Assembly: GCA_030632085.1 (NCBI GenBank) | Contig: DAOVJY010000003.1 | Location: forward strand, 23,809-87,808 | Origin: Candidatus Omnitrophota bacterium | Lineage (GTDB): Bacteria; Omnitrophota; Gorgyraeia; JAGLLT01 | DNA: 64,000 bases | Direction of reading: 5' to 3' | In this document: piece after piece, positions 1-64,000 of the stretch | Layout of the letters: every line of letters begins with the position of its first letter | Numbering within the stretch: position 1 is the stretch's first letter | Program-made: the position numbers and the translations under genes | Notes under the pieces: model-generated | What the model saw: only the letters and a program-made list of their open reading frames with translations | Databases searched by the model: none | What the model was told of the DNA's origin: nothing

Positions 1-1
1 G

Positions 2-991
2 GTTGCAAATGAAGGAGCTATAGGGGTAATTGCGTCTGTTGGCCTGGGGATATTTAATCATGAGGTAGAAACCAGCTTCGCGGAAGCCAATAAACAAGCC
101 TTAATTAATGAAATCAGGCGAGCCAGAAGCATGACTAAGGGTATTTTAGGTGTTAATATCATGCTTGCTCTTACTGATCACGCCAAACATGTAAGGGCGG
201 CAATCGATGAAAAAATAGATATAGTTATTCTTGGCGCCGGACTTCCTCTAAAAAATTTTGTAGATATATCAATCAGTGAACTTAAAAAATTACACACAAA
301 GTTTGCACCCAAAGTTTCTTCTGCCAGGGCCGCGGATCTTATTTTTAAGTACTGGGCTAAAAATTACAATCATGTGCCTGATGCTCTGGTGGTGGAGGGC
401 CCTTTGGCTGGAGGCCATTTGGGTTTTAAAAAAGAAGACCTTGATAAGCCGGAGTTTTCTTTAGAAAAACTGGTTCAAGCTTCCATAAATTGTCTGAAGC
501 CCTACGAAAAACGTTTTAAGAAAGTTATTCCTGTAATTGCTGCCGGAGGTATTTATACAGGTGGAGATATATATAAGTTTCTGCAGATGGGCGCGCAGGG
601 AGTCGCTATGGGTACGCGCTTTGTGGCTACGCATGAATGTGACGCGGCTGATGAGTTTAAGCAAATGTATGTAAATTGTAAGAAGGAAGATATTACCGTA
701 ATTGATAGTCCGCTAGGCTTACCCGGAAGGGTTATTATTAATAAATTTATCACTGATGTGAGAAGCGGCCTGAAAAAACCCTTTGAATGTCTATGGAAAT
801 GCCTTAAAATGTGTGATTATAAAAAAGCTCCATATTGTATTGGCCAGGCTTTGTACAATGCGAAAATGGGGAACCTGAAGGATGGTTTTGCGTTTTCAGG
901 AGCCAACGCTTATAGAATAAAAGAAATCGTCTCAGTAAAAGACCTTATAGAGACGCTTTTAAAAGAGTACAAGCTTGCAGCCGGAGTATAA
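2..991 (+). CDS. Nitronate monooxygenase / FabK-like (NPD family) FMN oxidoreductase, 5'-partial
   Basis: The frame is open from position 2, upstream of the listed Met at 131. The motif AAGGIYTGGDIYKFLQMGAQGVAMGTRFVATHEC is typical of the 2-nitropropane dioxygenase/FabK TIM-barrel family. Confidence 0.7.
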   Translation, partial: VANEGAIGVIASVGLGIFNHEVETSFAEANKQALINEIRRARSMTKGILGVNIMLALTDHAKHVRAAIDEKIDIVILGAGLPLKNFVDISISELKKLHTKFAPKVSSARAADLIFKYWAKNYNHVPDALVVEGPLAGGHLGFKKEDLDKPEFSLEKLVQASINCLKPYEKRFKKVIPVIAAGGIYTGGDIYKFLQMGAQGVAMGTRFVATHECDAADEFKQMYVNCKKEDITVIDSPLGLPGRVIINKFITDVRSGLKKPFECLWKCLKMCDYKKAPYCIGQALYNAKMGNLKDGFAFSGANAYRIKEIVSVKDLIETLLKEYKLAAGV

Positions 992-1175
992 ATGAAGTTA
1001 AAAGCGATTTTAAAATATATAATGTAAAAAATGCCGGCTCCGGAGAAAGTGATTAGGAAGGCATTAAAATGATGATATGGATAGAAAGATTTAAAAAATT
1101 ATTGGCGGTAAATAAACCCAACGGTTGATTTTGCTGTTTAAATAATAATATAATAGCCCAAAAAGAGGGTATGAA

Positions 1176-1556
1176 GTGAGAAAATGTACTATTTTTATTT
1201 TAGGTTTATGTGTAATGCTTTGCGGCTGTTCAAAACAAATTTCGACTCTCTTAGATGTGGCCAAGAGTCAATCTGAAGCCCACAGACAACTCAAAACGGA
1301 GACTATATATTTTAATAACCTTAAAACAGCCATAGAAGAAGGCCGAATTAAAAACGGTATGTCCGAGAAGCACATACAAAGAATTATTGGTGAACCAATG
1401 CTTATTCAGAGTGAGGCTGACGGAGAAAGATGGGTATATAAGCCGGCTGAAGCAACTTTCTTTGATGATAATAAGATACACCTTTATTTTAATGAAAACA
1501 AACTTTTAACCAAGTACAAAGTTTTTGAGCCCGAAGAGTTAGAAAATAATAATTAA
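1176..1556 (+). CDS. small lipoprotein (signal peptide + lipobox LCGCS), BamE/SmpA-like fold possible
   Basis: The N-terminus MRKCTIFILGLCVMLCGCS is a typical lipoprotein signal with a Cys lipobox. The protein is 126 aa. Confidence 0.55.
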   Translation: MRKCTIFILGLCVMLCGCSKQISTLLDVAKSQSEAHRQLKTETIYFNNLKTAIEEGRIKNGMSEKHIQRIIGEPMLIQSEADGERWVYKPAEATFFDDNKIHLYFNENKLLTKYKVFEPEELENNN

Positions 1557-1725
1557 TAAAGCGTTTTTTATTGGCAAGCGGTTTTTGCCTAAGCGCTTAC
1601 CGCGCACAAAACATCACCCAAAATATTTTTTATTAAAGTTCCCTCGATTAATTTAGATACTACAGATGAAGAGAGTACGCAAAATAGGGATATGAGGGGA
1701 ATCGTAAAACATAAGATATCAAACA

Positions 1726-2178
1726 ATGATAAGATTTCTAGTAAGAACATTCACAGTTTTTTTAATATTTGTTGTTTTGCTTGCAGGGGCGCTGTATTTT
1801 GTTGATAAAGAATATTTGCTTAAGAGAATACTTGTTGCCCTTCCAACCGATACGCCTATTTCATTAGGACAAGTGAGTTTATCAATAGATGAAGCCAGCG
1901 ATAACACGCTTTATGGTTTTGAAATGGTTGATAAAAGAGACTCCCCCATTCAAAGAACCATCAATGCCGAATATGCCCAAGTTAACTACGATTCCAATGA
2001 AAAAGTGATTAATATCATTCTTCATAAGGGCACAATTAAAGAGAAAAATCTCAAAAGTACTGCTGAAGCTACTAGTCAAAGTTTCGATCAATTAGTAATT
2101 ACTCTTGATCCGGGAGAGATTAAGAGTAAATTAAAGCAGTTTCATAAGCAAAAAGACAGTTTAAACCCATCAAGCTAA
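1726..2178 (+). CDS. membrane-anchored hypothetical protein
   Basis: ORF of 150 aa with a hydrophobic N-terminal helix (FLIFVVLLAGALYFV). Confidence 0.45.
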   Translation: MIRFLVRTFTVFLIFVVLLAGALYFVDKEYLLKRILVALPTDTPISLGQVSLSIDEASDNTLYGFEMVDKRDSPIQRTINAEYAQVNYDSNEKVINIILHKGTIKEKNLKSTAEATSQSFDQLVITLDPGEIKSKLKQFHKQKDSLNPSS

Positions 2179-2239
2179 CCTCCCCGGAGTGCTTGACAAC
2201 TAATAGTGAATAATGTAGTATAATTAAACTACATTTTAT

Positions 2240-2458
2240 ATGAAACTTATATCTGTTTATAAAGCTCATGATGAGTTCGAAGCTATTTCTTTAAGAGATC
2301 TTCTTGAAAAAGAAGATGTTCAGGTTGTTATCCGGTCCCGGCAAATACCTATGTACGATGGTATTATGACTATGGCAGTCGGATATTGGGGTGACCTCTT
2401 AGTTAAAGAAAAAGAACTGGAAAAGGCTAAGGAAATCATAGAAGGTTTTTTATTATAA
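2240..2458 (+). CDS. small DUF2007-like putative signal-transducing protein
   Basis: ORF of 72 aa. The pattern VYKAHDEFEAISLRDLLEKEDV resembles the DUF2007 family. Confidence 0.4.
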   Translation: MKLISVYKAHDEFEAISLRDLLEKEDVQVVIRSRQIPMYDGIMTMAVGYWGDLLVKEKELEKAKEIIEGFLL

Positions 2459-2472
2459 GCTTACCAAATTAT

Positions 2473-2565
2473 GGAGAGGTGCCTGAGTGGCCGAAAGGAG
2501 CCGCCTGCTAAGCGGTTGTTCCGTTACAAGCGGAACCCTGGGTTCGAATCCCAGCCTCTCCGCCA
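2473..2565 (+). tRNA. tRNA-Ser (anticodon GCU), long variable arm
   Basis: The cloverleaf is readable: acceptor GGAGAGG/CCTCTCC, anticodon loop CTGCTAA, long extra arm, T-arm GGTTCGAATCC, then CCA. This tRNA is the attachment site of the island. Confidence 0.85.
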
Positions 2566-2709
2566 GTGTTTTTAGCATACTTTAAAATCTCTTCACAAAC
2601 ACACCGAATTCATCATAACCTCTATATTCTTCAAGCACATATAACATCATTTAATAGCAGGCAACATCAGTTATTAACATAGCTGTATTGCCTATTTTTT
2701 TGTATTAAT

Positions 2710-2946
2710 GTGGTGAAAATGTGGTGGAATTTGAAATATTCAATTGATTTTCCTTTTGGATTTTTTTTGTATATATGGGTAGATGTTATCTTTATCAAAG
2801 AGAGCACCAAGGCCATTTTGGTTATGTTTGATAATAAAAAAGCATGGTTTCCAAAAGCCTGGATTGTGAGAATTAAGCACGACAAAGACAGCAATAAGGC
2901 GAAGATTAAAATATCTGAATATTATTGGGCTAAAAAGTTCGAATAA
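2710..2946 (+). CDS. hypothetical small protein (island cargo)
   Basis: ORF of 78 aa with no recognisable motif. Confidence 0.3.
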   Translation: MVKMWWNLKYSIDFPFGFFLYIWVDVIFIKESTKAILVMFDNKKAWFPKAWIVRIKHDKDSNKAKIKISEYYWAKKFE

Positions 2947-3045
2947 TAAGCCAAAAAATCTTTGATTTTTATCAAAAAATATGCTATCTTGAACACAGAT
3001 AAAAAAAGAAGCTCGTCTATTAATTGTTAGAAGAAAGAATAAATT

Positions 3046-3813
3046 ATGAATTTAATTAAAATTTTTATAGTAATATTCGGGATTTTATCAATCATAGGGA
3101 TTATTGTAGCTATATTGTGGGCTATCAAATCCCCACCATTAATATCAAAATTAAATTTATCTTCAACCCAAATGAATATATTTATCAATATTATTATCAT
3201 TTTTGTCATGGTCTTAACAATACTAATAATCATAACTTATTCTAATCAGCAAATTATTGAAAACCAAAAATCAACAAAAGAATATATTGAAGCCTTAAAA
3301 ACAACCACGCAAGAACGAATATCTGAAGCTAAGAAAATTACAGACTCGCAGCTTCTCAAGATGGATGAGCAAATTAAAACAATCCAAAATGAAACAAATC
3401 GCCAGATACGGATAGAAGAAAAATGGACGAATATTAAAAGGAAGCAATTGATAGAATCTTTAATTGAAGAAATCAAACAAAACCAAAGCATTTATAGTAG
3501 GCTCGAAAAAGATTTGGAAGAAGATCCTGTCAAATCTAACTTCCAAAATTTTATTACTGTTAGTTTAGAAAAATGTTTGTCTGATTCCCCCATTGATAAT
3601 GAAGAAATAAACCACCATATATTAGGTTTGTATTATTGGATAAAAGTACATGACAACAAGTTGACTGCCTCTAGAACGCCCAGCATAACATCTGAATCAC
3701 TAAAAGGTATTCTTGGGGCAGTTGTAAAAAATTATAAAGGAAATGAAAAAAGCTATACTGGCTTAGTAAATTTATTAAGCGAATATATAAAAACAATAGA
3801 AATAAAAGAATAA
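3046..3813 (+). CDS. membrane-anchored coiled-coil hypothetical protein
   Basis: Two N-terminal TM helices are followed by a long charged, heptad-like region (EYIEALKTTTQERISEAKK...). Confidence 0.5.
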   Translation: MNLIKIFIVIFGILSIIGIIVAILWAIKSPPLISKLNLSSTQMNIFINIIIIFVMVLTILIIITYSNQQIIENQKSTKEYIEALKTTTQERISEAKKITDSQLLKMDEQIKTIQNETNRQIRIEEKWTNIKRKQLIESLIEEIKQNQSIYSRLEKDLEEDPVKSNFQNFITVSLEKCLSDSPIDNEEINHHILGLYYWIKVHDNKLTASRTPSITSESLKGILGAVVKNYKGNEKSYTGLVNLLSEYIKTIEIKE

Positions 3814-3895
3814 AAAACCTCTAACAATTTCATCCACCTGACCATTACCCTCGTCGCTTAGCGTTGCGTGTCCCGGCGGGTGATGTTGACGTTAT

Positions 3896-4498
3896 ATGAA
3901 AGAGAAAATAATGAAGAATATAAAGATTATAAGCTTAATAATTGCAATCATAGCAATGATACTACTTTTACACTGCAATATTAGCGATAAAGAAAGTTTA
4001 TATACCAGCATAGGGGGTACTTTCATTGGGTTTTTGGGAGCTTTTCTAATATATCAAGTAGGTATTATGATTGATGAAAAGCGGAAAAAAGAATTGGAAG
4101 AAAAAAACACTAAATATATATACCAACTTTATAAAATGGAATTAGAAATGAATATTAGCCACATAAATGGTTTGATTAATAAAAGATGGACACCTTTTTA
4201 TAAATTGAAGACTATAACCAGAGATAAATTATGGGGTGAATTAGCAAGCTATTCCAAAGATTTAAATCTGATGCAAAAACTCAATATTATCTATGGCGAA
4301 TTTGAACTAATAAATAATAAATTTGACATTATGAATTCTGTAAGAATACATCAAAAAAATACTATAAATCAGGCTGAACAAGAACAATTGGGCAAGGAGC
4401 TTGGAGAACAACTCGAAGGGTGCATTGGTTTAGGCAAAAACGTTATTCCTATAATCCAAGAAGGCATAGAAATTTTAAATCAACAAATAAAAAGATAA
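3896..4498 (+). CDS. membrane-anchored hypothetical protein
   Basis: An N-terminal TM segment IISLIIAIIAMILLL and a second helix are followed by a soluble charged domain. Confidence 0.5.
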   Translation: MKEKIMKNIKIISLIIAIIAMILLLHCNISDKESLYTSIGGTFIGFLGAFLIYQVGIMIDEKRKKELEEKNTKYIYQLYKMELEMNISHINGLINKRWTPFYKLKTITRDKLWGELASYSKDLNLMQKLNIIYGEFELINNKFDIMNSVRIHQKNTINQAEQEQLGKELGEQLEGCIGLGKNVIPIIQEGIEILNQQIKR

Positions 4499-4601
4499 CC
4501 ATATAACAAGTCAATGCACCCGACTTTTTCTCGCCGCTTCGCTCTGGGAAAAGCTGGTAATTTCCAGCGTTAGATGAAAAATATAATAACAGAGATTTGA
4601 T

Positions 4602-5459
4602 ATGGCCTATTTAATGCATATTGGTTTTGATAATACTTCTCGGCTTTGTAGAAATGTATACTACTTTGAATATAAAGGAATTCGGTATAAATTAATTCAA
4701 AATAACATAAGAAAATGGTGCGATGTTCTTTTGACGATAATACATGAAAGCAATAACAAGGTAGATCAAAATAAAATATATATGAATGCATCGGAATTTT
4801 TAAGTGCATTGGGTTGGGAAAATGAATCAAGGGTAAAATTGAGACATTTAGGTGGACCAGGAATACCTGATAATTATAAACTTAAAAATGCAAAATGTAG
4901 GTCATTTAGCTTTCCCGAAGTACCATTTGTAGGATATATAATAGGATATAATATCTGTGTGATTCCAAAAATTGAGACAGAAGAGCAAAGAAATGCTCTT
5001 ATGCTTTTTCGAGAAGCTTTTAGCTCTAATAATAACTATCTAGCATTCTTATTTTATTGGCAAGTGTTGGAAGTGGCGAAGGGTGACGCAATTGGATGGG
5101 TAAATAAAACACTCAAGAAAAATAGAAATAAAATTAGATTATTAAATGATGAAATAGAAAGAGTGCCATTAAATGGTAAAAAACTCGGGAATTATTTATA
5201 TGAAGATTGTCGTAATGCAATTGCACATATAAAACGTAAAAAATATGGACAAACTAAAATAAAACTTGACACCCTAGATGATAATAGCAGAATTGCAATA
5301 AGCACTCTGGTAATTAGAGAATTTGCAAGATATTATATTAAAAGTAGACTAGGCCTTCAAAAGAATATGTATTTAGTGCGAAAAAATGGGAAAGGGTTTC
5401 CATTTTATGCAAATGAAGAATATACAAAACACAATAGATGCAAGATAGCATATAAATGA
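4602..5459 (+). CDS. HEPN-motif protein (putative Abi/RNase-like), hypothetical
   Basis: The C-terminal region carries Rx4H (YEDCRNAIAHIK), which fits R-N-x-x-x-H of HEPN RNases. The family assignment rests on this motif only. Confidence 0.45.
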   Translation: MAYLMHIGFDNTSRLCRNVYYFEYKGIRYKLIQNNIRKWCDVLLTIIHESNNKVDQNKIYMNASEFLSALGWENESRVKLRHLGGPGIPDNYKLKNAKCRSFSFPEVPFVGYIIGYNICVIPKIETEEQRNALMLFREAFSSNNNYLAFLFYWQVLEVAKGDAIGWVNKTLKKNRNKIRLLNDEIERVPLNGKKLGNYLYEDCRNAIAHIKRKKYGQTKIKLDTLDDNSRIAISTLVIREFARYYIKSRLGLQKNMYLVRKNGKGFPFYANEEYTKHNRCKIAYK

Positions 5460-5519
5460 TTAGGGTTTCATTAAATGCGAAAGAAAAAACGGCAGTAATA
5501 ACTAAGAACATCTAATAAT

Positions 5520-6125
5520 TTGCTCCAACATTTGATTTTGAACGTTAGCTATCAACTATATGGTGTCATCGGAGATAAAGATATGAATGTGCCTAATTTA
5601 GAAAGAGTAATAGAAACTTTTATTCCAATCACAATACCCAACGAAGCAACGTCGTTACAAATTTGGCAACATTATTTGAATATTCTTAGGTCAAAAGTAG
5701 AACCATTAGTAAAAGATTTGATGCAAAGAAGACTCATTGATTGGTATTCATTTCTAGTCCATAGCAGGCAAAGCGGTGTTCCTATAAGTGAGGATGATAA
5801 GGGTATCTACGTACATTTGAGAGTAGAACTTTCCGCATTAGCAAGTGAGCAAGAATTACGGAAACACCTCCCTCCTTTTTGTCGAATGACACAAAAGATG
5901 GTGACACCAAAACCTCCTTCACTAGATACCATTGATATACAAGCGTTAAGGGATGAAAAAATTGAGCAAGGGTGGAAGGTTTTAGGCGAAGCATCCGAAT
6001 GGGTGTTGCGGATGCTGAATTCCCATAGCCCAAATAAACCAGTTCCAGCACAAAATGTGGCCCAGTTTTTGCACTACATTGGAAATCAATTATTTATCAA
6101 AGCTGTTCAAATTCCTATGCCGTGA
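5520..6125 (+). CDS. hypothetical protein (start possibly at Met 5583)
   Basis: ORF of 201 aa. It is GC-richer than its neighbours and has no recognisable motif. Confidence 0.4.
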   Translation: MLQHLILNVSYQLYGVIGDKDMNVPNLERVIETFIPITIPNEATSLQIWQHYLNILRSKVEPLVKDLMQRRLIDWYSFLVHSRQSGVPISEDDKGIYVHLRVELSALASEQELRKHLPPFCRMTQKMVTPKPPSLDTIDIQALRDEKIEQGWKVLGEASEWVLRMLNSHSPNKPVPAQNVAQFLHYIGNQLFIKAVQIPMP

Positions 6126-6224
6126 ATGGGGAAGATATATTTAATTAAGGCACCCAACAACTCCTTGCAGTCGGTCTCGCCATCGCTCAATGGTTGAGTT
6201 CGGCCGTTAGCCGAAAATAAGAAC

Positions 6225-6812
6225 ATGAGCACAACCGACATACTGACCTTATTAGCAATAATTCTAAGTGCGATCGCAGTTGGATTTGCGGCCTATCAAG
6301 CAATTCTGAATCGAAAGGCTTTGGTAGCAGCAAGGAAATCAATTGAAATGTCTACTAGAACAAGACACATCGAAATGTTACCTAAGGCAGGTTTCGCTAT
6401 TCACGTAGATATGAAATTATCGAATTGGATATCTGATTTGAGTAAGGTAATTGAATTATCGCAACAGGCTATGGGTAACAAAGATGACGAATTACTTAAG
6501 GAATTAGCAGGGAAAGGCTTAAAGTCACCTGATCATTTAGTTGATAAATTCATGTATGAGAAAGCACCACCTTGGTTGTCCGAAATCTATATTAGTTCAG
6601 CGCAATTTTACTATGATGCAAAAGCACCGCAAGTTGCGCTTTGGGGATTTTCATCTGAAGCCGGCAATTATTCATATATACCTAGTTTTATTGAGCGGTG
6701 CGAGGATTCGATTAATCATATTCGTCAGTTTAAAAGTTATTTAGATGATATTGTACCAAGAGCCTATCTTGAAACACCGGCCAGCATAAATGATGATAAA
6801 TTCATCGGCTAA
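6225..6812 (+). CDS. membrane-anchored hypothetical protein
   Basis: An N-terminal TM helix LTLLAIILSAIAVGFAAY is followed by a soluble domain. Confidence 0.45.
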   Translation: MSTTDILTLLAIILSAIAVGFAAYQAILNRKALVAARKSIEMSTRTRHIEMLPKAGFAIHVDMKLSNWISDLSKVIELSQQAMGNKDDELLKELAGKGLKSPDHLVDKFMYEKAPPWLSEIYISSAQFYYDAKAPQVALWGFSSEAGNYSYIPSFIERCEDSINHIRQFKSYLDDIVPRAYLETPASINDDKFIG

Positions 6813-6939
6813 CAAATGGCTGAACAACCTGACGGAAGGTTACTGTAATTATGAATAAGATAAATCGCTGGGGTAGAGGTGCTTCCGTAGCTGGCCATAC
6901 GTTATGAGTAAGAGGCAGTGCCCTTTTAAAGAAAAAAAC

Positions 6940-6975
6940 TTGACTTTTATCTAATTATAGCGTAATGTACATTAC
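6940..6975 (+). promoter_or_regulatory. sigma70-like promoter (TTGACT -N17- TAATGT) overlapped by a perfect 14-bp palindrome, GTAATGTACATTAC (likely operator)
   Basis: TTGACT at 6940-6945 is followed by a 17-nt spacer and TAATGT at 6963-6968. The palindrome at 6962-6975 is self-complementary. Confidence 0.45.
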
Positions 6976-7029
6976 AGAAATAAAAGTGGTGCGTTCGAAG
7001 GGGGAACCTCCACGTTAAAAAAAGTAAAA

Positions 7030-7066
7030 CCTTCATAGCTTTTTGCTATGAGGGTTTTTTGTTTTT
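7030..7066 (+). terminator. intrinsic terminator in the leader, 48 nt upstream of the RadC-N/MTase/OLD operon
   Basis: A 10-bp stem CCTTCATAGC/GCTATGAGGG with loop TTTTT is followed by TTTTTTGTTTTT. Confidence 0.6.
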
Positions 7067-7114
7067 ACAGAACAATATTTTCTGTTGAGATTTTAAAGGA
7101 AAGGTGGTAAAATT

Positions 7115-7405
7115 ATGCCAAAGATAAAAGATTTACCAAAAGACCAAAGACCAAGAGAAAAATTATTGAAATATGGGCCAGAGTCTTTGCTCGACAAAGA
7201 ACTTTTGGCTATCTTAATCGGACACGGGCTTAAGGGCAAATCTGCCATAGAAATGGCAGAAGAATTATTAACAGAGTATAAAGACCTCAAAGGGTTAGCA
7301 GGGAAAAGATTAGATGGGTTTATGAAAATTAAGGGCATAAAAGAAGCAAAAATTATTAAAATCGCTACTGCATTTGAAATAGCAAAACGAATTTATTTTA
7401 CATAA
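7115..7405 (+). CDS. RadC N-terminal HhH domain protein (UPF0758 N-terminal region only; no JAB/MPN domain)
   Basis: IKDLPKDQRPREKLLKYGPESLLDKELLAILIGHGLKGKSAIEMAEELL...IKGI..AK matches the conserved N-terminal HhH region of RadC/YicR. The ORF ends at 96 aa without the HNHPSG-containing JAB domain. Strong RBS AAGGAAAGGTGG. Confidence 0.7.
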   Translation: MPKIKDLPKDQRPREKLLKYGPESLLDKELLAILIGHGLKGKSAIEMAEELLTEYKDLKGLAGKRLDGFMKIKGIKEAKIIKIATAFEIAKRIYFT

Positions 7406-9874
7406 ATGAATATGTCAAAAAAAGAAAACAAAACGACAATAACCGATCCATTTCAAAATAAAAAGCATATCAATTATGCTCTTGTGGAATCTACGCGTCC
7501 GATGATGTATAAAGCTCTAAAATATTGGGGCAAAAAGCCGCACAATATTTTTAGAAAGTACATCGAAAATTATACAGAGAAAAATGAGATAGTACTTGAC
7601 GCTTTTGCGGGAAGCGGTATTGCCCCATTGGAAGCAATACAGGCAAATAGAAAGGCTGTTGCGATAGATCTCAATCCTATATCCACCTTTATGATTGAAA
7701 TACTTGCTAAGCCTCTTAATTATTCAAAGTTCAGAAAATATTACAGCGAAATTTTAACAAAACTTAGCGAGGAAGAAAGAAAATTAGGGGTTTTTATTAC
7801 TAAATGTGAAAAATGTGGAAGCACTGCTAGGGTAATAGGTATTCATTGGAATGGCGATACGCCAATACTTATAAGATATGAATGTCCATGCACAAAAGGA
7901 AACCAAGGCAAAAATCCTGATAATTTTGATATCCAAATTATTAAGAAATCAGAGAAATTAAAAATTCCTTATTGGTATCCGCAAGATGAGTTTCCAAAAA
8001 CAGATTTTTTCAAATCAGTTCGAAGGGGAATTGGTGATCAATATTATAAGCTTTGGACCAAGAGAACGCTTTATTTGCTATCATTTTTGTATAAAGAAAT
8101 TGAGGATATTGATGATGAAGAAATAAAAGATTTTTTGAAATTTGCTTTTATTTCAATGATTCACCTTGTCTCAAATATGGTTTCAGCAAGAAGACCAAAA
8201 AGCAAAAGACCAGATTCTGGTAGTTGGGGAAGACCAGCATTTATTTTGCCCAAAAGACACATGGAACAAAATCCAGTTATTTTGTTTCAAAGAGCTGTTG
8301 AAGATAGGCAAGGCGTCATAAAAGCAAAAAAATCATCAGAAAAATTACTTGCAAACAAGGTAAAAATAACAAAAAACTTTCAAGAATTAGCTAACGACAA
8401 AAAAGATAAAAATTTACTCATTTTGACGATTGACACTCTGGATTTATCAAAAAATATTCCAGAAAACAGCATTGATTATGTTATAACAGATCCGCCCTAT
8501 GGTGGACTAATCCAATACTTTAGCTTGAGCAGTCTTTGGGCAATCTGGCTAAAGCATAATAACAAAAAATTTGAAATTCCCTATGAGGATGAGATAACTA
8601 TTGAACACAAAAAGGATTTTGAACGATATCATAATCTTCTCACTAAAGCATTGCGCGAAATTTATAAAGTCCTCAAACCCGGGCACTACTTAACTCTCAC
8701 TTTTCACAACAGAGAAATTAATGTTTGGAACTCTGTTATTAAGGCTGGTGCGTATTCAGGATTTGTTTTTGAAAAAATTTTATATCAACCAAATAAACGA
8801 GCTTCGGAGGCAGGAGTTGCTATGCCTTACGGTAGCGCAATAAGCGATTATTATTTGCGATTTAAGAAACCTGAAAAAGCGGGTGTGTCTGATCATCAAA
8901 AAATGGATAAAGAAGAATACGAAAGAGTTGTCGTCAAAGCCACTAAAGATATTATTGCATTAAGAAGTGAACCAACAGAAATGACTTTTATTTTGAACGG
9001 TATTTATACCGAGTTATTTTCAACAGGAAGATTTTTTGAGGGTAGCCACGACGATATTGTAAATATTCTTAAAGAAAATATCGGAAAGGTATTTGTTCTT
9101 ATTGAAAACAAGGAAGGCAAACTCGGGCCCAAATGGTGGTTAAAAAATCCAGAGGATATGCTTTTCAAACAAGTACCTTTATCAGATAGAATTGAAAAAG
9201 TAGTGCTTGATATGTTGCGTGGAAATATTAAAGTTACTTTTGATGAAATTCTACAAAAATTATTTATCACTTTCCCGAACGGGTTAACACCTGACGCAAA
9301 GGGAGTTATAGAAGTATTGAAAGAATATGCAACGACGACTGGAGATGGTCGGTGGCGATATAAACCAGAAGTAAATTATAGAGATTCTGAGCACAGCGAA
9401 ATGATTTACTATTTATCCGAAATCGGCAAAAAGGCAGGCTATAAGGTTTGGATTGGGAGTAAAGAGCAGGGCGATACTTTTAAAGATGAGAAACTTTCAA
9501 AATATTGTACTGTGCTAAATCTTAAACTTTCCGGATTTTCCGATAAAGAACTTCGCCGAATCGCAATGATAGATGTCCTTTGGTGTGACGATACTTCTGT
9601 TAAATATGTTTTTGAGATTGAAAATAGTACAAGTATTACATCTGCGATAGAAAGAGCTTCGCATATTCCGGAAGAGTACGATGTAAAAAGATTTATTGTT
9701 ATACCAGAAGAAAGACAAAAAATGCTTGAGAGAAAAATGAATGAGCCGATGTTTCAAGAAGGGTATAATAAATATAAATGGCAAACTATTCATTATGACG
9801 CATTGAAAGATTTTTATAATCTTCACAAGGGCGGCAAAACACTTAAACGCGATGATTTGTCTAACTTAAAATAA
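7406..9874 (+). CDS. DNA methyltransferase (amino-MTase, motif I then TRD/zinc-ribbon then DPPY; alpha-like order) with a roughly 350-aa C-terminal extension
   Basis: Motif X/I VLDAFAGSGIAPLEAIQANRKAVAIDLNP. Cys4 zinc ribbon CEKCGS...ECPC. Motif IV ITDPPYGG, with LKPGHYLTLTFHN after it. The C-terminal region holds a possible PD-(D/E)xK-like stretch, IDVLWCDD...YVFEIENS. Confidence 0.75.
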   Translation: MNMSKKENKTTITDPFQNKKHINYALVESTRPMMYKALKYWGKKPHNIFRKYIENYTEKNEIVLDAFAGSGIAPLEAIQANRKAVAIDLNPISTFMIEILAKPLNYSKFRKYYSEILTKLSEEERKLGVFITKCEKCGSTARVIGIHWNGDTPILIRYECPCTKGNQGKNPDNFDIQIIKKSEKLKIPYWYPQDEFPKTDFFKSVRRGIGDQYYKLWTKRTLYLLSFLYKEIEDIDDEEIKDFLKFAFISMIHLVSNMVSARRPKSKRPDSGSWGRPAFILPKRHMEQNPVILFQRAVEDRQGVIKAKKSSEKLLANKVKITKNFQELANDKKDKNLLILTIDTLDLSKNIPENSIDYVITDPPYGGLIQYFSLSSLWAIWLKHNNKKFEIPYEDEITIEHKKDFERYHNLLTKALREIYKVLKPGHYLTLTFHNREINVWNSVIKAGAYSGFVFEKILYQPNKRASEAGVAMPYGSAISDYYLRFKKPEKAGVSDHQKMDKEEYERVVVKATKDIIALRSEPTEMTFILNGIYTELFSTGRFFEGSHDDIVNILKENIGKVFVLIENKEGKLGPKWWLKNPEDMLFKQVPLSDRIEKVVLDMLRGNIKVTFDEILQKLFITFPNGLTPDAKGVIEVLKEYATTTGDGRWRYKPEVNYRDSEHSEMIYYLSEIGKKAGYKVWIGSKEQGDTFKDEKLSKYCTVLNLKLSGFSDKELRRIAMIDVLWCDDTSVKYVFEIENSTSITSAIERASHIPEEYDVKRFIVIPEERQKMLERKMNEPMFQEGYNKYKWQTIHYDALKDFYNLHKGGKTLKRDDLSNLK

Positions 9875-9878
9875 ATTT

Positions 9879-10721
9879 ATGTTAAAAAAGAATCCTCAAA
9901 AAAAAGCAAAATACGACAAACGTAACATCCTCAACGATTTAACTGGTAGGGATTGGTTGTTATTAACCAAAAGCGTTTGGATAAGCGAAAAGTGTGCTGA
10001 TGATAAGTTCGCGTTTCAACATCCAGCTCCTTTTTTAATCAATGATATTAAAAAACTGATTAGATTTTTTACTAAAAAAAATATGACAGTGCTTGATCCG
10101 TTTTGCGGTTCAGGGACAACCTTAGTCGCAAGCGCGCAAGAGAATAGAAAAGGAATCGGAATAGATTTAAGTAAAAAATATTGCCAAATGAGCCGAAAAC
10201 GCTTGCAAGATTTAAAGTTGAAAAAAAATCAACAAGTAGTTTGCGGGGATTCTCTCAAAAAAATATCTCAAATTAAAGGGAAGATTGATTATTGCGTAAC
10301 TTCGCCACCGTACCACAATATTTTAAGACATAATGGCGGTGGGTTGAGGGAGGCCAAAGCAAAAAATATTAGAAATGGTGCAAGAATTGGTGTTGAATAT
10401 TATTCCGATGACAAACGGGATTTAGGTAATCAGGCGCAATATAAAGATTTTCTCGCGCTATTAAAAAAAGTAATGATAGAGATTTATAAAAAATTGAGGG
10501 ACAAAAAATACTCCTCAATAATTATTAGTGATTTTACTGTAAATAAAAAAGAAACAAATGCAAGCGGTGATGTAATTCGGTTCATGCAAAACATAGGTTT
10601 TAGTTTTGAAGGTATGGTTGTGCTTGTTCAAGACAATAAGCCCCTTTATCCTTTTGGTTATCCTTATGCCTACAAAATGAATCACCATCATCAATATATT
10701 TTGAATTTTAGAAAACTATGA
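9879..10721 (+). CDS. small DNA methyltransferase (SPPY motif; N4-cytosine/N6-adenine amino-MTase), paralogous to the N-terminal module of the upstream MTase
   Basis: HPAPFLINDIKKLIRFFTKKNMTVLDPFCGSGTTLVASAQENRKGIGIDLS (motifs X-I), then CVTSPPYHN (motif IV). Overlaps or abuts the neighbouring genes. Confidence 0.75.
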   Translation: MLKKNPQKKAKYDKRNILNDLTGRDWLLLTKSVWISEKCADDKFAFQHPAPFLINDIKKLIRFFTKKNMTVLDPFCGSGTTLVASAQENRKGIGIDLSKKYCQMSRKRLQDLKLKKNQQVVCGDSLKKISQIKGKIDYCVTSPPYHNILRHNGGGLREAKAKNIRNGARIGVEYYSDDKRDLGNQAQYKDFLALLKKVMIEIYKKLRDKKYSSIIISDFTVNKKETNASGDVIRFMQNIGFSFEGMVVLVQDNKPLYPFGYPYAYKMNHHHQYILNFRKL

Positions 10722-12382
10722 ACAGAGTTTTACTAACAAAATTAAAAATAAAAAATTTAGGACCCATTAAAGAAGATGAAATTTCTTTTAATAATTTTAC
10801 ATTCTTTGTTGGAAGAAATAATGCTGGGAAGTCACATTATCTGAAAGCAATTGAATTATTACTTTCTACAGGAATAAAAAAAGAACAAATTTCTAAATTG
10901 CAACACGACAAGAATCAGCCGATTGTTATTGAAGGGGATTTTAAAGGTGTTAGTGATTTTACCGATTTGGTAACAGTAAGTAATCACAGACAAGCAATTG
11001 AGAGCGCAATAAAAGATGGGATGTTCAAAATTGTTTCTGTGTTAGATTCTGAATCAGGCGCACAGCTGGGTATTTATAAAGAGGATGGTTCTTTGCATAA
11101 TCCGGGTGGGTTCTCTGGTAATCTATTGAAAGTTTTACCGGATATCATATCAATCCCCGCGACAGCAGATACTGTACAAGAGCTAGCTGATAAATCAACT
11201 ACCGCTTTAGGAAAACTAAAAAAAGAAGTAATGAGTTCCTTTTTTCAAGAGCTAGCAAGCAAAACAAAAACTGCTTTATCAGACTTAGATGATTTTTTGC
11301 ACAGTCAAGATGAGGGGGTTCGTTCTAAAGCGATAGCTAAATTTGAAATAGGATTAAAAGAAGAATTCACGGGAGAATTTAGTGATATTGTACCTTCAGT
11401 TGAGTTTGGTTTGCCAGATGAGGCTGTAATTGCAAAGGGAATGAAAATTTTACTTGATGATGGATATAAAACAGAGGTCGAGCAAAAAGGACATGGTTTA
11501 CAAAGAGCAACATTATTAGCTCTTTTGAAATTATTAGCAAAAAGTGGGAAAAAATACCAAGACCGCCCTGCCCCCATATTTTTAATTGGAGAGTTAGAAT
11601 CTTTTCTTCACCCCTATGCTCAGCGCGAGATGGCAAATGCTTTAATTAAGATGATGGAACGGTATCAGATAGTAACAACTACACATTCACCATTTATCGT
11701 TACTCCAGCAACTATTGAAGGTTACCGCAGAGTTAGAAAAACCAAGGAGAATGGCGCCAAAAATATCGCCCTAGATCCTTCAAATGTTGATGTGAGTTTA
11801 ATCAAACGACATCTTGAGCGCCGTGGAAATCTTGAGGGGTTGTTTGCCGATAGGGTTATTTTGATCGAGGGCAGCCACGATGAAAATTTCTACGAGCGTC
11901 TAAAAACAATTTTTAATATTTCTTCTCCACAGGGAAAATTTACACTTTTCATCAAGGCCGACGGCAAGAAACAATTAAGACTTGCTAGAAAGTTTTATCA
12001 ACAGATGAGTTTTGATGATATTGCTGTAATATGCGATTTAGATTATCTCTTTAGTCGCGATGTAGAGTATCTACTCGAGAAGTTGGGATTAGAAAAAGAG
12101 TTGCCTAATAAATTTCGTGAACATATTGACTGGCAAAACGATAGAGAGTCAAAGTTAGAGTATATTGTGGAAAAATTAAGTGAGAAAGGAGAGCCTAATG
12201 GATTTGGTGACCTAATCCAAGGTTTACAGGACAAAAGAATTTTTGTCTTACGTCACGGTGCACCAGAAATGTATTACAAAAATAACAAAGGAGAGAAGAA
12301 TGGCTGGGTTCATCTCAATTCACAAAATGATTTGTTAGAGGTGGAGTATTTAAAGAAATTGATAAAATTAGTTTTAATGTAA
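10718..12382 (+). CDS. OLD-family ATP-dependent nuclease (ABC-type ATPase + C-terminal Toprim)
   Basis: Walker A GRNNAGKSH. ABC signature/Walker B region IFLIGELESFLHP. Toprim glutamate ILIEGSHDE and DxD (VICDLDY). Overlaps the upstream MTase by 4 nt. Confidence 0.75.
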   Translation: MNRVLLTKLKIKNLGPIKEDEISFNNFTFFVGRNNAGKSHYLKAIELLLSTGIKKEQISKLQHDKNQPIVIEGDFKGVSDFTDLVTVSNHRQAIESAIKDGMFKIVSVLDSESGAQLGIYKEDGSLHNPGGFSGNLLKVLPDIISIPATADTVQELADKSTTALGKLKKEVMSSFFQELASKTKTALSDLDDFLHSQDEGVRSKAIAKFEIGLKEEFTGEFSDIVPSVEFGLPDEAVIAKGMKILLDDGYKTEVEQKGHGLQRATLLALLKLLAKSGKKYQDRPAPIFLIGELESFLHPYAQREMANALIKMMERYQIVTTTHSPFIVTPATIEGYRRVRKTKENGAKNIALDPSNVDVSLIKRHLERRGNLEGLFADRVILIEGSHDENFYERLKTIFNISSPQGKFTLFIKADGKKQLRLARKFYQQMSFDDIAVICDLDYLFSRDVEYLLEKLGLEKELPNKFREHIDWQNDRESKLEYIVEKLSEKGEPNGFGDLIQGLQDKRIFVLRHGAPEMYYKNNKGEKNGWVHLNSQNDLLEVEYLKKLIKLVLM

Positions 12383-12550
12383 CCATCCTCACACACCCAC
12401 TATTTTGTATACCGTCGCCTTCTGAAAAAATTTTGGCAAAGCCAAAAGGCAGGCAGGCAAAAAGAAAAGGAGATCCGATGGCGGATGAATTTTTGCCCAT
12501 TTTCCAGTTCTACGAAGTAAAAAGCCGAAAAAATAATAAAAAAACTACTT

Positions 12551-12890
12551 GACAAATAGGTTAAGTAATGATATAGTTAAATTAACAAGGTAAAAGAGTT
12601 CTTTCAAATGACTATTGATATTGGAAGTAAATTAAAGGCGAAAAGAGTGCAGATGAATTTCACTCAGTTGGAACTTGCAACAAAGGTTGGAGTTAGCGAG
12701 AGTTACATCTGCCAGATTGAGAATGGGAAGATGGTATCGATCAAAAAGCTTGAGCAAATAGCAAACGCGGTAGGGTGCAAAGCAAAAGATCTTCTCTAGG
12801 ATATTTTTTTAATTTGAAACTTGACAAATAAGTTAACTAACATATATTTTTTGCCCTATAACTTTACAAATAGGTTAAGTAAGGAGGTGA
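12551..12890. promoter_or_regulatory. three copies of an operator-like motif, TTGACAAATAGGTTAAGTAA, around the XRE regulator gene
   Basis: Copies at about 12551-12570, 12821-12841 (variant ...AAGTTAACTAA) and 12866-12886. Each includes a -35-like TTGACA or TTTACA. Confidence 0.5.
12608..12799 (+). CDS. XRE-family HTH transcriptional regulator (cI/Cro-like) of the island
   Basis: QLELATKVGVSESYICQIENGK is a typical XRE helix-turn-helix. The gene is flanked by iterated operator-like repeats. Confidence 0.7.
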   Translation: MTIDIGSKLKAKRVQMNFTQLELATKVGVSESYICQIENGKMVSIKKLEQIANAVGCKAKDLL

Positions 12891-12895
12891 GAAAA

Positions 12896-13056
12896 TGATA
12901 GAGATCAAATTTAGTAGGCAGCAATTGACAGAATTGGATAAAGAAAGATACGCGCGAATTCTTAAGAAAGTTATTACTCAAATGTCGAACCTGAATAAAA
13001 GTGCTAGCTTACCAAAGAAAATTATATTCACGGAACTAAAAATTATTTTTATGTAA
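12896..13056 (+). CDS. small hypothetical protein (53 aa)
   Basis: ATG follows an AAGGAGGTG RBS. It is below the ORF-track size cutoff and was read manually. Confidence 0.35.
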
Positions 13057-13073
13057 GAAAAGAGAGAAATAAA

Positions 13074-13247
13074 GTGCTAGAAAGCGAAATTTTATTTGTA
13101 GAAGATATTTCTAGATTGTTTAGCATTTCACAGAATACCATTCAAAGGAAAAAATGGAGAAAACAAACAGGAATGCCTTTACATAAAATAGGCAAGAAAT
13201 TGTGTGGGTTTAAGCGCGAAATTGAGGAGTGGGCTAAGTCTAAATGA
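13074..13247 (+). CDS. xis: excisionase / AlpA-like HTH DNA-binding protein (Xis)
   Basis: GTG start, 58 codons. ISRLFSISQNTIQRKKWRK...GFKREIEEW is Xis/HTH_17-like. Its stop overlaps the integrase start (ATGA). Confidence 0.55.
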   Translation: MLESEILFVEDISRLFSISQNTIQRKKWRKQTGMPLHKIGKKLCGFKREIEEWAKSK

Positions 13248-14344
13248 GAAGAAAACTCCCAGGTGTCAGAGAAATAATTAAGGGGGATAAATACGAAGTC
13301 AACTATGTAGTTGCTGGCAGGAGATATCAGTATCGCATTAATGCCGCATCTCTTACTGAAGCACACAACAAGAAATTAGAAGATATGGCAGATAAGCGTA
13401 AAAATATATCTACGCTATTAGATAATGGAGAACGTCTTAATACCGGATTTTCTGACGCCTGGGAGAGATTATACGCTGATTTAATTGCGGATAACCTACC
13501 CAGAAAGACAATACAGCATTACGCCAAGACTTATAGTAGGATGTTTAATGAGTTTATAAATTTAAGATTTCCGGATTTGATGAATTTCGGTCAGCTGAGC
13601 TTACCGTTCTTCCGGGAATATAAAAATTACTATGTTAATAATCTCAATAGACCTAGGGGCTGGAGAGCAGAGTTGATATTTGTCAAAGCGATAATAAAGC
13701 GCCTCTACGCCTTGGGTTATTGCAGCAAAGAGCTCATAGACAGCTTAAAGGAGATAAAGAAACCCCGGGCTGTCAAAAAGGAACACCCCCATATACCTAA
13801 TAGCAAAATAAAGGAATTGTTTCAATATATAAAAAATAGCAGGCCAGATTATTACTATCCTTTGTATTTTATTAGTAGGACAGGCAGAAGAATTAATGAG
13901 ACAACGCTTATAGAGCGGAGAGATGTAGAATGGAAAGGGTTTAGCCCTGCAAGGCTTAATATAAGAGCCGAGACTACAAAAACGAAACAAAATGCTCCTC
14001 TTGCAAATCTTGACCAAGAATTAAAGCAGGTTATAAGCGAAGCATATAAGGCAGGTTTAAAATGCAAGGAGCCTTATTTATTTCTTAATATGTTTAACAG
14101 AAGATGCACGCCCAGCAAGGTAAGGGAATGTCTTAAAGGAGCAAGTAAGCAGATTTTGGGAGTGGAAATTACTCCTCACTATTTCAGGCATAGGTTTTTA
14201 ACAGAATGCGGCAAAGCCAATGTACCTATCGTGGATGTTATGGCTATTTCTGGCATTAAGGATATAAATGTTATAGTTAATTATTATAGTCACAGTACAG
14301 TAGAAGGACAGACAAAAGTGCTTGAAGTTAGCAGGGTTTGGTGA
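13244..14344 (+). CDS. int: tyrosine recombinase / phage-type integrase
   Basis: The C-terminal catalytic region reads HYFRHRFLTE...VNYYSH (R, H-x-x-R and Y). It sits next to the attR repeat. Confidence 0.8.
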   Translation: MRRKLPGVREIIKGDKYEVNYVVAGRRYQYRINAASLTEAHNKKLEDMADKRKNISTLLDNGERLNTGFSDAWERLYADLIADNLPRKTIQHYAKTYSRMFNEFINLRFPDLMNFGQLSLPFFREYKNYYVNNLNRPRGWRAELIFVKAIIKRLYALGYCSKELIDSLKEIKKPRAVKKEHPHIPNSKIKELFQYIKNSRPDYYYPLYFISRTGRRINETTLIERRDVEWKGFSPARLNIRAETTKTKQNAPLANLDQELKQVISEAYKAGLKCKEPYLFLNMFNRRCTPSKVRECLKGASKQILGVEITPHYFRHRFLTECGKANVPIVDVMAISGIKDINVIVNYYSHSTVEGQTKVLEVSRVW

Positions 14345-14407
14345 TACAATTATGACGAATTTATGTGGTGGAGGATGTGGTGAAAGGAACATTTTGAATA
14401 TAAAAGT

Positions 14408-14431
14408 GTTCGAATCCCAGCCTCTCCGCCA
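14408..14431. repeat. attR: 24-bp direct repeat of the tRNA-Ser 3' end
   Basis: Identical to 2542-2565. Confidence 0.8.
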
Positions 14432-14480
14432 ATATAGCAAAGAGCCTATAGCATAGAGCGTAGGACAAAGATAGATTGCG

Positions 14481-14495
14481 CAGCCTCTCCGCCAG
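14481..14495. repeat. second partial repeat of the tRNA-Ser 3' end (15 bp, CAGCCTCTCCGCCAG), possibly the remnant of an earlier integration
   Basis: Matches 2552-2566, including the first base after the tRNA. Confidence 0.5.
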
Positions 14496-14680
14496 CATTA
14501 TGGCATCTTATCCTTTGATTCTAAAAAGCCTAATATGAATTATTTTAAATAGGCTTTAGGCCATAAACAAGATATTATAGGTCAATAGCTATTTTTTCTC
14601 TTGCCTCAAACTATTAGGTTATGTTATGATAAGCACTAATAAATTAAAAAAAATAGATAAACAATAGAAGGATTAGAATT

Positions 14681-17600
14681 GTGGACCAGATTCGAATGTT
14701 CTGCAGCAAAACCGAGCTTTCTAAACGCCCTAATATTAAATACGCTAAAACGCGACATAGTAGAAGTCCCCGCCTTAGCTATCTTGTGACATCAATCCTG
14801 ACGATTTTAGTTGCAATTTTTGTTTTAACTAAGGTAGTTGCTGCAGCACCTTCCTTTTTGAATTCGGAACAAAACGATATAAATTACTCCTTTAATCTTC
14901 TGGATGCCGGCATGAAAGGGGTGTTCAATATTGGCCCCGGACAAGGCACTGAAAAACGTTCATTCGATGAAACCATTGAGAAAAACGTTTTGAAATTCGG
15001 CTACTCGATACCCAAAGGGTCAGTTATGGGCGTTTGGTCACAGAGGTTTCCATCTGAGTTAGGAGCGGACGCAGTGGATGCGGTTAGGATTGGCGTCAAG
15101 GTGCCGAATCCTGAGCAGTTGCAGCAAGTGTTCGTAAAGGTAGAGATCAAAGGGGAAAAGGCCGTGCAGACTATCCCGCTTCATCTTGAACTTGGCTGGA
15201 ACTCTATTCGAGAATCTATCAACTGGAACACGATAGGTAATCTGAAGGAAGCTGTTTTTGTAGTCAGTCCAATCGGCGGTGGTGAGTCGGTGGAGGGGAC
15301 ATTGTATTTTGATATTGATTTCTACAAGCTGACGTCCTTGCAGAAAAATTTCATCTTCGTAAAAATTAGCTTGGTCTTTGTAATCAGCTTATGTCTTGCC
15401 TTAGTGAGCGCCTTTCTTGGTGGGCTGTTTGGCCGAAGTAAAAGCGGCGATTCTTCCTCCTTCGCTTTTCGAGCTTCGCAGGACAAGCCGGAGGTACCGA
15501 CTCTATCAAGGCTTAAGCGAGATTTCTTCTATGGCATAGTGGCTGTATTGATTGCAGGAGTTGCGTTTTGGATCTACTCCAGAGGCTCAATAAGTCCCTT
15601 GGAAGCAGGTTTTAGTCTTACTTTTCTGGTTATAGGGTTAATGGGCGCGGTAATTGCTGAAGTTTTGAAATTCGGCCTCACCGGCAAACATCTTACACCT
15701 CGTGAAGTTTTTCAAAATATTCTCGTAACAGGTTTCATTGCGGCCGGGTCAAGTAGGTTAGGAGTTTTACATGCTCCTTCTACTTGGACTGAATTATTTA
15801 TGTTAAACAAAGTTATCGCAACGCTTGCCTTCTTGGTGTATCACATTTCCAACGCCTTCTCGCTGGCATCTAGCGGCAAGCATACGAAAGCTTTTACAGG
15901 AGCATTGATTATTGGGACACCCTGCCTTTTAAATTGGTTGATGTTGTTACAAAATGTAATCCTTCTACAAACACTGGCAAGCAGTATGACTTTGGGGCTG
16001 CTTTCCGCCTGGCCGAAAATTCTTGAGATTATAGGTCGAGTTTTTGTCGTGTTTGTTTTCAATGAAGCTTTTATAAATGGAATGAGTTTTGCCACTAAGG
16101 GCAAGATGCTTAAGGCGTCCAAGGCTCACCTGTTTATTTTATTGGTTTCTTTAGGTGTTATCATAGCTCCAATGATTGCGGATCTGGGATCAACTACAGC
16201 TGTCGCCGGACTACCGGTAATGCTTAGAGCCATCATTGCTATTTTAACAACCATGCTATCCTTTGCGGGGCTCTGGGGAGAAGTGTATCTTATCACAGGA
16301 GTAGCCCTGGATGGCGGTTATCACAGGGCGCCTTCATGGAGGAGTGTCTTTAGTCATGTTACCACAGGCATGAGAAAAGGTATGGTATACAGCGGCATTT
16401 TGATAGCGCTTCTGTATGCGTTAAGTATGGTCTTGGGCGCACGCTTCACGCAGACAATAATAAGCTCTTTACCGATAATGATTGGAATTCTTGCCGGTGC
16501 ATTGATTTTTCCATTAATTAAGACTATTATTGAGACGTTTGATGGCAGCCAACCGTTTTCCGAACGTATGCGGCATAACTACCGTGATAAGACCTTATAT
16601 GCCAGAGGCGCAGTTGCCGGATGCGGATTTGCTTATGCGCTTACTCACGATTTTTTTCAACTAAACATGTCTGATAGGATCATATTTGGTCTCATCGTTG
16701 GCCTTATCGCATCCGCGGGCGTGAGTATCTTAAGGGATTTCACGTATGCTCGCAGAGGCCAGGGGCGAATCCAGACATGGAAACTTTATTTTACTGACGC
16801 GCTCTTAGGTGCTTTTATTGGAAGCGCCTCAGCATTCTATTTGGACTCTTTTCAGGTGCCGGTGGTCGTTGAGAAATTCAAACTCTATACGAATGCCGGT
16901 TTTTCTGCGAGGGAGTACATTACCTATCCGCTGGTTTGCAAGTGGGGCCGCATTGATTTGGGGACGTATACCGGCGGGACAAAACTTCTTTTTACCGAAT
17001 CTTTAGCCGGTGTCATCAACTGGACTATTGCTGCAGGGCTGTTCGCCATAAACAAGGTATTTTTACAGGCGTTTTTTGAGAAACACACAGCCCCGATTAA
17101 GTTCTTCTTCTCAAAGGCGGGTTTTGCTCAGTTAATCGAGCATATAATCTATGTCTTGCGGTGGGGGTTGTGGATGTCGCCTATTATATGGACCTTCTTG
17201 CGCATGATGCCGGATCCAACCTGGTACAACCAGGACGGGGGGATTCGCACCCTGTTTGCCATTTACCATGACGCGACGATGTCTCCCGGGGCATTTAGAG
17301 CCTGGAGTCTGCAGATTTTTATTTATATTCTGGCGTTTGACTTCTTCCGGGTTCTTATTTGGATGGATCACATGGGTTTGCGCGTTGCCACATTAGTTAA
17401 CTTGAGCTTCATTGGCCTGGACAGGCTTGATGAACGAATTGCGCGTTTCATCGGCCCGGCGGCAGCACAACGCTACATCCCGGAGGCCGTTAAACGTTTT
17501 TGTACATGGGGACCGTTACTTATTCCTTTCTATCTTCCGCGCGGGAAGGCGTGGGATTATGCGTGGAGCACGTCAGAAACTATGCAAAACGCTATGATAG

Positions 17601-20600
17601 CCAAAGGCGGGGGAATGTTTGCTAGTATACAAGCTCTTACTCTACCCCGGACACTGCTTCTTACCGGTTGCGCCGTCTCGGTTTGTACGGGAATTTCTTT
17701 TGTCCTGCGGTTATTGCAGTGTCGATCTCGCAAGCGGCACGTTAAAACCTACGAGTTACATAACAGAGAATACAGAGTTATCCTTAAGGAAAACGGTGAA
17801 GTATACAGTGAGGTTGAACACAAAAAAGTCGGGGTTTTCCCCATGACATACGATATCAGCCGGCGTTCATACGATACCATAGATCCTTGCGGCAGAATAC
17901 TCTATCTCGTAGATACATTAGAGTGGCGCAAGAGCGCAAAACGCTGCTGGCCAATCATAGGGAATTTCCCAAAAGAGAGATTTGAAGCGTCTCGCATTGA
18001 AAGCGGTGATAATTCTCTTAGGGTGGTTAACACCACTAATGGTATTAGAACGACAATTAATATTAGTTTGCCGGAAGGGGAGACGACGGCGGAACTGTGG
18101 ACGATTACAGTTGAGAATCTGACGAATACGTCGCGCAAACTAAAGATTGTTCCCTATCTGGAGTGGGTGCTCAACGGAGGCCTTCATGATAGATTTCATA
18201 CACAATACGTTCGATTGTTTCCTGAAATGGAATATGTAAGTGGAGTTAACGCTATCCTATCCTGGCAGAAAGGTACGAAATCTATGGGGATTTTGGCAGT
18301 GGATGCTTCTCCGGAAGGATATCTCACTTCGCGTATGGATTTCATTGGCCGCGCCCGTAGCATTTGGAGGCCGCGGGTATTGGAAACACTAGACTTCCTG
18401 GATGCCCAAGATGCGTCCGCCTATCCAACATTTGATCCCATTGGGAGCTTAATAATAAATGCTACGGTTAATCCAAATGCTTCTAAGACGGTTCGTCTAG
18501 TGATTGGCTATGCTAAAAACAGAAAAACTGCTCTTGATTTGATTGATAAACACCTGAAGCCGCAGGCAATTGAAGCAACGACCTTAAAAAAAGTGAAAAA
18601 GAAGTCAATGTTGATTGGCCATGGTGAAATCCTTCCAGGAACACCTCAGCCGTATTTTGAATTTATTGATAATGGCAATAAGCTTTTGGTTCATACGCCC
18701 TATACGCCGCGGCCTTATGATCACGCGATGTCGAATGCCCTCGAGCATTCTGTTATGGTAACCAATCGCGGACTCCATACATCCTGTAATGGTAATTCAC
18801 AACAGAACCGCCTGACGCCGGATTGGCCTGATACGGTTACAAAAGAAGTACCCACGGAAGCGATTTATCTATATGACACGGATAGCGATGAATGGTATTC
18901 TCCAACGCATCACCCGCTCAACGATCACAATGCTAAGAATAAATCAGAATTCGGCGTTGATGGAACGGCGGTATTTCGTATGACGGCAGGAAGCCTTTCA
19001 ACGGAGCTTACGGTATTTGTGCCGCCGGATGATCCAATGGGCGTCTATCTCTTAACCGTAAGAAATAATGCGGATCATTCTCGAAGAATACGGATTGCGT
19101 CATACTTTCAGATGGTGCTGGAATTTCAACCCGAAAAGACAGGATCATTACAGGTGCGCCATGACAAGGCATTGAGCGCTTTGTTTTATTATAATCCGCG
19201 TAATATGTTCCGTAAAGGCTGGGCTTTTGCCTCGATGTCGATACCGGCTGAGTGCATAGAAACAATGCGTGGCAGATTTTTTGGAAGGCAGTGCGGCGTT
19301 CGTCATCCATTTATGGTAGAACATGGTAAGCCGGATGTAGCACAGTTAACTGACAGGAGGCCAATTGCGGCTTTTCTGGGAACCTTGGATATTCCTGCCA
19401 ATGGCGAGAGTACGGTTGCTATCATCCTGGGGCAGACTGATAAACGCAAAGATGCTGCCCGCTTGGTTAAAAAATATAAAAGAGTTGAAACAGTTCGAGA
19501 AAGTCTTAAGTATACCCGGAATTGGTGGCTTAGCCTGATGCAGACGGTAGAGGTTAAAACTAATCATCCGGAATTTGACCAGCTTCACAACTGGCTTAAA
19601 TACCAGACTCTTGCGGAGCGCATTTGGGCCAGACGGGGATTCTATCAAACCAGCGGGGCCTTCGGTTTTCGGGATCAACTCCAGGATACTGTGAACCTGA
19701 TCTGGGTTGACCCGGCCTTGGCGCGCAAGCAGATCCTTTTGCATGCGTCTCACCAGTTTCTCGAGGGCGATGTATACCATTGGTTCTTTACGTTAACTGA
19801 TGGGCGAACAGCATTTTCCTGCCGGTCGCACGCTTCTGATAATCCGCTGTGGCTGGTCTGGGGCGTAGTTGAGTATGTCAGAACTACAGGTGATTATTCA
19901 ATCCTCAATGAGATGACGTCGTATGTATGGAGTGAGTTTCCTTTTGCGGATCTTCCTAAAAATAAGACAGGGCTGGGGCACCTTTTTCACCGCTCAACCC
20001 GGCAAGATTCTGTTTACAAACACTGTTTGAAGTCGATTGACCTTGTGCTGGAAAAACGCATGGGAGCACATGGGTTGCCGCTTATAAGAACGGGAGATTG
20101 GAACGACGGATTGGATGAGATTGGAAGCGAAGGCAAGGGCGAGAGTGTATGGCTTGGATTCTTCCTTTATTATATTTTGAAGCACATGGTTAGTATTATT
20201 GAAAGAAAAGAAGGCGCAAGCCGCAGGAAACATTACGTCAAGAAGATGGAGGAGCTCAAAAATGCCATAGAGTTGACCTGGCGGAGCGACCGGTATCTGC
20301 GGGCCATTCATGACGACGGCACGGAGATTGGCGTCAAAGACAGCGGTATATGGGAAACCGATGCCTTAACAGCGGCGTGGGCAGTTATAGCCGGCATTAA
20401 TCATGAGAGAGAAGTTATAGCATTTCACACTGCCTTAGGTGTTCTTGAGAAAGAAAATCTCGTATTACTCGGTTGGCCGGCACTTCATGAAGACAGTAAA
20501 CCATATCTTGGCAGAAGTAGTAAGTATCCTGAGGGTGTGCGCGAGAACGGCATGTATTGCCATGGTGCTCAATGGCTTATCAGGGCGTCACGAATCCTGA

Positions 20601-20974
20601 CAGAACGATATGAAGAGCAAGGAGATTATGCTAAAGCGAATGAATATCGGGAAATTGCCTATCGGCTGTGGCTTAAGATTACGCCGATTTCTCATACAAC
20701 ACCACAGGAAATTGAAATCTTTGGTGGAATGCCAAACAAACAACCTGCTGATATTTTAACCAACTTCGACCGGGGACGAATGATCTGGCATGGCTACACA
20801 GGTGCTGCCGGCTGGCTGTTGCGTCAAGCTTACGAAGGTGTAGTAGGAGCGTCTTTGATCGATAACGAGCTTATTCTGCCGGCTGATCTTGATAAGCCAA
20901 GAGGCAAATTGAAGGTAAGCAGCATGCACAGAGATGTGGGAAAAAGCCCCTTGAAGCTCAGGCGGCCGCGTTAA
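14681..20974 (+). CDS. giant membrane protein (2097 aa): signal anchor, extracytoplasmic CBM-like domain, roughly 780-aa polytopic membrane domain, then C-terminal GH94 glycoside phosphorylase (cellobiose-phosphorylase-like)
   Basis: GTG at 14681, alternative ATG at 14696. The GH94 N-domain begins at YELHNREYRV and includes ITVENLTNTSRKLKIVPYLEWVL. Catalytic-region hallmarks are FGFRDQLQD and IRTGDWNDGLDE. There are more than 15 predicted TM helices between aa 220 and 1000 and no GT-A domain. The N-terminal domain ends in GTLYFDIDF. Confidence 0.8.
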   Translation: MDQIRMFCSKTELSKRPNIKYAKTRHSRSPRLSYLVTSILTILVAIFVLTKVVAAAPSFLNSEQNDINYSFNLLDAGMKGVFNIGPGQGTEKRSFDETIEKNVLKFGYSIPKGSVMGVWSQRFPSELGADAVDAVRIGVKVPNPEQLQQVFVKVEIKGEKAVQTIPLHLELGWNSIRESINWNTIGNLKEAVFVVSPIGGGESVEGTLYFDIDFYKLTSLQKNFIFVKISLVFVISLCLALVSAFLGGLFGRSKSGDSSSFAFRASQDKPEVPTLSRLKRDFFYGIVAVLIAGVAFWIYSRGSISPLEAGFSLTFLVIGLMGAVIAEVLKFGLTGKHLTPREVFQNILVTGFIAAGSSRLGVLHAPSTWTELFMLNKVIATLAFLVYHISNAFSLASSGKHTKAFTGALIIGTPCLLNWLMLLQNVILLQTLASSMTLGLLSAWPKILEIIGRVFVVFVFNEAFINGMSFATKGKMLKASKAHLFILLVSLGVIIAPMIADLGSTTAVAGLPVMLRAIIAILTTMLSFAGLWGEVYLITGVALDGGYHRAPSWRSVFSHVTTGMRKGMVYSGILIALLYALSMVLGARFTQTIISSLPIMIGILAGALIFPLIKTIIETFDGSQPFSERMRHNYRDKTLYARGAVAGCGFAYALTHDFFQLNMSDRIIFGLIVGLIASAGVSILRDFTYARRGQGRIQTWKLYFTDALLGAFIGSASAFYLDSFQVPVVVEKFKLYTNAGFSAREYITYPLVCKWGRIDLGTYTGGTKLLFTESLAGVINWTIAAGLFAINKVFLQAFFEKHTAPIKFFFSKAGFAQLIEHIIYVLRWGLWMSPIIWTFLRMMPDPTWYNQDGGIRTLFAIYHDATMSPGAFRAWSLQIFIYILAFDFFRVLIWMDHMGLRVATLVNLSFIGLDRLDERIARFIGPAAAQRYIPEAVKRFCTWGPLLIPFYLPRGKAWDYAWSTSETMQNAMIAKGGGMFASIQALTLPRTLLLTGCAVSVCTGISFVLRLLQCRSRKRHVKTYELHNREYRVILKENGEVYSEVEHKKVGVFPMTYDISRRSYDTIDPCGRILYLVDTLEWRKSAKRCWPIIGNFPKERFEASRIESGDNSLRVVNTTNGIRTTINISLPEGETTAELWTITVENLTNTSRKLKIVPYLEWVLNGGLHDRFHTQYVRLFPEMEYVSGVNAILSWQKGTKSMGILAVDASPEGYLTSRMDFIGRARSIWRPRVLETLDFLDAQDASAYPTFDPIGSLIINATVNPNASKTVRLVIGYAKNRKTALDLIDKHLKPQAIEATTLKKVKKKSMLIGHGEILPGTPQPYFEFIDNGNKLLVHTPYTPRPYDHAMSNALEHSVMVTNRGLHTSCNGNSQQNRLTPDWPDTVTKEVPTEAIYLYDTDSDEWYSPTHHPLNDHNAKNKSEFGVDGTAVFRMTAGSLSTELTVFVPPDDPMGVYLLTVRNNADHSRRIRIASYFQMVLEFQPEKTGSLQVRHDKALSALFYYNPRNMFRKGWAFASMSIPAECIETMRGRFFGRQCGVRHPFMVEHGKPDVAQLTDRRPIAAFLGTLDIPANGESTVAIILGQTDKRKDAARLVKKYKRVETVRESLKYTRNWWLSLMQTVEVKTNHPEFDQLHNWLKYQTLAERIWARRGFYQTSGAFGFRDQLQDTVNLIWVDPALARKQILLHASHQFLEGDVYHWFFTLTDGRTAFSCRSHASDNPLWLVWGVVEYVRTTGDYSILNEMTSYVWSEFPFADLPKNKTGLGHLFHRSTRQDSVYKHCLKSIDLVLEKRMGAHGLPLIRTGDWNDGLDEIGSEGKGESVWLGFFLYYILKHMVSIIERKEGASRRKHYVKKMEELKNAIELTWRSDRYLRAIHDDGTEIGVKDSGIWETDALTAAWAVIAGINHEREVIAFHTALGVLEKENLVLLGWPALHEDSKPYLGRSSKYPEGVRENGMYCHGAQWLIRASRILTERYEEQGDYAKANEYREIAYRLWLKITPISHTTPQEIEIFGGMPNKQPADILTNFDRGRMIWHGYTGAAGWLLRQAYEGVVGASLIDNELILPADLDKPRGKLKVSSMHRDVGKSPLKLRRPR

Positions 20975-21514
20975 TTTTGGAACCCAGATTTTCATGCCGG
21001 TGCCAACTAATATAACCTTATCGGGTTAAGTTACCTCCTTCCAAATTGACAAGCTTTTATAGACAATATTCTTGCCGATCTTTAAAGCTTTGGTTATTTA
21101 TTTGTGAGTCATTCCCAGTAAGACCCTCCTTTAAATGATCGGGAGGGTTTACCCTTCCGGCTAAACGCAATTCACTTGCTTTTTTGGCTAATTTTTGGTA
21201 TAAGTAGATGTGTTGGGCGGGTTGGATCTTAATATGAGCTGGTATTTCAGCAGTGGTTTGAATTGGTCGCAACCGCGTCCGCCGCTATAGAAAAGAGCAT
21301 AGGATAAAAGTAAAATGTTTTGGGATGAGAAACCAAAAGAAGATAAAAGACGCCTTTAAGAAAAACAACATTAGCATACCTTCCCCCCAAAGGGATGTCC
21401 ATATATTTAAGGAAGAAAAGTAAAAAATTTATAATAACAAAGCCTAAACTTTGCTTTGATTTTCAGCCCACGCTGTGTTAATATACAACCCATCTATAAC
21501 AAGGAGAGTAAGTT

Positions 21515-22288
21515 ATGCCAGATACTTTTTTATTAACTATTATCTTTATAGCTTTAACTACTATGATTACGGCCTTTGTCAAGGGAAAGAGCCGAGATAG
21601 ATGCTTGATAGACTTATCAGGTGATGAGATTGACATGGAAATGATTAGCGGCAAGACTGTGTGGGGGCGCCTAACTGTAGAAAGCACCGGCTTGGAGTTT
21701 AGCTATGGCGAGCCTAATAAAGATAACGATGGCCACAAGGAGTATAGCTTTTTGCTTTATAAAAACGAATATTCCCAGATACAGAATTTGATTCTTTATC
21801 ATGATAAATTGGATGAAAAAAGAAGAGAAATACGTCAAAAAGAAATACAAAAAACGCACAATCCTAATTTTTTAAGGCGCAACAAGAGAAGAGTGAGGAA
21901 TTTCTTTGCTACTGTAAGAGATGCCATCATGGAGGTAATTAATCTTTTTATTGGCCAGGCAAAAAAACTTTCTCCGGCGCAAGCAATCTCTGGCGGCCAG
22001 GATAAATATGTTAATGAGATGAAAAAGGATCTTTTTGGTTTATCAGCCACAGCCTTCGAACCTCTCTTAGAGAAACACATAGGTAAAAAAGTGGTTTTGG
22101 AGTTTTTAAGAAATGATAAGGTTGAAGAGTATGTTGGGGTCTTGAAGGACTATACTGCCGAGTTTATTGAAATATTGGACGTTAATTATAAAAAAGAAGG
22201 CCAGGAGGCCAGAAAAGCTGACTTCGTGGTTCCTCGGTCGTTGGGTTTAGTAAAGCACCTGGCGGAAGATAAGACAATGCGCCCATAG
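21515..22288 (+). CDS. membrane-anchored hypothetical protein
   Basis: An N-terminal TM segment FLLTIIFIALTTMITAF is followed by a charged soluble domain. The 3' end overlaps the first tRNA-Arg 5' fragment copy. Confidence 0.45.
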   Translation: MPDTFLLTIIFIALTTMITAFVKGKSRDRCLIDLSGDEIDMEMISGKTVWGRLTVESTGLEFSYGEPNKDNDGHKEYSFLLYKNEYSQIQNLILYHDKLDEKRREIRQKEIQKTHNPNFLRRNKRRVRNFFATVRDAIMEVINLFIGQAKKLSPAQAISGGQDKYVNEMKKDLFGLSATAFEPLLEKHIGKKVVLEFLRNDKVEEYVGVLKDYTAEFIEILDVNYKKEGQEARKADFVVPRSLGLVKHLAEDKTMRP

Positions 22289-22492
22289 CTTGCATGAATA
22301 CGCAACTTACAGAATGTAATGAAGGTAAGTTGCTGTGTGAATGCATCCCGCACCAGACGAAGTCTTGGTGGCGGGATTGTTTTGGCTGGAGTAGAAAATT
22401 CACAGATGCGCCCATAGCTTCCCCCTTAGCTAAAGCTTCGGAGGACAAGACGCTATGGCTGGAGTAGAAAATTCATAGATGCGCCCATAGCT
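22277..22492. repeat. three copies of the tRNA-Arg 5' end (ATGCGCCCATAGCT), including a 36-bp tandem duplication, upstream of tRNA-Arg
   Basis: ATGCGCCCATAGCT occurs at 22277-22290, 22406-22419 and 22479-22492. The last copy is the real tRNA 5' end. GGCTGGAGTAGAAAATTCA(C/T)AGATGCGCCCATAGCT occurs at 22384-22419 and 22457-22492. Confidence 0.7.
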
Positions 22493-22557
22493 CAATTGGA
22501 CAGAGTAGCGGTCTACGAAACCGTTGGTTCCCCGTTCGAATCGGGGTGGGCGCGCCA
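22481..22557 (+). tRNA. tRNA-Arg (anticodon ACG)
   Basis: Acceptor GCGCCCA/TGGGCGC, D-arm GCTCAATTGGACAGAGT, anticodon loop CTACGAA, T-arm CCCCGTTCGAATCGGGG, then CCA. Confidence 0.8.
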
Positions 22558-22653
22558 CCGTACCATTCGCAAAATATTGCTCAGGTACGGTGCTTGTCCA
22601 GTACCTGATGTGGTACTGGGCACGCATTGCATTAATTTGGTATAGGGTACGCT

Positions 22654-23157
22654 TTGAAATTACTAAATGGTACGGTGGTCCCGTACCCGAAAGCATTTGA
22701 GATGGATGATAAATTTTATATACAGGAGGCCATCAAAGAAGCCATAAAGGCTTTTGAAGCTGATGAGGTGCCGGTGGGGGCGGTTATCGTTTATAAGAAT
22801 AGGATAATTGCCAGGGCGCACAATCAAATAAAGACCTTAAAAGATCCCACTGCTCACGCCGAAATGATAGCTATCACCCAGGCGGCTAGCTATTTAAAAA
22901 ACGAGCGGCTTCTTAATACGGCTATGTATGTAACTCTTGAGCCCTGCGCCATGTGCGCGGGGGCTTTAGTTTTAGCCAGAATAAAGAAATTAGTTTTTGG
23001 TGCTAAAGATGAGAAAGCCGGTGCGTGCGGTTCGGTAATTGATTTGACTAATAACAAAAAGCTCAATCATAACTTAATTGTAAAAAGCGGTGTCTATGAA
23101 GATGGGTGCCGCAAAATCTTACAGGAATTCTTTAAAAAGAAGAGAAAGCAGAATTAG
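22654..23157 (+). CDS. tadA: tRNA-specific adenosine deaminase TadA (start may be Met at 22702)
   Basis: Carries the CDA zinc motifs HAEMIAI and PCAMCAGAL. It lies directly downstream of its substrate tRNA-Arg(ACG). Confidence 0.8.
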   Translation: MKLLNGTVVPYPKAFEMDDKFYIQEAIKEAIKAFEADEVPVGAVIVYKNRIIARAHNQIKTLKDPTAHAEMIAITQAASYLKNERLLNTAMYVTLEPCAMCAGALVLARIKKLVFGAKDEKAGACGSVIDLTNNKKLNHNLIVKSGVYEDGCRKILQEFFKKKRKQN

Positions 23158-23335
23158 CTATTTAATAAACATTAGTAGATTGTAATTAGCAGTTAGTTGA
23201 CAGTAAGTCATTTAACGATTTTATTTTGCTATTAGCTATAAGCTATTAGCTATAAGCTAATTAATAATACTTAAGATCTCTCACCCGTCTTTGACGAGTT
23301 CGAGATCCAATTTGTTTGTTAAAATTGTACAAATT

Positions 23336-23423
23336 GGAGAGATGCGAGAGCGGTTGAATCGGCACGCTTGGAAAGCGTGTGTACTTAACGGTACCCTGGG
23401 TTCGAATCCCAGTCTCTCCGCCA
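23336..23423 (+). tRNA. tRNA-Ser (anticodon GGA), long variable arm
   Basis: Acceptor GGAGAGA/TCTCTCC, anticodon loop TTGGAAA, long extra arm, T-arm GGGTTCGAATCCC, then CCA. Confidence 0.8.
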
Positions 23424-23487
23424 TTCTGTTTCGCTAAGCTATTTTCATGTTTGGCTTCGCAGGAATTGACATAATAGATAAACTCAA

Positions 23488-26052
23488 TTACCTCTCGTTA
23501 TCTAAAGTAATATCGTCAAAATAGATTTCCCCTGAACTTCTCCGTCCGGGCGCAATAAAAAACATAATTTTATTGATATGCTCCTTATCAACAGCATTCT
23601 CAGATAATTTAGACAAATCATACACTAACCGGTTCCATTGATCCTTATTAACGGCGCTTGCAACGCTAATATCTTCCTGATTATTTTCATTGTTATAAAG
23701 CTTCGCAAGAACGGATTCACACCCAAAAAGATTTATTTTCAGGTAACGATATTGCTTTATATTCAAAGGTTTTTTAAATCTCAATTCAACGCAATCCCAA
23801 TCGCCTTTATCTTGATATTTTATCTTTAAAGAGCTGCTTCCTTTAAGTGCTTTTTCTTTTGTGATCTCTAATATAATAGTTTCTGAAGAAGCTTCCCATG
23901 AAAGGGGATACAACAAAGGTGTTTCATCTTCAAAACTATCGAGAGATAAGCTTTTTTGAACACTCTTTACAATTACGGGGCCAAACGAAACGGGTTTTGA
24001 ACGATTTCCCGCTTTATCAATAACCTGTACGGCAAAATAATATTTACCTTTATCCGGCACTGAGAGGAAAATATTTTCATTTTCTTTTGCAAATGAAGCA
24101 TAATATACATCCTGCAATTTTTTTAACTTTTCAAAAGTTGACTGGGCGCTTACAGGAACCGCAGAGTATCTTATATCATACTGCAACGCTTCTTCGGGCT
24201 TCTTAAAGGTAACCTTGCACACAGCGCTGTCTTTAATATTTGATACACTAAGACATGTAACTTCACGTGGATTTTTACAGGCTTGAGAATAAGTCAAAAA
24301 TATTCCGTCTAAATAAATTTTCTGTCCCGTTTCTCCTTTTTCAGGGCTGATAAGCAAAGTAATACTGTCTATCACTTCCATATCTATATCTTTTATTGCC
24401 TCTATCGAATAAACATATCTTTTCCAGCTGGCAGAATTATTGAAACCGGTGGATTTAATCTCCATTATTCCGCCTTTCGTATCGGCTAATGTAATAACAA
24501 TCTCTTCAGCATTTCTCGCCCATAAAGAAATATATTTGAAATTCGAAAAGTCTTTAAGCTCAGGGCTTACGGACAAAATAACATCTTCGCCTTCTGCTGG
24601 TGTTATTTCCAAAGACCTGTTGCCTTCCATAGATATAGCATCATTAAAACCTGCTGTTGCCCTTTTATTCAAAATTTTATATGTTGAATAAGAGTTTTCT
24701 GAATCATCAAATTCGAAATCTTCAATAATTCCCACAAACCCTATTTTTTCCATTGCTTCTTGAATATACTTATTTCTCATAAAATACTTCCATATCAACC
24801 CCGACCTGAAATTTTCAATCATCACTACTATAGGGCCGTTATCAATACCAAGGTAGGAGCCTTCGTACCAGTCCGTTTTCAGGTTGAAGGCATCAATAAA
24901 TCCATACCGCCCCCAAACATCATCTTTATAATTGGCATAAAGATATTTCAGGGTGTTTACACACTTCTCGGGGGTAAACACAATTCCTCCGGCAATGGCA
25001 TGCGGTGTAATTGTGCCATCCTCAAAAAGCTCTCCAATGGGGCCGCCGTACCCGTCATAACCAGACATTGAAATGCAGGATGAAATTCCCCAGAGCGGGT
25101 TTTGATAATTATCAGAACGCAGGCAATAATCCTGCTGGGCCGAAACGGCATACCTTGAGTTCCTGAAATAGTCAGCTGCCTGATCTTTTCTATTCCTCAA
25201 GTCAAACCAGCAATGCATATAGTAATGAAAAACTATTCCCGGAGGAGTTGTCGCGATAATCCTCCGGCCATTATAGTCTTGCCAGTTATAGGTTGATTGA
25301 CACGCGTACCATGAAGAAACAGGAATCGGATGCGAGGGTGACGCAATAGCAATCAAATGAATTAAGAACGAATTATCTCTATATCCCTTATATCGCGGAA
25401 CAAATCCGCCTTCCATTCCCCATGAACTTCCTTCTCCAAAAGGAACATATCCCATCGATATAAAATCGTGCCTGTTCCCATCGTTATCAAACATAAATTT
25501 ATCCCACTCGCACGCCCGGACAATTTCATCACCTATTCTTTCAATTTCCGTACCCTTAAAATATTCCATGACGGTAATAACACCCGCGATAAATTCGGCG
25601 GTATCGGCAGTTGAAACACAGTCCATCTTATTAAACCATTTCCCCGTTCTCATATCAACAAAATGGAAAAATAACCCAAATCTCCCCTCAACAATAAAAT
25701 CATCAGGATCTGAAGGATTTTTATGAAAACTTTTTAATGTTCTCAGCACACGTTCATAAGCATCTTCATATGAAATCCATCCCCTGTATTCCGCCACACA
25801 TATTGCGGAAAGCCCCCAGCCCACTGAAGCGACACTGCACATGTTTGACTTTGTACCATCCTTTATTAAACCATTCTCGGGATTTACTTCTTCCCAAAAA
25901 TATGCGAAAGCCTTCTTTTCAACCATTTCTAAGAAACCAATGTCTTCTTTAGGCAGAATCATTTTGGAAGTTTCCTGAGCGCTGGAAATTCCCAAAACCG
26001 CAATAACAATACTAATAAGCGATATAACAATAATAGTTATTTTCCTTAACAT
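23488..26052 (-). CDS. secreted multidomain glycoside hydrolase-like protein (glucoamylase-like/beta-glucanase-like alpha-alpha barrel N-domain, FN3-like module, C-terminal CBM-like domain)
   Basis: Signal peptide MLRKITIIVISLISIVIAVLGISSA. The large N-terminal domain is rich in W and aromatic residues. An FN3-like segment reads IRYSAVP...YYFAVQVIDKAGNRS. The C-terminal CBM-like segment ending GEIYFDDITL is homologous to the N-terminal domain of the 2097-aa protein. Confidence 0.55.
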   Translation of the reverse strand: MLRKITIIVISLISIVIAVLGISSAQETSKMILPKEDIGFLEMVEKKAFAYFWEEVNPENGLIKDGTKSNMCSVASVGWGLSAICVAEYRGWISYEDAYERVLRTLKSFHKNPSDPDDFIVEGRFGLFFHFVDMRTGKWFNKMDCVSTADTAEFIAGVITVMEYFKGTEIERIGDEIVRACEWDKFMFDNDGNRHDFISMGYVPFGEGSSWGMEGGFVPRYKGYRDNSFLIHLIAIASPSHPIPVSSWYACQSTYNWQDYNGRRIIATTPPGIVFHYYMHCWFDLRNRKDQAADYFRNSRYAVSAQQDYCLRSDNYQNPLWGISSCISMSGYDGYGGPIGELFEDGTITPHAIAGGIVFTPEKCVNTLKYLYANYKDDVWGRYGFIDAFNLKTDWYEGSYLGIDNGPIVVMIENFRSGLIWKYFMRNKYIQEAMEKIGFVGIIEDFEFDDSENSYSTYKILNKRATAGFNDAISMEGNRSLEITPAEGEDVILSVSPELKDFSNFKYISLWARNAEEIVITLADTKGGIMEIKSTGFNNSASWKRYVYSIEAIKDIDMEVIDSITLLISPEKGETGQKIYLDGIFLTYSQACKNPREVTCLSVSNIKDSAVCKVTFKKPEEALQYDIRYSAVPVSAQSTFEKLKKLQDVYYASFAKENENIFLSVPDKGKYYFAVQVIDKAGNRSKPVSFGPVIVKSVQKSLSLDSFEDETPLLYPLSWEASSETIILEITKEKALKGSSSLKIKYQDKGDWDCVELRFKKPLNIKQYRYLKINLFGCESVLAKLYNNENNQEDISVASAVNKDQWNRLVYDLSKLSENAVDKEHINKIMFFIAPGRRSSGEIYFDDITLDNER

Positions 26053-26334
26053 AGCCGCATTTCTCCGGTAAATGTTTTCTTTAAGAACGCAGTCCTTTAT
26101 TAACCCCGTGTAGTGAAAATACCACTTACAAATAGATCTGCTAAAAGCACCTATCGAATATTTAGGTTCTCACGCGCCATATGATAACTACAGCATATAC
26201 CACGCCCAAGTGTCTTCTTATTGTCACGCCAATAGTGTATTAAGTATTTCTTAATTAATCAAGGAAAACTTTTCATCTCTGTGAGTAGTGCATTAAAAGG
26301 TCGCCCCATTTAATACCTCTTTTTTGCGTTTTTC

Positions 26335-26366
26335 ACTTGACACAAAAGCAAAGAGGTATATAATAA
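26335..26366 (+). promoter_or_regulatory. sigma70-like promoter upstream of rex (TTGACA-N16-TATAAT)
   Basis: TTGACACAAAAGCAAAGAGGTATATAAT. Confidence 0.45.
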
Positions 26367-26400
26367 TAATCTCAATCGTTCTAAATTTCACGATTAGACT

Positions 26401-27018
26401 ATGAAAAATATTTCACGTAAGACAGTTGATAGAGCGCTTATTTATATAAGAACTCTTGATCACTTAATAAAAGAAAAACGTTATCTGGTTTCGTCAAAGG
26501 ATTTGGCCTTGATTACCGGCATTAGTGACGTGCAGATACGCAAGGATATATCCAACTTCGGCAAGGTCGGAAGGCCGAGAATAGGATATAAGACGGCTGA
26601 GCTGAATAAAACCTTAAAAGGTTTTGTTCTGCAGGAGAATGTTGTTCATGTGGCGCTCTTTGGCGTGGGGCATCTGGGTACGGCTATGTTGAGTTATCCG
26701 GCCTTTAATGAAGACAACATCAAATTAGTTGCCGCCTTTGAAAAGGATAAGAGCAAGATAGGCAAAAAGATAAACGGCGTCAAGGTTTATTCTGTAGAGA
26801 CGGCTCCAAAGATTATCAAAAGAACGCACGCCGATTTAGGGATAATTGCCGTTCCCGCCTCTCATAGCCAGGAGGTAGCGGACATTATGGTTTTATCCGG
26901 CCTGAAGGGTATAGTGAACTTCGCGCCAGCATCAATCAGCGTTCCTAAAAGTGTGAGTGTTAAAGATATTGATTTTACAATAGAACTTCTCTCACTCTTT
27001 TGCAATAATTTGCAATAA
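26401..27018 (+). CDS. rex: redox-sensing transcriptional repressor Rex
   Basis: A winged-helix N-terminus is followed by a Rossmann fold with FGVGHLG. It sits immediately upstream of the hydrogenase operon. Confidence 0.8.
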   Translation: MKNISRKTVDRALIYIRTLDHLIKEKRYLVSSKDLALITGISDVQIRKDISNFGKVGRPRIGYKTAELNKTLKGFVLQENVVHVALFGVGHLGTAMLSYPAFNEDNIKLVAAFEKDKSKIGKKINGVKVYSVETAPKIIKRTHADLGIIAVPASHSQEVADIMVLSGLKGIVNFAPASISVPKSVSVKDIDFTIELLSLFCNNLQ

Positions 27019-27059
27019 TTAAATATAGTATAATGATATATAAAAACAATTAATAGGAG

Positions 27060-27545
27060 ATGGTTATGGTAAATGAGTGCGCGGTTCCAAAAAAAATTAT
27101 TAAGGGCGGTAAAGAAGTGATGGTTTGTGATGAAACCCGCTCAAGGCTTCTTCCTGTGCTGCAGGACATTCAGGATAAAAAGGGGTACATATCGGATAAG
27201 AATATGCAGGAAGTAGCAGATATGTTTGGCATTCATCCGGTTGAAGTCTTTTCTGTAATTACCTTTTATTCCTTTTTATCAGAGAAGAAAAAAGGTAAGC
27301 ATATCATTAGGGTGAGTAATTGCGTTTCAAACGTGATGGCAGGCAGTGAGAAGATTGTCAAGGAGTTTGAAAAGGTACTTATGATCGAAATCGGCCAGAC
27401 AACCAAAGACGGCGAGTTTACTCTTGAGAGAACCAGTTGTATTGGTATGTGTAATGAGGCGCCGGCTATTATGGTTGATGATAAATTGATAGGGAAAGTA
27501 ACCCCTCAAAGGGTAAAAAAAATAATCCAGGAGCAGAAGCAATGA
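27060..27545 (+). CDS. NuoE/HndA-like thioredoxin-fold hydrogenase subunit (HydC-like), apparently lacking the full Cys4 set
   Basis: TTKDGEFTLERTSCIGMCNEAP matches the C-terminal CxxxC half of NuoE. The N-terminal CxxxxC pair is degenerate (NCVSNVMAG). Confidence 0.65.
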   Translation: MVMVNECAVPKKIIKGGKEVMVCDETRSRLLPVLQDIQDKKGYISDKNMQEVADMFGIHPVEVFSVITFYSFLSEKKKGKHIIRVSNCVSNVMAGSEKIVKEFEKVLMIEIGQTTKDGEFTLERTSCIGMCNEAPAIMVDDKLIGKVTPQRVKKIIQEQKQ

Positions 27546-28777
27546 AAGTAAAAGACAAAAAAACAAAAGAGTTGCCAAAAAGGCAAGGGTTGGTTATTTT
27601 TAGTGAAATTGAAAACGGGGCAGGATTAAAGAAAGCCCTTAAAATAAAAAAAGAGCAGGTTGTTGCCGAGATAAGCGCCTCAAATTTAAAGGGCAGAGGT
27701 GGAGCCGGTTTCCCCGCGGGGCTAAAATGGAAGTTCGCGGCCCAGGAAAAGGATGAGCAAAAATATGTTGTCTGTAACGCGGACGAAGGGGAGCCGGGTA
27801 CTTTTAAGGATAAGGTGCTCCTTTCTGAGTATGCTCCGTTGTTTTTGGAGGGTATGGTTATCGCGGCTTATGCCGTTGGGGCCAAGCAAGGTTTTGTTTA
27901 TTTGCGAGGAGAATATAGATCGTTTGTGCCGGCTTTAGAAAGTGAGCTGAAAGAGATGAAAAAAAACAATCTCCTCGGTGAAAATATCGGCGGTAAAAAG
28001 GGATTTAATTTTGATATAGAAATTCGTTTGGGCGCCGGGGCTTATATCTGCGGCGAGGAAACAGCTTTAATAGAATCTCTTGAAGGAAATCGCGGTGAGC
28101 CGAGAAATAGGCCGCCTTTTCCGGTTAATACCGGTTATAACGGCCATCCAACGATTGTCAATAACGTAGAAACATTCGCGGCAGTAGTTCATATAGCTGC
28201 CAAAGGAGCGGACTGGTTTAAAGTGATAGGAACGGAAAAGTCAGCCGGCACAAAGTTATTGAGTGTCTCCGGTGACTGTAAAAAACCGGGGGTTTATGAG
28301 GCTGCCTACGGTATTTCAATAAAAGAGATACTTAAAATGACTGACGCCAAAGATGTCAAAGCGGTGCAGGTTGGCGGTGCATCGGGAGTTTGTGTACCTA
28401 AAAGTCAGTTTGACCGCACAATTGCTTATGAAGATTTATCTACCGGCGGCTCCATTATCATTTTCGGCCAAAAAAGAAATCTACTTGATGCTGCTGAAAA
28501 CTTTCTTGAGTTTTTTGAGGAGGAGTCCTGCGGGCAGTGTACGCCGTGCAGGGAAGGAATTCCGGTATTAATAGAGGCCGTCAAAATGTTAAAAAAAGGA
28601 GAGTGCGGCAAGGAATACTTAAAAGACATCCTTTCTTTATGTGAGACGATGCAATTAGCTTCAAAGTGCGGCCTGGGACAGTCTTGCCCCAACGCCTTTA
28701 TTTCTATAATAAATAATTTTAAGAAAGATTATGCTTTATCAAAAAACAGTAAACAGGAGAAAACATTCAATGGATAA
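27542..28777 (+). CDS. NuoF-like NAD(H)-binding flavoprotein subunit of the bifurcating hydrogenase (HydB-like)
   Basis: GRGGAGFPAGLKW (NADH/FMN site) and the [4Fe-4S] motif ESCGQCTPCREG. Confidence 0.8.
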   Translation: MKVKDKKTKELPKRQGLVIFSEIENGAGLKKALKIKKEQVVAEISASNLKGRGGAGFPAGLKWKFAAQEKDEQKYVVCNADEGEPGTFKDKVLLSEYAPLFLEGMVIAAYAVGAKQGFVYLRGEYRSFVPALESELKEMKKNNLLGENIGGKKGFNFDIEIRLGAGAYICGEETALIESLEGNRGEPRNRPPFPVNTGYNGHPTIVNNVETFAAVVHIAAKGADWFKVIGTEKSAGTKLLSVSGDCKKPGVYEAAYGISIKEILKMTDAKDVKAVQVGGASGVCVPKSQFDRTIAYEDLSTGGSIIIFGQKRNLLDAAENFLEFFEEESCGQCTPCREGIPVLIEAVKMLKKGECGKEYLKDILSLCETMQLASKCGLGQSCPNAFISIINNFKKDYALSKNSKQEKTFNG

Positions 28778-30668
28778 TAAAAAACCATTCGCGGAGGATA
28801 CGTCCAGAGCTCCCGTAAGCCAGAGAACCCAACCGGTTAGTGAAGCGGACAAGAAGGCTTTGGGCGCGACGGTAAAGATTGTAATTGATGATGTAGAAAT
28901 TACGGTGCCGTTGGGCACGACTATTTTAGACGCGGCTAAAGAGGTTAATATTAAAATTCCTACGCTTTGCCATCATGATGACCTTTGTCTGGCAGGCGTT
29001 TGCCGTATGTGCGTGGTTGAAGTAGAAGGCGAACGAACCCTTCAGGCGGCCTGTTCGTATCCTATATTTCGCCCCATTAAAGTAAAAACTTACTCTCCAG
29101 CTGTAAGGCGAGCAAGGAGAAACATTATTCAGCTTAGTTTAAGAAGGCATTATGGAGAGTGTTACTCTTGCGCCAGAAACAACAACTGCGAACTGCAGAC
29201 GCTGGCCAAGGAGTATGGAGTAACGACATATAAATTCGGCCACGTTAGCGAGCCGCTGTATGAAAAAGATTTCTCGAGTCATTCTCTTGAACGCGATATG
29301 AATAAATGTGTTTTGTGCCGCCGTTGTGTCAGGACATGTATTGACTTGCAGGAAGTTGGTGTACTGGAAGCGGCTTATAGGGGATCCGAGACTAAGATTG
29401 TAACTTATTTAGACAAACCGCTTACGGATGTAATCTGTATTAACTGCGGCCAGTGTATTAACAGATGCCCGACGGGCGCCTTAAAAGCAAAGGATCCTTC
29501 GCAGGCAGTTTGGGATGTGATAGAAGATCCCACTAAACATGTTATTATCCAAACAGCTCCCAGTCCACGCGCGGCTATCGGAGAAGAGTTTGGGCTACCA
29601 GCTGGCACAAGTGTTACAAAAAAATTGAATACCGCTCTTAAAAGAGTAGGATTTGACAAAGTTTTTGATACTAATTTTACGGCTGACCTTACTATAATGG
29701 AAGAGGGCACCGAACTGCTTTTGAGATTAAAGAAGGTTTTGGTAGAAAAGGATAAAAATGTTAAGCTTCCTCAGTTTACTTCGTGTTCTCCCGGTTGGGT
29801 GAAATACATAGAGCACTTTTATCCGGAGAAACTTGGACATGTATCAAGCTGTAAGTCTCCTCAGCAAATGTTTGGGGCTATTGCCAAGACATGGTATGCC
29901 GAGAAAAATAACATTGACGCGAAGAATATCGTCAGTGTTTCTCTTATGCCTTGCTCGGCTAAAAAGTTTGAGTGTGAGCGGCCGGAAATGGACGACTCCG
30001 GATTTAAGGACGTAGATTATGCCCTAACAACGCGTGAGTTGGCGGGGATGATTAAGGAGTGTGGTATTGATCTGCCGAACCTTCCTGATTCAGACTTTGA
30101 TGACCCGCTTGGTATTGGCTCGGGCGCGGCCTTGATATTTGGAGCGACCGGCGGTGTTATGGAGGCGGCCTTAAGAACCGCTTATGAGATAGTAACAGGA
30201 GAAGAAGTTCCTTTTAAAAAATTAAATATTACCCCGGTAAGAGGTATGGATGGTATCAGAACTGCCGAGATTCCAATTAAGAAAGCTGTTAAAGATTGGA
30301 AGTTTTTAGAAGGCGCGACACTTAAGGTGATGATTGGCCACGGTACGGCAAATGCCAAGAAGATAATGGATATGCTTTGCGAAGGCAAACTTGACGGTTA
30401 TCATTTTATTGAGATTATGGCCTGCCCGGGTGGTTGTTTAGGCGGCGGCGGACAGCCTATACCTACGAGTCCTGCCATTAGAGAGGCCAGAGCTAAGGCG
30501 ATTTATAAAGAAGACCAAGGGCTTCCTTATAGAAAATCTCATGATAATCCGATAATAAAGCAGATATATAAAGAGTTCCTTACCGATGGGCCGTGCGGGC
30601 ACAAGAGCCATAAGCTATTGCATACTTCTTATACCGCGCGCGGCAAGTGGATAGGAAAGAAAAAATAA
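28770..30668 (+). CDS. hydA: [FeFe]-hydrogenase catalytic subunit HydA (M3-type), with a variant L1 motif TSCSPGW
   Basis: N-terminal 2Fe-2S ferredoxin, CHHDDL...C...C..RMC, and two CxxCxxCxxxCP clusters. H-cluster motifs are L1 FTSCSPGW, L2 MPCSAKKFE and L3 EIMACPGGCLGGGGQP. The start is taken at ATG 28770, which has a good RBS. The ORF track begins at 28731. Confidence 0.8.
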   Translation: MDNKKPFAEDTSRAPVSQRTQPVSEADKKALGATVKIVIDDVEITVPLGTTILDAAKEVNIKIPTLCHHDDLCLAGVCRMCVVEVEGERTLQAACSYPIFRPIKVKTYSPAVRRARRNIIQLSLRRHYGECYSCARNNNCELQTLAKEYGVTTYKFGHVSEPLYEKDFSSHSLERDMNKCVLCRRCVRTCIDLQEVGVLEAAYRGSETKIVTYLDKPLTDVICINCGQCINRCPTGALKAKDPSQAVWDVIEDPTKHVIIQTAPSPRAAIGEEFGLPAGTSVTKKLNTALKRVGFDKVFDTNFTADLTIMEEGTELLLRLKKVLVEKDKNVKLPQFTSCSPGWVKYIEHFYPEKLGHVSSCKSPQQMFGAIAKTWYAEKNNIDAKNIVSVSLMPCSAKKFECERPEMDDSGFKDVDYALTTRELAGMIKECGIDLPNLPDSDFDDPLGIGSGAALIFGATGGVMEAALRTAYEIVTGEEVPFKKLNITPVRGMDGIRTAEIPIKKAVKDWKFLEGATLKVMIGHGTANAKKIMDMLCEGKLDGYHFIEIMACPGGCLGGGGQPIPTSPAIREARAKAIYKEDQGLPYRKSHDNPIIKQIYKEFLTDGPCGHKSHKLLHTSYTARGKWIGKKK

Positions 30669-30764
30669 GAAACATCGTATAGAAAGTAAATTAAAGCGGA
30701 AAATTAAATTCCTGCGATAAGGGCTTGGGGTTTAAGTTCAAGGGAAGTAAACGGGAACATTATA

Positions 30765-30810
30765 CCCGGCCTTATCGTAAGAAAAATGGATAAGGCCGGG
30801 TTTTTGTTTT
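30765..30810 (+). terminator. intrinsic terminator after hydA
   Basis: CCCGGCCTTATC...GATAAGGCCGGG followed by TTTTTGTTTT. Confidence 0.7.
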
Positions 30811-30845
30811 GGTAATGTCAAAAGTTGTGTGAAAAGAAGCAATAA

Positions 30846-31000
30846 AATAACCAAGGTACAAGAAACAATAACCAAATAATAACCAATGACCAAATTCAAA
30901 TAACCAAACCAAAGCAGAAGCAACTGTTTGATTATTGGATATTGAAATTTGAATATTGTTTGCATCTTGCTTGTGCCCGTAAGAGCATATCTTGGTTATT
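30846..31000. promoter_or_regulatory. array of ATAACCAA repeats (4-5 direct copies plus one inverted TTGGTTAT) upstream of the hyd maturase operon
   Basis: AATAACCAAGG, CAATAACCAAAT, AATAACCAATG and AAATAACCAAACC at 30846-30910. TTGGTTAT at 30993-31000. Confidence 0.4.
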
Positions 31001-31057
31001 GGTGATTTAAACTTAAATAATTTTGACAATACGTTTATTTTATAGGGAGGTAAATAT

Positions 31058-31309
31058 ATGGATAAGCGATTGGGGTTTGTGGGAATAATTTTAGAGAACA
31101 GAAAAGAAAAAGCGCCCTTGGTAAATGAAGTGCTTACGTCATACGGAGATATTATTATTGCCAGGACAGGATTGCCCTATAAAGAAAAGCACTGCAGCGT
31201 AATTACGCTCATAGTTGACGCGACAACTGATGAATTGGGAGCTATAACCGGAAAACTTGGAGCTATAGAAGGCGTCTCCGTTAAAGCAGCCCTAAGCAAA
31301 GGAAAATAA
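31058..31309 (+). CDS. TM1266-like putative iron-only hydrogenase system regulator (small ACT-like protein)
   Basis: The 83-aa sequence GFVGIILENRKEKAPLVNEVLTSYGDIIIARTGLPYKEKHCSVITLIV matches the family found with hydEFG. Confidence 0.65.
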   Translation: MDKRLGFVGIILENRKEKAPLVNEVLTSYGDIIIARTGLPYKEKHCSVITLIVDATTDELGAITGKLGAIEGVSVKAALSKGK

Positions 31310-31310
31310 G

Positions 31311-32564
31311 ATGAAGAAAACGCCCAAATCCTTAAGATTGCAATTGGGTTTATTTGGAAGAACTAATACGGGCAAATCGAGTTTTCTTAATATGGCGGCC
31401 GGGCAGGATGTAGCTATTACGTCAAGCACGCCGGGGACGACTACTGACGTTGTCGAAAAATCTATGGAACTTTTGCCTGTGGGGCCGGTTGTATTTTTGG
31501 ATACCGCGGGAATGGACGATGTTTCAGAGTTAGGCAGTTTGCGTATAAGAAAAAGCCGTAAGATACTTGACAGAGCTGATATTTACATACTAATTGCCGA
31601 GCCGGATATCTGGACTGAGTATGAAGAAACCATATTTAAAGAAGCCGGGATTAGAAAAACTCCGGTTATAGTAGTTGTAAATAAGGTTGATCAGAAGAAA
31701 CCCGGTGAATTATTTTTAAAAAAGATTAAAGAAAAGACAGAGATGGTAATCTTTTGTTCAAGTATTAATCTTGAGCAAAGGGATGATTATATTAATCCCC
31801 TAAAGGAGTATATTATCTCGTGCTGTCCGGATGATTTTATTAATCCGCCGGCTATTATCGGGGATTTAATTCCGCGTAAAGGTATCGCGGTTTTGATTGT
31901 GCCCATTGATAAGGAAGCTCCTAAGGGCAGGATAATACTCCCCCAGGTTCATACTATAAGAGATAATCTTGATAACAATCAGGCATCAGTCGTAGTAAAG
32001 GAAAGTGAATACCCAAAAATACTTGATAAATTTAAGAAGCCGGTTGATATCGTTGTTTGTGATTCTCAAGTAGTTGATTATATGGTTAAACATACGCCGG
32101 AAAATATTAAATGTACAACATTTTCAATGCTCTTTTCGCGTCATAAAGGCGATTTAAAGGCGGCGGTAAGAGCGGTTTCTGTGATAGATAGTTTAAAGGA
32201 TAGAGATAAGATATTAATAGCTGAGGCTTGCAGTCATCATCCGATAGAAGATGATATAGGCAGGGTAAAAATTCCCCGCTGGCTCAAAGAATACACGGGA
32301 GTTGACCTGCAAATAGATACCTGCGCGGGCAGGGATTACCCGGATAATATAAGCGATTACAAGCTGGTTATTCATTGCGGCGGCTGTATGATTACCAGAA
32401 GAGAAATGCTAATGCGCATTCAAAAAGCCAAGGAAGCCGGTGTGGGAATTTCAAATTACGGAGTAGTTATTTCATATTTACATGGAACTTTAGAAAGAGT
32501 GCTGAGTCCATTTAAAGACGCACTTTGGATTTTACAAAAAGGAGCAACAAATGGAATTAAATAA
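31311..32564 (+). CDS. hydF: [FeFe]-hydrogenase maturation GTPase HydF
   Basis: GTPase motifs GRTNTGKSSFLN and DTAGMDD. The C-terminal cluster-binding cysteines are CSHHP and HCGGC. Confidence 0.8.
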   Translation: MKKTPKSLRLQLGLFGRTNTGKSSFLNMAAGQDVAITSSTPGTTTDVVEKSMELLPVGPVVFLDTAGMDDVSELGSLRIRKSRKILDRADIYILIAEPDIWTEYEETIFKEAGIRKTPVIVVVNKVDQKKPGELFLKKIKEKTEMVIFCSSINLEQRDDYINPLKEYIISCCPDDFINPPAIIGDLIPRKGIAVLIVPIDKEAPKGRIILPQVHTIRDNLDNNQASVVVKESEYPKILDKFKKPVDIVVCDSQVVDYMVKHTPENIKCTTFSMLFSRHKGDLKAAVRAVSVIDSLKDRDKILIAEACSHHPIEDDIGRVKIPRWLKEYTGVDLQIDTCAGRDYPDNISDYKLVIHCGGCMITRREMLMRIQKAKEAGVGISNYGVVISYLHGTLERVLSPFKDALWILQKGATNGIK

Positions 32565-34047
32565 TACGGATACTGCCGGTTGGATCAAAAATAGAATTAA
32601 GCAAGACGAGATAGATAAATATCTTAAAAATGGTAAGGATTTTATTAATGATGATTTAATTGAAGCTACAATAAAGTCTAACACGAAACCGGACAAGAAG
32701 ATGGTAGAGGACATCATAAGCAAATCCCTGGCAATTAATGCTCTTAGCCTGGATGAGACAGCTTATCTTTTAAATGTCGAGGATGCTGAACTGTTATCTA
32801 TGATGCAAGAAGCAGCTTTAATAATTAAGAAAAAAGTTTATGATAATAGAATTGTAACCTTTGCCCCTCTATACATGTCTAATATATGTGTCAATAACTG
32901 CCAATATTGCGGTTTTAGATATTCTAATCAAGAAGCCGATAGAAGGGTTTTAACACAACAGGAAGTCAGAATGGAAACTGAAGTCCTGGCCGGTGAAATA
33001 GGACATAAGCGGCTCATTGTGGTTTATGGAGAGCATCCGAATACCGACTATGAGTATATAGCGGATACTCTTAAGACCATATATAGCGTTAAGGTGCCCA
33101 CAAAAAACGGTTTTGGGCAAATAAGAAGAGCTAATGTTAACGCGGCACCTATGTCTATTGAAGCTTTGAGGTATCTGCATAAAGTTGGCATTGGCACTTA
33201 TCAGGCTTTTCAGGAAACCTATCATCATAAAACCTATGAGGCCGTGCATCCGAAAAATACTATTAAGGGAAATTATAAATGGCGTTTATATTGTATGCAT
33301 AGAGCCATGGAAGCCGGGGTTGACGATGTTGGCTTAGGGGCCTTATTCGGGCTCTATGATTGGAAGTTTGAGGTTATGGCCTTGATTGCCCACGCCCATG
33401 AGTTAGAAACTGCTTTTGGTATCGGGCCGCATACTATTTCATTTCCGAGGCTGGAGCCGGCTGAAAATACTCCATTTACTAAAAACAGTAAATATATGGT
33501 TAGTAATAATGATTTCTTAAAATTGATTACTGTTATAAGATTAGCTGTGCCTTACACAGGTATGATTATTACAGCCAGAGAGTCGCGTGAGATGAGGACT
33601 AAATCTCTGAAATTAGGTATAACTCAGACTGATGCTTCAACTAAAATAGGTATCGGGGCTTATGCCGCTCACACTGATGACCAGCAGGGCAATAAACAGC
33701 AATTTTATTTAGGAGACACCAGGAGTTTAGATGAGGTTATAAGAGAGTTTGCTGAATTGGGTTATATCACCTCTTTTTGTACTGCCGGTTATCGTTGCGG
33801 TAGAACCGGTAAATGCATCATGGATTTACTTAGAACGGGAGCTGAAGGTAAATATTGTAAACTTAACGCCGTTTTAACATATAGAGAATGGTTAGACGAT
33901 TTTGCCAGTGAAAAAACAAAAGAGGCGGGAGAGCGAGTAATAGAAAAAGAAATACTAGAGGTTAAAAATACTATGCCCAAGGTATATAATCAATTTATGG
34001 AATATTACAAAAGGATTAAAGGTGGAGAAAGAGACATCTATTTCTAA
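32551..34047 (+). CDS. hydG: [FeFe]-hydrogenase maturase HydG (radical SAM, ThiH-like)
   Basis: Radical SAM motif CVNNCQYCGF. The C-terminal accessory cluster motif is CTAGYRCGRTGKC. Confidence 0.8.
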   Translation: MELNNTDTAGWIKNRIKQDEIDKYLKNGKDFINDDLIEATIKSNTKPDKKMVEDIISKSLAINALSLDETAYLLNVEDAELLSMMQEAALIIKKKVYDNRIVTFAPLYMSNICVNNCQYCGFRYSNQEADRRVLTQQEVRMETEVLAGEIGHKRLIVVYGEHPNTDYEYIADTLKTIYSVKVPTKNGFGQIRRANVNAAPMSIEALRYLHKVGIGTYQAFQETYHHKTYEAVHPKNTIKGNYKWRLYCMHRAMEAGVDDVGLGALFGLYDWKFEVMALIAHAHELETAFGIGPHTISFPRLEPAENTPFTKNSKYMVSNNDFLKLITVIRLAVPYTGMIITARESREMRTKSLKLGITQTDASTKIGIGAYAAHTDDQQGNKQQFYLGDTRSLDEVIREFAELGYITSFCTAGYRCGRTGKCIMDLLRTGAEGKYCKLNAVLTYREWLDDFASEKTKEAGERVIEKEILEVKNTMPKVYNQFMEYYKRIKGGERDIYF

Positions 34048-34297
34048 AGATATAATTATCGTTTTTAATCAAAAAGCCCAAGAGATAAAGGATAAATATT
34101 CTCTTAATTTACAGTTAGTTGAAATTTTCGGCAGTCGGTGGTCTTATGTGGCTGGTTATATAGATAAAAACCGGGTTAATTTGCCGCCGGTTAAACTAAA
34201 GCTAACTGATAAAATCGGGGTGCTTATTTATAACGGCAATCAAACCTCACTTGTTTTAGAGAAGATTCAAAGTACGTTATTAGAAATAGTAAGATGA
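34022..34297 (+). CDS. small hypothetical protein between hydG and hydE (GTG start)
   Basis: ORF of 91 aa with an AAGGATTAAAG RBS. It overlaps the hydG 3' end by 26 nt and its stop overlaps the hydE start. Confidence 0.35.
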   Translation: MEKETSISKDIIIVFNQKAQEIKDKYSLNLQLVEIFGSRWSYVAGYIDKNRVNLPPVKLKLTDKIGVLIYNGNQTSLVLEKIQSTLLEIVR

Positions 34298-35268
34298 ATA
34301 AAAGCCAAATCATTAAATTTCTAAAAACCCAAGATATTAAACCTCTAATTAAAGAAGCCGATAGAATAAGACGCCTTTATTGTCATGATGAAGTTTTAAT
34401 TAGGGGGCTTGTTGAATTTTCAAACTACTGCGTAAGGGGTTGTCTTTATTGCGGCTTGAGAGCGGCAAACCAAAAAGTAAAACGCTACCGAATGCCGATA
34501 AAGGGTATTTTAGCCGCAGCCCGGGTAATTGCCGATGAGGGCATTAAGACTATAGTATTGCAGTCAGGAGATGATTTCTTTTATACCAAAGAGAAAGTAG
34601 TAAAATTAATAAAAGATATTAAAAAGATAAATAAAGGCACGGCGCTAACCTTATCAATTGGAGAAAGGCCCATAGAGGAGTATAAAGCCTTTTTTGATGC
34701 CGGAGCTGACAGATATTTAATAAGGCACGAAACGGCTAACTCTATTCTGTATAAAAAAATTCATCCTAAACAAAGTCTCGAAAAACGTAAAGCTATTTTG
34801 TATAATTTAAAAAAGATTGGCTATCAGATTGGCTGTGGCGGTATAATAGGCTTGCCGGGGCAAACCATAGAAGATTTAGCGGAGGATGTTCTTTTCATAA
34901 AAGATATACAGCCCGATATGGTTGGTATGGGGCCTTTTATTCCCCAGGATGATACACCCTTAGCAGGCAATAAATCCCCGACTGAAAAATTAGTTTTAAA
35001 GATGCTGGCCTTAACTAGAATAGTTACTAAAAACGCGCATATACCGGCAACAACGGCTCTGGCAACCCTTGATCAAAAACAAGGTTACACTCGAGGGCTT
35101 AAAGCCGGTTGCAATGTCATTATGGTTAGCTTTACACCGGATTTATATAAGATTAATTATAAAATTTATAATAACAAGGAATGTACTGATATAAAGAATG
35201 CCAGGGAGGCAATAAAAAAAGCCAAAAGGACAATGTCCTTTGAGCGTGGCGATTCCCTAAAAAAATAG
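34294..35268 (+). CDS. hydE: [FeFe]-hydrogenase maturase HydE (radical SAM, BioB-like)
   Basis: CVRGCLYCGLR radical SAM motif. It sits in the hydF-hydG-hydE context. Confidence 0.75.
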   Translation: MNKSQIIKFLKTQDIKPLIKEADRIRRLYCHDEVLIRGLVEFSNYCVRGCLYCGLRAANQKVKRYRMPIKGILAAARVIADEGIKTIVLQSGDDFFYTKEKVVKLIKDIKKINKGTALTLSIGERPIEEYKAFFDAGADRYLIRHETANSILYKKIHPKQSLEKRKAILYNLKKIGYQIGCGGIIGLPGQTIEDLAEDVLFIKDIQPDMVGMGPFIPQDDTPLAGNKSPTEKLVLKMLALTRIVTKNAHIPATTALATLDQKQGYTRGLKAGCNVIMVSFTPDLYKINYKIYNNKECTDIKNAREAIKKAKRTMSFERGDSLKK

Positions 35269-35269
35269 T

Positions 35270-37087
35270 ATGAAAAACTTAAATTCCATCCTAAAACGCA
35301 TTGACTCTCATGATAACGCGGTTTATTTAGAAACCAACCGGTATGATAAAGACAATAAAACAACTTTGTTATTTTTAAAACCAAAAAAAATAATCACTTG
35401 TGTTGATGGTAGGAATTTAAAACAAAAAATAGAAGAGATAGAAAAAGAAATTAGTAAAGGCGGTTACGCGGCCGGTTTTTTTAGTTATGAAGCCGGTTAT
35501 TTTTTTGAAGAAGCCCTCTCAGGAAAAAGAAAATATAAATTTCCTTTGCTATGGTTTGGAATATTTAAGAAACCCCTCATAATTAAGCGAAGTTTAAAAG
35601 AACCGCTAAGAACCCCGGAAGTGTTTTTAGAAGAAACAAGCTTCAATATAAATTTCAAAAGATATCAAGCGGATATTAAGAAAATAAAAAAGCATATAGA
35701 AAAAGGTAATGTTTATCAGATAAATTACACCTTCAAGGATAGGTTTAATTATCCGGGTAATTGGTTAGATCTTTATCTAAGTTTAAGAAATTCGCAAAAA
35801 GTATCTTACTCGGGCATAATTAAATTTAATAATCACGTTGTTCTTTCCTTTTCACCTGAGTTATTCTTTAGAAGAGCCAAGAACATTATCGAAACCCGTC
35901 CTATGAAGGGAACTTATAAGCGCGGTAAAGATATAAAAGAAGATAAGTATAATATGCTAAAGTTAAAAAATTCCACAAAGGATCGCAGTGAAAATTTGAT
36001 GATTGTAGACCTTTTAAGAAATGACTTTGGCAGGATTTCAGATGCCGGTTCTGTTAAAACACAAGAACTTTTTAAAGTTGAAAAATATAAAACCTTATTT
36101 CAGATGATTTCTATAGTGAGAGGTAAACTTAAAAAAGATATATCTCTCTATGAGCTATTTGAAAGTATTTTTCCCTGCGGCTCGGTTACCGGAGCCCCAA
36201 AAATACGTGCCATGCAGATTATCAGAAACCTCGAAAAGGAACCGAGGGGTATATATACCGGTAGTATCGGTTATTTAACGCCCGAGAAAGAAGCTGTATT
36301 TAATGTGGCTATCAGAACCCTGGTTTTAGATACCGATAAGAAAAAAGCTGAAATGGGCATTGGAAGCGGTATAGTTTATGATTCCAAGGTTAAAAATGAG
36401 TTTAAGGAATGTCTTCTAAAGGTCGATTTCACTAAAAAGGCACTCTCGGATTTTAGATTAATCGAAACCATGCTTGTCAAGAAAAATAGAAAGATATACC
36501 TTTTAGCGGCTCATTTGAAAAGGCTAAAAAAATCTTTAAATTACTTTAATTTTTGTTATAATGAAAGCGTTATTAAAAACAAGCTTCAAAAGTATCTAAA
36601 GAAACTCAATAATTCAAAAATATACAAATTAAAATTACTGATTAGCAAAGACGGTTCTTTAATAATTAGCCATAGCCCTATAAAAGAGAGCCATCATAAA
36701 GGCCTGAAAGTGGTTATTTCCGGCAAAAGAAGCAACTCCGATAATATTTTTTTATATCATAAGACTACTAATAGGAGTTTTTATGATAATGAATATAAAA
36801 AAGCCATGGAAAAAGGTTTGACGGAGGTCTTATTCTTAAATGAGAGAAGTCAAGTGGCCGAAGGAGCTATATCTAATATAATAATTAAAAAAGACAACTG
36901 TTATTATACTCCGCCAGCTAATTGCGGTCTTTTAAGTGGTGTGTACAGGCAGCAGTTAATAAATAAAAAAAATTTTCCTCTTAAAGAAAAGATTCTTTAC
37001 AAGCAAGATTTATTGAGAGCAAATAAGATTTTCATTTGTAACTCCGTAAGGGGTTTGAGAGAAGTTAAACTTATATCGGGATATTAA
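35270..37087 (+). CDS. pabB: fused aminodeoxychorismate synthase component I (PabB) and class-IV aminotransferase (ADC lyase, PabC)
   Basis: Chorismate-binding core reads ETRPMKGTYKRG...NLMIVDLLRNDFGRIS...GSVTGAPK. The C-terminal 200 aa is a class IV aminotransferase-like fold. Confidence 0.7.
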   Translation: MKNLNSILKRIDSHDNAVYLETNRYDKDNKTTLLFLKPKKIITCVDGRNLKQKIEEIEKEISKGGYAAGFFSYEAGYFFEEALSGKRKYKFPLLWFGIFKKPLIIKRSLKEPLRTPEVFLEETSFNINFKRYQADIKKIKKHIEKGNVYQINYTFKDRFNYPGNWLDLYLSLRNSQKVSYSGIIKFNNHVVLSFSPELFFRRAKNIIETRPMKGTYKRGKDIKEDKYNMLKLKNSTKDRSENLMIVDLLRNDFGRISDAGSVKTQELFKVEKYKTLFQMISIVRGKLKKDISLYELFESIFPCGSVTGAPKIRAMQIIRNLEKEPRGIYTGSIGYLTPEKEAVFNVAIRTLVLDTDKKKAEMGIGSGIVYDSKVKNEFKECLLKVDFTKKALSDFRLIETMLVKKNRKIYLLAAHLKRLKKSLNYFNFCYNESVIKNKLQKYLKKLNNSKIYKLKLLISKDGSLIISHSPIKESHHKGLKVVISGKRSNSDNIFLYHKTTNRSFYDNEYKKAMEKGLTEVLFLNERSQVAEGAISNIIIKKDNCYYTPPANCGLLSGVYRQQLINKKNFPLKEKILYKQDLLRANKIFICNSVRGLREVKLISGY

Positions 37088-38790
37088 TGACATATCAGGC
37101 TTTTGCCCTAAAATGGAGGCCAAAAACCTTTAGCGAGGTTGTAGGCCAGGATCATATTACCACTACCCTGGAAAATGCCTTGAAAGCAGACAGGATAGCT
37201 CACGCTTATCTTTTTTCGGGCTCCAGAGGCACAGGTAAAACATCTACAGCCAGGATACTGGCTAAATCTCTTAATTGCTTAAAATCTCCGGGGTCCAAAC
37301 CCTGCAATAAATGCCAGAACTGTTTTGAAATAGATAAATCCAATAGCCTGGATGTTCTTGAAATTGATGGTGCCTCAAGGACGAAAGTTGAAGACATGAG
37401 GTCACTTCTTGAGAATGTTAAGCTTTCCCCTTCAAACAGTAAATATAAAATCTATATTATAGATGAAGTGCACATGCTTTCAACCTCTTCTTTTAACGCG
37501 CTTTTAAAAACATTAGAAGAGCCACCCGCGCATGTTAAGTTTATCTTTGCCACCACTCAACCGAGCAAGATTTTAGCCACGGTAATTTCAAGATGCCAGC
37601 GATTTGATTTTAGGCGCATTACTACTAAAGAAATAGCCAATAAATTAAAAGACATAGCTAAAAAAGAGAAAATAAAAATTAATGATGAAGCGGTTTTTGC
37701 CATTGCCAGATCGGTTAATGGGGGCTTGAGGGACGCGGAGTCATTGCTGGATCAGATTTCGTCATATACAGACAAAGAAATAGCTGTTGATGACGTAAAT
37801 AATATTTTAGGGGCGGCAGGCAAAGAAGTAATTTTTAACCTCACCGATTGCATCATCAAAAAAGATACCCAGAAGGCTATTTCAATAATAAATGAGCTTA
37901 TTGTAAAAGGCGGAGAGATAGCCGTTTTTCTTAATGAATTTATCTCCCACACGCGGGATATGCTTATTGCCAGGGAAATAGACAGTTGTAAAGATTTAAT
38001 TGATGCTGCCGATGAAAGCATTAAAAAGATAAAGGAGCAGACGCAATCATTCACCCTAGAGGAATTACTTTATATTTATAGTCTGCTTTCCAGAGCCCGG
38101 TATGATATTCAAAGGGCGCCCTTAAGCCGCATTCCGGTGGAGATGCTTTTTATTAAATTGACAGGTGACTTTGAAAAAGTCAATGTTCGAGAATTGTTAT
38201 CTAAAATTGATGATATTGAAGATAAAATAGATTCAAACGACAGTCAACCTCTGATACAGGAAAAAATACCGCTAAAACCTGAAAAAAAAATCATTATAAA
38301 AGAAGAGAAAGCGGATGAAAAAGAAATGCCGGAAGATATCTATGATGAGTCTGAGATGGCTGCCTTCGATTCCGGCTTTAATCGGAATGACTTTAAGTCT
38401 ACCTGGGATAAAGCTTGCCAGGTTATAAAAAGAGTTAAAACATCCATAGGGCTTTATATATCTGAAGGTGAAGCGGTAAATTTTGACGGTAAAGTTATAA
38501 CTATCGGTTTTTATCCGGGATTTGCTTTTCATAGGGAAAACTTGGAAGATAAGGCTAATAAAAAATTGGTTGAAGATACCTTCTCAGAGTTGCTTGGCAA
38601 AAAAACAACAATAAAGTTAGTTGATATTACCACAAGGAAAAAAGAAGTTGCCCGAAAGGCTAAAAAGGCGGAATCTAAAGCGGAAGCGCCGGAAGAAAAA
38701 GCGAATGTAAATAATCCCATAATTTCTTCCGCTCAGAAGTTATTTGACGGGTTGTTTGTAAAAAAAGAGAATAAAGGATATTCTTCATAA
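37087..38790 (+). CDS. dnaX: DNA polymerase III subunit gamma/tau
   Basis: AAA+ clamp-loader motifs AHAYLFSGSRGTGKTS, the zinc module CLKSPGSKPCNKCQNC and SRC (VISRCQRF). Confidence 0.85.
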   Translation: MTYQAFALKWRPKTFSEVVGQDHITTTLENALKADRIAHAYLFSGSRGTGKTSTARILAKSLNCLKSPGSKPCNKCQNCFEIDKSNSLDVLEIDGASRTKVEDMRSLLENVKLSPSNSKYKIYIIDEVHMLSTSSFNALLKTLEEPPAHVKFIFATTQPSKILATVISRCQRFDFRRITTKEIANKLKDIAKKEKIKINDEAVFAIARSVNGGLRDAESLLDQISSYTDKEIAVDDVNNILGAAGKEVIFNLTDCIIKKDTQKAISIINELIVKGGEIAVFLNEFISHTRDMLIAREIDSCKDLIDAADESIKKIKEQTQSFTLEELLYIYSLLSRARYDIQRAPLSRIPVEMLFIKLTGDFEKVNVRELLSKIDDIEDKIDSNDSQPLIQEKIPLKPEKKIIIKEEKADEKEMPEDIYDESEMAAFDSGFNRNDFKSTWDKACQVIKRVKTSIGLYISEGEAVNFDGKVITIGFYPGFAFHRENLEDKANKKLVEDTFSELLGKKTTIKLVDITTRKKEVARKAKKAESKAEAPEEKANVNNPIISSAQKLFDGLFVKKENKGYSS

Positions 38791-38799
38791 GGGATTTTT

Positions 38800-39402
38800 A
38801 TGTCGGCATATACAAAATCCATAGAAAAGCTTATCAAAGAACTTTCCCGGCTTCCGGGAATAGGCCCTCGTTCGGCAGAAAGAATTACTTTTGCTATTCT
38901 TAATGACAAAAAGGTTGATGCCTTGGGTTTGTCTGAAGCTATCAGTGACGTAAAAAATAAAACCGTACATTGTAAAATTTGTTTCGCGTTATCAGAAGGA
39001 GATATCTGTAATATCTGCGATAATGAACAAAGAGATAAAAGTATTATCTGTGTAGTAGAAAAATCAGCTGATATTTTTGCTATTGAAAGAAGCCATGAAT
39101 ATAAAGGGCTTTATCATGTTTTAGGAGGTAAATTAGCTCCTCTGGAGGGCATAGGGCCAGATCAGATTAAGGTAAAAGAATTAATAGAAAGGCTTAATAA
39201 GGGAAAAACAGAGGAGGTGATACTAGCTTTAAGTTCTGATACAGAAGGGGAAATAACGGCATTGTTTATATCCAGATTGCTTTCAAAAAAGAAAGTAAAA
39301 GTAACAAGATTGGCTCAAGGTTTGCCTGTGGGAGGCGATATAGAGTTCGTTGATGAGATAACTTTAGGCAGAGCTCTTGAGAATCGAAGAGAAATAACTT
39401 AA
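38800..39402 (+). CDS. recR: recombination protein RecR
   Basis: HhH LPGIGPRSAERI, C4 zinc finger CKICFALSEGDICNIC and Toprim. In the canonical position after dnaX. No ybaB lies between them. Confidence 0.85.
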   Translation: MSAYTKSIEKLIKELSRLPGIGPRSAERITFAILNDKKVDALGLSEAISDVKNKTVHCKICFALSEGDICNICDNEQRDKSIICVVEKSADIFAIERSHEYKGLYHVLGGKLAPLEGIGPDQIKVKELIERLNKGKTEEVILALSSDTEGEITALFISRLLSKKKVKVTRLAQGLPVGGDIEFVDEITLGRALENRREIT

Positions 39403-39456
39403 ATATTGACAGAAATAATCTAAGTTGGTATAATTTTAACCCTAATTGGAAAAGCC

Positions 39457-39675
39457 ATGGAAATCGAAGTTTACAAGAGTAATGACAATATGTATGTCGC
39501 GGCCTGCCCCGAGTTAGAGCTCTTTTCTAAGGGCAGAACGGAAGAAGAGGCTATAAGAAGATTAGAAGATTCAATAAGTAGGCATTTATTAGCTCAGGAA
39601 AAAAGGGCTAAAGCTCAGGACGACATAAAGGATACGGCAAACTTCTATAGCTTGCACCATCCTCAAATACATTAA
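39457..39675 (+). CDS. HicB-like (UPF0150) antitoxin-fold protein, orphan
   Basis: YVAACPELELFSKGRTEEEAIRRLEDSI is typical of the HicB/UPF0150 fold. No adjacent HicA was seen. Confidence 0.5.
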   Translation: MEIEVYKSNDNMYVAACPELELFSKGRTEEEAIRRLEDSISRHLLAQEKRAKAQDDIKDTANFYSLHHPQIH

Positions 39676-39754
39676 AAAATTCCTCGGCCACGCTCGTCAT
39701 CGCAAGTATGAAGCTTGCTCAGGCGTTGCGGGCGAGTGGCGTGTACTTGAAAAC

Positions 39755-39830
39755 ATGTTTTATACTTATGTACTTAAAAGTGACAAAGATAATAAATTAT
39801 ATATAGGATTTACTACTGATATAATTAAAT
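39755..39830 (+). pseudogene. GIY-YIG nuclease N-terminal fragment (about 25 codons), truncated at the tRNA-Asn junction
   Basis: MFYTYVLKSDKDNKLYIGFTTDI matches the GIY-YIG (UPF0213) N-terminus; compare the intact paralog at 61745. The reading frame runs into the tRNA. Confidence 0.45.
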
Positions 39831-39906
39831 TCCTCGGTGGCTCAGTTGGTAGAGCGGGTGACTGTTAATCACTAGGTCGTAGGTTCGAGTCCTACCCGGG
39901 GAGCCA
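39831..39906 (+). tRNA. tRNA-Asn (anticodon GUU)
   Basis: Acceptor TCCTCGG/CCGGGGA, D-arm GCTCAGTTGGTAGAGC, anticodon loop CTGTTAA, T-arm GTAGGTTCGAGTCCTAC, then GCCA. Confidence 0.8.
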
Positions 39907-40317
39907 ACATACCCCAATGTTGATAACACAACATTGTTTATGATAGAACAACCTGAAAAAGGAGGTGATGTGTAATGAATAAGATAATATCTTGGATATT
40001 ATCTAAGATTACACCGCAACTCCAGCCTCCTCGATTTAAAACCCGGCCAAGTAAATAAAACTCTATTTACCGTCGGATACTTTTAAATAAGGAATTCTTA
40101 GGGTTGTTTTGAAGGATGTTTTGCTTTGGAAGAGTTAATGCTCTAAGCCGAAGTTCTGTTTTATTATTGAATTTCATAGAGGATAAAAGGCACAATAAAG
40201 TGGAGGTAGCAGATACCTTTAATGGAGCTTTCGTTGAAGCCTGCTACTAAAACATCCCAAGTTTAAATGTAAGCAACTTCATGCCATAACGCAAAACGGA
40301 GACATAACTCTTATTTC

Positions 40318-41118
40318 TTGTACATTTATATGAAAAAAGCACCTATAAAAAAATCCATTAAATTCGATTTGATAAATAATGCCAGAAGCTCCTTAAATCA
40401 TGCTGTTGCCCATCTTACTAACTTAGATGGAACAAAAGAAGATGATCTTAAGTTTGCAATTCGGGATGTTGCACATGTTGTTGAGCTTTTGCTTAAAGAA
40501 TGCTTGAGACGTATTCATCCAGCTTTTATCTGGCAAAATGTCGATAAATATCCCTCAGAAGCTCATACCGTGCACACAAATACGGCGGTTAGAAGACTCT
40601 TAAAAATAGGCGGCATCAATTTAGATGAAGAAGATCAACAAACAATAGATGCCTGTAGAAAATTTAGGAATAAGGTTGAACATTATGAATTTGAATTAAA
40701 TACCAAAGAAACAGAAGTTATTATAGGAAGGATGTTATCTTTTATATTTAATTTCTCGAATAAGCATTTAGGACTTAATTTAGAAAAAGAATTTCGTAGT
40801 GATGATACATGGAAAGCACTTATTGAGATGTATGAATTTTGGGAAGCGCATCATGTTGGAGTTGAGAAACAGCTAGAAAATGAAGGGAAGCATGTTGTTG
40901 AATGCCCTTCATGTGGGGCAATAACATTTGATCTTGAAGTAGGAGAATGCGCCTTGTGTGACCATACAGAGACAATGGTCAAATGTGATATTTGTGATGA
41001 AAAAGTGCTGGATTCAGAAATTGAAGCATGTGGAGATGCTGATATGGGCGATGAAGTTCTTGTTTGCAAAAGCTGTATAGAGGCTCAGGCAGAAGCTTAT
41101 TATGGAGAAGGATATTGA
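40318..41118 (+). CDS. hypothetical protein with HEPN-like Rx4H motif and C-terminal multi-Cys zinc ribbon
   Basis: CRKFRNKVEHYEF fits R-N-x-x-x-H. The C-terminus has CPSCG...CALCD...CDICD...CKSC. The likely start is Met at 40330. Confidence 0.45.
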   Translation: MYIYMKKAPIKKSIKFDLINNARSSLNHAVAHLTNLDGTKEDDLKFAIRDVAHVVELLLKECLRRIHPAFIWQNVDKYPSEAHTVHTNTAVRRLLKIGGINLDEEDQQTIDACRKFRNKVEHYEFELNTKETEVIIGRMLSFIFNFSNKHLGLNLEKEFRSDDTWKALIEMYEFWEAHHVGVEKQLENEGKHVVECPSCGAITFDLEVGECALCDHTETMVKCDICDEKVLDSEIEACGDADMGDEVLVCKSCIEAQAEAYYGEGY

Positions 41119-41239
41119 TAATGGGTTTATGTGAAAATGGATAAAACAAAGCTTAAAACAATAAAATCCCTCACTGCCCAATTTGAACAATTCCTCAAAG
41201 CCTGCAAAGGCGAAGGCGACACTACCATAAATGATGTCC

Positions 41240-42787
41240 TTAAGCGTCTTGAAGATCTAAAAAAGGAAACTTAACTCCAGGCGTATAATACACAATTTCA
41301 ATTTCTTCTTCTTTTATTATAATCTTCTCAATAAACTTCTTCAAAAACTCTCGTTTTTCTTGAATATTATTGCCTATAAAAGTTACTTCCATTTCTTTTC
41401 TAAAATTATCTATCATTGTTCTTGAGATGTGTATTGGCCGATGCCGGCTATTTAAATTCTCATAATACGCTATTTCTTCTTGAAGAGAATCTTTTTGACT
41501 TTTTAATTCTTTTAACCTCGGAGCAACAAGGGCTACATCAATAATCCCACTTTCAATAGCTTCATACTGTCTCATAACACGATTATGCAAATCGCTAGCT
41601 TTTTTCTTAAGGTCTGTTATTTTCATCCAATAGTCAGTTCTTAAAGATTTAGCAGCTTGGTTTATATCATCAACCAAATTTTTCATATTCTCATCTGAAA
41701 AAAGAAGATCTTTTACTCTTTCAATTATTTCGTTATCAAGTTCATCCGCACGCACTCTATAACCGGAACAAACATCTTTACCCTTTTTAGAATAAGTTAT
41801 ACAGTTGTAATAGGCATATTTTTTATCTCTGCCATAGCCGGTCACGCCATAAGTAGCATTACATTTACCGCATCTCATTAGACCGGATAGAAGATAAGAG
41901 CTTGAAGTCACTCTTGCTGGTTGATTTTTAGGTTGCCTTTTTTCAATAAGTCTTTGTACTTTGTTGAATAAATCTTCGCTTATAATAGCCTCGTGAGTAT
42001 TTTTAATAATAATCCACTGGTCTTTTGGCTTAAATTGCTTGCCGTAAGTTTTTTTATCCCTTTTATTAAATACTGTCCAGCCGATGTGCGATTCATTCCT
42101 CAATACATTTGCCACAGTGGATTTGCTCCAATTGCCGCCTGATCGTGGTTTATGATCATGGGTATTAAGATAAGTAACAATATTCTTAAGTCCATTGCCT
42201 TTGACGTATAATTCAAAGATAAGTTTAACTATTGCTGCTTCAGATTCATTGATTTCGTATTTTGTTCTTTGATTTTTATTTTCATCATAAATATGCACAT
42301 TTTTATAGCCGAAAGCTGCATATCCGCCATTTCGGTAGCCTTTCCTGGTATTTTCAATTAATCCTCTCAAAGTCTCTTGCCCTAAGACAGCGCTGTAAAA
42401 TTCATCAATAACCTCAATCATTCCTTCCATTAATTGTCCTTGAGGTGTATTATCTATTGGCTCTGATATTGAAATAACTTCGACTCCGCGCTTTTTTAAC
42501 ATAGCTTTATAGATGATGCTATCTTGCCTATTTCTTGCAAATCTGGATAATTTCCAAACTAAAATAGCTTGAAACGTTGGAAACTTTTTCTTAGTTTCTG
42601 CTATCATTTTTAAAAAAGCCGGCCTGTCAGTTGATAGAGCGCTTTCAGCTTCATCTATATATTCTTTATAGACTGCCATGTTATGCTTTAAGGCATATTC
42701 ATGAAGAAGTCTTAGTTGAGATGGTATGCTATTATTCTTATCAGCTTGTTGGTTACTTGATACGCGAGCATATAAAGCTACTTTCAT
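41240..42787 (-). CDS. large serine recombinase (resolvase/invertase N-domain + recombinase domain + zinc ribbon)
   Basis: N-terminus MKVALYARVSSNQQ carries the catalytic Ser. The protein is 515 aa, with a CGKCNATYG...YYNC zinc ribbon. Confidence 0.8.
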   Translation of the reverse strand: MKVALYARVSSNQQADKNNSIPSQLRLLHEYALKHNMAVYKEYIDEAESALSTDRPAFLKMIAETKKKFPTFQAILVWKLSRFARNRQDSIIYKAMLKKRGVEVISISEPIDNTPQGQLMEGMIEVIDEFYSAVLGQETLRGLIENTRKGYRNGGYAAFGYKNVHIYDENKNQRTKYEINESEAAIVKLIFELYVKGNGLKNIVTYLNTHDHKPRSGGNWSKSTVANVLRNESHIGWTVFNKRDKKTYGKQFKPKDQWIIIKNTHEAIISEDLFNKVQRLIEKRQPKNQPARVTSSSYLLSGLMRCGKCNATYGVTGYGRDKKYAYYNCITYSKKGKDVCSGYRVRADELDNEIIERVKDLLFSDENMKNLVDDINQAAKSLRTDYWMKITDLKKKASDLHNRVMRQYEAIESGIIDVALVAPRLKELKSQKDSLQEEIAYYENLNSRHRPIHISRTMIDNFRKEMEVTFIGNNIQEKREFLKKFIEKIIIKEEEIEIVYYTPGVKFPFLDLQDA

Positions 42788-42963
42788 TTTGCTACCACCT
42801 CCAATTCTTTTTGTTCAATGACGATATAATTATCTGTGTATATGGCTTGATTTTTAGCCTTGTTTGCGAAAAAATGAGCTAACTCTTTTACTTTAGATTT
42901 ATACCACTGCTCAACAGAGGGGTTATTATTTTTACTTATAGTCTCTGCAATCTTAACGTTCAT
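42784..42963 (-). CDS. small hypothetical protein translationally coupled to the serine recombinase
   Basis: Manually read 59-aa ORF, MNVKIAETISKNNNPSVEQWYKSKVKELAHFF... Its stop overlaps the recombinase ATG (ATGA). Confidence 0.35.
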   Translation of the reverse strand: MNVKIAETISKNNNPSVEQWYKSKVKELAHFFANKAKNQAIYTDNYIVIEQKELEVVAK

Positions 42964-43252
42964 TTTTCACCTCCAGGTCAATTGTGTTATAAATTCTTAT
43001 ATGGATATTGCAGGTTAGGTTATATTCTTTACTTAAAAGCCTAACTATTCTGCACATCCTTAATGCCATAGGCAAAATAAAGGGAAGAGAGGTACGCATC
43101 TTTTGCCGGTCCAAAATATTTATTCTCTCTTTGACAAGCGAAATATGTATCATGACAGGCCTCCTTTCGGTTATTTACTTTAAACTTTTAAAGTAAAAGG
43201 ATAAAAAATATATGGTTACTTTAAAGTTTTCAAGTAAATGTTTAAAAAAATA

Positions 43253-43429
43253 TTACTTTTCATATCTTTTAATATATTCGTCTACACTTTCCTGTGAAAA
43301 AAACTTATATTTTCCTGCAACAGACTCCGGCTTTATCCGGCCTTCTTTTATGAGCCAGTGTATACCCTGGGGTGTCTTGTTTAACATCTTTGCAACCTCT
43401 TTAACGGTTAATAATTTTTTCTCTTCCAT
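43253..43429 (-). CDS. Xis-like HTH DNA-binding protein (excisionase/HTH_17-like)
   Basis: Manually read 58-aa ORF, MEEKKLLTVKEVAKMLNKTPQGIHWLIKEGRIKPE... The pattern is typical of the excisionase/MerR-like HTH. Confidence 0.45.
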   Translation of the reverse strand: MEEKKLLTVKEVAKMLNKTPQGIHWLIKEGRIKPESVAGKYKFFSQESVDEYIKRYEK

Positions 43430-43860
43430 ACAACTATAATGGTAGCATATTACTTTAAAGTTGTCAAGTAAAATTTTTTATATTTTTATTTATTTGGTAA
43501 ATATTTGACAAACGCGCCAATAAGTTGTAGGATGTGACCAATACCTCTAAGGAGGTGGTGCTTTATTTCAAAGTTTTTGTCAAAGGGCCCAGGTCTCACT
43601 ATAGTCACATAGCTCACTGGAATGAAAATTGAATTGGTTTAGGAGTTGGGGCCCATCAAAAAGCCAGACCCATTAAATTATAGGACGTGGGCTATGACAT
43701 GTCCTATTCTTCTTGACACCTTTCTTGAAAATCAAATATATCACAATCAAGAGGATACAATACCTAAGTAATTGACAAAACACGACTACTTTGCTAAAAT
43801 TAATCCATGCCAAGAATAGCAAGAGCAGTAGTGTTAAATTACCCTCACCACATAATCTAA

Positions 43861-44106
43861 AGAGGTAATAGAAGGCAAGAGGTATTTTTCGAAGAAAGTG
43901 ATTATAAAAAGTATTTATACTTGATTAAAGATAATTCTGCATGCTTTAAATTAAAAGTATTATCTTATTGTCTAATGTTTGATCACATGCACTTAATAGT
44001 TATTTCTCAAGAGAAGGATAGTTTTGCCCAGGGCATTGGAGAAACTCACCGCAGTTACACCAGATATATGGTATTAAATCCAGTTGAAGCAAAAATCGCA
44101 AAGTAA
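43861..44106 (+). pseudogene. IS200/IS605-RAYT-like Y1 transposase fragment (HuH transposase remnant)
   Basis: HuH motif in YCLMFDHMHLIV and the RAYT C-terminal motif RYMVLNPVEAKIAK. It has no proper start and only about 80 aa of a roughly 140-aa protein. Confidence 0.6.
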
Positions 44107-44358
44107 GCTAAGGAAAGGACTATGAATGGTTAAAAAAGCGGAAGAGGGCAGGCAAAAAAGCGAATGTTTTGCTTAAGCCTAGTTTAATTTTATTTGACTT
44201 TATTATATTAACCAAGTATAATTAAGAGGAAATGAAGCAGTTTGAATCAAGCTTATTATTGGTATATAGTAGTGAGGTAATTTTAGGGTTATTATTATCG
44301 TTGCTGTTTTATTTTATTCCATTGGTTTTTGCTATGTTACATAAAGTTAGAAATTAAT

Positions 44359-44568
44359 ATGCCTACTCAAGAAAATAATAAAAGAGAAAATTTTTTAAAA
44401 GCTTACGCAAATCTTCCATTAAATACACGAAAAGAAGTCATTCTCATTTTAGATTTAGGAGAAAAAAAACAACCTATTACTTGGGAAGTTGCTTATCTTG
44501 AAATAAGAAATAATACGCAGGAGAGTAAAAGAATTTTAGAAAAATTAGAAAAATTAGGATTAATTTAA
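44359..44568 (+). CDS. small hypothetical protein (first gene of a three-gene cassette)
   Basis: MPTQENNKRENFLKAYANLPLNTRKEV... Its stop overlaps the next start (TAATG). Confidence 0.35.
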   Translation: MPTQENNKRENFLKAYANLPLNTRKEVILILDLGEKKQPITWEVAYLEIRNNTQESKRILEKLEKLGLI

Positions 44569-44825
44569 TGGCAAGGGAAGAAGAATTAAAAAAATCAGGA
44601 AAAATTTCAGAAGATCTCAAAAATTTAGTAATTTATAGGCTTGACACTCTACCTTCGGATAAAAAAATTTCTATTGGTTCATCTGGCGAGTTTTCTAAAT
44701 CCGAATTAATTGAGCATGTAAAAAGAGGGGATGGTATTGGGCAACAAATCGCCGATATTGAAATAACCTTTTTAAGAGCTTTAAAGGATGGGACTTTGTT
44801 GGAAGATATGATCCGATTAGATTGA
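44568..44825 (+). CDS. small hypothetical protein (second gene of the cassette)
   Basis: ORF of 85 aa, translationally coupled on both sides. Confidence 0.4.
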   Translation: MAREEELKKSGKISEDLKNLVIYRLDTLPSDKKISIGSSGEFSKSELIEHVKRGDGIGQQIADIEITFLRALKDGTLLEDMIRLD

Positions 44826-44837
44826 TGGCAGAATTAT

Positions 44838-45485
44838 ATGGCAAAAACACTACTAATTACAAGACCAGAGCATGATTGTGCAACTATCTATCTTTCCAAA
44901 TGGAGCAAAGAAATAATACAAAAAGCAAAAAAGAAAGGGCTTTGCGTTATAGATCTTCACCGTGATAAGGCAAATAGAGATAGAGTTGTTGGAACTTTAG
45001 AAAAAACAAATCCTAAATTAGTCGTTTTAAATGGTCATGGAAGTGAAAATTCTGTTAAGGGCCACAAGGATGAGGTTATTTTGAAGATCGATGATAAGAA
45101 AGCCATTAAAGATAAAATTATCTATGCACGTTCTTGTAAGTCTGCAAAAAAATTAGGACAAAAAATCATTACTAATGGAGCAAGGGCTTATCTGGGATAT
45201 ACTGAAGATTTTATCTTTACATATAGCGTAAACAAAACATCTAAACCCCTAGAAGATAAAGAGGCAGCTTTGTTTTTAGAACCCTCAAATCGCATTCCTC
45301 TCTCTTTGCTAAAGAATCATACCGCAGGGGAAGCTAACGAACAGTCAAAGGGATTGTTTAAGAAAAATATTGAAAAGCTGTTAGTCGAAGGCCCTTCTTC
45401 CGAGCATTATAGTGCTATTAGTTATTTATACTGGGATATGATTAATCAAGTTTGCCTAGGAGACAAAGAAGCGGTTCTTGCATAA
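44838..45485 (+). CDS. putative caspase-fold (peptidase C14-like) protein, minimal
   Basis: A hydrophobic strand is followed by HG (LVVLNGHGSEN), then about 50 aa later by IIYARSCKSAKKLG. This is the His/Cys dyad spacing of caspase/metacaspase/CHAT domains. The call rests on motifs only. Confidence 0.35.
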   Translation: MAKTLLITRPEHDCATIYLSKWSKEIIQKAKKKGLCVIDLHRDKANRDRVVGTLEKTNPKLVVLNGHGSENSVKGHKDEVILKIDDKKAIKDKIIYARSCKSAKKLGQKIITNGARAYLGYTEDFIFTYSVNKTSKPLEDKEAALFLEPSNRIPLSLLKNHTAGEANEQSKGLFKKNIEKLLVEGPSSEHYSAISYLYWDMINQVCLGDKEAVLA

Positions 45486-45697
45486 CTTTTTGCTACTGAT
45501 TGTTACAATGTGCCTACCCGAGCAAAATTTTTTTCGGTAACAACTTATCTCCAAACAGTAATGCTTAATTATTCCCTGAGTGGGTATTTAAACAAGTGTT
45601 AAATTAGCTTCTTCAAATAGCACTTTTATAATACTTAAATCAATTTCAAGGCTAATATCCCTGTTGCGAAACAAGTCATATATGGGGAGCCAAAATC

Positions 45698-45740
45698 AAA
45701 AAAAGGTCCGCTCATTAATTTGGGCGGATTTTTTTATTTT
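45698..45740 (+). terminator. terminator-like hairpin immediately after the GGGGAGCCAAAAT repeat
   Basis: AAAAAAAGGTCCGC-loop-GGCGGATTTTTTTATTTT. Confidence 0.5.
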
Positions 45741-45876
45741 AAGGACAAGAGAGCGTAAGCCCAAAAAGGGGTTTTAAGGGGAAAATTATTATTTTGCTAT
45801 TGACAGAATAAGCAATGTATGTTAATATACTGTTCGTATGTTAAATATGTTTACTTATTTTTAAAGGAGCAAACAA

Positions 45877-46089
45877 ATGAACGACAAGAAGGAAAGATTT
45901 AAAAGGTTGGCAACAAAAAGGACTAATACTATCCTGCAGAAAATTAAAGTATTAGGAAATTGTTCCAATAGGCAGATATACGACTATACCGAAGAGCAAA
46001 TAAATAGTATTTTTTTTGTAATAGAAAGAAAAGTTAAAGAGGCTAAAGCAAAGTTTCATTTTTCGAAAGAAGATAAATTTAAATTATAA
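45877..46089 (+). CDS. small hypothetical protein upstream of the GHKL ATPase
   Basis: ORF of 70 aa. An AAAGGAGCAAACAAATG RBS precedes it and an AGGAG RBS follows for the next gene. Confidence 0.4.
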   Translation: MNDKKERFKRLATKRTNTILQKIKVLGNCSNRQIYDYTEEQINSIFFVIERKVKEAKAKFHFSKEDKFKL

Positions 46090-46104
46090 GATTAGGAGAT
46101 TACC

Positions 46105-48507
46105 ATGGATACAAAGAAACTATTTTGGTCAATATTTAGCGCCAAAGATGAAGCTGCATTACATAATATAGTTTTACGGAATGAGTTGTTAAGTAATAAT
46201 CATAATTGGTTTCCCTATGGTGGCAGAGATAAAAATGACAGAAGTAATTTTGGTACTTTTGAAAATCAACAAAGTAATCCTGTGCCGGCATTAATAGAAA
46301 AGGTAACCAATTCCATAGACTCTCTTCTATTAAAACAATGTAAATTAATGAAAATTGACCCTAAGTCAAAAGAAGCTCCTTCGAATATGGCTATCGCGGT
46401 TGAGAAATTTTTCGATATAAAAAATGGCGATTTTAGTGAAATATCGCAATCTGGGCGGAGAAGCATTGCAGAAGATATTCAGGTTATAGCTGAAGGTGAT
46501 AAGCAAATGCCCAATTTGTTGATATATGATTATGGCGAAGGCCAGCATCCAGACGACTTTCATAAGACGTTTCTGTCTCTTTCCAGGTGTAATAAAACAG
46601 ATATACCCTTTGTGCAAGGAAAATATAATATGGGATCCACTGGAGCAGTAATATTTTGTGGAGACCATAGGTATCAGTTGATTGCTTCAAAATTATGCAA
46701 CGAATTAAATACAAAAGCATCTAATGATTTTGGTTTTACTTTGGTAAGAAAACACCCTTTAACTGAAGAAGAAGAGGGGCGCTTAAAAAGTAGTTGGTAT
46801 GAATATTTTACTATTGATGGAAAGATCCCGCGCTTCAGTATTAAAGAGATAGATTTAGGCTTATACAAAAGAAAATTTACAACAGGAGCTATCGTCAAGC
46901 TATATTCTTATGGATTACCTAAGGGCTCACGATCATATGTTACGTGGGATCTTTGGAGAGATTTTAATCATTATTTATATCATCCGGCTTTACCTTTTCT
47001 AGTTTATGAAAAAAGGTGGTCAAATCAAAAAACTCCATCTAAGCCTGTATTGGGTAACAAAATCAGACTAACGCTTGATGATAGAGACAAGAAGGAGGAT
47101 GAGAGTCTCACTATAACAATTTCGGATTCTAAAATAGGTGAAGTTCCAATAGAGACACATGTTTTTAAACAACATGTTGACCAAAAGGAATTCATTAATA
47201 ACAAAGCTGTGGTTTTTACGCAAAATGGCCAAGTTCATGGATTTTTGACAAGATCATTTATTTCTAAAGTCCTTGGTTTTCCTTTATTACGGGATCATAT
47301 GCTAATACAAGTTAATTGTACCAAGATTAAAACATCTGTTCGCCAAGATCTCTTTAAGGGGTCAAGAGATAGGTTGAATGAAGGCATAAAAACAGAACTA
47401 TTAATAGATAAAATTACTGTTGCATTGAGAGATAATGAAAAATTAAAGCTGCTAAATCAAAATCGAAAAAATAGAATATTGAGAGAAAGCACTGAAGATA
47501 AAAACTTACTGGCAACCGTGCTAACTAATCTTTCCATTGATAAAGAAATAATGAAGTTACTTAAAAATAATGAGGAATTTAATTTATTTAAGAAACTAAA
47601 TAAATTTAAGAAGGAAGATAAAGCTGATAAGCAAAAAGAGAACAAAAAAGCAAAATATATTTCCAAAAGGTTCCCATCTATATTCAAAATCAATATAGAT
47701 GAAAATGGCTTCGGGAAAAAACTAAAAAGCGTTCCTTTGGGTGGGAAGGGAATAATTAGGTTTGCGACAGATGTTGAAGACGAATATCTTTTTAGACCTA
47801 AGGAAAAGGGAGAATTGGAACTTGCTGTTCTCGGCATAAAATCTAATGGAGGCGGCGGAGATGATGGCTCAAACCCTTCTAAAGTAGAGGATATATTCGA
47901 TATTACTAAAGCAGGGCCAACAGACAATTCAATAAAAATTACATTTGAACCTAAAGCCAATGTGAACGTTGGCGATGAAATCGAATTAAAAGCTCGACTA
48001 TCTTCTCCGAGCGGAGATTTAGAATCAATATTTTGGGTACGGATTATAGATCCGCAACAAACAGGTCAAAAAGTTAAAGAAAATAAGGAAAAAGATAATA
48101 TTGCACCCCCAATTCCTATTAGAGTTTTTGAGTATGCAGAAAAAAAAGAAGATAAAACGTGGGAAGATTATGGCTGGGGCGGCAATGATATAACTAAAAT
48201 TATTACATCGCAAGTTGGGAAGGGTGAAACAGCAATAGAAGCTATAGCAGTTAATATGGGTTGTTTTGCATTAAAGAGATTCCTTTCTAAGAAGCAGTTT
48301 AAAACAGAAGAAGAAATAAGAACAATTAAAAACAAATTTTTCATAACTGTATATCTACACAGCCTGTTTCTATACAGCATTCTTGATAGAATAAATAAAG
48401 ACGAAAATTGTGACACAGAGATAGATCCAGATGATATTGTTCCGATAATTTTTAAACCTTATAGCAACTTTCTTCTTTCTTCGAGTATGATTGAAAGTTT
48501 GATATAA
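46105..48507 (+). CDS. GHKL-family (HATPase_c_3-like) ATPase domain protein, 800 aa, with an uncharacterised C-terminal region
   Basis: N-box-like VPALIEKVTNSIDSLL. G1 LLIYDYGEGQHPDDF. G2 GKYNMGSTGAVIF. These are Bergerat-fold ATP-binding motifs in the first 200 aa or so. The remainder has no recognisable motif apart from a Gly-rich GGGGDDG segment. Confidence 0.5.
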   Translation: MDTKKLFWSIFSAKDEAALHNIVLRNELLSNNHNWFPYGGRDKNDRSNFGTFENQQSNPVPALIEKVTNSIDSLLLKQCKLMKIDPKSKEAPSNMAIAVEKFFDIKNGDFSEISQSGRRSIAEDIQVIAEGDKQMPNLLIYDYGEGQHPDDFHKTFLSLSRCNKTDIPFVQGKYNMGSTGAVIFCGDHRYQLIASKLCNELNTKASNDFGFTLVRKHPLTEEEEGRLKSSWYEYFTIDGKIPRFSIKEIDLGLYKRKFTTGAIVKLYSYGLPKGSRSYVTWDLWRDFNHYLYHPALPFLVYEKRWSNQKTPSKPVLGNKIRLTLDDRDKKEDESLTITISDSKIGEVPIETHVFKQHVDQKEFINNKAVVFTQNGQVHGFLTRSFISKVLGFPLLRDHMLIQVNCTKIKTSVRQDLFKGSRDRLNEGIKTELLIDKITVALRDNEKLKLLNQNRKNRILRESTEDKNLLATVLTNLSIDKEIMKLLKNNEEFNLFKKLNKFKKEDKADKQKENKKAKYISKRFPSIFKINIDENGFGKKLKSVPLGGKGIIRFATDVEDEYLFRPKEKGELELAVLGIKSNGGGGDDGSNPSKVEDIFDITKAGPTDNSIKITFEPKANVNVGDEIELKARLSSPSGDLESIFWVRIIDPQQTGQKVKENKEKDNIAPPIPIRVFEYAEKKEDKTWEDYGWGGNDITKIITSQVGKGETAIEAIAVNMGCFALKRFLSKKQFKTEEEIRTIKNKFFITVYLHSLFLYSILDRINKDENCDTEIDPDDIVPIIFKPYSNFLLSSSMIESLI

Positions 48508-48571
48508 TATACAGAGAAATACAAAGATAAAGAGAGAGGCACCTTTTTATTTATAAATAGGAGACAAAAAA

Positions 48572-49276
48572 ATGAAAGAAAAATTGTGTTCTATGGTGAA
48601 TAGGGAAGTAAAATTAAATCATCAAACGTTGAAAGTAGAAAAACAAAACGCGAAAGCTTTAATTGAAGGCTTTTTGAAAAAGTCTGAACCCAAGAGGTGT
48701 TACTCCTCTATATTTACCGCTCATTTAAGGGCAGTGTCACTGCAAAGAGATTTTCGTTGTGTACCAAAATTATTAACAACATTTAGGGCGGGCCCTAGGG
48801 CGATATATCCTTTAAGTTATATTGGCGAGAGTTTGCATGCTGAAGGATATGCGACGAGCGGAACACACATTGCAATTTTAGATCGAATTTTTCATATAGA
48901 AAATAATATGAAAATTTGGGAAAACTTATGCAATAACGGCATCTTCGACATATGGGAACCAGAAGCGCCTTATAATAGTCTTCGCGAAAAAGACGGACTT
49001 CGCGACAAAATTGATCCCATGATTCTCTTGTTAAGAATATTTGAGATTGATAAAGATTTTAGTGATGAAATATATTTAGGTAGATATTCAGACAGCATTG
49101 TAGGGAGTCGCGTTAGAATAATTTGCCCTATAATACCAGCTGATAAAGATGATAAATTTAGTGCTGATTATGACGGAACTTACTACTTCAAAGACATTAT
49201 TGAAAAAATAAGAAACGGGATATCAAATTACTTAATTCAAGAAGAAAAACTGTGTGATACTTCTAAAATGTATTAA
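48572..49276 (+). CDS. hypothetical protein (234 aa), partner of the GHKL ATPase
   Basis: ORF with no recognised motif. It lies in the same orientation 65 nt downstream. Confidence 0.4.
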   Translation: MKEKLCSMVNREVKLNHQTLKVEKQNAKALIEGFLKKSEPKRCYSSIFTAHLRAVSLQRDFRCVPKLLTTFRAGPRAIYPLSYIGESLHAEGYATSGTHIAILDRIFHIENNMKIWENLCNNGIFDIWEPEAPYNSLREKDGLRDKIDPMILLLRIFEIDKDFSDEIYLGRYSDSIVGSRVRIICPIIPADKDDKFSADYDGTYYFKDIIEKIRNGISNYLIQEEKLCDTSKMY

Positions 49277-49492
49277 AGGTTCCACCGAATGAAAATCGGG
49301 AAGATACAATACTTAAATGATCAAGAATGCAAAAAAGCGGGAGGGCAGGTTCTTTGGGAAAGGGTCGTCCAAGATTGATTGAATTTCGTTTCCCTTACGG
49401 ATATACATCTTTGCAAGTAGTTGCATTACTTGAGATTTGATTTTTGAAGTGATAAAATATAGGATAAATAAGGCTTATAGCCTGTAGAAACA

Positions 49493-49846
49493 TTGAAGGG
49501 GGAGGATTTGATGAAAAAAATTAAAACAAAGATGAAAAAGCAAATTACCAAAGCGATAGGAAAGCAGTTTAAAAAGGTTATTGCGAAGAACGTAGATGCT
49601 GCTGACCCAAGCGCTTTAAATGGCGCTGCAAAACTGGCAGAGGAAATAGCTTTAAAGACTTTTGGTATAAAGGCAACTGCAAATGCAAAATCTAAAATGA
49701 CTACATCAAAAACAAAGAGCAAAGAATTTAAAATAAAGATTAAGGGTATGGAAAAAGCAGCATGGGATGCTTTAAAGGGAGCAGAAATAGATAAAGCCCT
49801 TAAGGAGCGATTAAAAGTAGAGGTACGCTTTACTTACAGATTTTAA
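49493..49846 (+). CDS. lysine-rich low-complexity hypothetical protein
   Basis: ORF of 117 aa with a GGGGGA RBS and a composition of K/A/T repeats. Confidence 0.35.
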   Translation: MKGEDLMKKIKTKMKKQITKAIGKQFKKVIAKNVDAADPSALNGAAKLAEEIALKTFGIKATANAKSKMTTSKTKSKEFKIKIKGMEKAAWDALKGAEIDKALKERLKVEVRFTYRF

Positions 49847-50030
49847 CTAAGTGATTACAAAGCGTAAGGCATGAAAAAAGTTCGTTATCTTTTAACTGTA
49901 CATCAAACCAAGCAGATACAGTAAAAAATAACCTCTTTTCTATAATTCTAGGAGGAGCACAATATTTAAAAAAGTCCTAAAAGTTTAATGGGATGTTTTT
50001 GCCTTTTTTGTTATCAACATCGTCTAGTCC

Positions 50031-50179
50031 GGGGAGCCAAAATTTAAAAGGCCGCATGAAAGTGTGGCCTTTTAAATTATTAACCTCTGGAAACTTGACG
50101 AGAACCTACGACTTGAAGAATGGTTCTGACCGAGCAGAGCGAGGAAATGCCGAACAAGTTATTTAAATTCGGCGCCTAC
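50031..50179 (+). repeat. copy 1 of a roughly 150-nt structured direct repeat, beginning with the tRNA-Asn 3' core
   Basis: Aligns with 51178-51330. Three stems are conserved, with compensatory changes in the first (GGCCGCA/TGTGGCC versus GGCCGTG/CGCGGCC). Confidence 0.6.
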
Positions 50180-50498
50180 CCGGAGAGCAAACATTTGTAA
50201 CTTATTTATTTTAAATAAGGTACAATAAGCATACCTTTCTATTTTTAGATGGGCTTTTTCTTTGGTTTGCTGTAAAATTTAAAGATTTATAAGTAATTAA
50301 GTTAATGGTATTGAATTTAGTGATTAGTGTGGTATAATTGGTATAGATGGAATGAGGAAATGTACTAGACAAAAAGTTCTTGACAGATTGAATGTTATAA
50401 GGTAATATTACTTATCATCCCAGCGAAGTCTCGTATTTCGTTGGCCCCGAATTCCTTAATGGATTCGGGTTTTTTTATATATAAAATGGAGAGAAAAT

Positions 50499-51110
50499 GT
50501 GAATAGAGTTGCTGTTTTTGTTGACGGGTTTAATCTTTATCACGCCTTGGACTGTGATTTAGTATACCATAAATATAAATGGTTAGACCTTGAAAAGTTT
50601 TCAAAATGCTTTACTTTACCTGGAGATACCCTTGGTGATGTTTTATATTTTACTGCATATATAACTTGGAACTCTCAAAAATTAGCTAAGCATCAAATTT
50701 ATATCAAAGCTCTGCAATTAGTTGGTGTCACTCCTGTCTTTGGAGCCTTTAGAATGAAAGATACTGTTTGTCGAATATGCCATAGAGCATATAAAAAACC
50801 TGAAGAAAAACAAACAGATGTTAATATTGCGATAAAGCTTTTTGAAACTGCAATATCTGATACTTGGGATACTGCTTTGATTGTATCTGGAGATAGCGAC
50901 CTTATCCCGGCTATACAAGCTGTTAAAAGAACCTTTCCAATCAAAAGAATAGGCATTGTCATACCAATTGGGAGAAGAGCGGAAGAATTGAAAAAAGTTG
51001 CAGATTTTCATAGTAAGGTAAAGCAAAAACATTTAAAAACCTGTCAATTTAATGATGTTATAACGCTTAATAATAATCATACCTTAAAGCGTCCTGATTC
51101 TTGGAAGTAG
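50499..51110 (+). CDS. NYN-domain (LabA/DUF88-like PIN-fold) nuclease
   Basis: N-terminus MNRVAVFVDGFNLYHAL with the conserved D, plus SGDSDL. A cysteine-containing insert CRICHRAY is present. Confidence 0.65.
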   Translation: MNRVAVFVDGFNLYHALDCDLVYHKYKWLDLEKFSKCFTLPGDTLGDVLYFTAYITWNSQKLAKHQIYIKALQLVGVTPVFGAFRMKDTVCRICHRAYKKPEEKQTDVNIAIKLFETAISDTWDTALIVSGDSDLIPAIQAVKRTFPIKRIGIVIPIGRRAEELKKVADFHSKVKQKHLKTCQFNDVITLNNNHTLKRPDSWK

Positions 51111-51177
51111 TTTAAATGAAAAAGGGCAGTTGTATTTCATAGTTAGTATGCAGAAAGTTGCGAATCTCGTTCAATGC

Positions 51178-51330
51178 GGGGAGCCAAAATTTAAAAGGCC
51201 GTGTGAAAGCGCGGCCTTTTAAATTATTAACCTCTGGAAGATTGACGAGAACCTTGTGCCGTAAGGCACAGGTTGAGCGACCGACCGCAGCGAGGAAATG
51301 CCGAACAAGTTATTTGAAGTCGGCGCCTAC
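51178..51330 (+). repeat. copy 2 of the roughly 150-nt structured direct repeat
   Basis: See copy 1. The ORF-track 51158-51382 spans it and is probably spurious. Confidence 0.6.
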
Positions 51331-51649
51331 AAACTTAGCATTATATAGCTTGTTTAAGCGTTTATTTACTTACTCACGTTGATTTCTAAGCATGCTTAGA
51401 CGTTTCTCTTGCAGTCCTCAGCATTCTTATTGCTTTCCTTTTAACTCTTGCCATAGCCGGTAAGGCGGTATCAGGGGTAGGCTTAAAATAGTGACAAATT
51501 AGTAGAAATAGTGTACAATACATGCTCGTTACATAGTAATTAATAAAATGAAGATGTTTAAAGACCGCTAGGTTTAGAAGCATTTGCCTAAGTGGTTTTT
51601 ATTTTTTAACACAATTAAACAAATAAACACAAAAGTAGGTTATTAGATT

Positions 51650-53266
51650 ATGATTTCAGCTAATGGTGTATCGTTGCGTTATGGAAAACGCACTCTTTTT
51701 TTAGATGTAAATATAACTTTTTCTCCCGGGAATTGTTACGGGTTGATTGGTGCCAATGGTTCCGGCAAATCAACATTCTTAAAAATACTCTCCGGGGAAG
51801 TTGATTCTACAAAAGGTGATATTGCAGTTTCTCCAGATAAACGGATCTCTGTTTTAGAACAGGATCAGTTTGCTTTTGACGAATATACCGTATTAAACAC
51901 AGTTATTAGGGGACATAAGAAGCTATATGATATTATGATAGAAAGAGATGATATCTGTGCTAATGAAAATTTTTCCGATGAAGATGGAATTCGTCTTGCG
52001 GATCTTGAAGGTGAGTTTGCTGACTTAGATGGGTGGAACGCCGAACCAAACGCGGCTAAATTATTAAGTGATCTAGGAATTCCGGAAGAATTTCATGATT
52101 TGCAGATGAAGCAGCTTGAAGGAGGACGAAAGGTGCGCGTGCTTTTAGCGCAAGCACTATTCGGTAATCCAGACATCTTGTTGCTTGATGAACCTACTAA
52201 TCATCTGGATGTTGAAACGTGCATGTGGCTTGAAGGGTTCTTGTATAATTTTGAAAATATAGCTATTGTTGTTTCGCATGACCGTCATTTTTTAAATAAA
52301 GTTTGTACTCATATCGCGGATATTGATTATGGTAAAATTCAGTTGTATCCGGGAAATTTCAGATTCTGGTTACAATCAAGTCAGCTTGCATTAAAACAAC
52401 GTAACGATTATAATAAAAAGACACTTGAAAAAAGAAAGGAACTTCAGGTATTTATAGCTCGCTTTAGTGCTAATGCGTCTAAATCTAAACAGGCAACTAG
52501 TCGTAAAAGAGCTCTGGAGAAACTTACTCTTGAAGATATAAAACCATCCTCTAGAAAATCTCCCTATATTAATTTTAAGGTTGAAAAGGACGCTGGTAAT
52601 AACCTCTTAAGTATAAAGGGACTCTCAAAATCAGTAGATGGTGTAACTATGTTTAAGGACCTCTCTATAAAGATTGAAAGAAATGATAAGATTGCTTTTG
52701 TTGGATCACAGAACCTTATCAAGTCAACGCTCTTTCGTGTTTTAATGGGTGAGACTCCTGCTGATGAAGGTACTTTTAAATGGGGGGCTGCTACTTCAAG
52801 AGCATATTTTCCTAAGGATAATGCTAAATACTTTGATCTTGACCTTAATATTGTTGAGTGGCTTAGGCAATATATAAGAGCTACTGATGATGCTTCTGTA
52901 CGTGGATTTTTAGGACGTATGTTATTTTCCGGGGAAGAATCTTTAAAGTCAGTTAGGGTATTATCCGGAGGGGAAAAGGTCAGGTGTATTCTAGCGCGTA
53001 TGATGCTGGTGCAGGGCAATGTATTGATCTTGGATGAACCAACCAACCATTTGGACTTAGAATCAATAGCATCTCTAAATAAAGCCCTAGAGGAATTTCC
53101 AGGAACAATTCTATTCTCTTCTCATGACCATCAGCTTGTGCAAACTGTTGCCAATCGTATTATTGAAATTACCCCCCATGGTTTTGTGGATAGGGTAATG
53201 ACAACATATGATGAATATTTGTCTGATAAATCGGTTAAAAAGCAGCTTCAGAAACTCTACCCTTAG
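51650..53266 (+). CDS. ABC-F family ATPase (tandem ABC domains, no TMD; translation-factor-like)
   Basis: Two Walker A motifs (GANGSGKST; second domain GSQNLIKST), two LSGGE signatures and an inter-domain linker. Confidence 0.75.
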   Translation: MISANGVSLRYGKRTLFLDVNITFSPGNCYGLIGANGSGKSTFLKILSGEVDSTKGDIAVSPDKRISVLEQDQFAFDEYTVLNTVIRGHKKLYDIMIERDDICANENFSDEDGIRLADLEGEFADLDGWNAEPNAAKLLSDLGIPEEFHDLQMKQLEGGRKVRVLLAQALFGNPDILLLDEPTNHLDVETCMWLEGFLYNFENIAIVVSHDRHFLNKVCTHIADIDYGKIQLYPGNFRFWLQSSQLALKQRNDYNKKTLEKRKELQVFIARFSANASKSKQATSRKRALEKLTLEDIKPSSRKSPYINFKVEKDAGNNLLSIKGLSKSVDGVTMFKDLSIKIERNDKIAFVGSQNLIKSTLFRVLMGETPADEGTFKWGAATSRAYFPKDNAKYFDLDLNIVEWLRQYIRATDDASVRGFLGRMLFSGEESLKSVRVLSGGEKVRCILARMMLVQGNVLILDEPTNHLDLESIASLNKALEEFPGTILFSSHDHQLVQTVANRIIEITPHGFVDRVMTTYDEYLSDKSVKKQLQKLYP

Positions 53267-53608
53267 CCTCATTCCGCCCTTTAAAATGAAAAATTGTGAA
53301 TCTTGTCTATAATGAAAAAATGGGTTACACCTATTTTTAAATTATTAAACTCTGAAAGAAGGAACTTTTATGCTAAAAGTGTCGATAATATTTTACACTA
53401 TCAGCTTGACTTTTTTGTGTGTAAAAAAATCAAACAAATGCTTAATGCATAATTTAGTTGACAAATAGAGAAAAATAGTAGATGCTATATACAGTAGTAA
53501 ATGAGGGAATTGAAGTTTTAGTCTGCAAAAGAACAAAAGTTTCGTGTTGCGATTTTTTATTTCTGCCGTTATTTACTAAAATTTTGGAAGAAGGAGGTAC
53601 AGTAAGTA

Positions 53609-53812
53609 ATGGCAACAGGAAAAGTTAAATGGTTCAGTGATCAAAAGGGTTATGGTTTTATAACGCCGGATGACGGAAGCAAAGATTGTTTTGTTCACCA
53701 CAGTGTAATTCAGGGTGATGGCTTCAAAAGTTTAGGCGAAGGCCAGGCAGTCGAATTCGAAGTTGAAGACGGCCCTAAAGGTCCACAGGCCACAAAAGTA
53801 ACAAAAATATAA
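53609..53812 (+). CDS. cold-shock protein (CspA family)
   Basis: [28 protein letters not shown] carries the RNP1/RNP2 motifs. Confidence 0.85.
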
Positions 53813-53827
53813 GTAAAAAAACAAATA

Positions 53828-53863
53828 AAGCCCGGTGAATTATAGCCGGGCTTTATTTATTTG
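53828..53863 (+). terminator. intrinsic terminator after the csp gene
   Basis: AAGCCCGG...CCGGGCTT followed by TATTTATTT. Confidence 0.6.
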
Positions 53864-53946
53864 TGCTCCGTTTGTCCTTTGTAACTCGAAGAGCGAAAGA
53901 GGAGAGGGATATTAGGGAGGCGCAATTTAATAATATGGTGTGTTGA

Positions 53947-55482
53947 ATGGGATATAGAGAAATTTTATTAAAGCTGCCCACTGATTACATAGAGGCCCAG
54001 CTCAGAGAAAAAATCGAAGAAGAACTCGGAACAAAAGAGTTTTTATATCAAATTAAAAGAAAAAGCCTTGATGCCAGAAGAAAAGGTAATATTCACTGGC
54101 AAATTTTGGTTTCGGCCTCATCAGAACAAATTAATGGAGAAGCTCCTGTTGTACCCCCACCGCTAAATATTCCATATCGAAAAAGAACAGAGAAAGTTCT
54201 GGTTGTTGGAAGCGGCCCTGCCGGATTTTTTTCGGCATTCGTACTTCAAAAAGCGGGCTTTAATACAACGTTGATAGAAAGAGGCTCGGATGTTAAAAAA
54301 AGGGCCGAGGGAATCAGGGAGTTCGAGAGAACCGGCCTGTTTAACTCTGTGAGTAATTATGCCTTTGGTGAAGGCGGCGCGGGAACATTCTCCGATGGGA
54401 AGCTTACCTCAAGATCCAAACATATTTTACGGGAAAAAGAGTTTATAATATCAAGTTATATTGATGCAGGCGCCCCCGAAGAGATAAGGTATATGGCGCA
54501 CCCTCATCTTGGAAGCGACAATCTTAAAAAACTTGTCAAAACACTTAGAGAAAAGTTTTTGAATATCGGAGGGAAAGTTTTTTTTGAAACACAGTTGGAA
54601 GATTTAAAGATTGAAAATGGAAGAGTATCTGAGGCGGTAACAACTTCAGGTACATTCGTCGCTGATGAGTTTATTGTCGCGCCGGGCCATTCCGCCTATG
54701 AGACATATCGAATGTTAATCAAAAGGGGAGTTGGATTTCGTACAAAAAATTTTGCCATTGGCTGCAGAATAGAACATCCTCAGGAAATTATTAACCAAGC
54801 TCAGTGGGGACAAAAAAGCCTGCCGGGAGTCAAGGGTGCTGAATATCGCCTGACATCAAGAGGTGCCGGCGGCCTGTCGGTGTATACATTTTGTATGTGC
54901 CCCGGTGGACGTATTATTCCCGCCGCGGCCTATAAGAATACAAATATAGTAAATGGGATGAGTCCGTATAGTAGAGATGGTAAATTCGCGAACGCGGCTT
55001 GTGTGGCGGGAGTTAATTTGGACAGGTTAAACGGTAGGCCAACATCGCCTCTAGAAGCTCTTGAATGGCTGGGAGGCCTTGAAGAACGGTTTTATAAATA
55101 TTCAAATGGTTTTAAAGTTCCGTTTTGCGGTATCAGGAATTTTATTAATAAAAAAGAGAGTTTGACTATTGCTGAGACAAGCTATCCTTTGGGATTGAAG
55201 CCGGCGGCGTTATGGGATTTACTGCCTGCTGAAGTAAGCAGCGCGATTAGGCAAGGGCTTAAGGATTTTAGCAGAAAAATAAAAGGATTTGAAACAGGCT
55301 CTATTATGGGGCTTGAGAGTAAAAGTTCGTCACCTATTCAGGTTTTGCGGGAAGAAAACAGGCTCTCAATCGGTTTTAAAAATCTTTATATAGCGGGAGA
55401 AGGCAGCGGCCGTGCCGGCGGCATAATATCAAGCGGAGCTGACGGTATAAAGGCGGCTATGGCTATCATAGGGAAAGATTAG
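53947..55482 (+). CDS. FAD-dependent oxidoreductase (COG2509-like uncharacterised flavoprotein)
   Basis: GxGxxG dinucleotide-binding motif VLVVGSGPAGFFSAF. The protein is 511 aa. Confidence 0.6.
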   Translation: MGYREILLKLPTDYIEAQLREKIEEELGTKEFLYQIKRKSLDARRKGNIHWQILVSASSEQINGEAPVVPPPLNIPYRKRTEKVLVVGSGPAGFFSAFVLQKAGFNTTLIERGSDVKKRAEGIREFERTGLFNSVSNYAFGEGGAGTFSDGKLTSRSKHILREKEFIISSYIDAGAPEEIRYMAHPHLGSDNLKKLVKTLREKFLNIGGKVFFETQLEDLKIENGRVSEAVTTSGTFVADEFIVAPGHSAYETYRMLIKRGVGFRTKNFAIGCRIEHPQEIINQAQWGQKSLPGVKGAEYRLTSRGAGGLSVYTFCMCPGGRIIPAAAYKNTNIVNGMSPYSRDGKFANAACVAGVNLDRLNGRPTSPLEALEWLGGLEERFYKYSNGFKVPFCGIRNFINKKESLTIAETSYPLGLKPAALWDLLPAEVSSAIRQGLKDFSRKIKGFETGSIMGLESKSSSPIQVLREENRLSIGFKNLYIAGEGSGRAGGIISSGADGIKAAMAIIGKD

Positions 55483-55526
55483 TATATAGTTTATATCAAT
55501 GCTTTTTTCTTTATAATACTCTTCCC

Positions 55527-55913
55527 TTGACAAATGTACCAATTATGATACACTTAGAAAAGATGAAGATAGAAAATCATTTACCAGTTTTATTTTATAG
55601 AACCGACACAGGAAAAGAACCCGTGAGGGAATGGTTACAATTTCTATCTAAGAAGGAAAAAAAGCTAATAGGTGAAGATATTAAAACTGTTCAATTCGGT
55701 TGGCCGTTAGGAATGCCGTTGGTGAGAAAATTAATTCCCGGAATATGGGAAATACGAACGCAATTAGATAATAAAATTTCACGGGTTTTATTTACCATTT
55801 ATGAAAACCATTGTGTTCTTCTCCATGGATTTATTAAGAAAACACAGAAAATACCAAAGCAAGATTTAGATTTGGCTATTCAACGAATGAAACAAGTAAA
55901 AAAAGGCGGCTAA
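55527..55913 (+). CDS. type II toxin, RelE/ParE superfamily (gp49/HigB-like, COG4679)
   Basis: A small basic protein of about 110-128 aa with the HigB-like pattern ...RVLFTIYENHCVLLHGFIKKTQKIP... It is followed at a 2-nt gap by an HTH antitoxin. Confidence 0.55.
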   Translation: MTNVPIMIHLEKMKIENHLPVLFYRTDTGKEPVREWLQFLSKKEKKLIGEDIKTVQFGWPLGMPLVRKLIPGIWEIRTQLDNKISRVLFTIYENHCVLLHGFIKKTQKIPKQDLDLAIQRMKQVKKGG

Positions 55914-55915
55914 TT

Positions 55916-56206
55916 ATGAAAAAAAAGAATAAGCATATAGGCAGTAATTTTGATAATTTTCTCCAGAAAGAAGGTATATTAGAGGAAGCACAGGCCGCGG
56001 CCGCTAAAAGAGTTATTGCGTTTCAGATCCAAAAGATTATGAAAGAAAAACACATCACTAAAACAGAGATGACGAACCGAATGCATATAAAAGGCCGTAT
56101 GCAATTAAATAGATTGCTTGATCCAACCAACAAGTCTGTAACCCTTTTGACGTTAGAAAAAGCTGCTACCGCGCTTGGTAAAAACTTAAAAGTTCAGTTT
56201 GTCTAA
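55916..56206 (+). CDS. HTH (XRE-like) antitoxin, HigA-like (COG5606)
   Basis: HTH region KHITKTEMTNRMHIKGRMQLNRLL. Confidence 0.55.
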   Translation: MKKKNKHIGSNFDNFLQKEGILEEAQAAAAKRVIAFQIQKIMKEKHITKTEMTNRMHIKGRMQLNRLLDPTNKSVTLLTLEKAATALGKNLKVQFV

Positions 56207-56419
56207 ATTTTTTCAATAAAAAAATAAGTGGCGCCCAATTAGCATAGAGTATAACCGTATTTCTAATGCTTGTTTTTTTGTAATGCGTCCCCCACACAAA
56301 TGATTACAAAAAAGTTTTTACAGCAGTCCTACCCGAGGAATCAATTCAACACATCCTCGCGATAATAAATTGTAGGTTGTTTTTATTTAAGTGTATAACG
56401 ATATAAAAAGAGAAAGTAT

Positions 56420-57661
56420 ATGAAAGATAAAAGTATAGTAGTTATAGGCGGCGGGCCGGCCGGGATGATGGCGGCTATTAGAGCTTCACAGCTTAAGTGG
56501 AATGTTATTTTAATTGAGAAAAATCAAGAGTTGGGCAAGAAGCTTCTTTTAACCGGTAAAGGGCGCTGTAATTTGACCAATGCTTCAGATTTAGAAAGTT
56601 TTATTAAGAGCTTTTCGGGCAACGGTAAGTTTTTAAGGGATGCTTTTAAAGCTTTTTCTAATTTGGATTTGATAAATTTTTTTGAAAATAGGGGAGTAAA
56701 ACTAAAAACGGAAAGGCAGCAGCGTGTTTTTCCGGCAAGCGATAAAGCCATAGATATTCTTGATGCTTTACGAGGAGAGTTAAAGAAAAATAAGGTCAAA
56801 ATACAGTATAATTCGGAAGTTGAAAATATTGTTATTAGAAATAATAAGGTTGATGGCATAGAAGTTAAAGGTAAAAAGAGTATTTTATGTGACGCGATTA
56901 TTTTAAGTACCGGAGGAGTTTCGTATGCTTCTACGGGTTCTTCAGGTGAAGGTTTAAAAATGGTTGAGCGGGTAGGCCATAAAATAATTAGTTTAAGGCC
57001 GGGGTTAATTGGGTTGATGACCAAAGATAAGTACCCCCGGCTTTTACAGGGCCTGCCCCTAAAAAACATTAGAATAACATTTTCTGATGGTAAGAAGAAA
57101 ATAACTTCTGAAATAGGGGAGCTTATGTTTACTGACTTTGGAATATCCGGGCCCCTGGTTTTAACATTGAGCGGGCCGGTAGTTGATTCACTTAAAGCAG
57201 GTAAAAAGGTTTCAGCTTTTATTGATTTAAAACCGGCTTTATCGGAGAAACAAATAGATGCCCGCTTTTTAAGAGAATTTAAGACAAACCCTAAAAAAAG
57301 TATTAAGTATTTTCTTGGGGGCATGTTGCCTTTGCGGCTAATAGATATCTTTTTGGAGATGTCTGATATAAGCCCTGATAAAACCGTTAGTCAAATCACC
57401 CAGCAGGAAAGAAGAAAATTATTACTTTTATTTAAGGCATTGCCTCTTGAAATATCTAAGCCCAGGCCTATTAATATGGCTATGATTACCAAAGGGGGCA
57501 TTTCCTTAAAAGAGATAAATCCCAAAACGATGGAGTCGCGCCTTATAAAAAGGTTATATTTCGCGGGAGAGATTATAGATGTTGATGCTAATACCGGCGG
57601 GTTTAACTTGCAGTCCGCCTTTTCAACCGGCTATTTAGCGGGCGAGAGTGCCGCTAAATAA
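56420..57661 (+). CDS. NAD(P)/FAD-dependent oxidoreductase, HI0933/BaiN-like flavoprotein
   Basis: VIGGGPAGMMAA and the architecture of the HI0933 family (YFAGEIIDVDANTGGFNLQSAF at the C-terminus). Confidence 0.7.
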   Translation: MKDKSIVVIGGGPAGMMAAIRASQLKWNVILIEKNQELGKKLLLTGKGRCNLTNASDLESFIKSFSGNGKFLRDAFKAFSNLDLINFFENRGVKLKTERQQRVFPASDKAIDILDALRGELKKNKVKIQYNSEVENIVIRNNKVDGIEVKGKKSILCDAIILSTGGVSYASTGSSGEGLKMVERVGHKIISLRPGLIGLMTKDKYPRLLQGLPLKNIRITFSDGKKKITSEIGELMFTDFGISGPLVLTLSGPVVDSLKAGKKVSAFIDLKPALSEKQIDARFLREFKTNPKKSIKYFLGGMLPLRLIDIFLEMSDISPDKTVSQITQQERRKLLLLFKALPLEISKPRPINMAMITKGGISLKEINPKTMESRLIKRLYFAGEIIDVDANTGGFNLQSAFSTGYLAGESAAK

Positions 57662-57733
57662 ATTTTTTATTAATTTTATGGTGTATAATGAATGCTAAAG
57701 ATATCCAAATAACTAACGGAGGTAGCGATCAGT

Positions 57734-58204
57734 ATGAAAACTGTCTATCTAACCAGAGAAGGTTATGAGAAATTAAGAGACGAACTGGAATATTTACAAA
57801 CGGTTAAACGCAGAGAGTTGTCCCGGGCCATAGGAACAGCCAGAGACCATGGAGATATAAGTGAAAACGCTGAATATGATGCCGCTAAAGAGGAACAGGG
57901 CCTTAATGAGCTAAGGATTGCAAAATTAGAAGGAAACTTAACCCATGTACGTATAATTGACGATGAAGATCTTGCTTCAGATGAAGTTTTGATAGGGGCT
58001 ACGGTTAAATTAAAAAATTTAGATTCCGGCGATGAGTTAGAATATACTTTAGTCTCAGAGATAGAAGCCGACTATGATCAGGGTAAGATATCCGTAACTT
58101 CTCCCGTAGGTAAAGGCCTGATAGGCCATAAAGAAAAAGAAGTAGTTGAGATAGAAGTACCGGTTGGAATTTTAAAATACAAGATACTAAAAATATCGAG
58201 ATAA
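57734..58204 (+). CDS. greA: transcription elongation factor GreA
   Basis: LTREGYEKLRDELEYL...ISENAEYDAAKEEQ coiled-coil finger plus an FKBP-like C-terminal domain. Confidence 0.85.
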   Translation: MKTVYLTREGYEKLRDELEYLQTVKRRELSRAIGTARDHGDISENAEYDAAKEEQGLNELRIAKLEGNLTHVRIIDDEDLASDEVLIGATVKLKNLDSGDELEYTLVSEIEADYDQGKISVTSPVGKGLIGHKEKEVVEIEVPVGILKYKILKISR

Positions 58205-58372
58205 AAAGTATCTGAAAAACTCCCCCAATTTTTGTTTTTTCAAGCCTGTATGCTATAATTCAATTAATAAAAATTTTTAATATTTCGAAGAAAAAGAATT
58301 TCATATTCTAATGTGAGGGCATTTTTTTTACATCTAAAACGGTTTTTTTCTTACATCTTTTAACAAAGGAGT

Positions 58373-59968
58373 GTGTTTATGAGACCTTCAGAAGAGAAGA
58401 AATATGAAAGCTTAAGCCCTTTTGAGTTAAAGAACAAACTTATCGGAATGGCTGAGACACGCCATGAGAAAATGATGCTTAATGCCGGCCGCGGAAATCC
58501 CAATTGGCTGGCGGTGGAAGCCAGGGAAGCCTTTTTCAGGTTCGGGTTATTTGCTTTAAGGGAGTCAGAGAAAAACTTGATTAAAGCCGGTTTTGGCGGT
58601 ATGGCTTCAAAGAAGGGTATTGCTAAAAGATTTGAAAAATATGCCTCAGTACATAAAAACGAAAGAGGCATGGCTTTTTTGAAGAAGGCGTATGCTTATG
58701 TCAAAAAAGAGCTTAAAATTAATGGTGATGATTTTATCTTTGAATTGGTTGATGGCATCTTAGGCGACCATTATCCAACTCCCGACAGAATGCTTTCTAT
58801 TTGCGAAAGAATAGTCCATAGATATTTAGAACAGGAGATGTGGAAAAACAATAAAAAGATAGGTAAATTTGACTTATTTGCCACTGAGGGCGGCACAGCA
58901 GCTATGGATTATATCTTTACTTCCTTAATGGAGAATAAACTTTTGCATAAACATGATAAAATTGCCCTGGGTACTCCTATATTTACGCCATATTTGGAAA
59001 TTCCCCGACTAAACGACTATGAATTTATAGAGCTTGAAATTAAGCAGGACGAGAATAAAATGTGGCAGTATTCAGACAAAGAAATTGATAAACTAAAAGA
59101 CCCCAAAGTCAAAGCTTTCTTTTTAGTTCATCCGTCCAATCCTACCTCTATGGCCATGCATCCAAAAACTTTAAAGAAAATAGGTGATTTGGTAAAAAAT
59201 AAAAGGAATGATTTGATTCTTTTAACTGATGATGTCTACGGCACTTTTGTTAATGATTTTAAATCATTGGCGGCGGTTGCTCCGAAAAACACTATCTTGG
59301 TTTATTCATTTTCCAAATACTTTGGAGCTACAGGTTGGAGACTGGGCGTTATAGGTATGCACGAGGATAATGTATTTGATAAAAAAATTAAGGCATTACC
59401 TAAAATTCAAAGAAATAAACTGTATAAAAGATATAAATCTGTAATTCTTAATCCAAATAAAATGAAGCTTATCGATAGAATGGTTGCTGATAGCCGTTCG
59501 GTGGCTCTTAATCATACGGCGGGGCTTTCGACTCCGCAGCAGGTTTTGATGACCATGTTTTCCTTGTTCTGCCTGGTGGATAAAAAGAATGTTTATAAAA
59601 AGAGAGCCCAAAATATTATAAAAGAAAGAATTAAAGATTTGTATAAAGGTGTTGGGATACCTCATCCGGATAATCGTTATGATGCCCATTACTATGCTAC
59701 CATTGATATACCTGTTTTGGCCCGGAAGAGATATTCTAAGGAGTTTAGTAAATATCTTATAAAGAATTTTGAACCTATAGATTTTGTCATGAGATTGGCT
59801 GAGGAAAAATCTGTTGTTTTATTAGACGGAGGTGGTTTTGACGCGCCTAATATGTCAGTCAGGGCTTCTCTGGCTAATTTACCGGATAAAGATTATTTAA
59901 AAATAGGTAAAGCCATAGATGAGCTTTTGGCGGAGTATTATGGAGAGTGGCGTAAAAACAAGAAATAA
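58373..59968 (+). CDS. asdA: aspartate 4-decarboxylase (bifunctional aspartate aminotransferase/4-decarboxylase, PLP fold type I)
   Basis: The 531-aa length is diagnostic and the PLP-lysine motif is SFSKYFGATGWRLG. Followed by the AspT antiporter gene. Confidence 0.65.
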   Translation: MFMRPSEEKKYESLSPFELKNKLIGMAETRHEKMMLNAGRGNPNWLAVEAREAFFRFGLFALRESEKNLIKAGFGGMASKKGIAKRFEKYASVHKNERGMAFLKKAYAYVKKELKINGDDFIFELVDGILGDHYPTPDRMLSICERIVHRYLEQEMWKNNKKIGKFDLFATEGGTAAMDYIFTSLMENKLLHKHDKIALGTPIFTPYLEIPRLNDYEFIELEIKQDENKMWQYSDKEIDKLKDPKVKAFFLVHPSNPTSMAMHPKTLKKIGDLVKNKRNDLILLTDDVYGTFVNDFKSLAAVAPKNTILVYSFSKYFGATGWRLGVIGMHEDNVFDKKIKALPKIQRNKLYKRYKSVILNPNKMKLIDRMVADSRSVALNHTAGLSTPQQVLMTMFSLFCLVDKKNVYKKRAQNIIKERIKDLYKGVGIPHPDNRYDAHYYATIDIPVLARKRYSKEFSKYLIKNFEPIDFVMRLAEEKSVVLLDGGGFDAPNMSVRASLANLPDKDYLKIGKAIDELLAEYYGEWRKNKK

Positions 59969-59985
59969 ATAAAAGGAGCACTTTT

Positions 59986-61668
59986 ATGTGGCAGGATATA
60001 GTAAAAATTTGTCAAGCTAATCCGCAAATAGTTATTTTTCTGGCTGTGGCCATTGGTTATGCCATTGGCAAATTAAAATTTCGAGGTATCAGTCTCGGAG
60101 CCACTACAGGTGTGCTTATAACCGCTTTAGTCTTAGGTCAAATAGCCATAGATGTACCTGCCATATTTCAGGCGGTATTTTTTGCTCTTTTTATGTTTAG
60201 CATCGGCTATAGAGTTGGGCCCCAGTTTTTTGGAGGCCTTAAGAAAGAAGGCCTGCATTATTTAATGATATCTCTTGTGGTGGCGGTTTCAGGCCTGGTG
60301 ATGGCTATTATTTTAGGTAAAGCCTTTGGATTTGATAAAGGCACAACTGCCGGCTTATTAGGCGGGGCTATGACTCAGTCCTCAGTTATTGGGACAGCCC
60401 AAGGGGCTATTAACCAATTGGCCGGGATAACAGAAGCCCAAAGAAGTTCTCTGGATAGCAATGTGGCCGTGGCCTATGCCATAACTTACATTTTTGGAAC
60501 GGCGGGTTTAGTTGTTCTTTTTAGAATTTTACCTAAGATATTAAGAATTGATTTAAAGGCTGAAGCTAAAATTGTAGAAAAAGAACTTTCCGGCACAGAT
60601 GATGACACCGAAGAGACTGAATTTTTCTCTTGGCATAAAAGTCTTGATATGCGGGCTTATAAAGCTGTAAACAAAACAGCTATAGGTAAGAAAGTATCAG
60701 AAATAGAGGAAGCATTAAAAGGCCAGTTAGCTGTCGATCGCTTTAAAAGAAACGGCAGGGTACTAGATTCAACTCCTGATATGGTTATAGAAAAAGACGA
60801 TATACTGGTTTTAGTTGGCAGAAGGACTGAGTTTCCGGAAGCTACAAATATAATTGGGCCTGAAGTTGATGATAAAAAAGCGGAAGATATTACCGGAGAG
60901 ATTCTAAGTGTTTGTGTGACCAAGAGGGAAGTTTTCGGCAGGAAATTAGGTAGCTTTGACAGAAAAATTACCCACGGGGTTTTTTTAAAAAAGATTACCC
61001 GCCAGGGGCATGAAATACCCATCGCAAAAAACACAATTATAGAAAAATGCGATGTTTTAGAGATCGCAGGTGCCAAAGAAGATGTTGAACGTTTAGTTGA
61101 CCTCATTGGTTATCCGGAAAGACCCACAATAGAGACTGATTTAATTACTGTGGCCGCTGGATGTTTTTTGGGTACCCTTGTAGGGTTATTGGCTTTTAAG
61201 GTTGGCGGAGTCCCTATAACCTTGGGAGTCGGAGGGGGAGTATTGGCCGCCGGTTTGGTTTTTGGCTGGTTGAGGTCCGTTCATCCGACATTCGGGCAAA
61301 TTCCCGGTGGGGCTCAATGGATATTTTCAGATTTAGGCCTTAACCTTTTTATCGCCAGTGTTGGTTTAAGCGCCGGGCCGCAGGCTTTAGCAGCTCTTAA
61401 GACCACCGGCGGTTCATTGTTTATAGCTGGGATGATTTTAACTTTATTCCCTATTGTAATGGGACTTATTTATGGTAAAGTTTTTCTTAAAATGAATCCG
61501 GCCCTTTTATTCGGGGCTCTCTGCGGAGCGGAGACGGTAACGGCTGCTCTAAATTCTGTTAGAGAGGTAGCCGACAGCAATGTTCCTACAATTAGTTATA
61601 CGGTTTGTTATGCTTTTGGTAATGTAATTCTTACCATATGGGGCAGTATTCTTATTAATATAATGTAG
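59986..61668 (+). CDS. aspT: aspartate:alanine antiporter AspT (AAE family, duplicated membrane domains with central TrkA_C/RCK-C domains)
   Basis: At 560 aa, two hydrophobic halves flank a soluble central region with two RCK_C-like segments. It is adjacent to asdA. Confidence 0.65.
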   Translation: MWQDIVKICQANPQIVIFLAVAIGYAIGKLKFRGISLGATTGVLITALVLGQIAIDVPAIFQAVFFALFMFSIGYRVGPQFFGGLKKEGLHYLMISLVVAVSGLVMAIILGKAFGFDKGTTAGLLGGAMTQSSVIGTAQGAINQLAGITEAQRSSLDSNVAVAYAITYIFGTAGLVVLFRILPKILRIDLKAEAKIVEKELSGTDDDTEETEFFSWHKSLDMRAYKAVNKTAIGKKVSEIEEALKGQLAVDRFKRNGRVLDSTPDMVIEKDDILVLVGRRTEFPEATNIIGPEVDDKKAEDITGEILSVCVTKREVFGRKLGSFDRKITHGVFLKKITRQGHEIPIAKNTIIEKCDVLEIAGAKEDVERLVDLIGYPERPTIETDLITVAAGCFLGTLVGLLAFKVGGVPITLGVGGGVLAAGLVFGWLRSVHPTFGQIPGGAQWIFSDLGLNLFIASVGLSAGPQALAALKTTGGSLFIAGMILTLFPIVMGLIYGKVFLKMNPALLFGALCGAETVTAALNSVREVADSNVPTISYTVCYAFGNVILTIWGSILINIM

Positions 61669-61744
61669 AATTAATTACACCCTTTTTTACAATATGGATA
61701 AACCCCTCAAATTAGAGAGAGGATTATTTTTTAGAGGTTAGTTT

Positions 61745-62017
61745 ATGATTTGGTATGTTTATCTTTTGGTCTGCAGTGACAAGTCAATTTATACAGGCGT
61801 AACTCCCGATTTAAAAAGGCGCTTAAGGCAACACAATGCCGGTTGCGCGAGTAAATATACCAGAAGCCGCCTTCCCGTAAAAATAGTATATTTTGAAAAA
61901 CACACCTCTAAGAGCAGTGCCTTAAAGAAAGAAGCTCAAATTAAAAAATTGAGCCGCAAGAGAAAAATAGATTTATATTGTACCTATATAGAATCAAGGA
62001 ATCTGTTTTTGTTATGA
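61745..62017 (+). CDS. GIY-YIG nuclease family protein (UPF0213)
   Basis: YVYLLVCSDKSIYTGVTPDLKRRLRQHN is the GIY-YIG motif. Confidence 0.75.
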   Translation: MIWYVYLLVCSDKSIYTGVTPDLKRRLRQHNAGCASKYTRSRLPVKIVYFEKHTSKSSALKKEAQIKKLSRKRKIDLYCTYIESRNLFLL

Positions 62018-62259
62018 CATTTATGATTTTGGGCCTGTAGGCCATTTTTTCATCCTTCTTTTTAAACTTTTTTACGATTCGCAGGTGAAAAAAATAACAT
62101 AAAATTTAGTTGACAAATTATAAATTATCAGCTATAATTTTAAAACAGGTAAACAAGAGCACGTGGTTTTAATCGCAGGGGCAGGAACGTTCGCCTTGCG
62201 ATTTTTTCTATTTTGCTGAGGTTTGCTAAGTTATAGGGAAAGAGAGGTAACAATTAACA

Positions 62260-62460
62260 ATGGAAAATGGTACAGTTAAATGGTTTAATAACCAAAAAGG
62301 TTATGGCTTTATTAGTCTTGAATCAGGTAAGGAAGTATTTGTGCATCATAGCGCTATTTCAGGTGACGGCTTTAAGTCTTTGGAAGAAAGCCAGAAAGTT
62401 GAATGCGAAGTACAGAATGGCCCTAAAGGTGAACAGGCTGTAAACGTGGTTAAAGTATAA
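62260..62460 (+). CDS. cold-shock protein (CspA family), second copy
   Basis: [30 protein letters not shown]. Confidence 0.85.
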
Positions 62461-62473
62461 CCAAAAAAATCAT

Positions 62474-62507
62474 ATAAGGCTCGCAACGATGCGGGCCTTA
62501 TTTTTTT
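62474..62507 (+). terminator. intrinsic terminator after the second csp gene
   Basis: ATAAGGC...GCCTTAT followed by TTTTTTTG. Confidence 0.65.
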
Positions 62508-62696
62508 GTCTATTTTTAAACCCCTTATCACAAAAAAGATAAGGGTTTATTTTTTACAATTTTTTAAATAACCAATGAATATGATTAATAATTTTGACTT
62601 TTAAGGCTCCCTTTGATAAAATATGCTGGAGGGATTTTTTGTCTATTACCGTGAATTATGTATTATCGCGGTACTATTAATTTTGAAAGGGGAATC

Positions 62697-63152
62697 ATGA
62701 AAACAATATTATCAGTAACAATCTGTTTATTTTTTCTGGCCAGTTTCGCGCAGGCTTCTTCAATGGATGATAAAGGGGTGCGTAAAGCACCTAACGTATA
62801 TTGTACGATATCCAGTATGGATGAACTGCCGGAAAGACGAATAGAATTAAATAATAAGGTTATAAAATTAAAAATCACAGCTTACGAAGATCTTACCCAA
62901 TTAACCGAAGATTTATATACGGCCCGAGTTTACACTAATAAACGTTGGAATGAGTATGCTGAGGCAGTTTTTAATGCTTGCGGCAAAGAGTGCATAAAGG
63001 ATTTGGATAAATACTATGGTGACAAAGGCAGATTTACTTCACATACTATATACGCGATAGTTAGTTATGAAAATGATATTCCGAAACTTGATATATTAGG
63101 CAATAAATGCCTTAAGGATTTTAGAGACAAGAGTAATTATAGTTGGAAGTAA
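62697..63152 (+). CDS. secreted hypothetical protein (signal peptide)
   Basis: MKTILSVTICLFFLASFAQASS is a signal peptide. The ORF track starts 13 codons earlier at 62658. Confidence 0.5.
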   Translation: MKTILSVTICLFFLASFAQASSMDDKGVRKAPNVYCTISSMDELPERRIELNNKVIKLKITAYEDLTQLTEDLYTARVYTNKRWNEYAEAVFNACGKECIKDLDKYYGDKGRFTSHTIYAIVSYENDIPKLDILGNKCLKDFRDKSNYSWK

Positions 63153-63202
63153 GAAGAATGCTACAATGTTTTTTATAAAAAATAAATAGCAGGAGGGTCA
63201 CA

Positions 63203-64000
63203 ATGTCACCTAAAGCCGTCAATAAAGGAATTGAAAATTTAAGGAAAAAAGGGAGTAAGATTTATTCTGAGGGGCCGCAGATGCTTCCTAATATTTCCCT
63301 AATGCTGGCCGGGGGAGTAATTAAAAAAATCAAGGACTGCAAGAAACCTTTTATAACTATAGTCAATTCATATACAACCCAAGTGCCCGGACATGCCCAC
63401 CTTGATAAAATCGGAGAGATCGTAAAAAGTGAACTTGAAAAACAGGGAGTTAATGTCTGGTATACCAATATCGGAGGAGCTATCTGTGACGGTATAGCTA
63501 TGGGACATTTTGGCATGAAATATTCCCTGGCTTCACGTGAACTTATTGTTGATCAGATAGAGACTATTATAGGGGCACATCCTTGTGATGCCTGGATAGG
63601 CATAGGAAACTGCGATAAGATTGTACCCGGTATGTATAATGCTATGGCTAGATTAAATATACCGGCTATTTATTTAAGCGGCGGGCCGATGTTAGCCGGT
63701 TGTGGTAATACTGACTTAATATCGGTTTTTGAAGGAGTTGGGGCTAATTCAGCCGGTAAAATGTCAAAGAGCGAATTAGAGCACCTAGCTGAAGTTGCCT
63801 GCCCCGGTTACGGCAGCTGTTCAGGTATGTTTACAGCTAATTCCATGAATTGTTTAGGTGAGGTTTTGGGTTTTGCGCTCCCCGGAAACGGTACTATAAC
63901 AGCCACAAAAAAACAAAAAGGCAAAATAAGACAGTTTAAGCTTAACCCCAAGAGAGCAAAATTAGCCAAGGAAGCCGTTCATACTCTTATTAAATTGCTA
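63203..64000 (+). CDS. ilvD: dihydroxy-acid dehydratase (IlvD/EDD family), 3'-truncated by the window end
   Basis: ATG at 63203 after AGGAGGG. PNISLMLAGGV...IVNSYTTQVPGHAHL...CDKIVPGM are IlvD motifs. The frame is open to the end of the window. Confidence 0.75.
   Translation, partial: MSPKAVNKGIENLRKKGSKIYSEGPQMLPNISLMLAGGVIKKIKDCKKPFITIVNSYTTQVPGHAHLDKIGEIVKSELEKQGVNVWYTNIGGAICDGIAMGHFGMKYSLASRELIVDQIETIIGAHPCDAWIGIGNCDKIVPGMYNAMARLNIPAIYLSGGPMLAGCGNTDLISVFEGVGANSAGKMSKSELEHLAEVACPGYGSCSGMFTANSMNCLGEVLGFALPGNGTITATKKQKGKIRQFKLNPKRAKLAKEAVHTLIKLL

What the first reader, a model, noticed from the sequence alone, without database searches (positions are those of the whole stretch)
2473..14495. 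tRNA-Ser(GCU)-integrated AT-rich island with intact xis-int module and a second, shorter att remnant
The 24-bp direct repeat of the tRNA 3' end (2542-2565 = 14408-14431) delimits about 11.9 kb of low-GC DNA. It ends with Xis (13074-13247) and a tyrosine integrase (13244-14344) whose starts overlap by ATGA. A further 15-bp copy of the tRNA end plus one flanking base lies 50 bp further on (14481-14495). This suggests an older integration at the same site, or a tandem array that has decayed.
Basis: seen in the sequence. Interest (0 to 1): 0.55.

Follow-up and report, generated by a model that had tools for sequence, protein, structure and literature searches.

The report
Defence island inserted in tRNA-Ser gene
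This is an ordinary but very cleanly defined 11.9-kb mobile island that a lambda-type integrase inserted into the end of a serine tRNA gene of an uncultivated Omnitrophota bacterium; it carries anti-phage genes, and a short scar of an earlier insertion lies beside it.

Summary
tRNA-Ser(GCU) lies at 2473-2565. An exact 24-bp copy of its 3' end lies at 14408-14431. A third 14+1-nt copy lies at 14481-14495. Chance expects 0.01 such matches in the window.

The 11,866-bp interval is a site-specific integrative island. Its recombination module runs HTH regulator, 53-aa ORF, 57-aa Xis-like protein, 366-aa tyrosine integrase. This module, paired TGTGGTGRR arm-type repeats at both ends, and a tRNA-Ser 3'-end core recur in six independent Omnitrophota elements with 70-81% identical integrases. 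One of these is a complete element in tRNA-Ser(GGA).

Cargo differs completely between elements. Here it is a two-methylase restriction-modification unit, an OLD-family nuclease and five unknown ORFs. No phage or conjugation genes are present.

"AT-rich" is overstated: the island is 33.9% GC against 38.2% for the rest of the window.

The third copy is best read as the scar of an older integration. In a relative that is 92% identical, homology to the right flank begins at that copy. True tandem arrays occur in this family.

No empty site or circular junction was found, so mobility is inferred and not shown. In relatives the two flanks were never seen joined, so a rearrangement at this tRNA remains possible.

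Verdict: new member of a known kind, modest interest.

The parts
2473..2565 (+). tRNA-Ser(GCU), intact. Its last 24 nt are now supplied by the island (regenerated target).
   Evidence: ARAGORN; Rfam RF00005 at 55.6 bits.
2542..2565 (+). attL core: a 24-bp identity block covering the T-loop, the 3' T-stem, the 3' acceptor strand and CCA.
   Evidence: Exact repeat of 14408-14431.
2566..2708 (+). Conserved non-coding left end of the island (P' side of attP), including the CATCAGTTAT motif at 2665-2674.
   Evidence: 79% identical to the left end in L066. Aligns with the left ends of L060, L061 and L075.
2709..2728 (+). Two direct arm-type repeats, TGTGGTGAA (2709-2717) and TGTGGTGGA (2720-2728): the inferred P' arm integrase-binding sites.
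   Evidence: The motif occurs 6 times in the window against 0.72 expected, and 4 of them lie at the island ends. The position is conserved in related elements.
3046..6812 (+). Five cargo ORFs of unknown function: 3046-3813 (predicted membrane protein), 3896-4498, 4602-5459 (MauJ domain), 5520-6125 and 6225-6812.
   Evidence: Pfam hits only MauJ at 5.7e-19. There are no PADLOC, PHROGs or NCBIfam hits. None is shared with related elements.
7115..7405 (+). 96-aa ORF holding only the RadC/UPF0758 N-terminal domain. It directly abuts the next gene. Related elements carry a full-length RadC.
   Evidence: PF20582 at 2.1e-27. Full RadC is present in L060 and L061/L062.
7406..9874 (+). 822-aa fusion of a DNA methyltransferase and a restriction endonuclease (N6_N4_Mtase plus an NmeDI_C-type nuclease).
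   Evidence: Pfam; PADLOC MTase_II, PglX-like and REase_II hits; precomputed PF27126 NmeDI_C.
9879..10721 (+). Second DNA methyltransferase, 280 aa.
   Evidence: PF01555 at 2.3e-27; PADLOC MTase_II at 4.2e-35.
10718..12382 (+). OLD-family ATPase-TOPRIM nuclease, 554 aa, with no partner helicase. Its start overlaps the methylase stop.
   Evidence: PADLOC Old at 8.8e-71; AAA_15 at 8.1e-31 and OLD-like_TOPRIM.
12547..12885 (+). Control region with three copies of a 25-nt repeat ACTTGACAAATAGGTTAAGTAA.. (12547-12571, 12819-12843, 12861-12885). Two copies coincide with near-consensus promoters in front of the HTH gene and of the 53aa-xis-int genes.
   Evidence: Repeat family D2. Promoter scan gives TTGACA-17-TATAGT at 12549-12577 and TTGACA-16-TATATT at 12821-12848, each 11 of 12.
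12608..12799 (+). Cro/CI-type HTH regulator, 63 aa.
   Evidence: HTH_3 at 3.9e-13; PHROGs repressor families. It holds the same position in related elements.
12895..13056 (+). 53-aa ORF of unknown role, conserved in part of the family.
   Evidence: 53-62% identical ORFs at the same position in L060 and L061-L063.
13074..13247 (+). 57-aa Xis-like protein (HTH_17, the excisionase-type DNA-binding domain).
   Evidence: HTH_17 is weak here (0.0029). It is found in 6 of 7 family members, best 1.4e-08. Orthologues are 70-82% identical and always overlap int.
13244..14344 (+). Tyrosine integrase, 366 aa, with three domains: N-terminal beta-sheet, core-binding and catalytic.
   Evidence: PF00589 at 1.3e-12. 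186 homologues; the source names given among the 120 listed are nearly all Omnitrophota/Omnitrophica. Invariant R215/R216, K246, R315 and Y348, with near-invariant H312. AlphaFold pLDDT 88.7. Foldseek hits XerA, Tn1549 Int and full-length lambda Int.
14364..14384 (+). Two direct arm-type repeats, TGTGGTGGA (14364-14372) and TGTGGTGAA (14376-14384): the inferred P arm, between int and the core.
   Evidence: The block TTATGTGGTGRRRRATGTGGTGRAAGG is conserved in 6 of 6 related right ends.
14408..14431 (+). attR core: the displaced 24-bp fragment of the tRNA 3' end.
14432..14480 (.). 49-bp spacer of unknown origin, presumed to be the residue of an older insert.
   Evidence: No match in the window or in 82 loci. 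Not homologous to the 69-nt spacer at the same place in L073.
14481..14495 (+). Third copy, CAGCCTCTCCGCCA plus G. It is probably what remains of an earlier displaced tRNA 3' end next to the conserved flank.
   Evidence: Homology with L073 (92% nt) starts at 14491.

Best explanation
The interval 2566-14431 is an integrated, non-conjugative, non-phage genomic island of a family specific to Omnitrophota.

Inferred mechanism: the circular form carries an attP. In attP the 24-bp copy of the tRNA-Ser 3' end (the core) is flanked by two pairs of TGTGGTGRR arm-type sites. One pair lies about 24-44 bp upstream, next to int. The other pair lies about 143-163 bp downstream. The three-domain lambda-type tyrosine integrase would bridge the arm and core sites and recombine the core with the 3' end of tRNA-Ser(GCU). 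The island's copy then regenerates the tRNA, and the previous 3' end is pushed to the far junction. The small HTH_17 protein, translationally coupled to int, would act as the excision directionality factor. The Cro/CI-type HTH protein would control the two repeated promoters.

The cargo is anti-phage defence: a restriction-modification unit with two methylases and a fused nuclease, an OLD-family nuclease, and five unknown genes.

The 49-bp spacer plus the 15-nt third copy is the scar of an earlier integration at the same tRNA that the present island pushed outward.

Shown: the repeats, the gene content, and the conservation of module and att layout across the family. Inferred: arm-site binding, the Xis function, regulation, present-day mobility, and the order of events.
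For: - Exact 24-bp repeat and third copy, far above chance.
- The integrase is full length and keeps the family-invariant R, K, HxxR and Y residues. Its confident model has an N-terminal three-stranded sheet plus helix, and its full length aligns with lambda Int.
- TGTGGTGRR is enriched and placed at both ends.
- Six independent elements share the module HTH-(53aa)-Xis-Int, the block TTATGTGGTGRRRRATGTGGTGRAAGG...TTTTGA...AATCCCnnCCTCTCCG, and, where the left end is in hand (window, L060, and the L061/L075/L066 junctions), a homologous left end. They are the window, L060, L061-63, L064/65, L075/76 and L077.
- L060 is a second complete case: a 22-bp repeat with tRNA-Ser(GGA) at one end, spanning 12.3 kb.
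- Cargo is unrelated between elements.
- For the scar: the L073 flank boundary, the tandem array in L075, and orphan cores followed by family left ends in L061 and L066. Published precedent exists for outward-pushed, decaying elements at tRNA sites (bioRxiv 10.1101/2020.12.28.424599; Islander, PMC4383910).
Against: - No empty attB and no attP junction for this element turned up in the one metagenome scan.
- No near-identical copy exists elsewhere; the closest integrase is 81% identical.
- The relatives that share the left flank (L004 at 97% nt, and L007) carry different DNA after the tRNA, not the GH94 gene.
- The relative that shares the right flank (L073) has a promoter and an internally deleted tRNA-Ser there instead of the DUF2007-tRNA arrangement. 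The two flanks have therefore never been seen joined.
- The 49-bp spacer matches nothing.
- The HTH_17 hit of this Xis is below Pfam's cut-off.
- The composition difference is small.
Confidence: 0.8

Rival explanations
1. The right junction is not the native flank of this tRNA. Recombination between two tRNA-Ser-derived sites joined DUF2007-tRNA-Ser(GCU)-island to a different locus. That recombination could be integrase-mediated att x att exchange or homologous exchange between two islands. The other locus would be a second, degenerate tRNA-Ser copy upstream of GH94. On this reading the third copy is the remnant of that other locus, not of an older insertion here.
For: - In L004 (97% nt in the left flank) the tRNA is followed by DUF748 and a YihY/BrkB-type gene. 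These are absent from the 64-kb window.
- DUF748 is a conserved Omnitrophota gene with 1166 homologues.
- In L078/L079 it lies downstream of tRNA-Ser(GGA), with a tRNA-Cys between them, not downstream of GCU.
- In the complete genome CP070655.1 it lies between two tRNA-Ser-like 45-nt motifs next to an integrase fragment.
- L073 shows GH94 preceded by its own promoter and a truncated tRNA-Ser.
- The integrase family uses at least two tRNA-Ser isoacceptors with near-identical cores.
Against: - Only short contigs are available for L004, L007 and L073, so the alternative DNA after the tRNA could simply be other islands at a hot spot.
- No genome shows both parental arrangements.
- Gene order around tRNAs varies between lineages for many reasons.
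Confidence: 0.2
2. The island is an old, fixed insertion that no longer moves. The integrase module is retained but inactive, or used for something else.
For: No attB or attP was found. No near-identical copy was found in other samples. No relative of the integrase was found in viral contigs.
Against: - The 24-bp repeats are identical.
- All four arm sites, the promoters, xis and int are intact and match the family consensus.
- Cargo turnover across the family implies recent activity of the family as a whole.
- The one scan covered only JGI contigs with exact matching, so the negative result is weak.
Confidence: 0.2
3. It is a prophage, a phage satellite or an integrative conjugative element.
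For: It has an integrase-Xis-repressor module of the kind phages use. OLD nucleases are known from phage P2 (own knowledge).
Against: There are no capsid, terminase, portal, tail, replication, relaxase or type IV secretion hits in Pfam, PHROGs or NCBIfam. No relatives were found in IMG/VR. The element is only 11.9 kb.
Confidence: 0.03
4. The repeats are chance matches or assembly artefacts.
For: The source is a metagenome-assembled scaffold.
Against: The shuffles expect 0.01 matches. The same junctions occur in an independent Logan assembly of run SRR13892601 (L002 and L005). The same layout occurs in six other elements from other samples.
Confidence: 0.01

Closest known systems
tRNA-gene genomic islands as defined by Islander (regenerated tDNA plus displaced 3' fragment, tyrosine integrase, crossover in the T-stem/3' region)
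   Same: There is an intact tRNA at one end, a direct 3' fragment at the other and an integrase inside. The identity block covers the T-loop to CCA. Extra tDNA fragments mark older events (PMC4383910).
   Different: The host phylum is Omnitrophota. The integrase is only distantly related to solved or curated ones: its best PDB sequence hit is an archaeal XerA at E=5.7e-4. The integrase lies at the end distal to the tRNA and is transcribed toward the core.
Phage lambda Int/Xis/attP system (heterobivalent integrase with arm-type sites)
   Same: The gene order is xis then int, read toward the core. The integrase has three domains. Repeated arm-type sites lie on both sides of the core. A small Xis overlaps int.
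   Different: There are no phage genes. The target is a tRNA gene. The number and orientation of arm sites differ, with two direct pairs. Host-factor sites are unknown. Binding has not been tested.
Tycheposons of Prochlorococcus (tRNA-targeting tyrosine-recombinase elements with variable cargo)
   Same: The integration module is conserved while the cargo varies. Successive integrations push older elements outward. Partial tRNAs and degraded remnants occur in the same island (bioRxiv 10.1101/2020.12.28.424599).
   Different: No sequence comparison with tycheposon recombinases or their other modules was made, and no replication-gene hit was found in this island. The host phylum and integrase family are different. 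There, each integrase type is tied to one tRNA. Here, close relatives use different tRNA-Ser isoacceptors.
Defence islands / prophage-borne hot spots carrying RM systems and OLD nucleases (for example P2 old)
   Same: The cargo is a restriction-modification unit plus a stand-alone OLD-family ATPase-TOPRIM nuclease. Related elements carry type I RM, Dcm-Vsr, DpnI, HNH and AAA_15 proteins.
   Different: The carrier is a minimal integrative island, not a phage or satellite. Defence activity has not been tested.

Membership tests
tRNA-integrated genomic island (Islander criteria) | Intact tRNA gene at one boundary | tested here: met
   ARAGORN finds tRNA-Ser(GCU) at 2473-2565. Rfam scores it 55.6 bits.
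tRNA-integrated genomic island (Islander criteria) | Displaced fragment of the same tRNA, in direct orientation, at the other boundary | tested here: met
   24/24 identity between 2542-2565 and 14408-14431 on the same strand. Chance expectation is 0.01.
tRNA-integrated genomic island (Islander criteria) | Integrase gene inside the interval | tested here: met
   13244-14344, PF00589 at 1.3e-12.
tRNA-integrated genomic island (Islander criteria) | Absence of the interval from related genomes (empty site) | tested here: inconclusive
   L004 and L007 lack the island after the same tRNA but carry other DNA. L073 has the right flank without the island but with a truncated tRNA. No clean attB was found.
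[quoted passage not shown] | The second unit has its own integrase | tested here: not met
   Only 49 bp lie between the second and third copies, with no ORF. This is a scar, not an array. A true array is seen in L075.
Tyrosine recombinase (Phage_integrase, PF00589) | Catalytic R, K, HxxR, Y | tested here: met
   R215/R216, K246, H312-x-x-R315 and Y348 are invariant or nearly so across 49 homologues. They align with XerA motifs. The usual third His/Trp position could not be assigned.
Heterobivalent lambda-type integrase | Separate N-terminal arm-binding domain | tested here: inconclusive
   The AlphaFold model has a three-stranded sheet plus helix at residues 8-58, joined by a low-confidence linker. 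The Foldseek alignments with full-length lambda Int span 355-389 columns but with rmsd 16-20 A, as expected for a differently posed domain. No Pfam arm-domain hit was found.
Heterobivalent lambda-type integrase | Arm-type repeats in attP, distinct from the core | tested here: met
   TGTGGTGRR pairs lie at 2709-2728 and 14364-14384 and are conserved in position in 6 of 6 elements. Binding itself is not testable here.
Excisionase / recombination directionality factor (HTH_17 type) | Small winged-helix HTH_17 protein encoded next to int | tested here: inconclusive
   This protein scores 18.3 bits against a cut-off of 27. 6 of 7 orthologues hit HTH_17, best 1.4e-08. It always overlaps int. No PDB sequence match was found.
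Excisionase / recombination directionality factor (HTH_17 type) | Stimulates excision and inhibits integration | not testable with these tools
   Needs an in vivo or in vitro recombination assay.
Prophage | Structural and packaging genes | tested here: not met
   PHROGs hits only the regulator and the integrase. No relatives were found in IMG/VR.
Integrative conjugative or mobilizable element | Relaxase, oriT, coupling protein or type IV secretion genes | tested here: not met
   No such Pfam or NCBIfam hits. oriT was not searched.
OLD-family nuclease defence (P2 Old type) | N-terminal ABC-type ATPase plus C-terminal TOPRIM in one protein, no partner helicase | tested here: met
   AAA_15 at 8.1e-31, OLD-like_TOPRIM at 5.5e-07, PADLOC Old at 8.8e-71. 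The neighbours are a methylase and the HTH gene. Anti-phage activity has not been tested.

The most novel reading that the evidence does not exclude
This integrase family acts on the nearly identical 3' ends of several tRNA-Ser isoacceptors (GCU here, GGA in L060). It may thereby do more than shuttle defence cargo. Exchange between occupied tRNA-Ser sites would reshuffle chromosomal flanks in Omnitrophota and leave orphan tRNA-Ser pieces. Examples would be the 15-nt copy here, the promoter-driven acceptor/T-arm minihelix in L073, and the conserved ~45-nt GTTAY..TGCTTAATAGAMTCCCAGCCTCTCCGCCA motif in L061 and in CP070655.1. On this reading the window's right junction is a rearrangement breakpoint, not a simple insertion scar.
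Probability: 0.15. Interest if true: 0.55.

Novelty: new member of a known kind. Interest (0 to 1): 0.3.

Why it matters
The result gives a base-precise map for an integrase family of Omnitrophota, a phylum known almost only from metagenomes and without genetic tools. The map covers the core, four arm-type sites, the Xis-like gene, the regulator and the promoters. Such a defined attP/integrase pair targeting a conserved tRNA-Ser end could serve as an integration tool. It could also serve as a marker for finding variable, defence-rich regions in these genomes. The family comparison shows that tRNA-Ser genes are hot spots where anti-phage cargo is swapped. As biology it follows the well-known pattern of tRNA-targeting islands, so it extends the known range without changing the picture.

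Tried and rejected
- One exact-pattern scan of JGI metagenome contigs for attB, attP and the native empty site (AATCCCAGCCTCTCCGCCARYRTWDY) gave 7 hits. None was the empty site or circular junction of this element. They were other tRNA-Ser genes or other elements.
- The integrase has no relative in viral contigs.
- The genome-collection scan with the upstream NMO gene gave the phylum and two relatives. L006 is not syntenic and L007 ends 82 bp after the tRNA.
- The 49-bp spacer and the L073 spacer were searched against the window and about 1.08 Mb of fetched loci, with no matches.
- Similarity between the third copy's upstream bases and the recurrent TAATAGA..TCCCAGCC motif was considered. It rests on 5 nt plus an indel, so it was not adopted.
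- Minihelix folds of the L073 and L061 remnants have z-scores of only -1.8 and -2.0.
- A profile of the Xis family found no solved structure by sequence.
- The ORF 2710-2946 overlapping the arm sites has no homologues and was not called by the source annotations, so it was treated as spurious.
- The Logan contig L005 ends exactly at base 2565. This could mean a branch in the read graph, from an empty site or from a co-occurring strain. L002 runs through attR unbroken, so this is not evidence of excision.
- Rfam at gathering threshold listed only one tRNA in 1-24000, although ARAGORN finds three. This was not pursued.

Full report
**Observation**

ARAGORN places tRNA-Ser(GCU) at 2473-2565 on the + strand, and Rfam confirms a tRNA there. 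The last 24 nt, GTTCGAATCCCAGCCTCTCCGCCA, recur exactly at 14408-14431, 11,866 bp downstream on the same strand. Forty-nine bases further on, CAGCCTCTCCGCCAG lies at 14481-14495. It repeats the last 14 nt of the tRNA plus a G. The 14-mer, allowing one mismatch, is expected 0.01 times in the window and occurs four times. The fourth match is the end of tRNA-Ser(GGA) at 23410-23423. The island is 33.9% GC against 36.5% for the left flank and 38.2% for the rest of the window. The stretch 34.5-53 kb is equally low. 'AT-rich' is therefore true only in a weak sense.

**Origin**

The window is part of a 349-kb scaffold of a metagenome-assembled genome (ERZ23498525, scaffold_5). An independent Logan assembly of run SRR13892601 reproduces the junction sequences. 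The nearest genomes found through a flanking gene are Candidatus Omnitrophota. The integrase has 186 homologues at E <= 1e-5. The source names given among the 120 listed are nearly all Omnitrophota/Omnitrophica.

**Gene content**

All island genes are on the + strand.

- The left third (3046-6812) holds five ORFs with no informative hits, apart from a MauJ domain.
- An operon-like block follows:
  - a 96-aa ORF holding only the RadC N-terminal domain;
  - an 822-aa methyltransferase fused to an NmeDI_C-type nuclease;
  - a second methyltransferase;
  - an OLD-family ATPase-TOPRIM nuclease (PADLOC Old 8.8e-71).
- The right end holds a Cro/CI-type HTH gene, a 53-aa ORF, the 57-aa ORF and the integrase.
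- A 25-nt repeat occurs three times around the HTH gene. Two copies coincide with 11-of-12 matches to the sigma-70 consensus in front of the HTH gene and of the 53aa-xis-int genes.
- No phage structural, replication or conjugation genes were detected. No relative of the integrase exists in the viral contig collection.

**The integrase and the small protein**

The integrase hits PF00589. It is remote from solved structures by sequence; the best hit is an archaeal XerA at E=5.7e-4. In an alignment of 49 homologues, R215/R216, K246, R315 and Y348 are invariant and H312 nearly so. The AlphaFold model is confident (pLDDT 88.7). It shows an N-terminal three-stranded sheet plus helix (residues 8-58), a helical core-binding domain and the catalytic domain. 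Foldseek returns XerA, Tn1549 Int and full-length lambda Int. The 57-aa protein scores below Pfam's cut-off for HTH_17 by itself. However, six of seven orthologues match that excisionase-type domain (best 1.4e-08), and the gene always overlaps int.

**Family comparison**

This is the strongest evidence. I fetched the surroundings of integrases that are 70-81% identical. Each has the same module: HTH, sometimes the 53-aa ORF, a 56-57-aa Xis-like gene, then Int. Downstream, sometimes after one extra gene, each has the same non-coding block: TTATGTGGTGRRRRATGTGGTGRAAGG, a short TTTTGA-containing spacer, then AATCCCnnCCTCTCCG, which is a tRNA-Ser 3' end.

In the window, the two TGTGGTGRR copies at 14364-14384 have a counterpart pair at 2709-2728, about 145 bp inside the left end. 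The motif occurs six times in the window against 0.72 expected. The left-end sequence itself, including CATCAGTTAT and the arm pair, is homologous in L060, L061, L075 and in a metagenome contig, L066, where it is 79% identical.

L060 is a second complete element. It has tRNA-Ser(GGA), a 22-bp repeat, a 12.3-kb interval and the same end architecture. Cargo is entirely different in every element: type I RM, Dcm-Vsr, DpnI, HNH, AAA_15, NYN and others. Only the recombination module is shared. This is the signature of a family of site-specific integrative islands that trade defence cargo.

**Mechanism**

The following is inferred. Joining the right and left ends reconstructs an attP. In it the 24-bp core is flanked by one arm pair next to int and another about 145 bp on the other side. 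A heterobivalent integrase would bind arm and core sites and exchange strands within the shared tRNA end. Across the family the identity with the tRNA shrinks to the last 14-19 nt, so the crossover probably lies in the 3' T-stem/acceptor part. After integration the island's copy completes the tRNA. The Xis-like protein would direct excision, and the HTH protein would control the repeated promoters. None of these activities was or could be tested here.

**The third copy**

A 2.4-kb contig from another sample (L073) is 92% identical to the window from position 14491 onward, which covers the region upstream of the GH94 gene and the gene itself. Homology begins inside the third copy. Upstream of that point L073 has a different 69-nt spacer. 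Further upstream it has 28 nt identical to the tRNA-Ser(GCU) end, preceded directly by TTATGGAGAG (the first bases of the tRNA) and by a consensus promoter. ARAGORN sees no tRNA there.

The conserved chromosomal flank therefore starts at the third copy. What lies between it and the next tRNA-derived core differs between genomes, as expected for scars of past insertions. The family also shows a true tandem array of two elements with different arm motifs (L075). It shows orphan cores followed by family left ends as well (L061, L066). Published work describes the same behaviour for other tRNA-targeting elements.

I therefore read 14432-14495 as the residue of an earlier integration that the present island pushed outward. 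It is not a tandem island in the strict sense, because no integrase remains. The 49-bp spacer matches nothing available.

**What remains open**

- I found no empty site and no circular junction for this element.
- The two flanks have never been seen joined.
  - L004 is 97% identical up to the last base of the tRNA. It then continues with DUF748 and a YihY-type gene, which are absent from the window.
  - L007 continues with yet another sequence.
  - DUF748 is a conserved Omnitrophota gene. In L078/L079 it lies downstream of tRNA-Ser(GGA), with a tRNA-Cys between them. In a complete genome it sits between two copies of a 45-nt tRNA-Ser-like motif next to an integrase fragment.
- These facts allow a second reading, in which recombination between tRNA-Ser-derived sites rearranged the chromosome here. 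I give that about 0.2.
- Present-day mobility is likely from the intact parts but is not shown.

**Verdict**

It is a well-delimited, probably functional, lambda-type integrative island in tRNA-Ser(GCU), with defence cargo and a scar of an earlier event. It belongs to a previously uncharacterised Omnitrophota integrase family. In kind it is ordinary: a new member of a known class, of modest interest.

Noticed in passing
window 39831-51220: A second island-like region. tRNA-Asn(GTT) at 39831-39906 is followed by 33-34% GC DNA. That DNA holds a large serine recombinase (41240-42787, minus strand), several ORFs with no hits and a NYN-domain ORF (50499-51110). The tRNA-Asn end recurs twice, at 50029-50040 and 51177-51187. 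Each copy is followed by the same ~30-nt hairpin-containing flank, and the two copies bracket the NYN gene.
   Followed up: partly
L073 61-139: Upstream of the GH94 gene in a 92%-identical relative lies a consensus promoter (TTGACA-17-TATAAT). It is followed by TTAT-GGAGAG-TGGGTTCGAATCCCAGCCTCTCCGCCAG. This is a tRNA-Ser(GCU) lacking its D, anticodon and variable arms, and it folds as an acceptor/T-arm minihelix (z = -1.8).
   Followed up: partly
L061 11448-11495; L080 3425-3464 and 6895-6934: A conserved ~45-nt motif, GTTAY..TGCTTAWARGAMTCCCAGCCTCTCCG(C/T)CA, recurs in unrelated Omnitrophota contigs. L066 shares only its 3' part, TAATAGAATCCCAGCCTCTCCGCCA. In the complete genome CP070655.1 two copies flank an integrase fragment, a 552-aa ORF and the conserved DUF748 gene. 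It may be the att side of another element family or a tRNA-Ser pseudogene.
   Followed up: partly
L075 3360-12410: A true tandem array of two related islands. The first has TGTGGTGG arm repeats. The second has a 56%-identical integrase with CTGGTGTTA/TTGGTGTTA arm repeats. The same second motif occurs in metagenome contig L072.
   Followed up: partly
L060 12827-14653: Directly after the attR of the related complete island lies a large serine recombinase gene on the opposite strand. Its 3' end overlaps the arm and core region. This suggests another element abutting the same tRNA-Ser site.
   Followed up: no
L078 8355-8429; L079 949-1023: ARAGORN calls a tRNA-Cys with anticodon ACA (A34) next to tRNA-Arg(ACG), the tRNA adenosine deaminase gene and tRNA-Ser(GGA). 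An ACA anticodon for Cys is unusual.
   Followed up: no
window 14681-20974: The 2097-aa GH94-domain protein gene is 45-48% GC, clearly higher than everything around it (33-40%). In a 48%-identical relative (L074) the gene is split into 950-aa and 1431-aa ORFs.
   Followed up: no
L005 end = window 2565: The Logan contig from run SRR13892601 stops exactly at the last base of the tRNA/core, whereas L002 from the same run crosses attR unbroken. This hints at more than one sequence following the tRNA in that sample, from strain mixture or excision.
   Followed up: no
window 22481-23423: The Rfam gathering-threshold scan of 1-24000 lists only the tRNA at 2473. ARAGORN also reports tRNA-Arg(ACG) at 22481-22557 and tRNA-Ser(GGA) at 23336-23423.
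   Followed up: no
window 7115-7405: The RadC-like ORF keeps only the N-terminal helix-hairpin-helix domain and ends one base before the methylase-nuclease gene. Related islands carry full-length RadC. The defence cargo probably replaced the JAB domain part.
   Followed up: no

Follow-up and report, generated by a model that had tools for sequence, protein, structure and literature searches.

Gene content and setting of the locus

The window analysed here is a stretch of 64,000 nucleotides, in which the locus of interest consists of four defence ORFs on the plus strand: 7115-7405 (96 aa), 7406-9874 (822 aa), 9879-10721 (280 aa) and 10718-12382 (554 aa). They encode, in this order, a RadC_N-only protein, a single-chain R-M protein, a companion methyltransferase (M280) and an OLD ATPase/Toprim nuclease. 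A check of the ORFs reproduced the close spacing reported in a preliminary description of this DNA: the TAA stop codon of the first gene is immediately followed by an ATG (7405/7406), 4 nt separate the second gene from the third (9874/9879), and an ATGA overlap (10718-10721) joins the M280 gene to the OLD gene. Homologues of the 822-aa protein begin at the second ATG (position 7412, giving 820 aa), so that the gap between the first two genes may be 6 nt. Loci compared with the window copy, that is, the copy in the stretch studied, are designated by L and a number (for example, L003).

The AT-rich tRNA-Ser island in which these genes had been placed was recovered as an integrase-borne element of 11.9 kb, with a GC content of 0.29-0.39 against 0.40-0.48 in the flanks. 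It lies at a tRNA-Ser(GCT) gene (2473-2565, plus strand; detected by ARAGORN and as an Rfam tRNA), the 3' end of which (2542-2565) forms the left attachment repeat. The right attachment repeat, an exact direct repeat of these 24 nt, is found at 14408-14431 (plus strand), just after the gene for the tyrosine integrase of the island (13244-14344, plus strand; Pfam Phage_integrase, E 1e-12).

Upstream of the locus, a terminator-like hairpin followed by a T-run (7026-7058, plus strand) ends the preceding gene. It stands in place of a small, controller-like gene of the XRE-type HTH family that is located 5' of the RadC_N gene in 10 of 14 close relatives, and regulation of the window copy, from which this gene is missing, may therefore differ from that of its relatives. 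Hairpins 3' of the OLD gene (12431-12486) likely mark the end of the transcription unit, and the 116 nt after the OLD stop codon are kept in L084, L091 and L093. Beyond them lies a regulatory module of the island (12547-12885), made up of a gene for a 63-aa XRE-type HTH protein (12608-12799, plus strand) and, on either side of it, three copies in all of a 25-nt repeat that contains TTGACA (12547, 12819 and 12861). This HTH protein shares only about 30% identity with the controller-like HTH of the related cassettes. A promoter scan gave 22 candidates for 24.5 expected from shuffled sequence, and we therefore claim no promoter.

A predicted restriction nuclease in a methyltransferase polypeptide

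The product of the second gene (likely start 7412, plus strand) combines a permuted N6/N4 methyltransferase, winged helices and a nuclease domain on one chain. The methyltransferase part (Pfam N6_N4_Mtase, E 9e-19) carries motif I as FAGSG (7604-7621), a cysteine cluster (7805-7891) and the catalytic DPPY (aa 362-365, 8489-8500); the residues D65, F67, G69 and G71, as well as D362-P-P-Y365, are invariant or at least 90% conserved among 22 homologues. The PglXI model also matches this region (aa 152-460, E 4e-53). Two winged-helix-like domains follow at about 8909-9361.

The preliminary description had stated that no classical restriction endonuclease is present, leaving the OLD protein as the only clear nuclease. 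Our analysis of the C-terminus contradicts both statements. The PADLOC model PDLC03534 (REase_II), which represents type II REases of the R.NmeDI family and is 351 positions long, aligns through its positions 178-326 with residues 663-806 (9392-9823; E 1.9e-8). In a precomputed Pfam table, the corresponding family PF27126 (NmeDI_C) is assigned to the 822-aa protein and, among the 120 homologues listed, to nearly every full-length one. This is a domain of the PD-(D/E)xK type, and among its putative catalytic residues D723 (9572-9574) and E739 (9620-9622) are invariant and E737 (9614-9616) is at least 90% conserved, in sets of 22 and 61 homologues. The identification rests on the PADLOC model and the precomputed table; a Pfam scan of the C-terminal 322 aa with a model set without PF27126 gave a weak winged-helix match alone. 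Searches of PDB sequences, with the 822-aa protein or with a 22-sequence profile, returned methyltransferases only, so that a fold comparison was needed.

Judging from these profiles, a predicted endonuclease domain with conserved acidic residues sits within the methyltransferase polypeptide, although it could be a binding-only or inactive module. Since the 822-aa protein would bring its own nuclease, the RadC_N protein, the fusion and the second methyltransferase can be taken together as a complete R-M unit. For the same reason we do not regard the operon as a system of methylation plus OLD, an attractive reading that the C-terminal domain shows to be wrong. The domain-profile check proposed with that reading did place all four ORFs in named families, and it is the C-terminus of the longest one that overturned the view of a locus devoid of restriction enzyme. 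The restriction nuclease appears to lie hidden at the end of a protein that databases name 'DNA methyltransferase' or 'hypothetical'.

The companion methyltransferase and the RadC_N protein

The 280-aa companion (9879-10721, plus strand) is also an N6_N4_Mtase (Pfam E 2e-27; PADLOC MTase_II, E 4e-35), with motif I as DPFCGSG (10095-10115) and an SPPY motif (aa 142-145, 10302-10313); the earlier recognition of two methyltransferases with DPPY and SPPY motifs was thus correct. An M280 homologue adjoins the R-M gene in all 16 close loci in which sequence is retained after that gene. It is adjacent in 13 distant loci as well, in both orientations, and many relatives at 40-45% identity have none.

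The first gene of the cassette (7115-7405, plus strand) had been assigned to the RadC N-terminal helix-hairpin-helix family, and the profile search agrees (Pfam PF20582, UPF0758_N, E 2e-27). The 96-aa protein covers positions 1-81 only of a profile of 212, and lacks the C-terminal JAB/MPN metalloprotease domain. We considered whether a radC gene interrupted by an insertion had left it behind as a remnant, and exclude this, as it belongs to a stand-alone family of 96-112-aa proteins that moves with R-M genes. The stand-alone family numbers about 300 proteins, and all 120 relatives listed carry PF20582 alone, in 66-135 aa. Across 13 close cassette loci the protein is 82-91% identical, and in 8 of 11 further contexts sampled a family member is encoded directly 5' of a single-chain R-M enzyme. 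Beyond what current annotation records, RadC_N-only proteins thus recurrently head operons of single-chain R-M enzymes. This position hints at an accessory function, and we infer a role as DNA-binding accessory or regulator.

A mobile cassette with a variable slot at its 3' end

The RadC_N, R-M and M280 genes form a cassette that is 80-90% identical at the nucleotide level across very different phyla. Nucleotide homology starts at 7107-7110 and stops at 10714-10722. Besides the window copy and an identical copy of the locus in a second sample (L002), hosts include Patescibacteria, Saccharibacteria, Nitrospinota, Gammaproteobacteria and other MAGs (84-92% amino acid identity); the Zixibacteria copy has no RadC_N gene. 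A spread reaching from CPR bacteria to Proteobacteria, Nitrospinota and one MAG labelled archaeal is a striking case of recent transfer across phyla. As to possible vehicles, a tblastn search of PLSDB plasmids with the 822-aa protein found distant methyltransferase matches only, and none of these plasmids yielded a relative of the OLD protein. A phage-borne origin was also considered, and was dropped when IMG/VR scans gave no close relatives of either protein.

Of the 16 copies with downstream sequence, 12 have an OLD, Shedu nuclease or AAA_15 ATPase gene in the position behind the cassette. OLD itself is present in three of them (the window, L003 and L091) and missing from the other 13. The remaining occupants are Shedu (L007-L010 and L015) and an AAA_15/21 ATPase (L005, L006 and L014), and elsewhere there is nothing. 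These counts do not bear out the fixed pairing of OLD with two methyltransferases and a RadC helix-hairpin-helix module that had been proposed.

The OLD nuclease and its R-M neighbours

The occupant of the slot in the window (10718-12382, plus strand; 554 aa) is a Class-1-like OLD protein (PADLOC Old, E 9e-71; Pfam AAA_15 and OLD-like_TOPRIM), whose best match in the PDB is TsOLD (6p74). [quoted passage not shown] As had been reported from the sequence, the motifs are intact: Walker A (GRNNAGKSH, 10811-10834), the Toprim EGxHD (E384, 11867-11869) and D440-x-D442 (DLD, 12035-12043) are invariant across 21 OLD homologues. The homologue alignment also shows G32-H40, K257-R263, G291, E292, E294 and H323 to be invariant, and the C-terminal region of about 100 aa is conserved. 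Nucleotide homology with other loci runs from 10717-10724 to about 12382, so to speak between the borders of the gene.

The clade of OLD proteins of about 555 aa to which it belongs is linked to the RadC_N, R-M and M280 trio in only three lineages, which are not sisters, and R-M contexts are intermingled in its phylogeny. For instance, the window OLD is 83% identical to one located behind an unrelated M+R pair (L084), and the OLD of L003 is 90% identical to one beside a D12 methylase (L089). About half of the loci of the clade adjoin R-M genes, of types I, II and III. At least 15 OLD genes are immediately adjacent to R-M genes on the same strand, and seven of these share an ATGA overlap with M280, an REase gene or hsdM. 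OLD is found behind type II M+R pairs (L084, L090, L092, L093-L097, L105 and L127), 3' of type III mod/res genes (L099 and L109), 5' of a type I operon (L103) and, within another, between hsdM and hsdS (L107). Others have no R-M gene within several kb (3-8 kb; for example, L083, L110, L112 and L126), an absence that is uncertain for several loci because many OLD contigs are short.

The synteny comparison thus shows the OLD clade occurring independently of these methyltransferases, beside unrelated R-M genes or none. Of the conserved co-occurrence proposed earlier, the part concerning this particular trio did not stand, and what holds is a looser association of the clade with R-M operons in general. 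Such a recurrent joining to R-M operons goes beyond current annotation, in which Class 1 OLDs are isolated genes. Because 4-nt overlaps with unrelated R-M genes recur, and because OLD can be found inside a type I operon, the protein may have a functional link with restriction and be less than fully autonomous. The ABC-ATPase classification of Krishnan et al. 2020 is said to describe ABC-anchored R-M-like systems, among which OLD-R-M linkage may already figure.

Possible roles of the two modules

We think that the locus probably consists of two separable defence modules, a mobile type II R-M cassette and a Class-1-like OLD. The first module (7115-10721) comprises RadC_N, the single-chain protein with its DPPY methyltransferase, winged helices and NmeDI-type nuclease, and the SPPY methyltransferase, whose target is most likely the opposite strand of an asymmetric site, in the manner of Eco57I-type systems. 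On its own, the first module would recognise and cut unmethylated incoming DNA. The second (10718-12382) is the OLD that fills the variable 3' slot of the cassette, presumably co-translated through the ATGA stop/start overlap. It would most likely provide a second, autonomous layer of defence, nicking or degrading DNA whatever its methylation state. As the examples of P2 Old, PrrC and PARIS suggest, it may come into play when a phage evades or disables restriction.

A different view of the same four genes, in which the methyltransferases mark self and OLD is the sole ATP-dependent effector on unmethylated DNA, forming one fixed and undescribed system, can draw on their common orientation and translational coupling, on the intact OLD and on the recurrence of the four-gene order in L003 and L091. 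We nevertheless judge it extremely unlikely, as the 822-aa protein has a conserved restriction-type nuclease domain of its own, 13 of 16 cassettes with downstream sequence do without OLD, and the trio is met in only three non-sister OLD lineages. Moreover, the activity reported for Class 1 OLDs is non-specific exonuclease or nicking, with methylation sensing not mentioned (PMC10568477, PMC12392090). The R-M cassette being self-contained and the OLD gene separately mobile, we do not consider the locus a new fixed four-gene immune system. The locus might also be inactive, a decaying or domesticated cargo with orphan or epigenetic methyltransferases, a dead nuclease domain and a housekeeping OLD like archaeal Cran1. 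The missing controller-like HTH gene would fit such a fate, as would the degraded R-M gene copies seen elsewhere (L019, L086 and L158) and the report of an OLD-family protein with a non-defence role (PMC12796447). However, the four ORFs are full length with every catalytic motif intact, they reside in a low-GC integrase island of which the second sample holds an identical copy, and the neighbourhoods of both families are mostly made of defence genes; inactivity is therefore very improbable.

A more serious question is whether OLD is an integrated partner of restriction, either silenced by or monitoring the R-M enzyme and firing upon phage anti-restriction, or processively degrading the ends and nicks that restriction makes. 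The frequent same-strand adjacency and overlaps described above, the gene lodged between hsdM and hsdS, and at least two independent associations of OLD with the same trio all point in this direction. Precedents exist: PrrC is silenced by its linked type I enzyme (PMC2610378), PARIS is triggered by Ocr, and in BREX loci OLD-ABC/Toprim modules have been described as backup effectors (PMC12839542). Proteins of Class 1 act as 5'-3' exonucleases or as nickases (PMC10568477, PMC12392090), and degradation of ends would matter in small-genome hosts without RecBCD. Yet the R-M partners are unrelated (type I, IIP-like, IIS-like, III and single-chain fusions), which makes a specific protein-protein interface unlikely; several members of the clade have no R-M gene nearby, the trio works with other slot occupants or none, and no sensor domain was identified in OLD. 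On balance we find such a partnership rather doubtful, and tend to prefer two separable modules. A broader proposal, which we advance tentatively, is that the OLD of about 555 aa represents an R-M-coupled class, a portable plug-in effector on type I, II and III operons that finishes restricted DNA or fires when restriction is blocked, and that in parallel single-chain (type IIB/IIC/IIG) R-M enzymes have in RadC_N a subunit or regulator so far overlooked. In any case, the presence of a Class-1-like OLD clade on R-M operons of every type makes it a tractable system in which to study the deployment of OLD together with first-line immunity.

Comparison with known systems

As supposed in the preliminary description, the four-gene set corresponds to no catalogued system. 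GajA of Gabija is likewise an OLD-family ATPase/Toprim nuclease, but the PADLOC GajA models match down to E 3e-24, much more weakly than Old, and at 575-598 aa the GajA chains matched in the PDB exceed the window OLD by about 25-45 aa. Beside it there is no GajB helicase (UvrD/PcrA/Rep-like), the downstream genes being the 63-aa HTH, small ORFs and the integrase. Retrons, with their Class 3 OLD, would require an RT domain, of which there is none among the neighbours, and an Rfam scan of 2300-14800 returned the tRNA only, with no msr/msd or other RNA. In the case of PARIS, the AriA model (E 3e-34) covers aa 141-328 only, far below the Old model, and a separate AriB is absent, though a relationship to fused PARIS may exist. 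Despite the PglXI match, the island has no PglZ, BrxC or BrxL gene of BREX. Matches to mad2 of MADS are weak (E 6.5e-9 and 3e-15), MAD3 scores 30 bits for an NCBIfam cutoff of 420, and the other mad genes are absent.

The closest relatives of the window OLD in organisation are the Class 1 proteins (P2 Old, Thermus scotoductus OLD 6P74 and Vibrio cholerae OLD), which share its length of about 550 aa, the ABC ATPase with a dimerisation insert and the Toprim domain with E and DxD, and which also have no UvrD-like helicase, reverse transcriptase or separate AriB. Class 1 was defined as isolated single genes lacking conserved neighbours (Schiltz 2019; PMC6755086, PMC10568477). The clade described here contradicts this textbook context, being repeatedly spliced onto R-M operons, where its gene often stands last or in the interior and overlaps a neighbour at the stop and start codons, and it has the conserved C-terminal region of about 100 aa. 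ABC-ATPase-linked nucleases with modular partners on a methylation-based operon are also known from PrrC with EcoprrI, RloC, PARIS (AriA/AriB) and the backup effectors of BREX and BREX-related loci (PMC2610378, PMC11464382, PMC12839542). However, PrrC, RloC and AriB are tRNases, the OLD-ABC/Toprim backup effectors were described for BREX and not for type I, II or III R-M, and the window OLD, unlike those R-M-linked effectors, is a single fused polypeptide.

For the first module, a stand-alone RadC_N gene immediately 5' of a single-chain R-M gene, as in the window, is found, at a distance of 1-4 nt, with BcgI-like type IIB and MmeI/Eco57I-like type IIG enzymes (L156-L178), the R-M architectures of which are unrelated (HSDR_N_2, N6_Mtase and Eco57I with a Methylase_S subunit, or an 1118-aa Eco57I/MmeI-like protein). 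In the papers that we found, RadC_N is not described as a component of these R-M enzymes. Eco57I-type systems (type IIC/IIG) resemble the window in having a methyltransferase and a PD-(D/E)xK nuclease on one polypeptide and a second, stand-alone methyltransferase within the operon. In contrast, the nuclease of Eco57I and MmeI is N-terminal and their methyltransferase belongs to the gamma class (N6_Mtase), whereas the window protein starts with a permuted N6_N4 (PglXI/DUF1156-like) methyltransferase and ends with the NmeDI_C nuclease, with winged helices in between. R.NmeDI of Neisseria meningitidis is an experimentally characterised type II REase of 351 aa (PMC2095814), and the C-terminal half of this family shares homology with 145 aa at the C-terminus of the 822-aa protein. 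Whereas NmeDI is a stand-alone REase whose partner methyltransferase is encoded by a gene of its own, nmeDIM, the window has the C-terminal domain of NmeDI only, fused to an amino-methyltransferase.

The four-gene block and its island

The four genes lie on the forward strand with exactly the boundaries proposed in the preliminary description: RadC_N (96 aa, 7115-7405), a restriction-modification (R-M) fusion (822 aa, 7406-9874), the methyltransferase M280 (280 aa, 9879-10721) and OLD (554 aa, 10718-12382). Reading of the junctions confirmed that the TAA of RadC_N is followed by the ATG of the R-M gene without spacer (7405/7406) and that M280 and OLD share an ATGA stop/start overlap (10718-10721); by ORF coordinates, 4 nt separate the R-M gene from M280 (9874/9879). 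Since relatives of the 822-aa protein start at the second ATG, 7412, the first spacer may in fact be 6 nt. In pattern scans, a terminator-like hairpin was found 5' of the block (7026-7058) and hairpins 3' of it (12431-12486), with just three short 5-pair terminator-like matches inside, so that one transcription unit fits; the promoter scan, though, gave no more than chance.

Domain searches placed UPF0758_N, the N-terminal HhH domain of RadC, in the 96-aa protein (E 2e-27), N6_N4_Mtase in both the 822-aa and 280-aa proteins, and AAA_15 plus OLD-like TOPRIM domains in the 554-aa protein (PADLOC 'Old', E 9e-71). All the motifs quoted previously were recovered, and those of the OLD family (Walker A G32-H40, E384, D440-x-D442) are invariant.

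The AT-rich tRNA-Ser island is equally real (GC 0.29-0.39 inside versus 0.40-0.48 outside). Its left end is marked by tRNA-Ser(GCT) (2473-2565), the 3' end of which is repeated exactly over 24 nt at 14408-14431, just past a tyrosine integrase (13244-14344); this gives an island of 11.9 kb. The island also carries five ORFs at 3046-6812. Two of them, of 255 and 200 aa, are predicted to encode membrane/coiled-coil proteins, another encodes a MauJ-domain protein of 285 aa (E 6e-19), and the products of the other two (201 and 195 aa) match no family; all five may have additional roles in defence or abortive infection. In the interval from OLD to the integrase lies a 63-aa HTH_3 gene (12608-12799), flanked by a 25-nt TTGACA-containing repeat in three copies (12547, 12819 and 12861, spanning 12547-12885) that resemble operator/promoter sites for a regulator of the island. 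Directly beyond the right end, a 2097-aa protein (14681-20974) combines many N-terminal transmembrane segments with GH94 (cellobiose/cyclic beta-1,2-glucan phosphorylase-type) domains.

A nuclease domain in the R-M fusion

The locus had been thought to contain no classical restriction endonuclease. This is contradicted by residues 663-806 of the 822-aa protein, which match a 351-position PADLOC model for a type II restriction endonuclease (REase; E 1.9e-8). Precomputed Pfam annotation gives N6_N4_Mtase and PF27126 NmeDI_C, a combination shared, among the 120 homologues listed, by nearly every full-length one; R.NmeDI, 351 aa long, has been characterised as a type II restriction endonuclease (PMC2095814). 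Across two alignments (22 and 61 homologues, 35-90% identity), H663, D723 and E739 do not vary and E737 is conserved at least 90%; the pattern IDVxW...FEvENsT places D...ExE on two neighbouring strands. The AlphaFold2 model of residues 480-822 (pLDDT 85.9) contains two winged-helix-like units and then an alpha-beta-beta-beta-alpha-beta core. In public records, the R-M fusion is named 'hypothetical protein' or 'DNA methyltransferase'.

A mobile cassette with a variable 3' slot

The R-M fusion family (1007 matches, typically 780-836 aa) spans CPR bacteria and many archaeal lineages. A scan limited to one genome per species yielded 80 loci, with which the window genes were compared by tblastn and blastn. 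RadC_N, the R-M fusion and M280 recur as a unit, at 84-92% amino-acid and 80-89% nucleotide identity, in MAGs labelled Gammaproteobacteria, Falkowbacteria, Nomurabacteria, Saccharibacteria, Nitrospinota, 'uncultured archaeon' and Zixibacteria, the last without RadC_N. Between the window and homologous loci L003-L020 and L091, nucleotide homology runs from 7107-7110 to 10714-10722, with sharp edges a few bases before the start codon of the first gene and after the stop codon of the last; neither flanking repeats nor a mobilisation mechanism was found. Ten of 14 close loci have a gene for a 68-70-aa XRE-type HTH protein, typical of R-M controllers, ending 4-6 nt 5' of RadC_N (for example L003:394-606, L008:548-760 and L016:587-796). 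It is absent at 6813-7114 of the window, where its place is taken by a terminator-like hairpin together with a strong Shine-Dalgarno sequence.

The position 3' of M280 (the slot) could be followed in 16 copies. OLD fills it in three (window, L003, L091). Five have a Shedu SduA_C nuclease there (L007:7829-8860, L008:4390-5328, L009:4039-5040, L010 and L015:5043-6050), that of L009 starting by an ATGA overlap as OLD does, and three a 459-463-aa AAA_15/AAA_21 ATPase (L005:4135-5526, L006:11337-12728, L014:2686-4062), of which L019 keeps a remnant; L011, L012, L013 and L016 have no relevant gene there. More distant fusions (35-50% identity) are accompanied by an M280 homologue in either orientation, or by none. 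From these comparisons, the trio is an R-M cassette that is self-sufficient and highly mobile and whose 3' accessory slot varies in content.

RadC_N as a leader gene

The 96-aa protein belongs to a stand-alone UPF0758_N (PF20582-only) family with 307 matches; the 120 relatives listed measure 66-135 aa and have no JAB domain. Eleven further members were sampled for context (L156-L166, L175-L178), and in eight the gene lies directly 5' of a single-chain R-M gene of one of three unrelated architectures: a BcgI-like HSDR_N_2 + N6_Mtase + Eco57I protein of 665-669 aa (L156/157, L158, L161/162, L166, L175/176, L178; RadC_N at, for instance, L156:5001-5318 and L178:298-636), in most cases with a Methylase_S subunit nearby, a 1118-aa Eco57I/MmeI-like type IIG enzyme (L165, RadC_N at 4001-4306), or an N6_N4 + NmeDI_C fusion (L164). 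The other three (L159/160, L163, L177) have no R-M gene after RadC_N, their neighbours being topoisomerase VI, topoisomerase I or housekeeping genes. From the eight contexts out of 11, RadC_N recurs as the gene that opens single-chain R-M operons, a role for which our literature search found no description; from its HhH fold we infer a DNA-binding accessory or regulator. In L178, a stand-alone protein of 398 aa whose sole annotation is NmeDI_C (641-1837) is encoded after RadC_N and before the BcgI-like gene; this nuclease domain is thus also in circulation as a subunit of its own in operons headed by RadC_N.

The OLD clade and its R-M partners

The preliminary description proposed the four genes as one system of their own. 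This reading does not hold: OLD and the trio are each found without the other, OLD occurring independently of the methyltransferases. Homologues of about 555 aa are common (53-83% identity), and a metagenome scan gave about 45 OLD-clade loci; among these and the cassette loci, the trio adjoins OLD only in L091, L003 and the window. These three OLDs are not mutual closest relatives: that of L003 shares 90% identity with the L089 OLD, placed behind an adjoining D12 methylase, and that of the window is 83% identical to the OLD of L084, sited behind an unrelated methylase and REase pair. At the nucleotide level, OLD homology sets in at its ATG (10717-10724) and stops with the stop codon, except in L084, L091 and L093, where it extends 116 nt further. 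This stretch of about 116 nt (12383-12498), two hairpins included, is conserved with these three loci despite different upstream genes.

The partners are diverse. OLD lies directly behind complete type II pairs: an N6_N4 methylase with a REase (PADLOC E 5e-96 for the REase; L084, L090, L092), a fused D12 + N6_N4 methylase with a REase (E 1e-64; L093-L097), a C5 methylase with REase and Vsr (L105), or a methylase with a MutH-like nuclease (L127); it also occurs behind type III mod/res (L099, L109), in front of hsdR-hsdM (L103) and near other methylases or REases (L086, L100, L101, L116, L120). In L107 (1076-8720) it is part of a tight type I operon, hsdR-hsdM-OLD-unknown-hsdS, with 4-11-nt overlaps throughout, whose 355-aa unknown matches nothing in Pfam or PADLOC. 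An R-M gene is immediately adjacent on the same strand in 15 loci and within a few genes in about 8 more; in several others (L083, L110, L112, L126) none was seen within 3-8 kb, and many contigs are too short to tell. The C-terminal ~100 residues of OLD (aa 454-554, window 12077-12382) are conserved in the clade and not covered by the Old models of Pfam and PADLOC, with F509, G514, P516, E517, Y519, K527 and D538 invariant; they could be a sensor or partner module.

Proposed mechanism

The architecture, the conservation of the catalytic residues, the modular make-up and the statistics of linkage were observed directly, and a mechanism can be proposed beside them. The single-chain enzyme would recognise its site via the winged-helix and methyltransferase region, methylate one strand through its DPPY methyltransferase, a motif typical of m6A enzymes, and cut unmodified DNA with the NmeDI-like domain. 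M280, with the SPPY motif common in m4C enzymes, would modify the opposite strand, as Eco57I-type systems do. OLD would be co-expressed and form a second layer that works on its own. Among Class 1 OLDs, those characterised act without specificity, as 5'-3' exonucleases or as nickases (PMC10568477, PMC12392090), and the classical phenotype of P2 Old is tied to RecBCD loss, Old killing recBC- cells (PMC10568477).

The main rival is a tighter coupling, in which OLD would guard restriction or process its products. The ATGA start of OLD overlaps the stop codon of an unrelated upstream gene (M280, a REase or hsdM) in seven loci, and such overlaps, like the embedding of OLD in a type I operon, favour coupling. 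Precedents exist in PrrC-EcoprrI (PMC2610378), in PARIS and in BREX loci, from which OLD-ABC/Toprim 'backup effectors' have been reported (PMC12839542). The very diversity of the R-M partners, however, speaks against it, as do the clade members without R-M.

Comparison with known systems

PADLOC-type models would call the locus 'type II R-M' plus 'Old'. The attachment of OLD to R-M operons is conceptually anticipated, with precursors in studies of BREX and of ABC-ATPase conflict systems. By the definition given in reviews, Class 1 OLDs are isolated genes, 107 of 837 lying in 'species-specific operons' (PMC6755086, PMC10568477). In the present clade, by contrast, operonic attachment to classical R-M is found at the level of the clade and whatever the R-M type, and this type-independent joining exceeds the description of Class 1 given in those reviews.

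Follow-up and report, generated by a model that had tools for sequence, protein, structure and literature searches.

What does a GH94 phosphorylase do at the end of a large polytopic membrane protein? The question is raised by a gene in a window of 64,000 nt (the whole stretch of DNA that was analysed), where positions 14681-20974 of the plus strand form one open ORF of 2097 codons with a GTG start. The ORF is genuine. From N- to C-terminus, its product starts with a signal anchor and one beta-rich module outside the cytoplasm, continues with a membrane domain built of helices throughout, and ends in a cytoplasmic GH94 region of the Cgs type; this layout matches the earlier description of the locus. 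The motifs named in that description were all found in the translation, i.e., GTLYFDIDF (aa 206-214), ITVENLTNTS (aa 1142-1151), YLEWVL (aa 1159-1164), FGFRDQLQD (aa 1661-1669), and GDWNDGLD (aa 1805-1812).

The GH94 half compared with Cgs and soluble phosphorylases

Searching the full protein against Pfam yielded PF06165 in two stretches and PF17167, and nothing else. With 223 bits for PF06165 (cut-off 23) and 217 bits for PF17167 (cut-off 27), the GH94 identity claimed in the original prediction is confirmed. The first supersandwich, equivalent to GP1 of Cgs, covers approximately aa 1030-1300 (17768-18580, plus strand) and was delimited by the second PF06165 stretch and a weak phmmer alignment. 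The second one (aa 1347-1584; 18719-19432, plus strand) coincides with the best PF06165 stretch (5.3e-66). It is followed by the catalytic (alpha/alpha)6 domain (aa 1615-2056; 19523-20848, plus strand; PF17167, 4.3e-64), which contains D1665 and D1809.

Sixteen GH94 structures were matched in the PDB. The best relative is the GP domain of A. tumefaciens Cgs with 350 bits, compared to about 130 bits for cellobiose phosphorylases; LpSOGP was not among the matches at E<=0.01. In the alignment to Cgs (8rf9, 1.5e-103), D1665 (in FRDQLQD) corresponds to Cgs D2393 and D1809 (in GDWND) to Cgs D2528, and each of the two is conserved to at least 90% in the 25 full-length members of the family. The strong match is confined to aa 1330-2070, while the GP1 subdomain, as defined in PMC10901819, is matched weakly (phmmer, Cgs residues 1640-1808). 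Since approximately 45 residues separate the two supersandwich regions, there is no room for the 166-aa RFL insert. Among GH94 enzymes, this half is closest to Cgs, an affinity that the original prediction did not mention and that suggests beta-1,2-glucan. Going by these alignments, phosphorolysis of a beta-glucoside is expected, with beta-1,2-glucan as the expected substrate.

The resemblance to Cgs is considerable, as both are inner-membrane proteins with a cytoplasmic GH94 module, share the GP2-3 supersandwich and catalytic subdomains, by a weak match GP1, and both catalytic Asp residues, and are linked to an enzyme of the GH144 fold; among solved structures, the Cgs module is the closest relative (E 1e-103). 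However, the 2097-aa protein lacks the NTD, the GT84 domain (GT2-like, of GT-A fold, located below the TM helices and marked by D, DxD, and RW motifs), the in-chain GH144-like or GH189 cyclase domain, and the Rossmann-like insert between GP1 and GP2. According to Pfam, neither this protein nor any of its 25 full-length homologues contains the PF10091 cyclase domain. Instead of the six TM helices of Cgs, it has about 19 in an unrelated fold; moreover, it carries an extracytoplasmic N-terminal module, and its GH144-fold partner is a separate, secreted protein.

With the soluble GH94 enzymes, i.e., the 1,2-beta-oligoglucan phosphorylases Lin1839 and LpSOGP and the cellobiose and chitobiose phosphorylases, the protein shares the catalytic fold and motifs. 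The chemistry is probably the same, namely phosphorolysis at the non-reducing end giving alpha-Glc-1-P. Gene clusters with GH144 glucanases and sugar ABC importers are a further likeness to SOGP. These enzymes are cytosolic, whereas the GH94 region described here is fused behind a membrane domain of 800 aa.

The membrane domain and the extracytoplasmic module

The polytopic membrane domain (aa 217-1019; 15329-17737, plus strand) was characterized by AlphaFold2, Foldseek, and profile searches, and is predicted to comprise about 19 TM helices and one periplasmic beta-hairpin. The AlphaFold2 model of aa 215-1020 has a pLDDT of 90 and a pTM of 0.89, consists of helices and the hairpin throughout, and contains no Rossmann, GT-A, or other alpha/beta fold. 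This agrees with the claim that no soluble GT-A insert precedes the GH94 region. Neither Pfam nor NCBIfam gave any match within aa 1-1020, and a profile of the membrane domain found nothing among the PDB sequences, Cgs 8rf9/8rf0 included. A Foldseek search of the model against the PDB returned no match at E<=1e-3 (best TM-score 0.13), with no fold likeness to PglB, ArnT, PMT, Emb, BcsA, Fks1, SEDS, Wzy, or WaaL-type proteins. All of these searches bear out the statement that the architecture differs from that of the GT84-GH94 cyclic glucan synthases. As far as the model and the profiles can tell, the membrane domain is an undescribed family, without a Pfam family or a structural relative in the PDB.

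The original prediction described this region as almost entirely TM helices. For the most part this is right, as hydropathy reveals about 14 strongly hydrophobic segments, but it does not describe aa 685-990, which are only moderately hydrophobic and contain three long, highly conserved loops predicted to be periplasmic. At the N-terminus, aa 1-53 (14681-14839, plus strand) are, by translation and hydropathy, a cytoplasmic K/R-rich tail with a signal anchor or signal peptide: nine K/R residues lie within aa 1-34, and a hydrophobic TM segment follows at aa 35-53. Across 50 homologues, the short loops predicted to be cytoplasmic are rich in K/R and those predicted to be periplasmic are not; an RSRKRHVK stretch precedes the GH94 side. 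The proposed topology, with the N-terminal module outside and GH94 inside, is therefore in agreement with the positive-inside rule.

In the same 50 homologues, 104 positions of the membrane domain are conserved to at least 90% across phyla. The most conserved core, deduced from these positions, spans aa 720-960 (16838-17560, plus strand) and includes the KWGRIDLG hairpin, ESLAGVINW, RWGLWMSP, TWYNQDG, DHMGLRVATLVNLSF, and RYIPEAVKRF...PRG..WD, most of which map to the predicted periplasmic face. Twenty-seven of the 34 conserved loop residues are held by the predicted periplasmic loops p7-p9. Most conserved loop residues face the periplasm, and W, Y, N, Q, and D are frequent among them, while the invariant motifs of this face include H and R as well; charged residues also occur inside helices. 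At the periplasmic loops and adjoining helix ends, where conservation is strongest, D722, D852, D896, H897, and R901 are invariant. On the cytoplasmic side, the sole conserved motif is ETFDGS (aa 618-623; 16532-16549, plus strand), which accounts for four of the six conserved cytoplasmic-loop residues and sits where a TM helix is predicted to reach the cytoplasm.

Ahead of the membrane domain, tblastn and alignment delimit a beta-rich module, about 160 aa long (aa 54-216; 14840-15328, plus strand), which ends in GTLYFDIDF. In 79 of 87 loci, one to five tandem copies were found by tblastn directly upstream of the membrane domain. The label "CBM-like" given to it earlier is tentative: across 40 module copies there was no consistent Pfam match, the PDB sequence search gave none, and a colinear hhalign match to a CBM_11-like protein is weak (E 0.04, probability 1.3%). 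Carbohydrate binding by the module is putative. The homology proposed between the module and the C-terminal domain of the glycosidase encoded at 23488-26052 is not supported (BLASTP E = 2.5; hhalign probability <2% with a 147-sequence module profile). Common to both is just a short final-strand motif, G-x-[IL]-Y-F-D.

Distribution of the family and gene context

The 2097-aa protein is one member of a large, conserved, uncharacterised family, which the original prediction did not note either. GTDB contains at least 573 species genomes in which membrane domain and GH94 occur together, most of them from Omnitrophota and most from uncultured bacteria; Elusimicrobiota, Planctomycetota, and some Proteobacteria are also represented. 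An exhaustive search with the membrane domain gave 534 cluster representatives. The fusion is obligatory: in 82 of 87 loci the membrane domain runs straight into GH94, the remaining five ending at a contig edge, and GH94 is carried by all 25 full-length representatives, with identities down to 31%. To our knowledge, all known routes of beta-1,2-glucan synthesis and consumption employ GT84/GT2 synthases, soluble phosphorylases, and ABC transporters. The membrane domain with its Cgs-type GH94 constitutes a conserved third architecture, spread over species of mostly poorly understood phyla.

On the minus strand of the window, positions 23488-26052 encode a secreted homologue of GH144 endo-beta-1,2-glucanases of 854 aa. 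Behind a signal peptide, its catalytic domain occupies aa 30-445, and beta-rich domains make up roughly 400 aa at the C-terminus. Its translation begins with MLRKITIIVISLISIVIAVLGISSAQE, a secretion signal. It matches PF10091 (2.7e-57), XcSGL (8xul, 2.3e-53), and CpSGL (5gzh, 1.5e-37), the latter two being characterised beta-1,2-glucanases (PMC12102758). The glucanase is a probable functional partner of the 2097-aa protein. In 17 of 87 loci (about 20%), a family member has GH144-like genes nearby, and GH144 forms the largest cluster of neighbours (26 proteins in 16 loci). The postulated link to a glycan is thus supported both here and in other loci.

In about 12 loci, the genes are arranged in one order: SBP, soluble GH94, CBM11/GH144, TPR, family gene, GH144, two ABC permeases, a gene of unknown function, and ROK, with signal peptides on the extracytoplasmic components. 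By its gene content, this operon resembles a system for beta-1,2-glucan utilisation. In most loci, and in the window itself, the gene lies amid housekeeping genes unrelated to it, with no partner for transport or catabolism. A weakly PMT_2-like (GT-C) gene was found upstream in two loci. The host, an anaerobe, possesses an [FeFe]-hydrogenase.

A proposed phosphorolysis-coupled uptake and its alternatives

Beta-1,2-glucans have roles in symbiosis, virulence, and osmoprotection. Our preferred reading, which we put forward tentatively, is that the protein is a membrane-integrated beta-1,2-glucan phosphorylase of Cgs-type GH94, whose membrane domain feeds periplasmic glucan to the phosphorylase. 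Secreted GH144 endo-glucanases would cut linear or cyclic beta-1,2-glucans in the periplasm or outside the cell, and the chain would be held by the N-terminal module or modules and by the aromatic and polar residues conserved on the periplasmic side of the 19-TM domain. It would then cross the inner membrane through this domain and meet the fused cytoplasmic GH94, which, with inorganic phosphate, would convert glucose units from the non-reducing end to glucose-1-phosphate. Uptake would be driven by metabolic trapping rather than by ATP; such an ATP-sparing phosphorolytic route fits an anaerobe bearing an [FeFe]-hydrogenase. The substrate assignment is inferred from the similarity to Cgs and from the GH144 neighbours in about a fifth of the loci; that the membrane domain lets glycan pass, and that the process runs catabolically, are inferences as well.

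Several points weigh against this reading. No structural homologue indicates that the membrane domain conducts anything. Where the operon already includes an ABC importer and a soluble GH94, a further import route looks redundant, and as a solitary gene amid housekeeping genes in most loci, the gene resembles those of envelope biosynthesis, e.g., cgs or opgH. That a 19-TM domain of novel fold threads beta-1,2-glucan across the inner membrane, obligatorily coupled to GH94 and in either direction, may be the case, though we consider it somewhat less likely than not. If so, inward movement would amount to "group translocation by phosphorolysis", an ATP-free uptake of polysaccharide leading directly to Glc-1-P, and outward movement to a Glc-1-P-dependent synthase-exporter that dispenses with nucleotide sugars. 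Either would represent a new principle of transport or synthesis, phosphorolysis-coupled translocation, sparing ATP in energy-limited anaerobes. BcsA, OpgH, Fks1, and PTS EIIC offer a conceptual parallel, as they, too, combine a cytoplasmic carbohydrate-active module with a polytopic membrane domain and possibly couple chemistry to passage. In contrast to them, the 2097-aa protein has neither a GT-A/GT2 nor PTS domains, shows no similarity in sequence or fold, and its chemistry would be phosphorolysis, for which we know of no coupling to transport.

The outward direction taken by itself is unlikely, although it has several points in its favour. In this scheme, GH94 running in reverse would extend beta-1,2-glucan from glucose-1-phosphate, and the chain, as it lengthens, would leave for the periplasm through the membrane domain, to be guided there by the N-terminal modules and trimmed or processed by GH144 enzymes. 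Such a system would be an analogue of OpgH/OpgG or Cgs/Cgt without a nucleotide sugar. Like cgs and opgH, the gene is solitary in most genomes; the GH94 half is nearest to the GP domain of a synthase; and the locus holds two of the three types of catalytic module of Cgs, namely GH94 and GH144-like. The tandem periplasmic modules recall the carbohydrate-binding domains of BcsB. Furthermore, given Glc-1-P in vitro, the GH94 enzyme SOGP readily builds up beta-1,2-glucan (PMC3960220). Against this stand the catabolic signature of the sole conserved operon, with its SBP, ABC permeases, soluble GH94, and ROK, and the finding that the GH94 domain of Cgs trims chains rather than building them (PMC10901819). 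The operon does not favour synthesis, and general considerations point the same way: cellular Pi is far above Glc-1-P, so that phosphorylases run catabolically, and no phosphorylase is known to us as a polysaccharide synthase-exporter in vivo. We likewise doubt that the membrane domain is non-conducting and serves to tether the phosphorylase, e.g., beside an ABC importer, or to regulate it by sensing periplasmic glucan, osmolarity, or membrane state, or by sequestering ROK as EIICB-Glc does Mlc. The operon does have its own importer and a ROK protein, Foldseek gave no match to a transporter or channel fold, and the internal repeat typical of secondary transporters was sought in the membrane domain and not found. 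Yet 800 aa with so many positions conserved across phyla exceed the needs of an anchor, and searches of the protein with Pfam and NCBIfam gave no known signalling output domain. Even without glycan conduction, the domain would represent a new, confidently modelled membrane protein family.

The peak of conservation in periplasmic loops and helix ends, with their invariant Asp, His, and Arg residues, and the PMT_2-like gene upstream in two loci would also suit an enzyme acting at the periplasmic face, i.e., a new glycosyltransferase, transglycosylase, or hydrolase, for instance one dependent on lipid-linked sugars like GT-C, with GH94 serving a separate cytoplasmic step. We judge this improbable, since Foldseek found no match to solved GT-C, SEDS, Wzy, or WaaL-type structures, and since the cytoplasmic GH94 would have no access to a product made in the periplasm, which leaves the invariable fusion unexplained. 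It is hardly credible, finally, that the protein is an ordinary Cgs/NdvB with a cryptic or divergent GT84/GT2, or that an assembly or frameshift error produced a chimeric ORF. The Cgs-like GH94 half speaks for the former, but structure prediction and fold search of the region preceding GH94, carried out as a check on this very point, revealed no such domain: aa 1-1020 match Cgs neither by sequence profile nor by fold, the model has no alpha/beta domain, the polypeptide lacks PF10091, and the similarity to Cgs is strong just in the stretch behind GP1. As for the chimera, more than 80 independent loci show this architecture, as do 25 full-length representatives of as little as 31% identity, and it is thus no assembly artefact.

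The GH94 half and the membrane domain

The large protein is encoded by one unbroken ORF of 2097 codons with a GTG start (window 14681-20974, plus strand), and all motifs quoted in the original prediction were found in its product where they had been reported. Pfam recognizes only GH94 in it, namely the supersandwich domain in two stretches (best aa 1347-1584) and the catalytic domain (aa 1615-2056), both far exceeding the curated cut-offs; NCBIfam gave nothing meaningful. Among PDB sequences, aa 1330-2070 align to residues 2036-2762 of the chain of Cgs, the synthase of cyclic beta-1,2-glucan, with an E-value of 4e-102, cellobiose phosphorylases reach approximately 130 bits, and a second, weak alignment relates aa 1136-1297 to Cgs GP1. 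After correction for a 19-residue offset between the chains 8rf9 and 8rf0, D1665 (FGFRDQLQD) and D1809 (GDWNDG) align as the counterparts of D2393 and D2528 of Cgs, the residues mutated by Sedzicki et al. (PMC10901819). On the basis of these sequence comparisons, we regard a Cgs-type GH94 with a predicted intact catalytic apparatus as firmly established; the protein belongs to GH94 and probably works like it.

In contrast to Cgs, the large protein has no GT84 domain, no in-chain cyclase and no RFL insert, and its transmembrane domain is a different one, which bears out the claim that this is not the Cgs architecture. It also differs from all characterized soluble GH94 phosphorylases, and the literature searched yielded no description of a fusion between GH94 and a polytopic membrane domain. 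The large protein thereby places a known enzyme within a membrane architecture that is new, conserved and equipped with an undescribed domain.

The original prediction had further denied the membrane region a soluble glycosyltransferase insert. A cryptic GT84 or GT2 domain was sought by PDB profile search, Pfam, structure model and Foldseek, and none was found. Hydropathy reveals about 14 strongly hydrophobic segments within aa 224-1012, with aa 685-990 being less hydrophobic. A membrane-domain profile of 11 homologues gave no match to 177,635 PDB sequences, Cgs included, even at E = 10, seven diverse family members compared with Pfam at E ≤ 10 showed no more than scattered noise, and altogether neither profile nor sequence searches of PDB sequences, Pfam and NCBIfam matched this domain. 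A first AlphaFold model, computed from an alignment of 11 close homologues, was unusable (pLDDT 58), while a second alignment of 50 sequences with 32-72% identity led to a model with pLDDT 90 and pTM 0.89. This second model comprises about 19 long and several short helices plus one beta-hairpin (aa 739-765). Since an alpha/beta Rossmann-type domain is absent from it, the predicted fold excludes a GT-A, GT84 or GT2 domain in the membrane region. Foldseek comparison of the model with 350,542 PDB chains revealed no match at E ≤ 1e-3 (best E 0.24, TM-scores ≤ 0.13), and not a single GT-C, BcsA, Fks1, SEDS or Wzy-type protein occurs among the top 50 matches. No internal repeat was detected when the N-terminal and C-terminal halves were compared by hhalign. 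That the large protein is devoid of a glycosyltransferase domain is firmly established.

Family distribution and the N-terminal module

When 1.84 billion representatives were searched exhaustively by HMMER with the profile of the membrane domain, 534 clusters matched at E ≤ 1e-3, 232 of them at E ≤ 1e-30, and many of their members are 1700-2250 aa long. Twenty-five full-length members, with identities down to 31%, can be aligned end to end. All of them contain the GH94 supersandwich and 24 the GH94 catalytic domain, and no other Pfam domain occurs in any of the 25. GTDB species genomes hold at least 573 encoding loci. The closest 80 among them belong mostly to Omnitrophota, the rest to Elusimicrobiota, Planctomycetota, Chlamydiota, Sumerlaeota and Auribacterota. 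A branch further away, with high GC, is found in MAGs that bear the labels Deltaproteobacteria, Beijerinckiaceae, Roseiarcus and Porticoccaceae. Given this distribution, the window most likely derives from an Omnitrophota genome.

The GH94 coding sequence directly follows the membrane domain on the same strand in 82 of 87 loci, and the remaining five loci end at a contig edge. Four homologues (P0165, P0003, P0006 and P0018) appear split into adjacent ORFs for the membrane and GH94 parts. We rejected them as separable proteins; because their break points differ and genes beside P0165 are fragmented as well, frameshift errors or pseudogenes are more likely. Obligatory fusion of a Cgs-type GH94 behind a novel 19-TM domain is thus firmly established for the family.

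In the branch that unites Omnitrophota, Elusimicrobiota and Planctomycetota, the N-terminal module is present in one to five tandem copies directly 5' of the membrane domain. It appears to be missing from most of the distant branch, where mostly just 7-38 residues precede the membrane domain. In the complete Omnitrophota genome CP070780.1 (locus L002, 9246-10001), module and return TM helix form a separate ORF of 246 aa with a lipoprotein-like signal (…NISGCS…) and a stop codon at its end. The core gene begins in a different frame, so that the two ORFs are genuinely split or else separated by a frameshift. From the apparent absence in the distant branch and the separate ORF in CP070780.1 we conclude that the module is an accessory part. 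The homology presumed between it and the C-terminal domain of the neighbouring 854-aa protein was not supported (BLASTP E 2.5, hhalign probability below 2%); both have only the final-strand motif in common. Pfam and PDB sequence searches with 40 module copies were uninformative, giving no consistent Pfam match and no PDB match. The only hint that it may be a CBM-type beta-sandwich comes from a weak but colinear hhalign alignment (E 0.04) to a CBM_11-like protein of the CP070780.1 operon.

Genomic neighbourhood, topology and possible function

The 854-aa protein encoded at 23488-26052 (minus strand) combines a signal peptide with a PF10091 domain (2.7e-57) and matches the characterized GH144 beta-1,2-glucanases XcSGL (2.3e-53) and CpSGL. 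Across 87 loci, no neighbour cluster is larger than that of the GH144-like proteins, which comprises 26 proteins from 16 loci (17 loci by tblastn). A common operon order recurs in about 12 loci: sugar-binding lipoprotein, soluble GH94, CBM11/GH144, TPR protein, large gene, second GH144, two ABC permeases, a 240-aa protein of unknown function and a ROK protein. Those members of this operon that are extracytoplasmic have signal peptides. The recurrent link of the family to secreted beta-1,2-glucanases is firmly established. Outside the operon-type loci, unrelated housekeeping genes adjoin the family members, and the other recurrent neighbours are also of this kind (pyridine nucleotide-disulphide oxidoreductase, RNase D-like 3'-5' exonuclease, PrmA, D-Ala-D-Ala carboxypeptidase). 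Nowhere does the 64-kb window encode a glycosyltransferase or a sugar ABC transporter.

The soluble 790-aa GH94 of the operon (L002, 2918-5290; equivalents in about eight loci) scores 535 bits against the Cgs GP domain versus 490 bits against cellobiose phosphorylases, and may be an uncharacterized soluble beta-1,2-specific phosphorylase. A membrane H+-pyrophosphatase is encoded near family members in three of 89 loci (L089, 8122-10251; L066, 12355-14403; L006, 1-567), in L089 directly 3' of the GH94-encoding ORF; this proximity is too rare to be interpreted. Between the large gene and tRNA-Arg lies a 257-aa ORF (21515-22288), which we do not count as part of the system because it has neither a Pfam match nor a homologue in the 87 related loci. 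The large gene shows the highest GC and GC3 of the window (0.463/0.469), compared with 0.32-0.45 for the other genes and 0.38 for the adjacent GH144 gene, a difference that might be due to horizontal acquisition or to amino-acid composition.

Topology was derived from AlphaFold helix boundaries together with residue counts across the alignment of 50 sequences. In short loops assigned to the cytoplasm, K+R exceed D+E (e.g., 1.3/0.0, 1.8/0.4, 2.6/0.3, 2.4/0.6), while in those assigned to the periplasm they do not (e.g., 0.4/0.7, 0.6/1.3, 0.1/0.3, 0.3/1.1). The sequence RSRKRHVK directly after the last helix places GH94, by prediction, in the cytoplasm, the compartment in which phosphate and Glc-1-P are relevant too. 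At the other end, the order is K/R-rich tail, signal anchor (aa 35-53), extracytoplasmic 160-aa module and return helix (aa 224-249). Within the membrane domain, 104 of 806 positions are at least 90% conserved, with a concentration in aa 720-960, and 27 of 34 conserved loop residues fall in three long predicted periplasmic loops. These carry a KWGxIDLG hairpin, TWYNQDG and RYIPE...PRG..WD; the adjoining helices contain ESLxGVINW, RWGLWMxP and DHMGLRVATLVNLSF, and the main conserved cytoplasmic motif is ETFDGS. So dense a set of invariant Trp, Tyr, Asn, Gln, Asp, His and Arg residues may form a surface that binds or conducts carbohydrate.

The most economical reading, whose chances we place somewhat below even, is catabolic uptake. 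Beta-1,2-glucans outside the cell would be opened or shortened by GH144 enzymes, the chain would be captured by the membrane domain's periplasmic face with the help of the accessory modules and passed inward by this domain, and the cytoplasmic GH94 would phosphorolyse it to Glc-1-P, beginning at the non-reducing end. The net effect, ATP-free uptake by metabolic trapping, would suit a fermentative organism, as which we read this host with its [FeFe]-hydrogenase encoded in the window. However, the conserved operon already holds an ABC importer and a soluble GH94, and most family members stand alone, like envelope-biosynthesis genes.

Stand-alone genes would be consistent with the opposite direction, in which a periplasmic glucan would be synthesized in dependence on Glc-1-P and exported, and so would the observation that SOGP polymerises readily in vitro (PMC3960220); yet a process driven by Glc-1-P would be physiologically unusual, and we consider it unlikely. 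The membrane domain might also serve as a non-conducting anchor or in regulation, for which we see an equally small chance, or have an enzymatic role facing the periplasm, which is rather improbable. An ordinary Cgs and an assembly chimera are both effectively excluded. Phosphorolysis-coupled glycan translocation as a new principle embodied by the large protein is a substantial, if minority, possibility.

Other features of the window

A 12-kb integrated element appears to occupy 2473-14495. It is delimited by tRNA-Ser(GCU) (2473-2565) on the left and by copies of the 3' end of this tRNA gene on the right (24 bp, 14408-14431; 15 bp, 14481-14495). Its cargo comprises a MauJ-like gene, two DNA methyltransferases (7406-9874 and 9879-10721), an OLD-family AAA/TOPRIM nuclease (10718-12382) and a tyrosine integrase (13244-14344). 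With its start 250 bp past the right-hand repeat, the large gene is located just outside this island.

The [FeFe]-hydrogenase cluster (26401-35268) encodes a Rex-like regulator, NuoE-like and NuoF-like subunits and a HydA large subunit with a small-subunit domain. Next come the maturases, namely HydF and two radical-SAM proteins (HydG/HydE-like). The cluster indicates a fermentative anaerobe. tRNA-Arg(ACG) (22481-22557), the expected substrate of a TadA-like deaminase, lies directly upstream of a TadA-like cytidine/adenosine deaminase gene (22654-23157). Finally, the region 39831-49276 may represent a second mobile element: after tRNA-Asn (39831-39906) come a large serine recombinase (41240-42787, minus strand) and then AT-rich ORFs without Pfam matches, e.g., one of 800 aa at 46105-48507.
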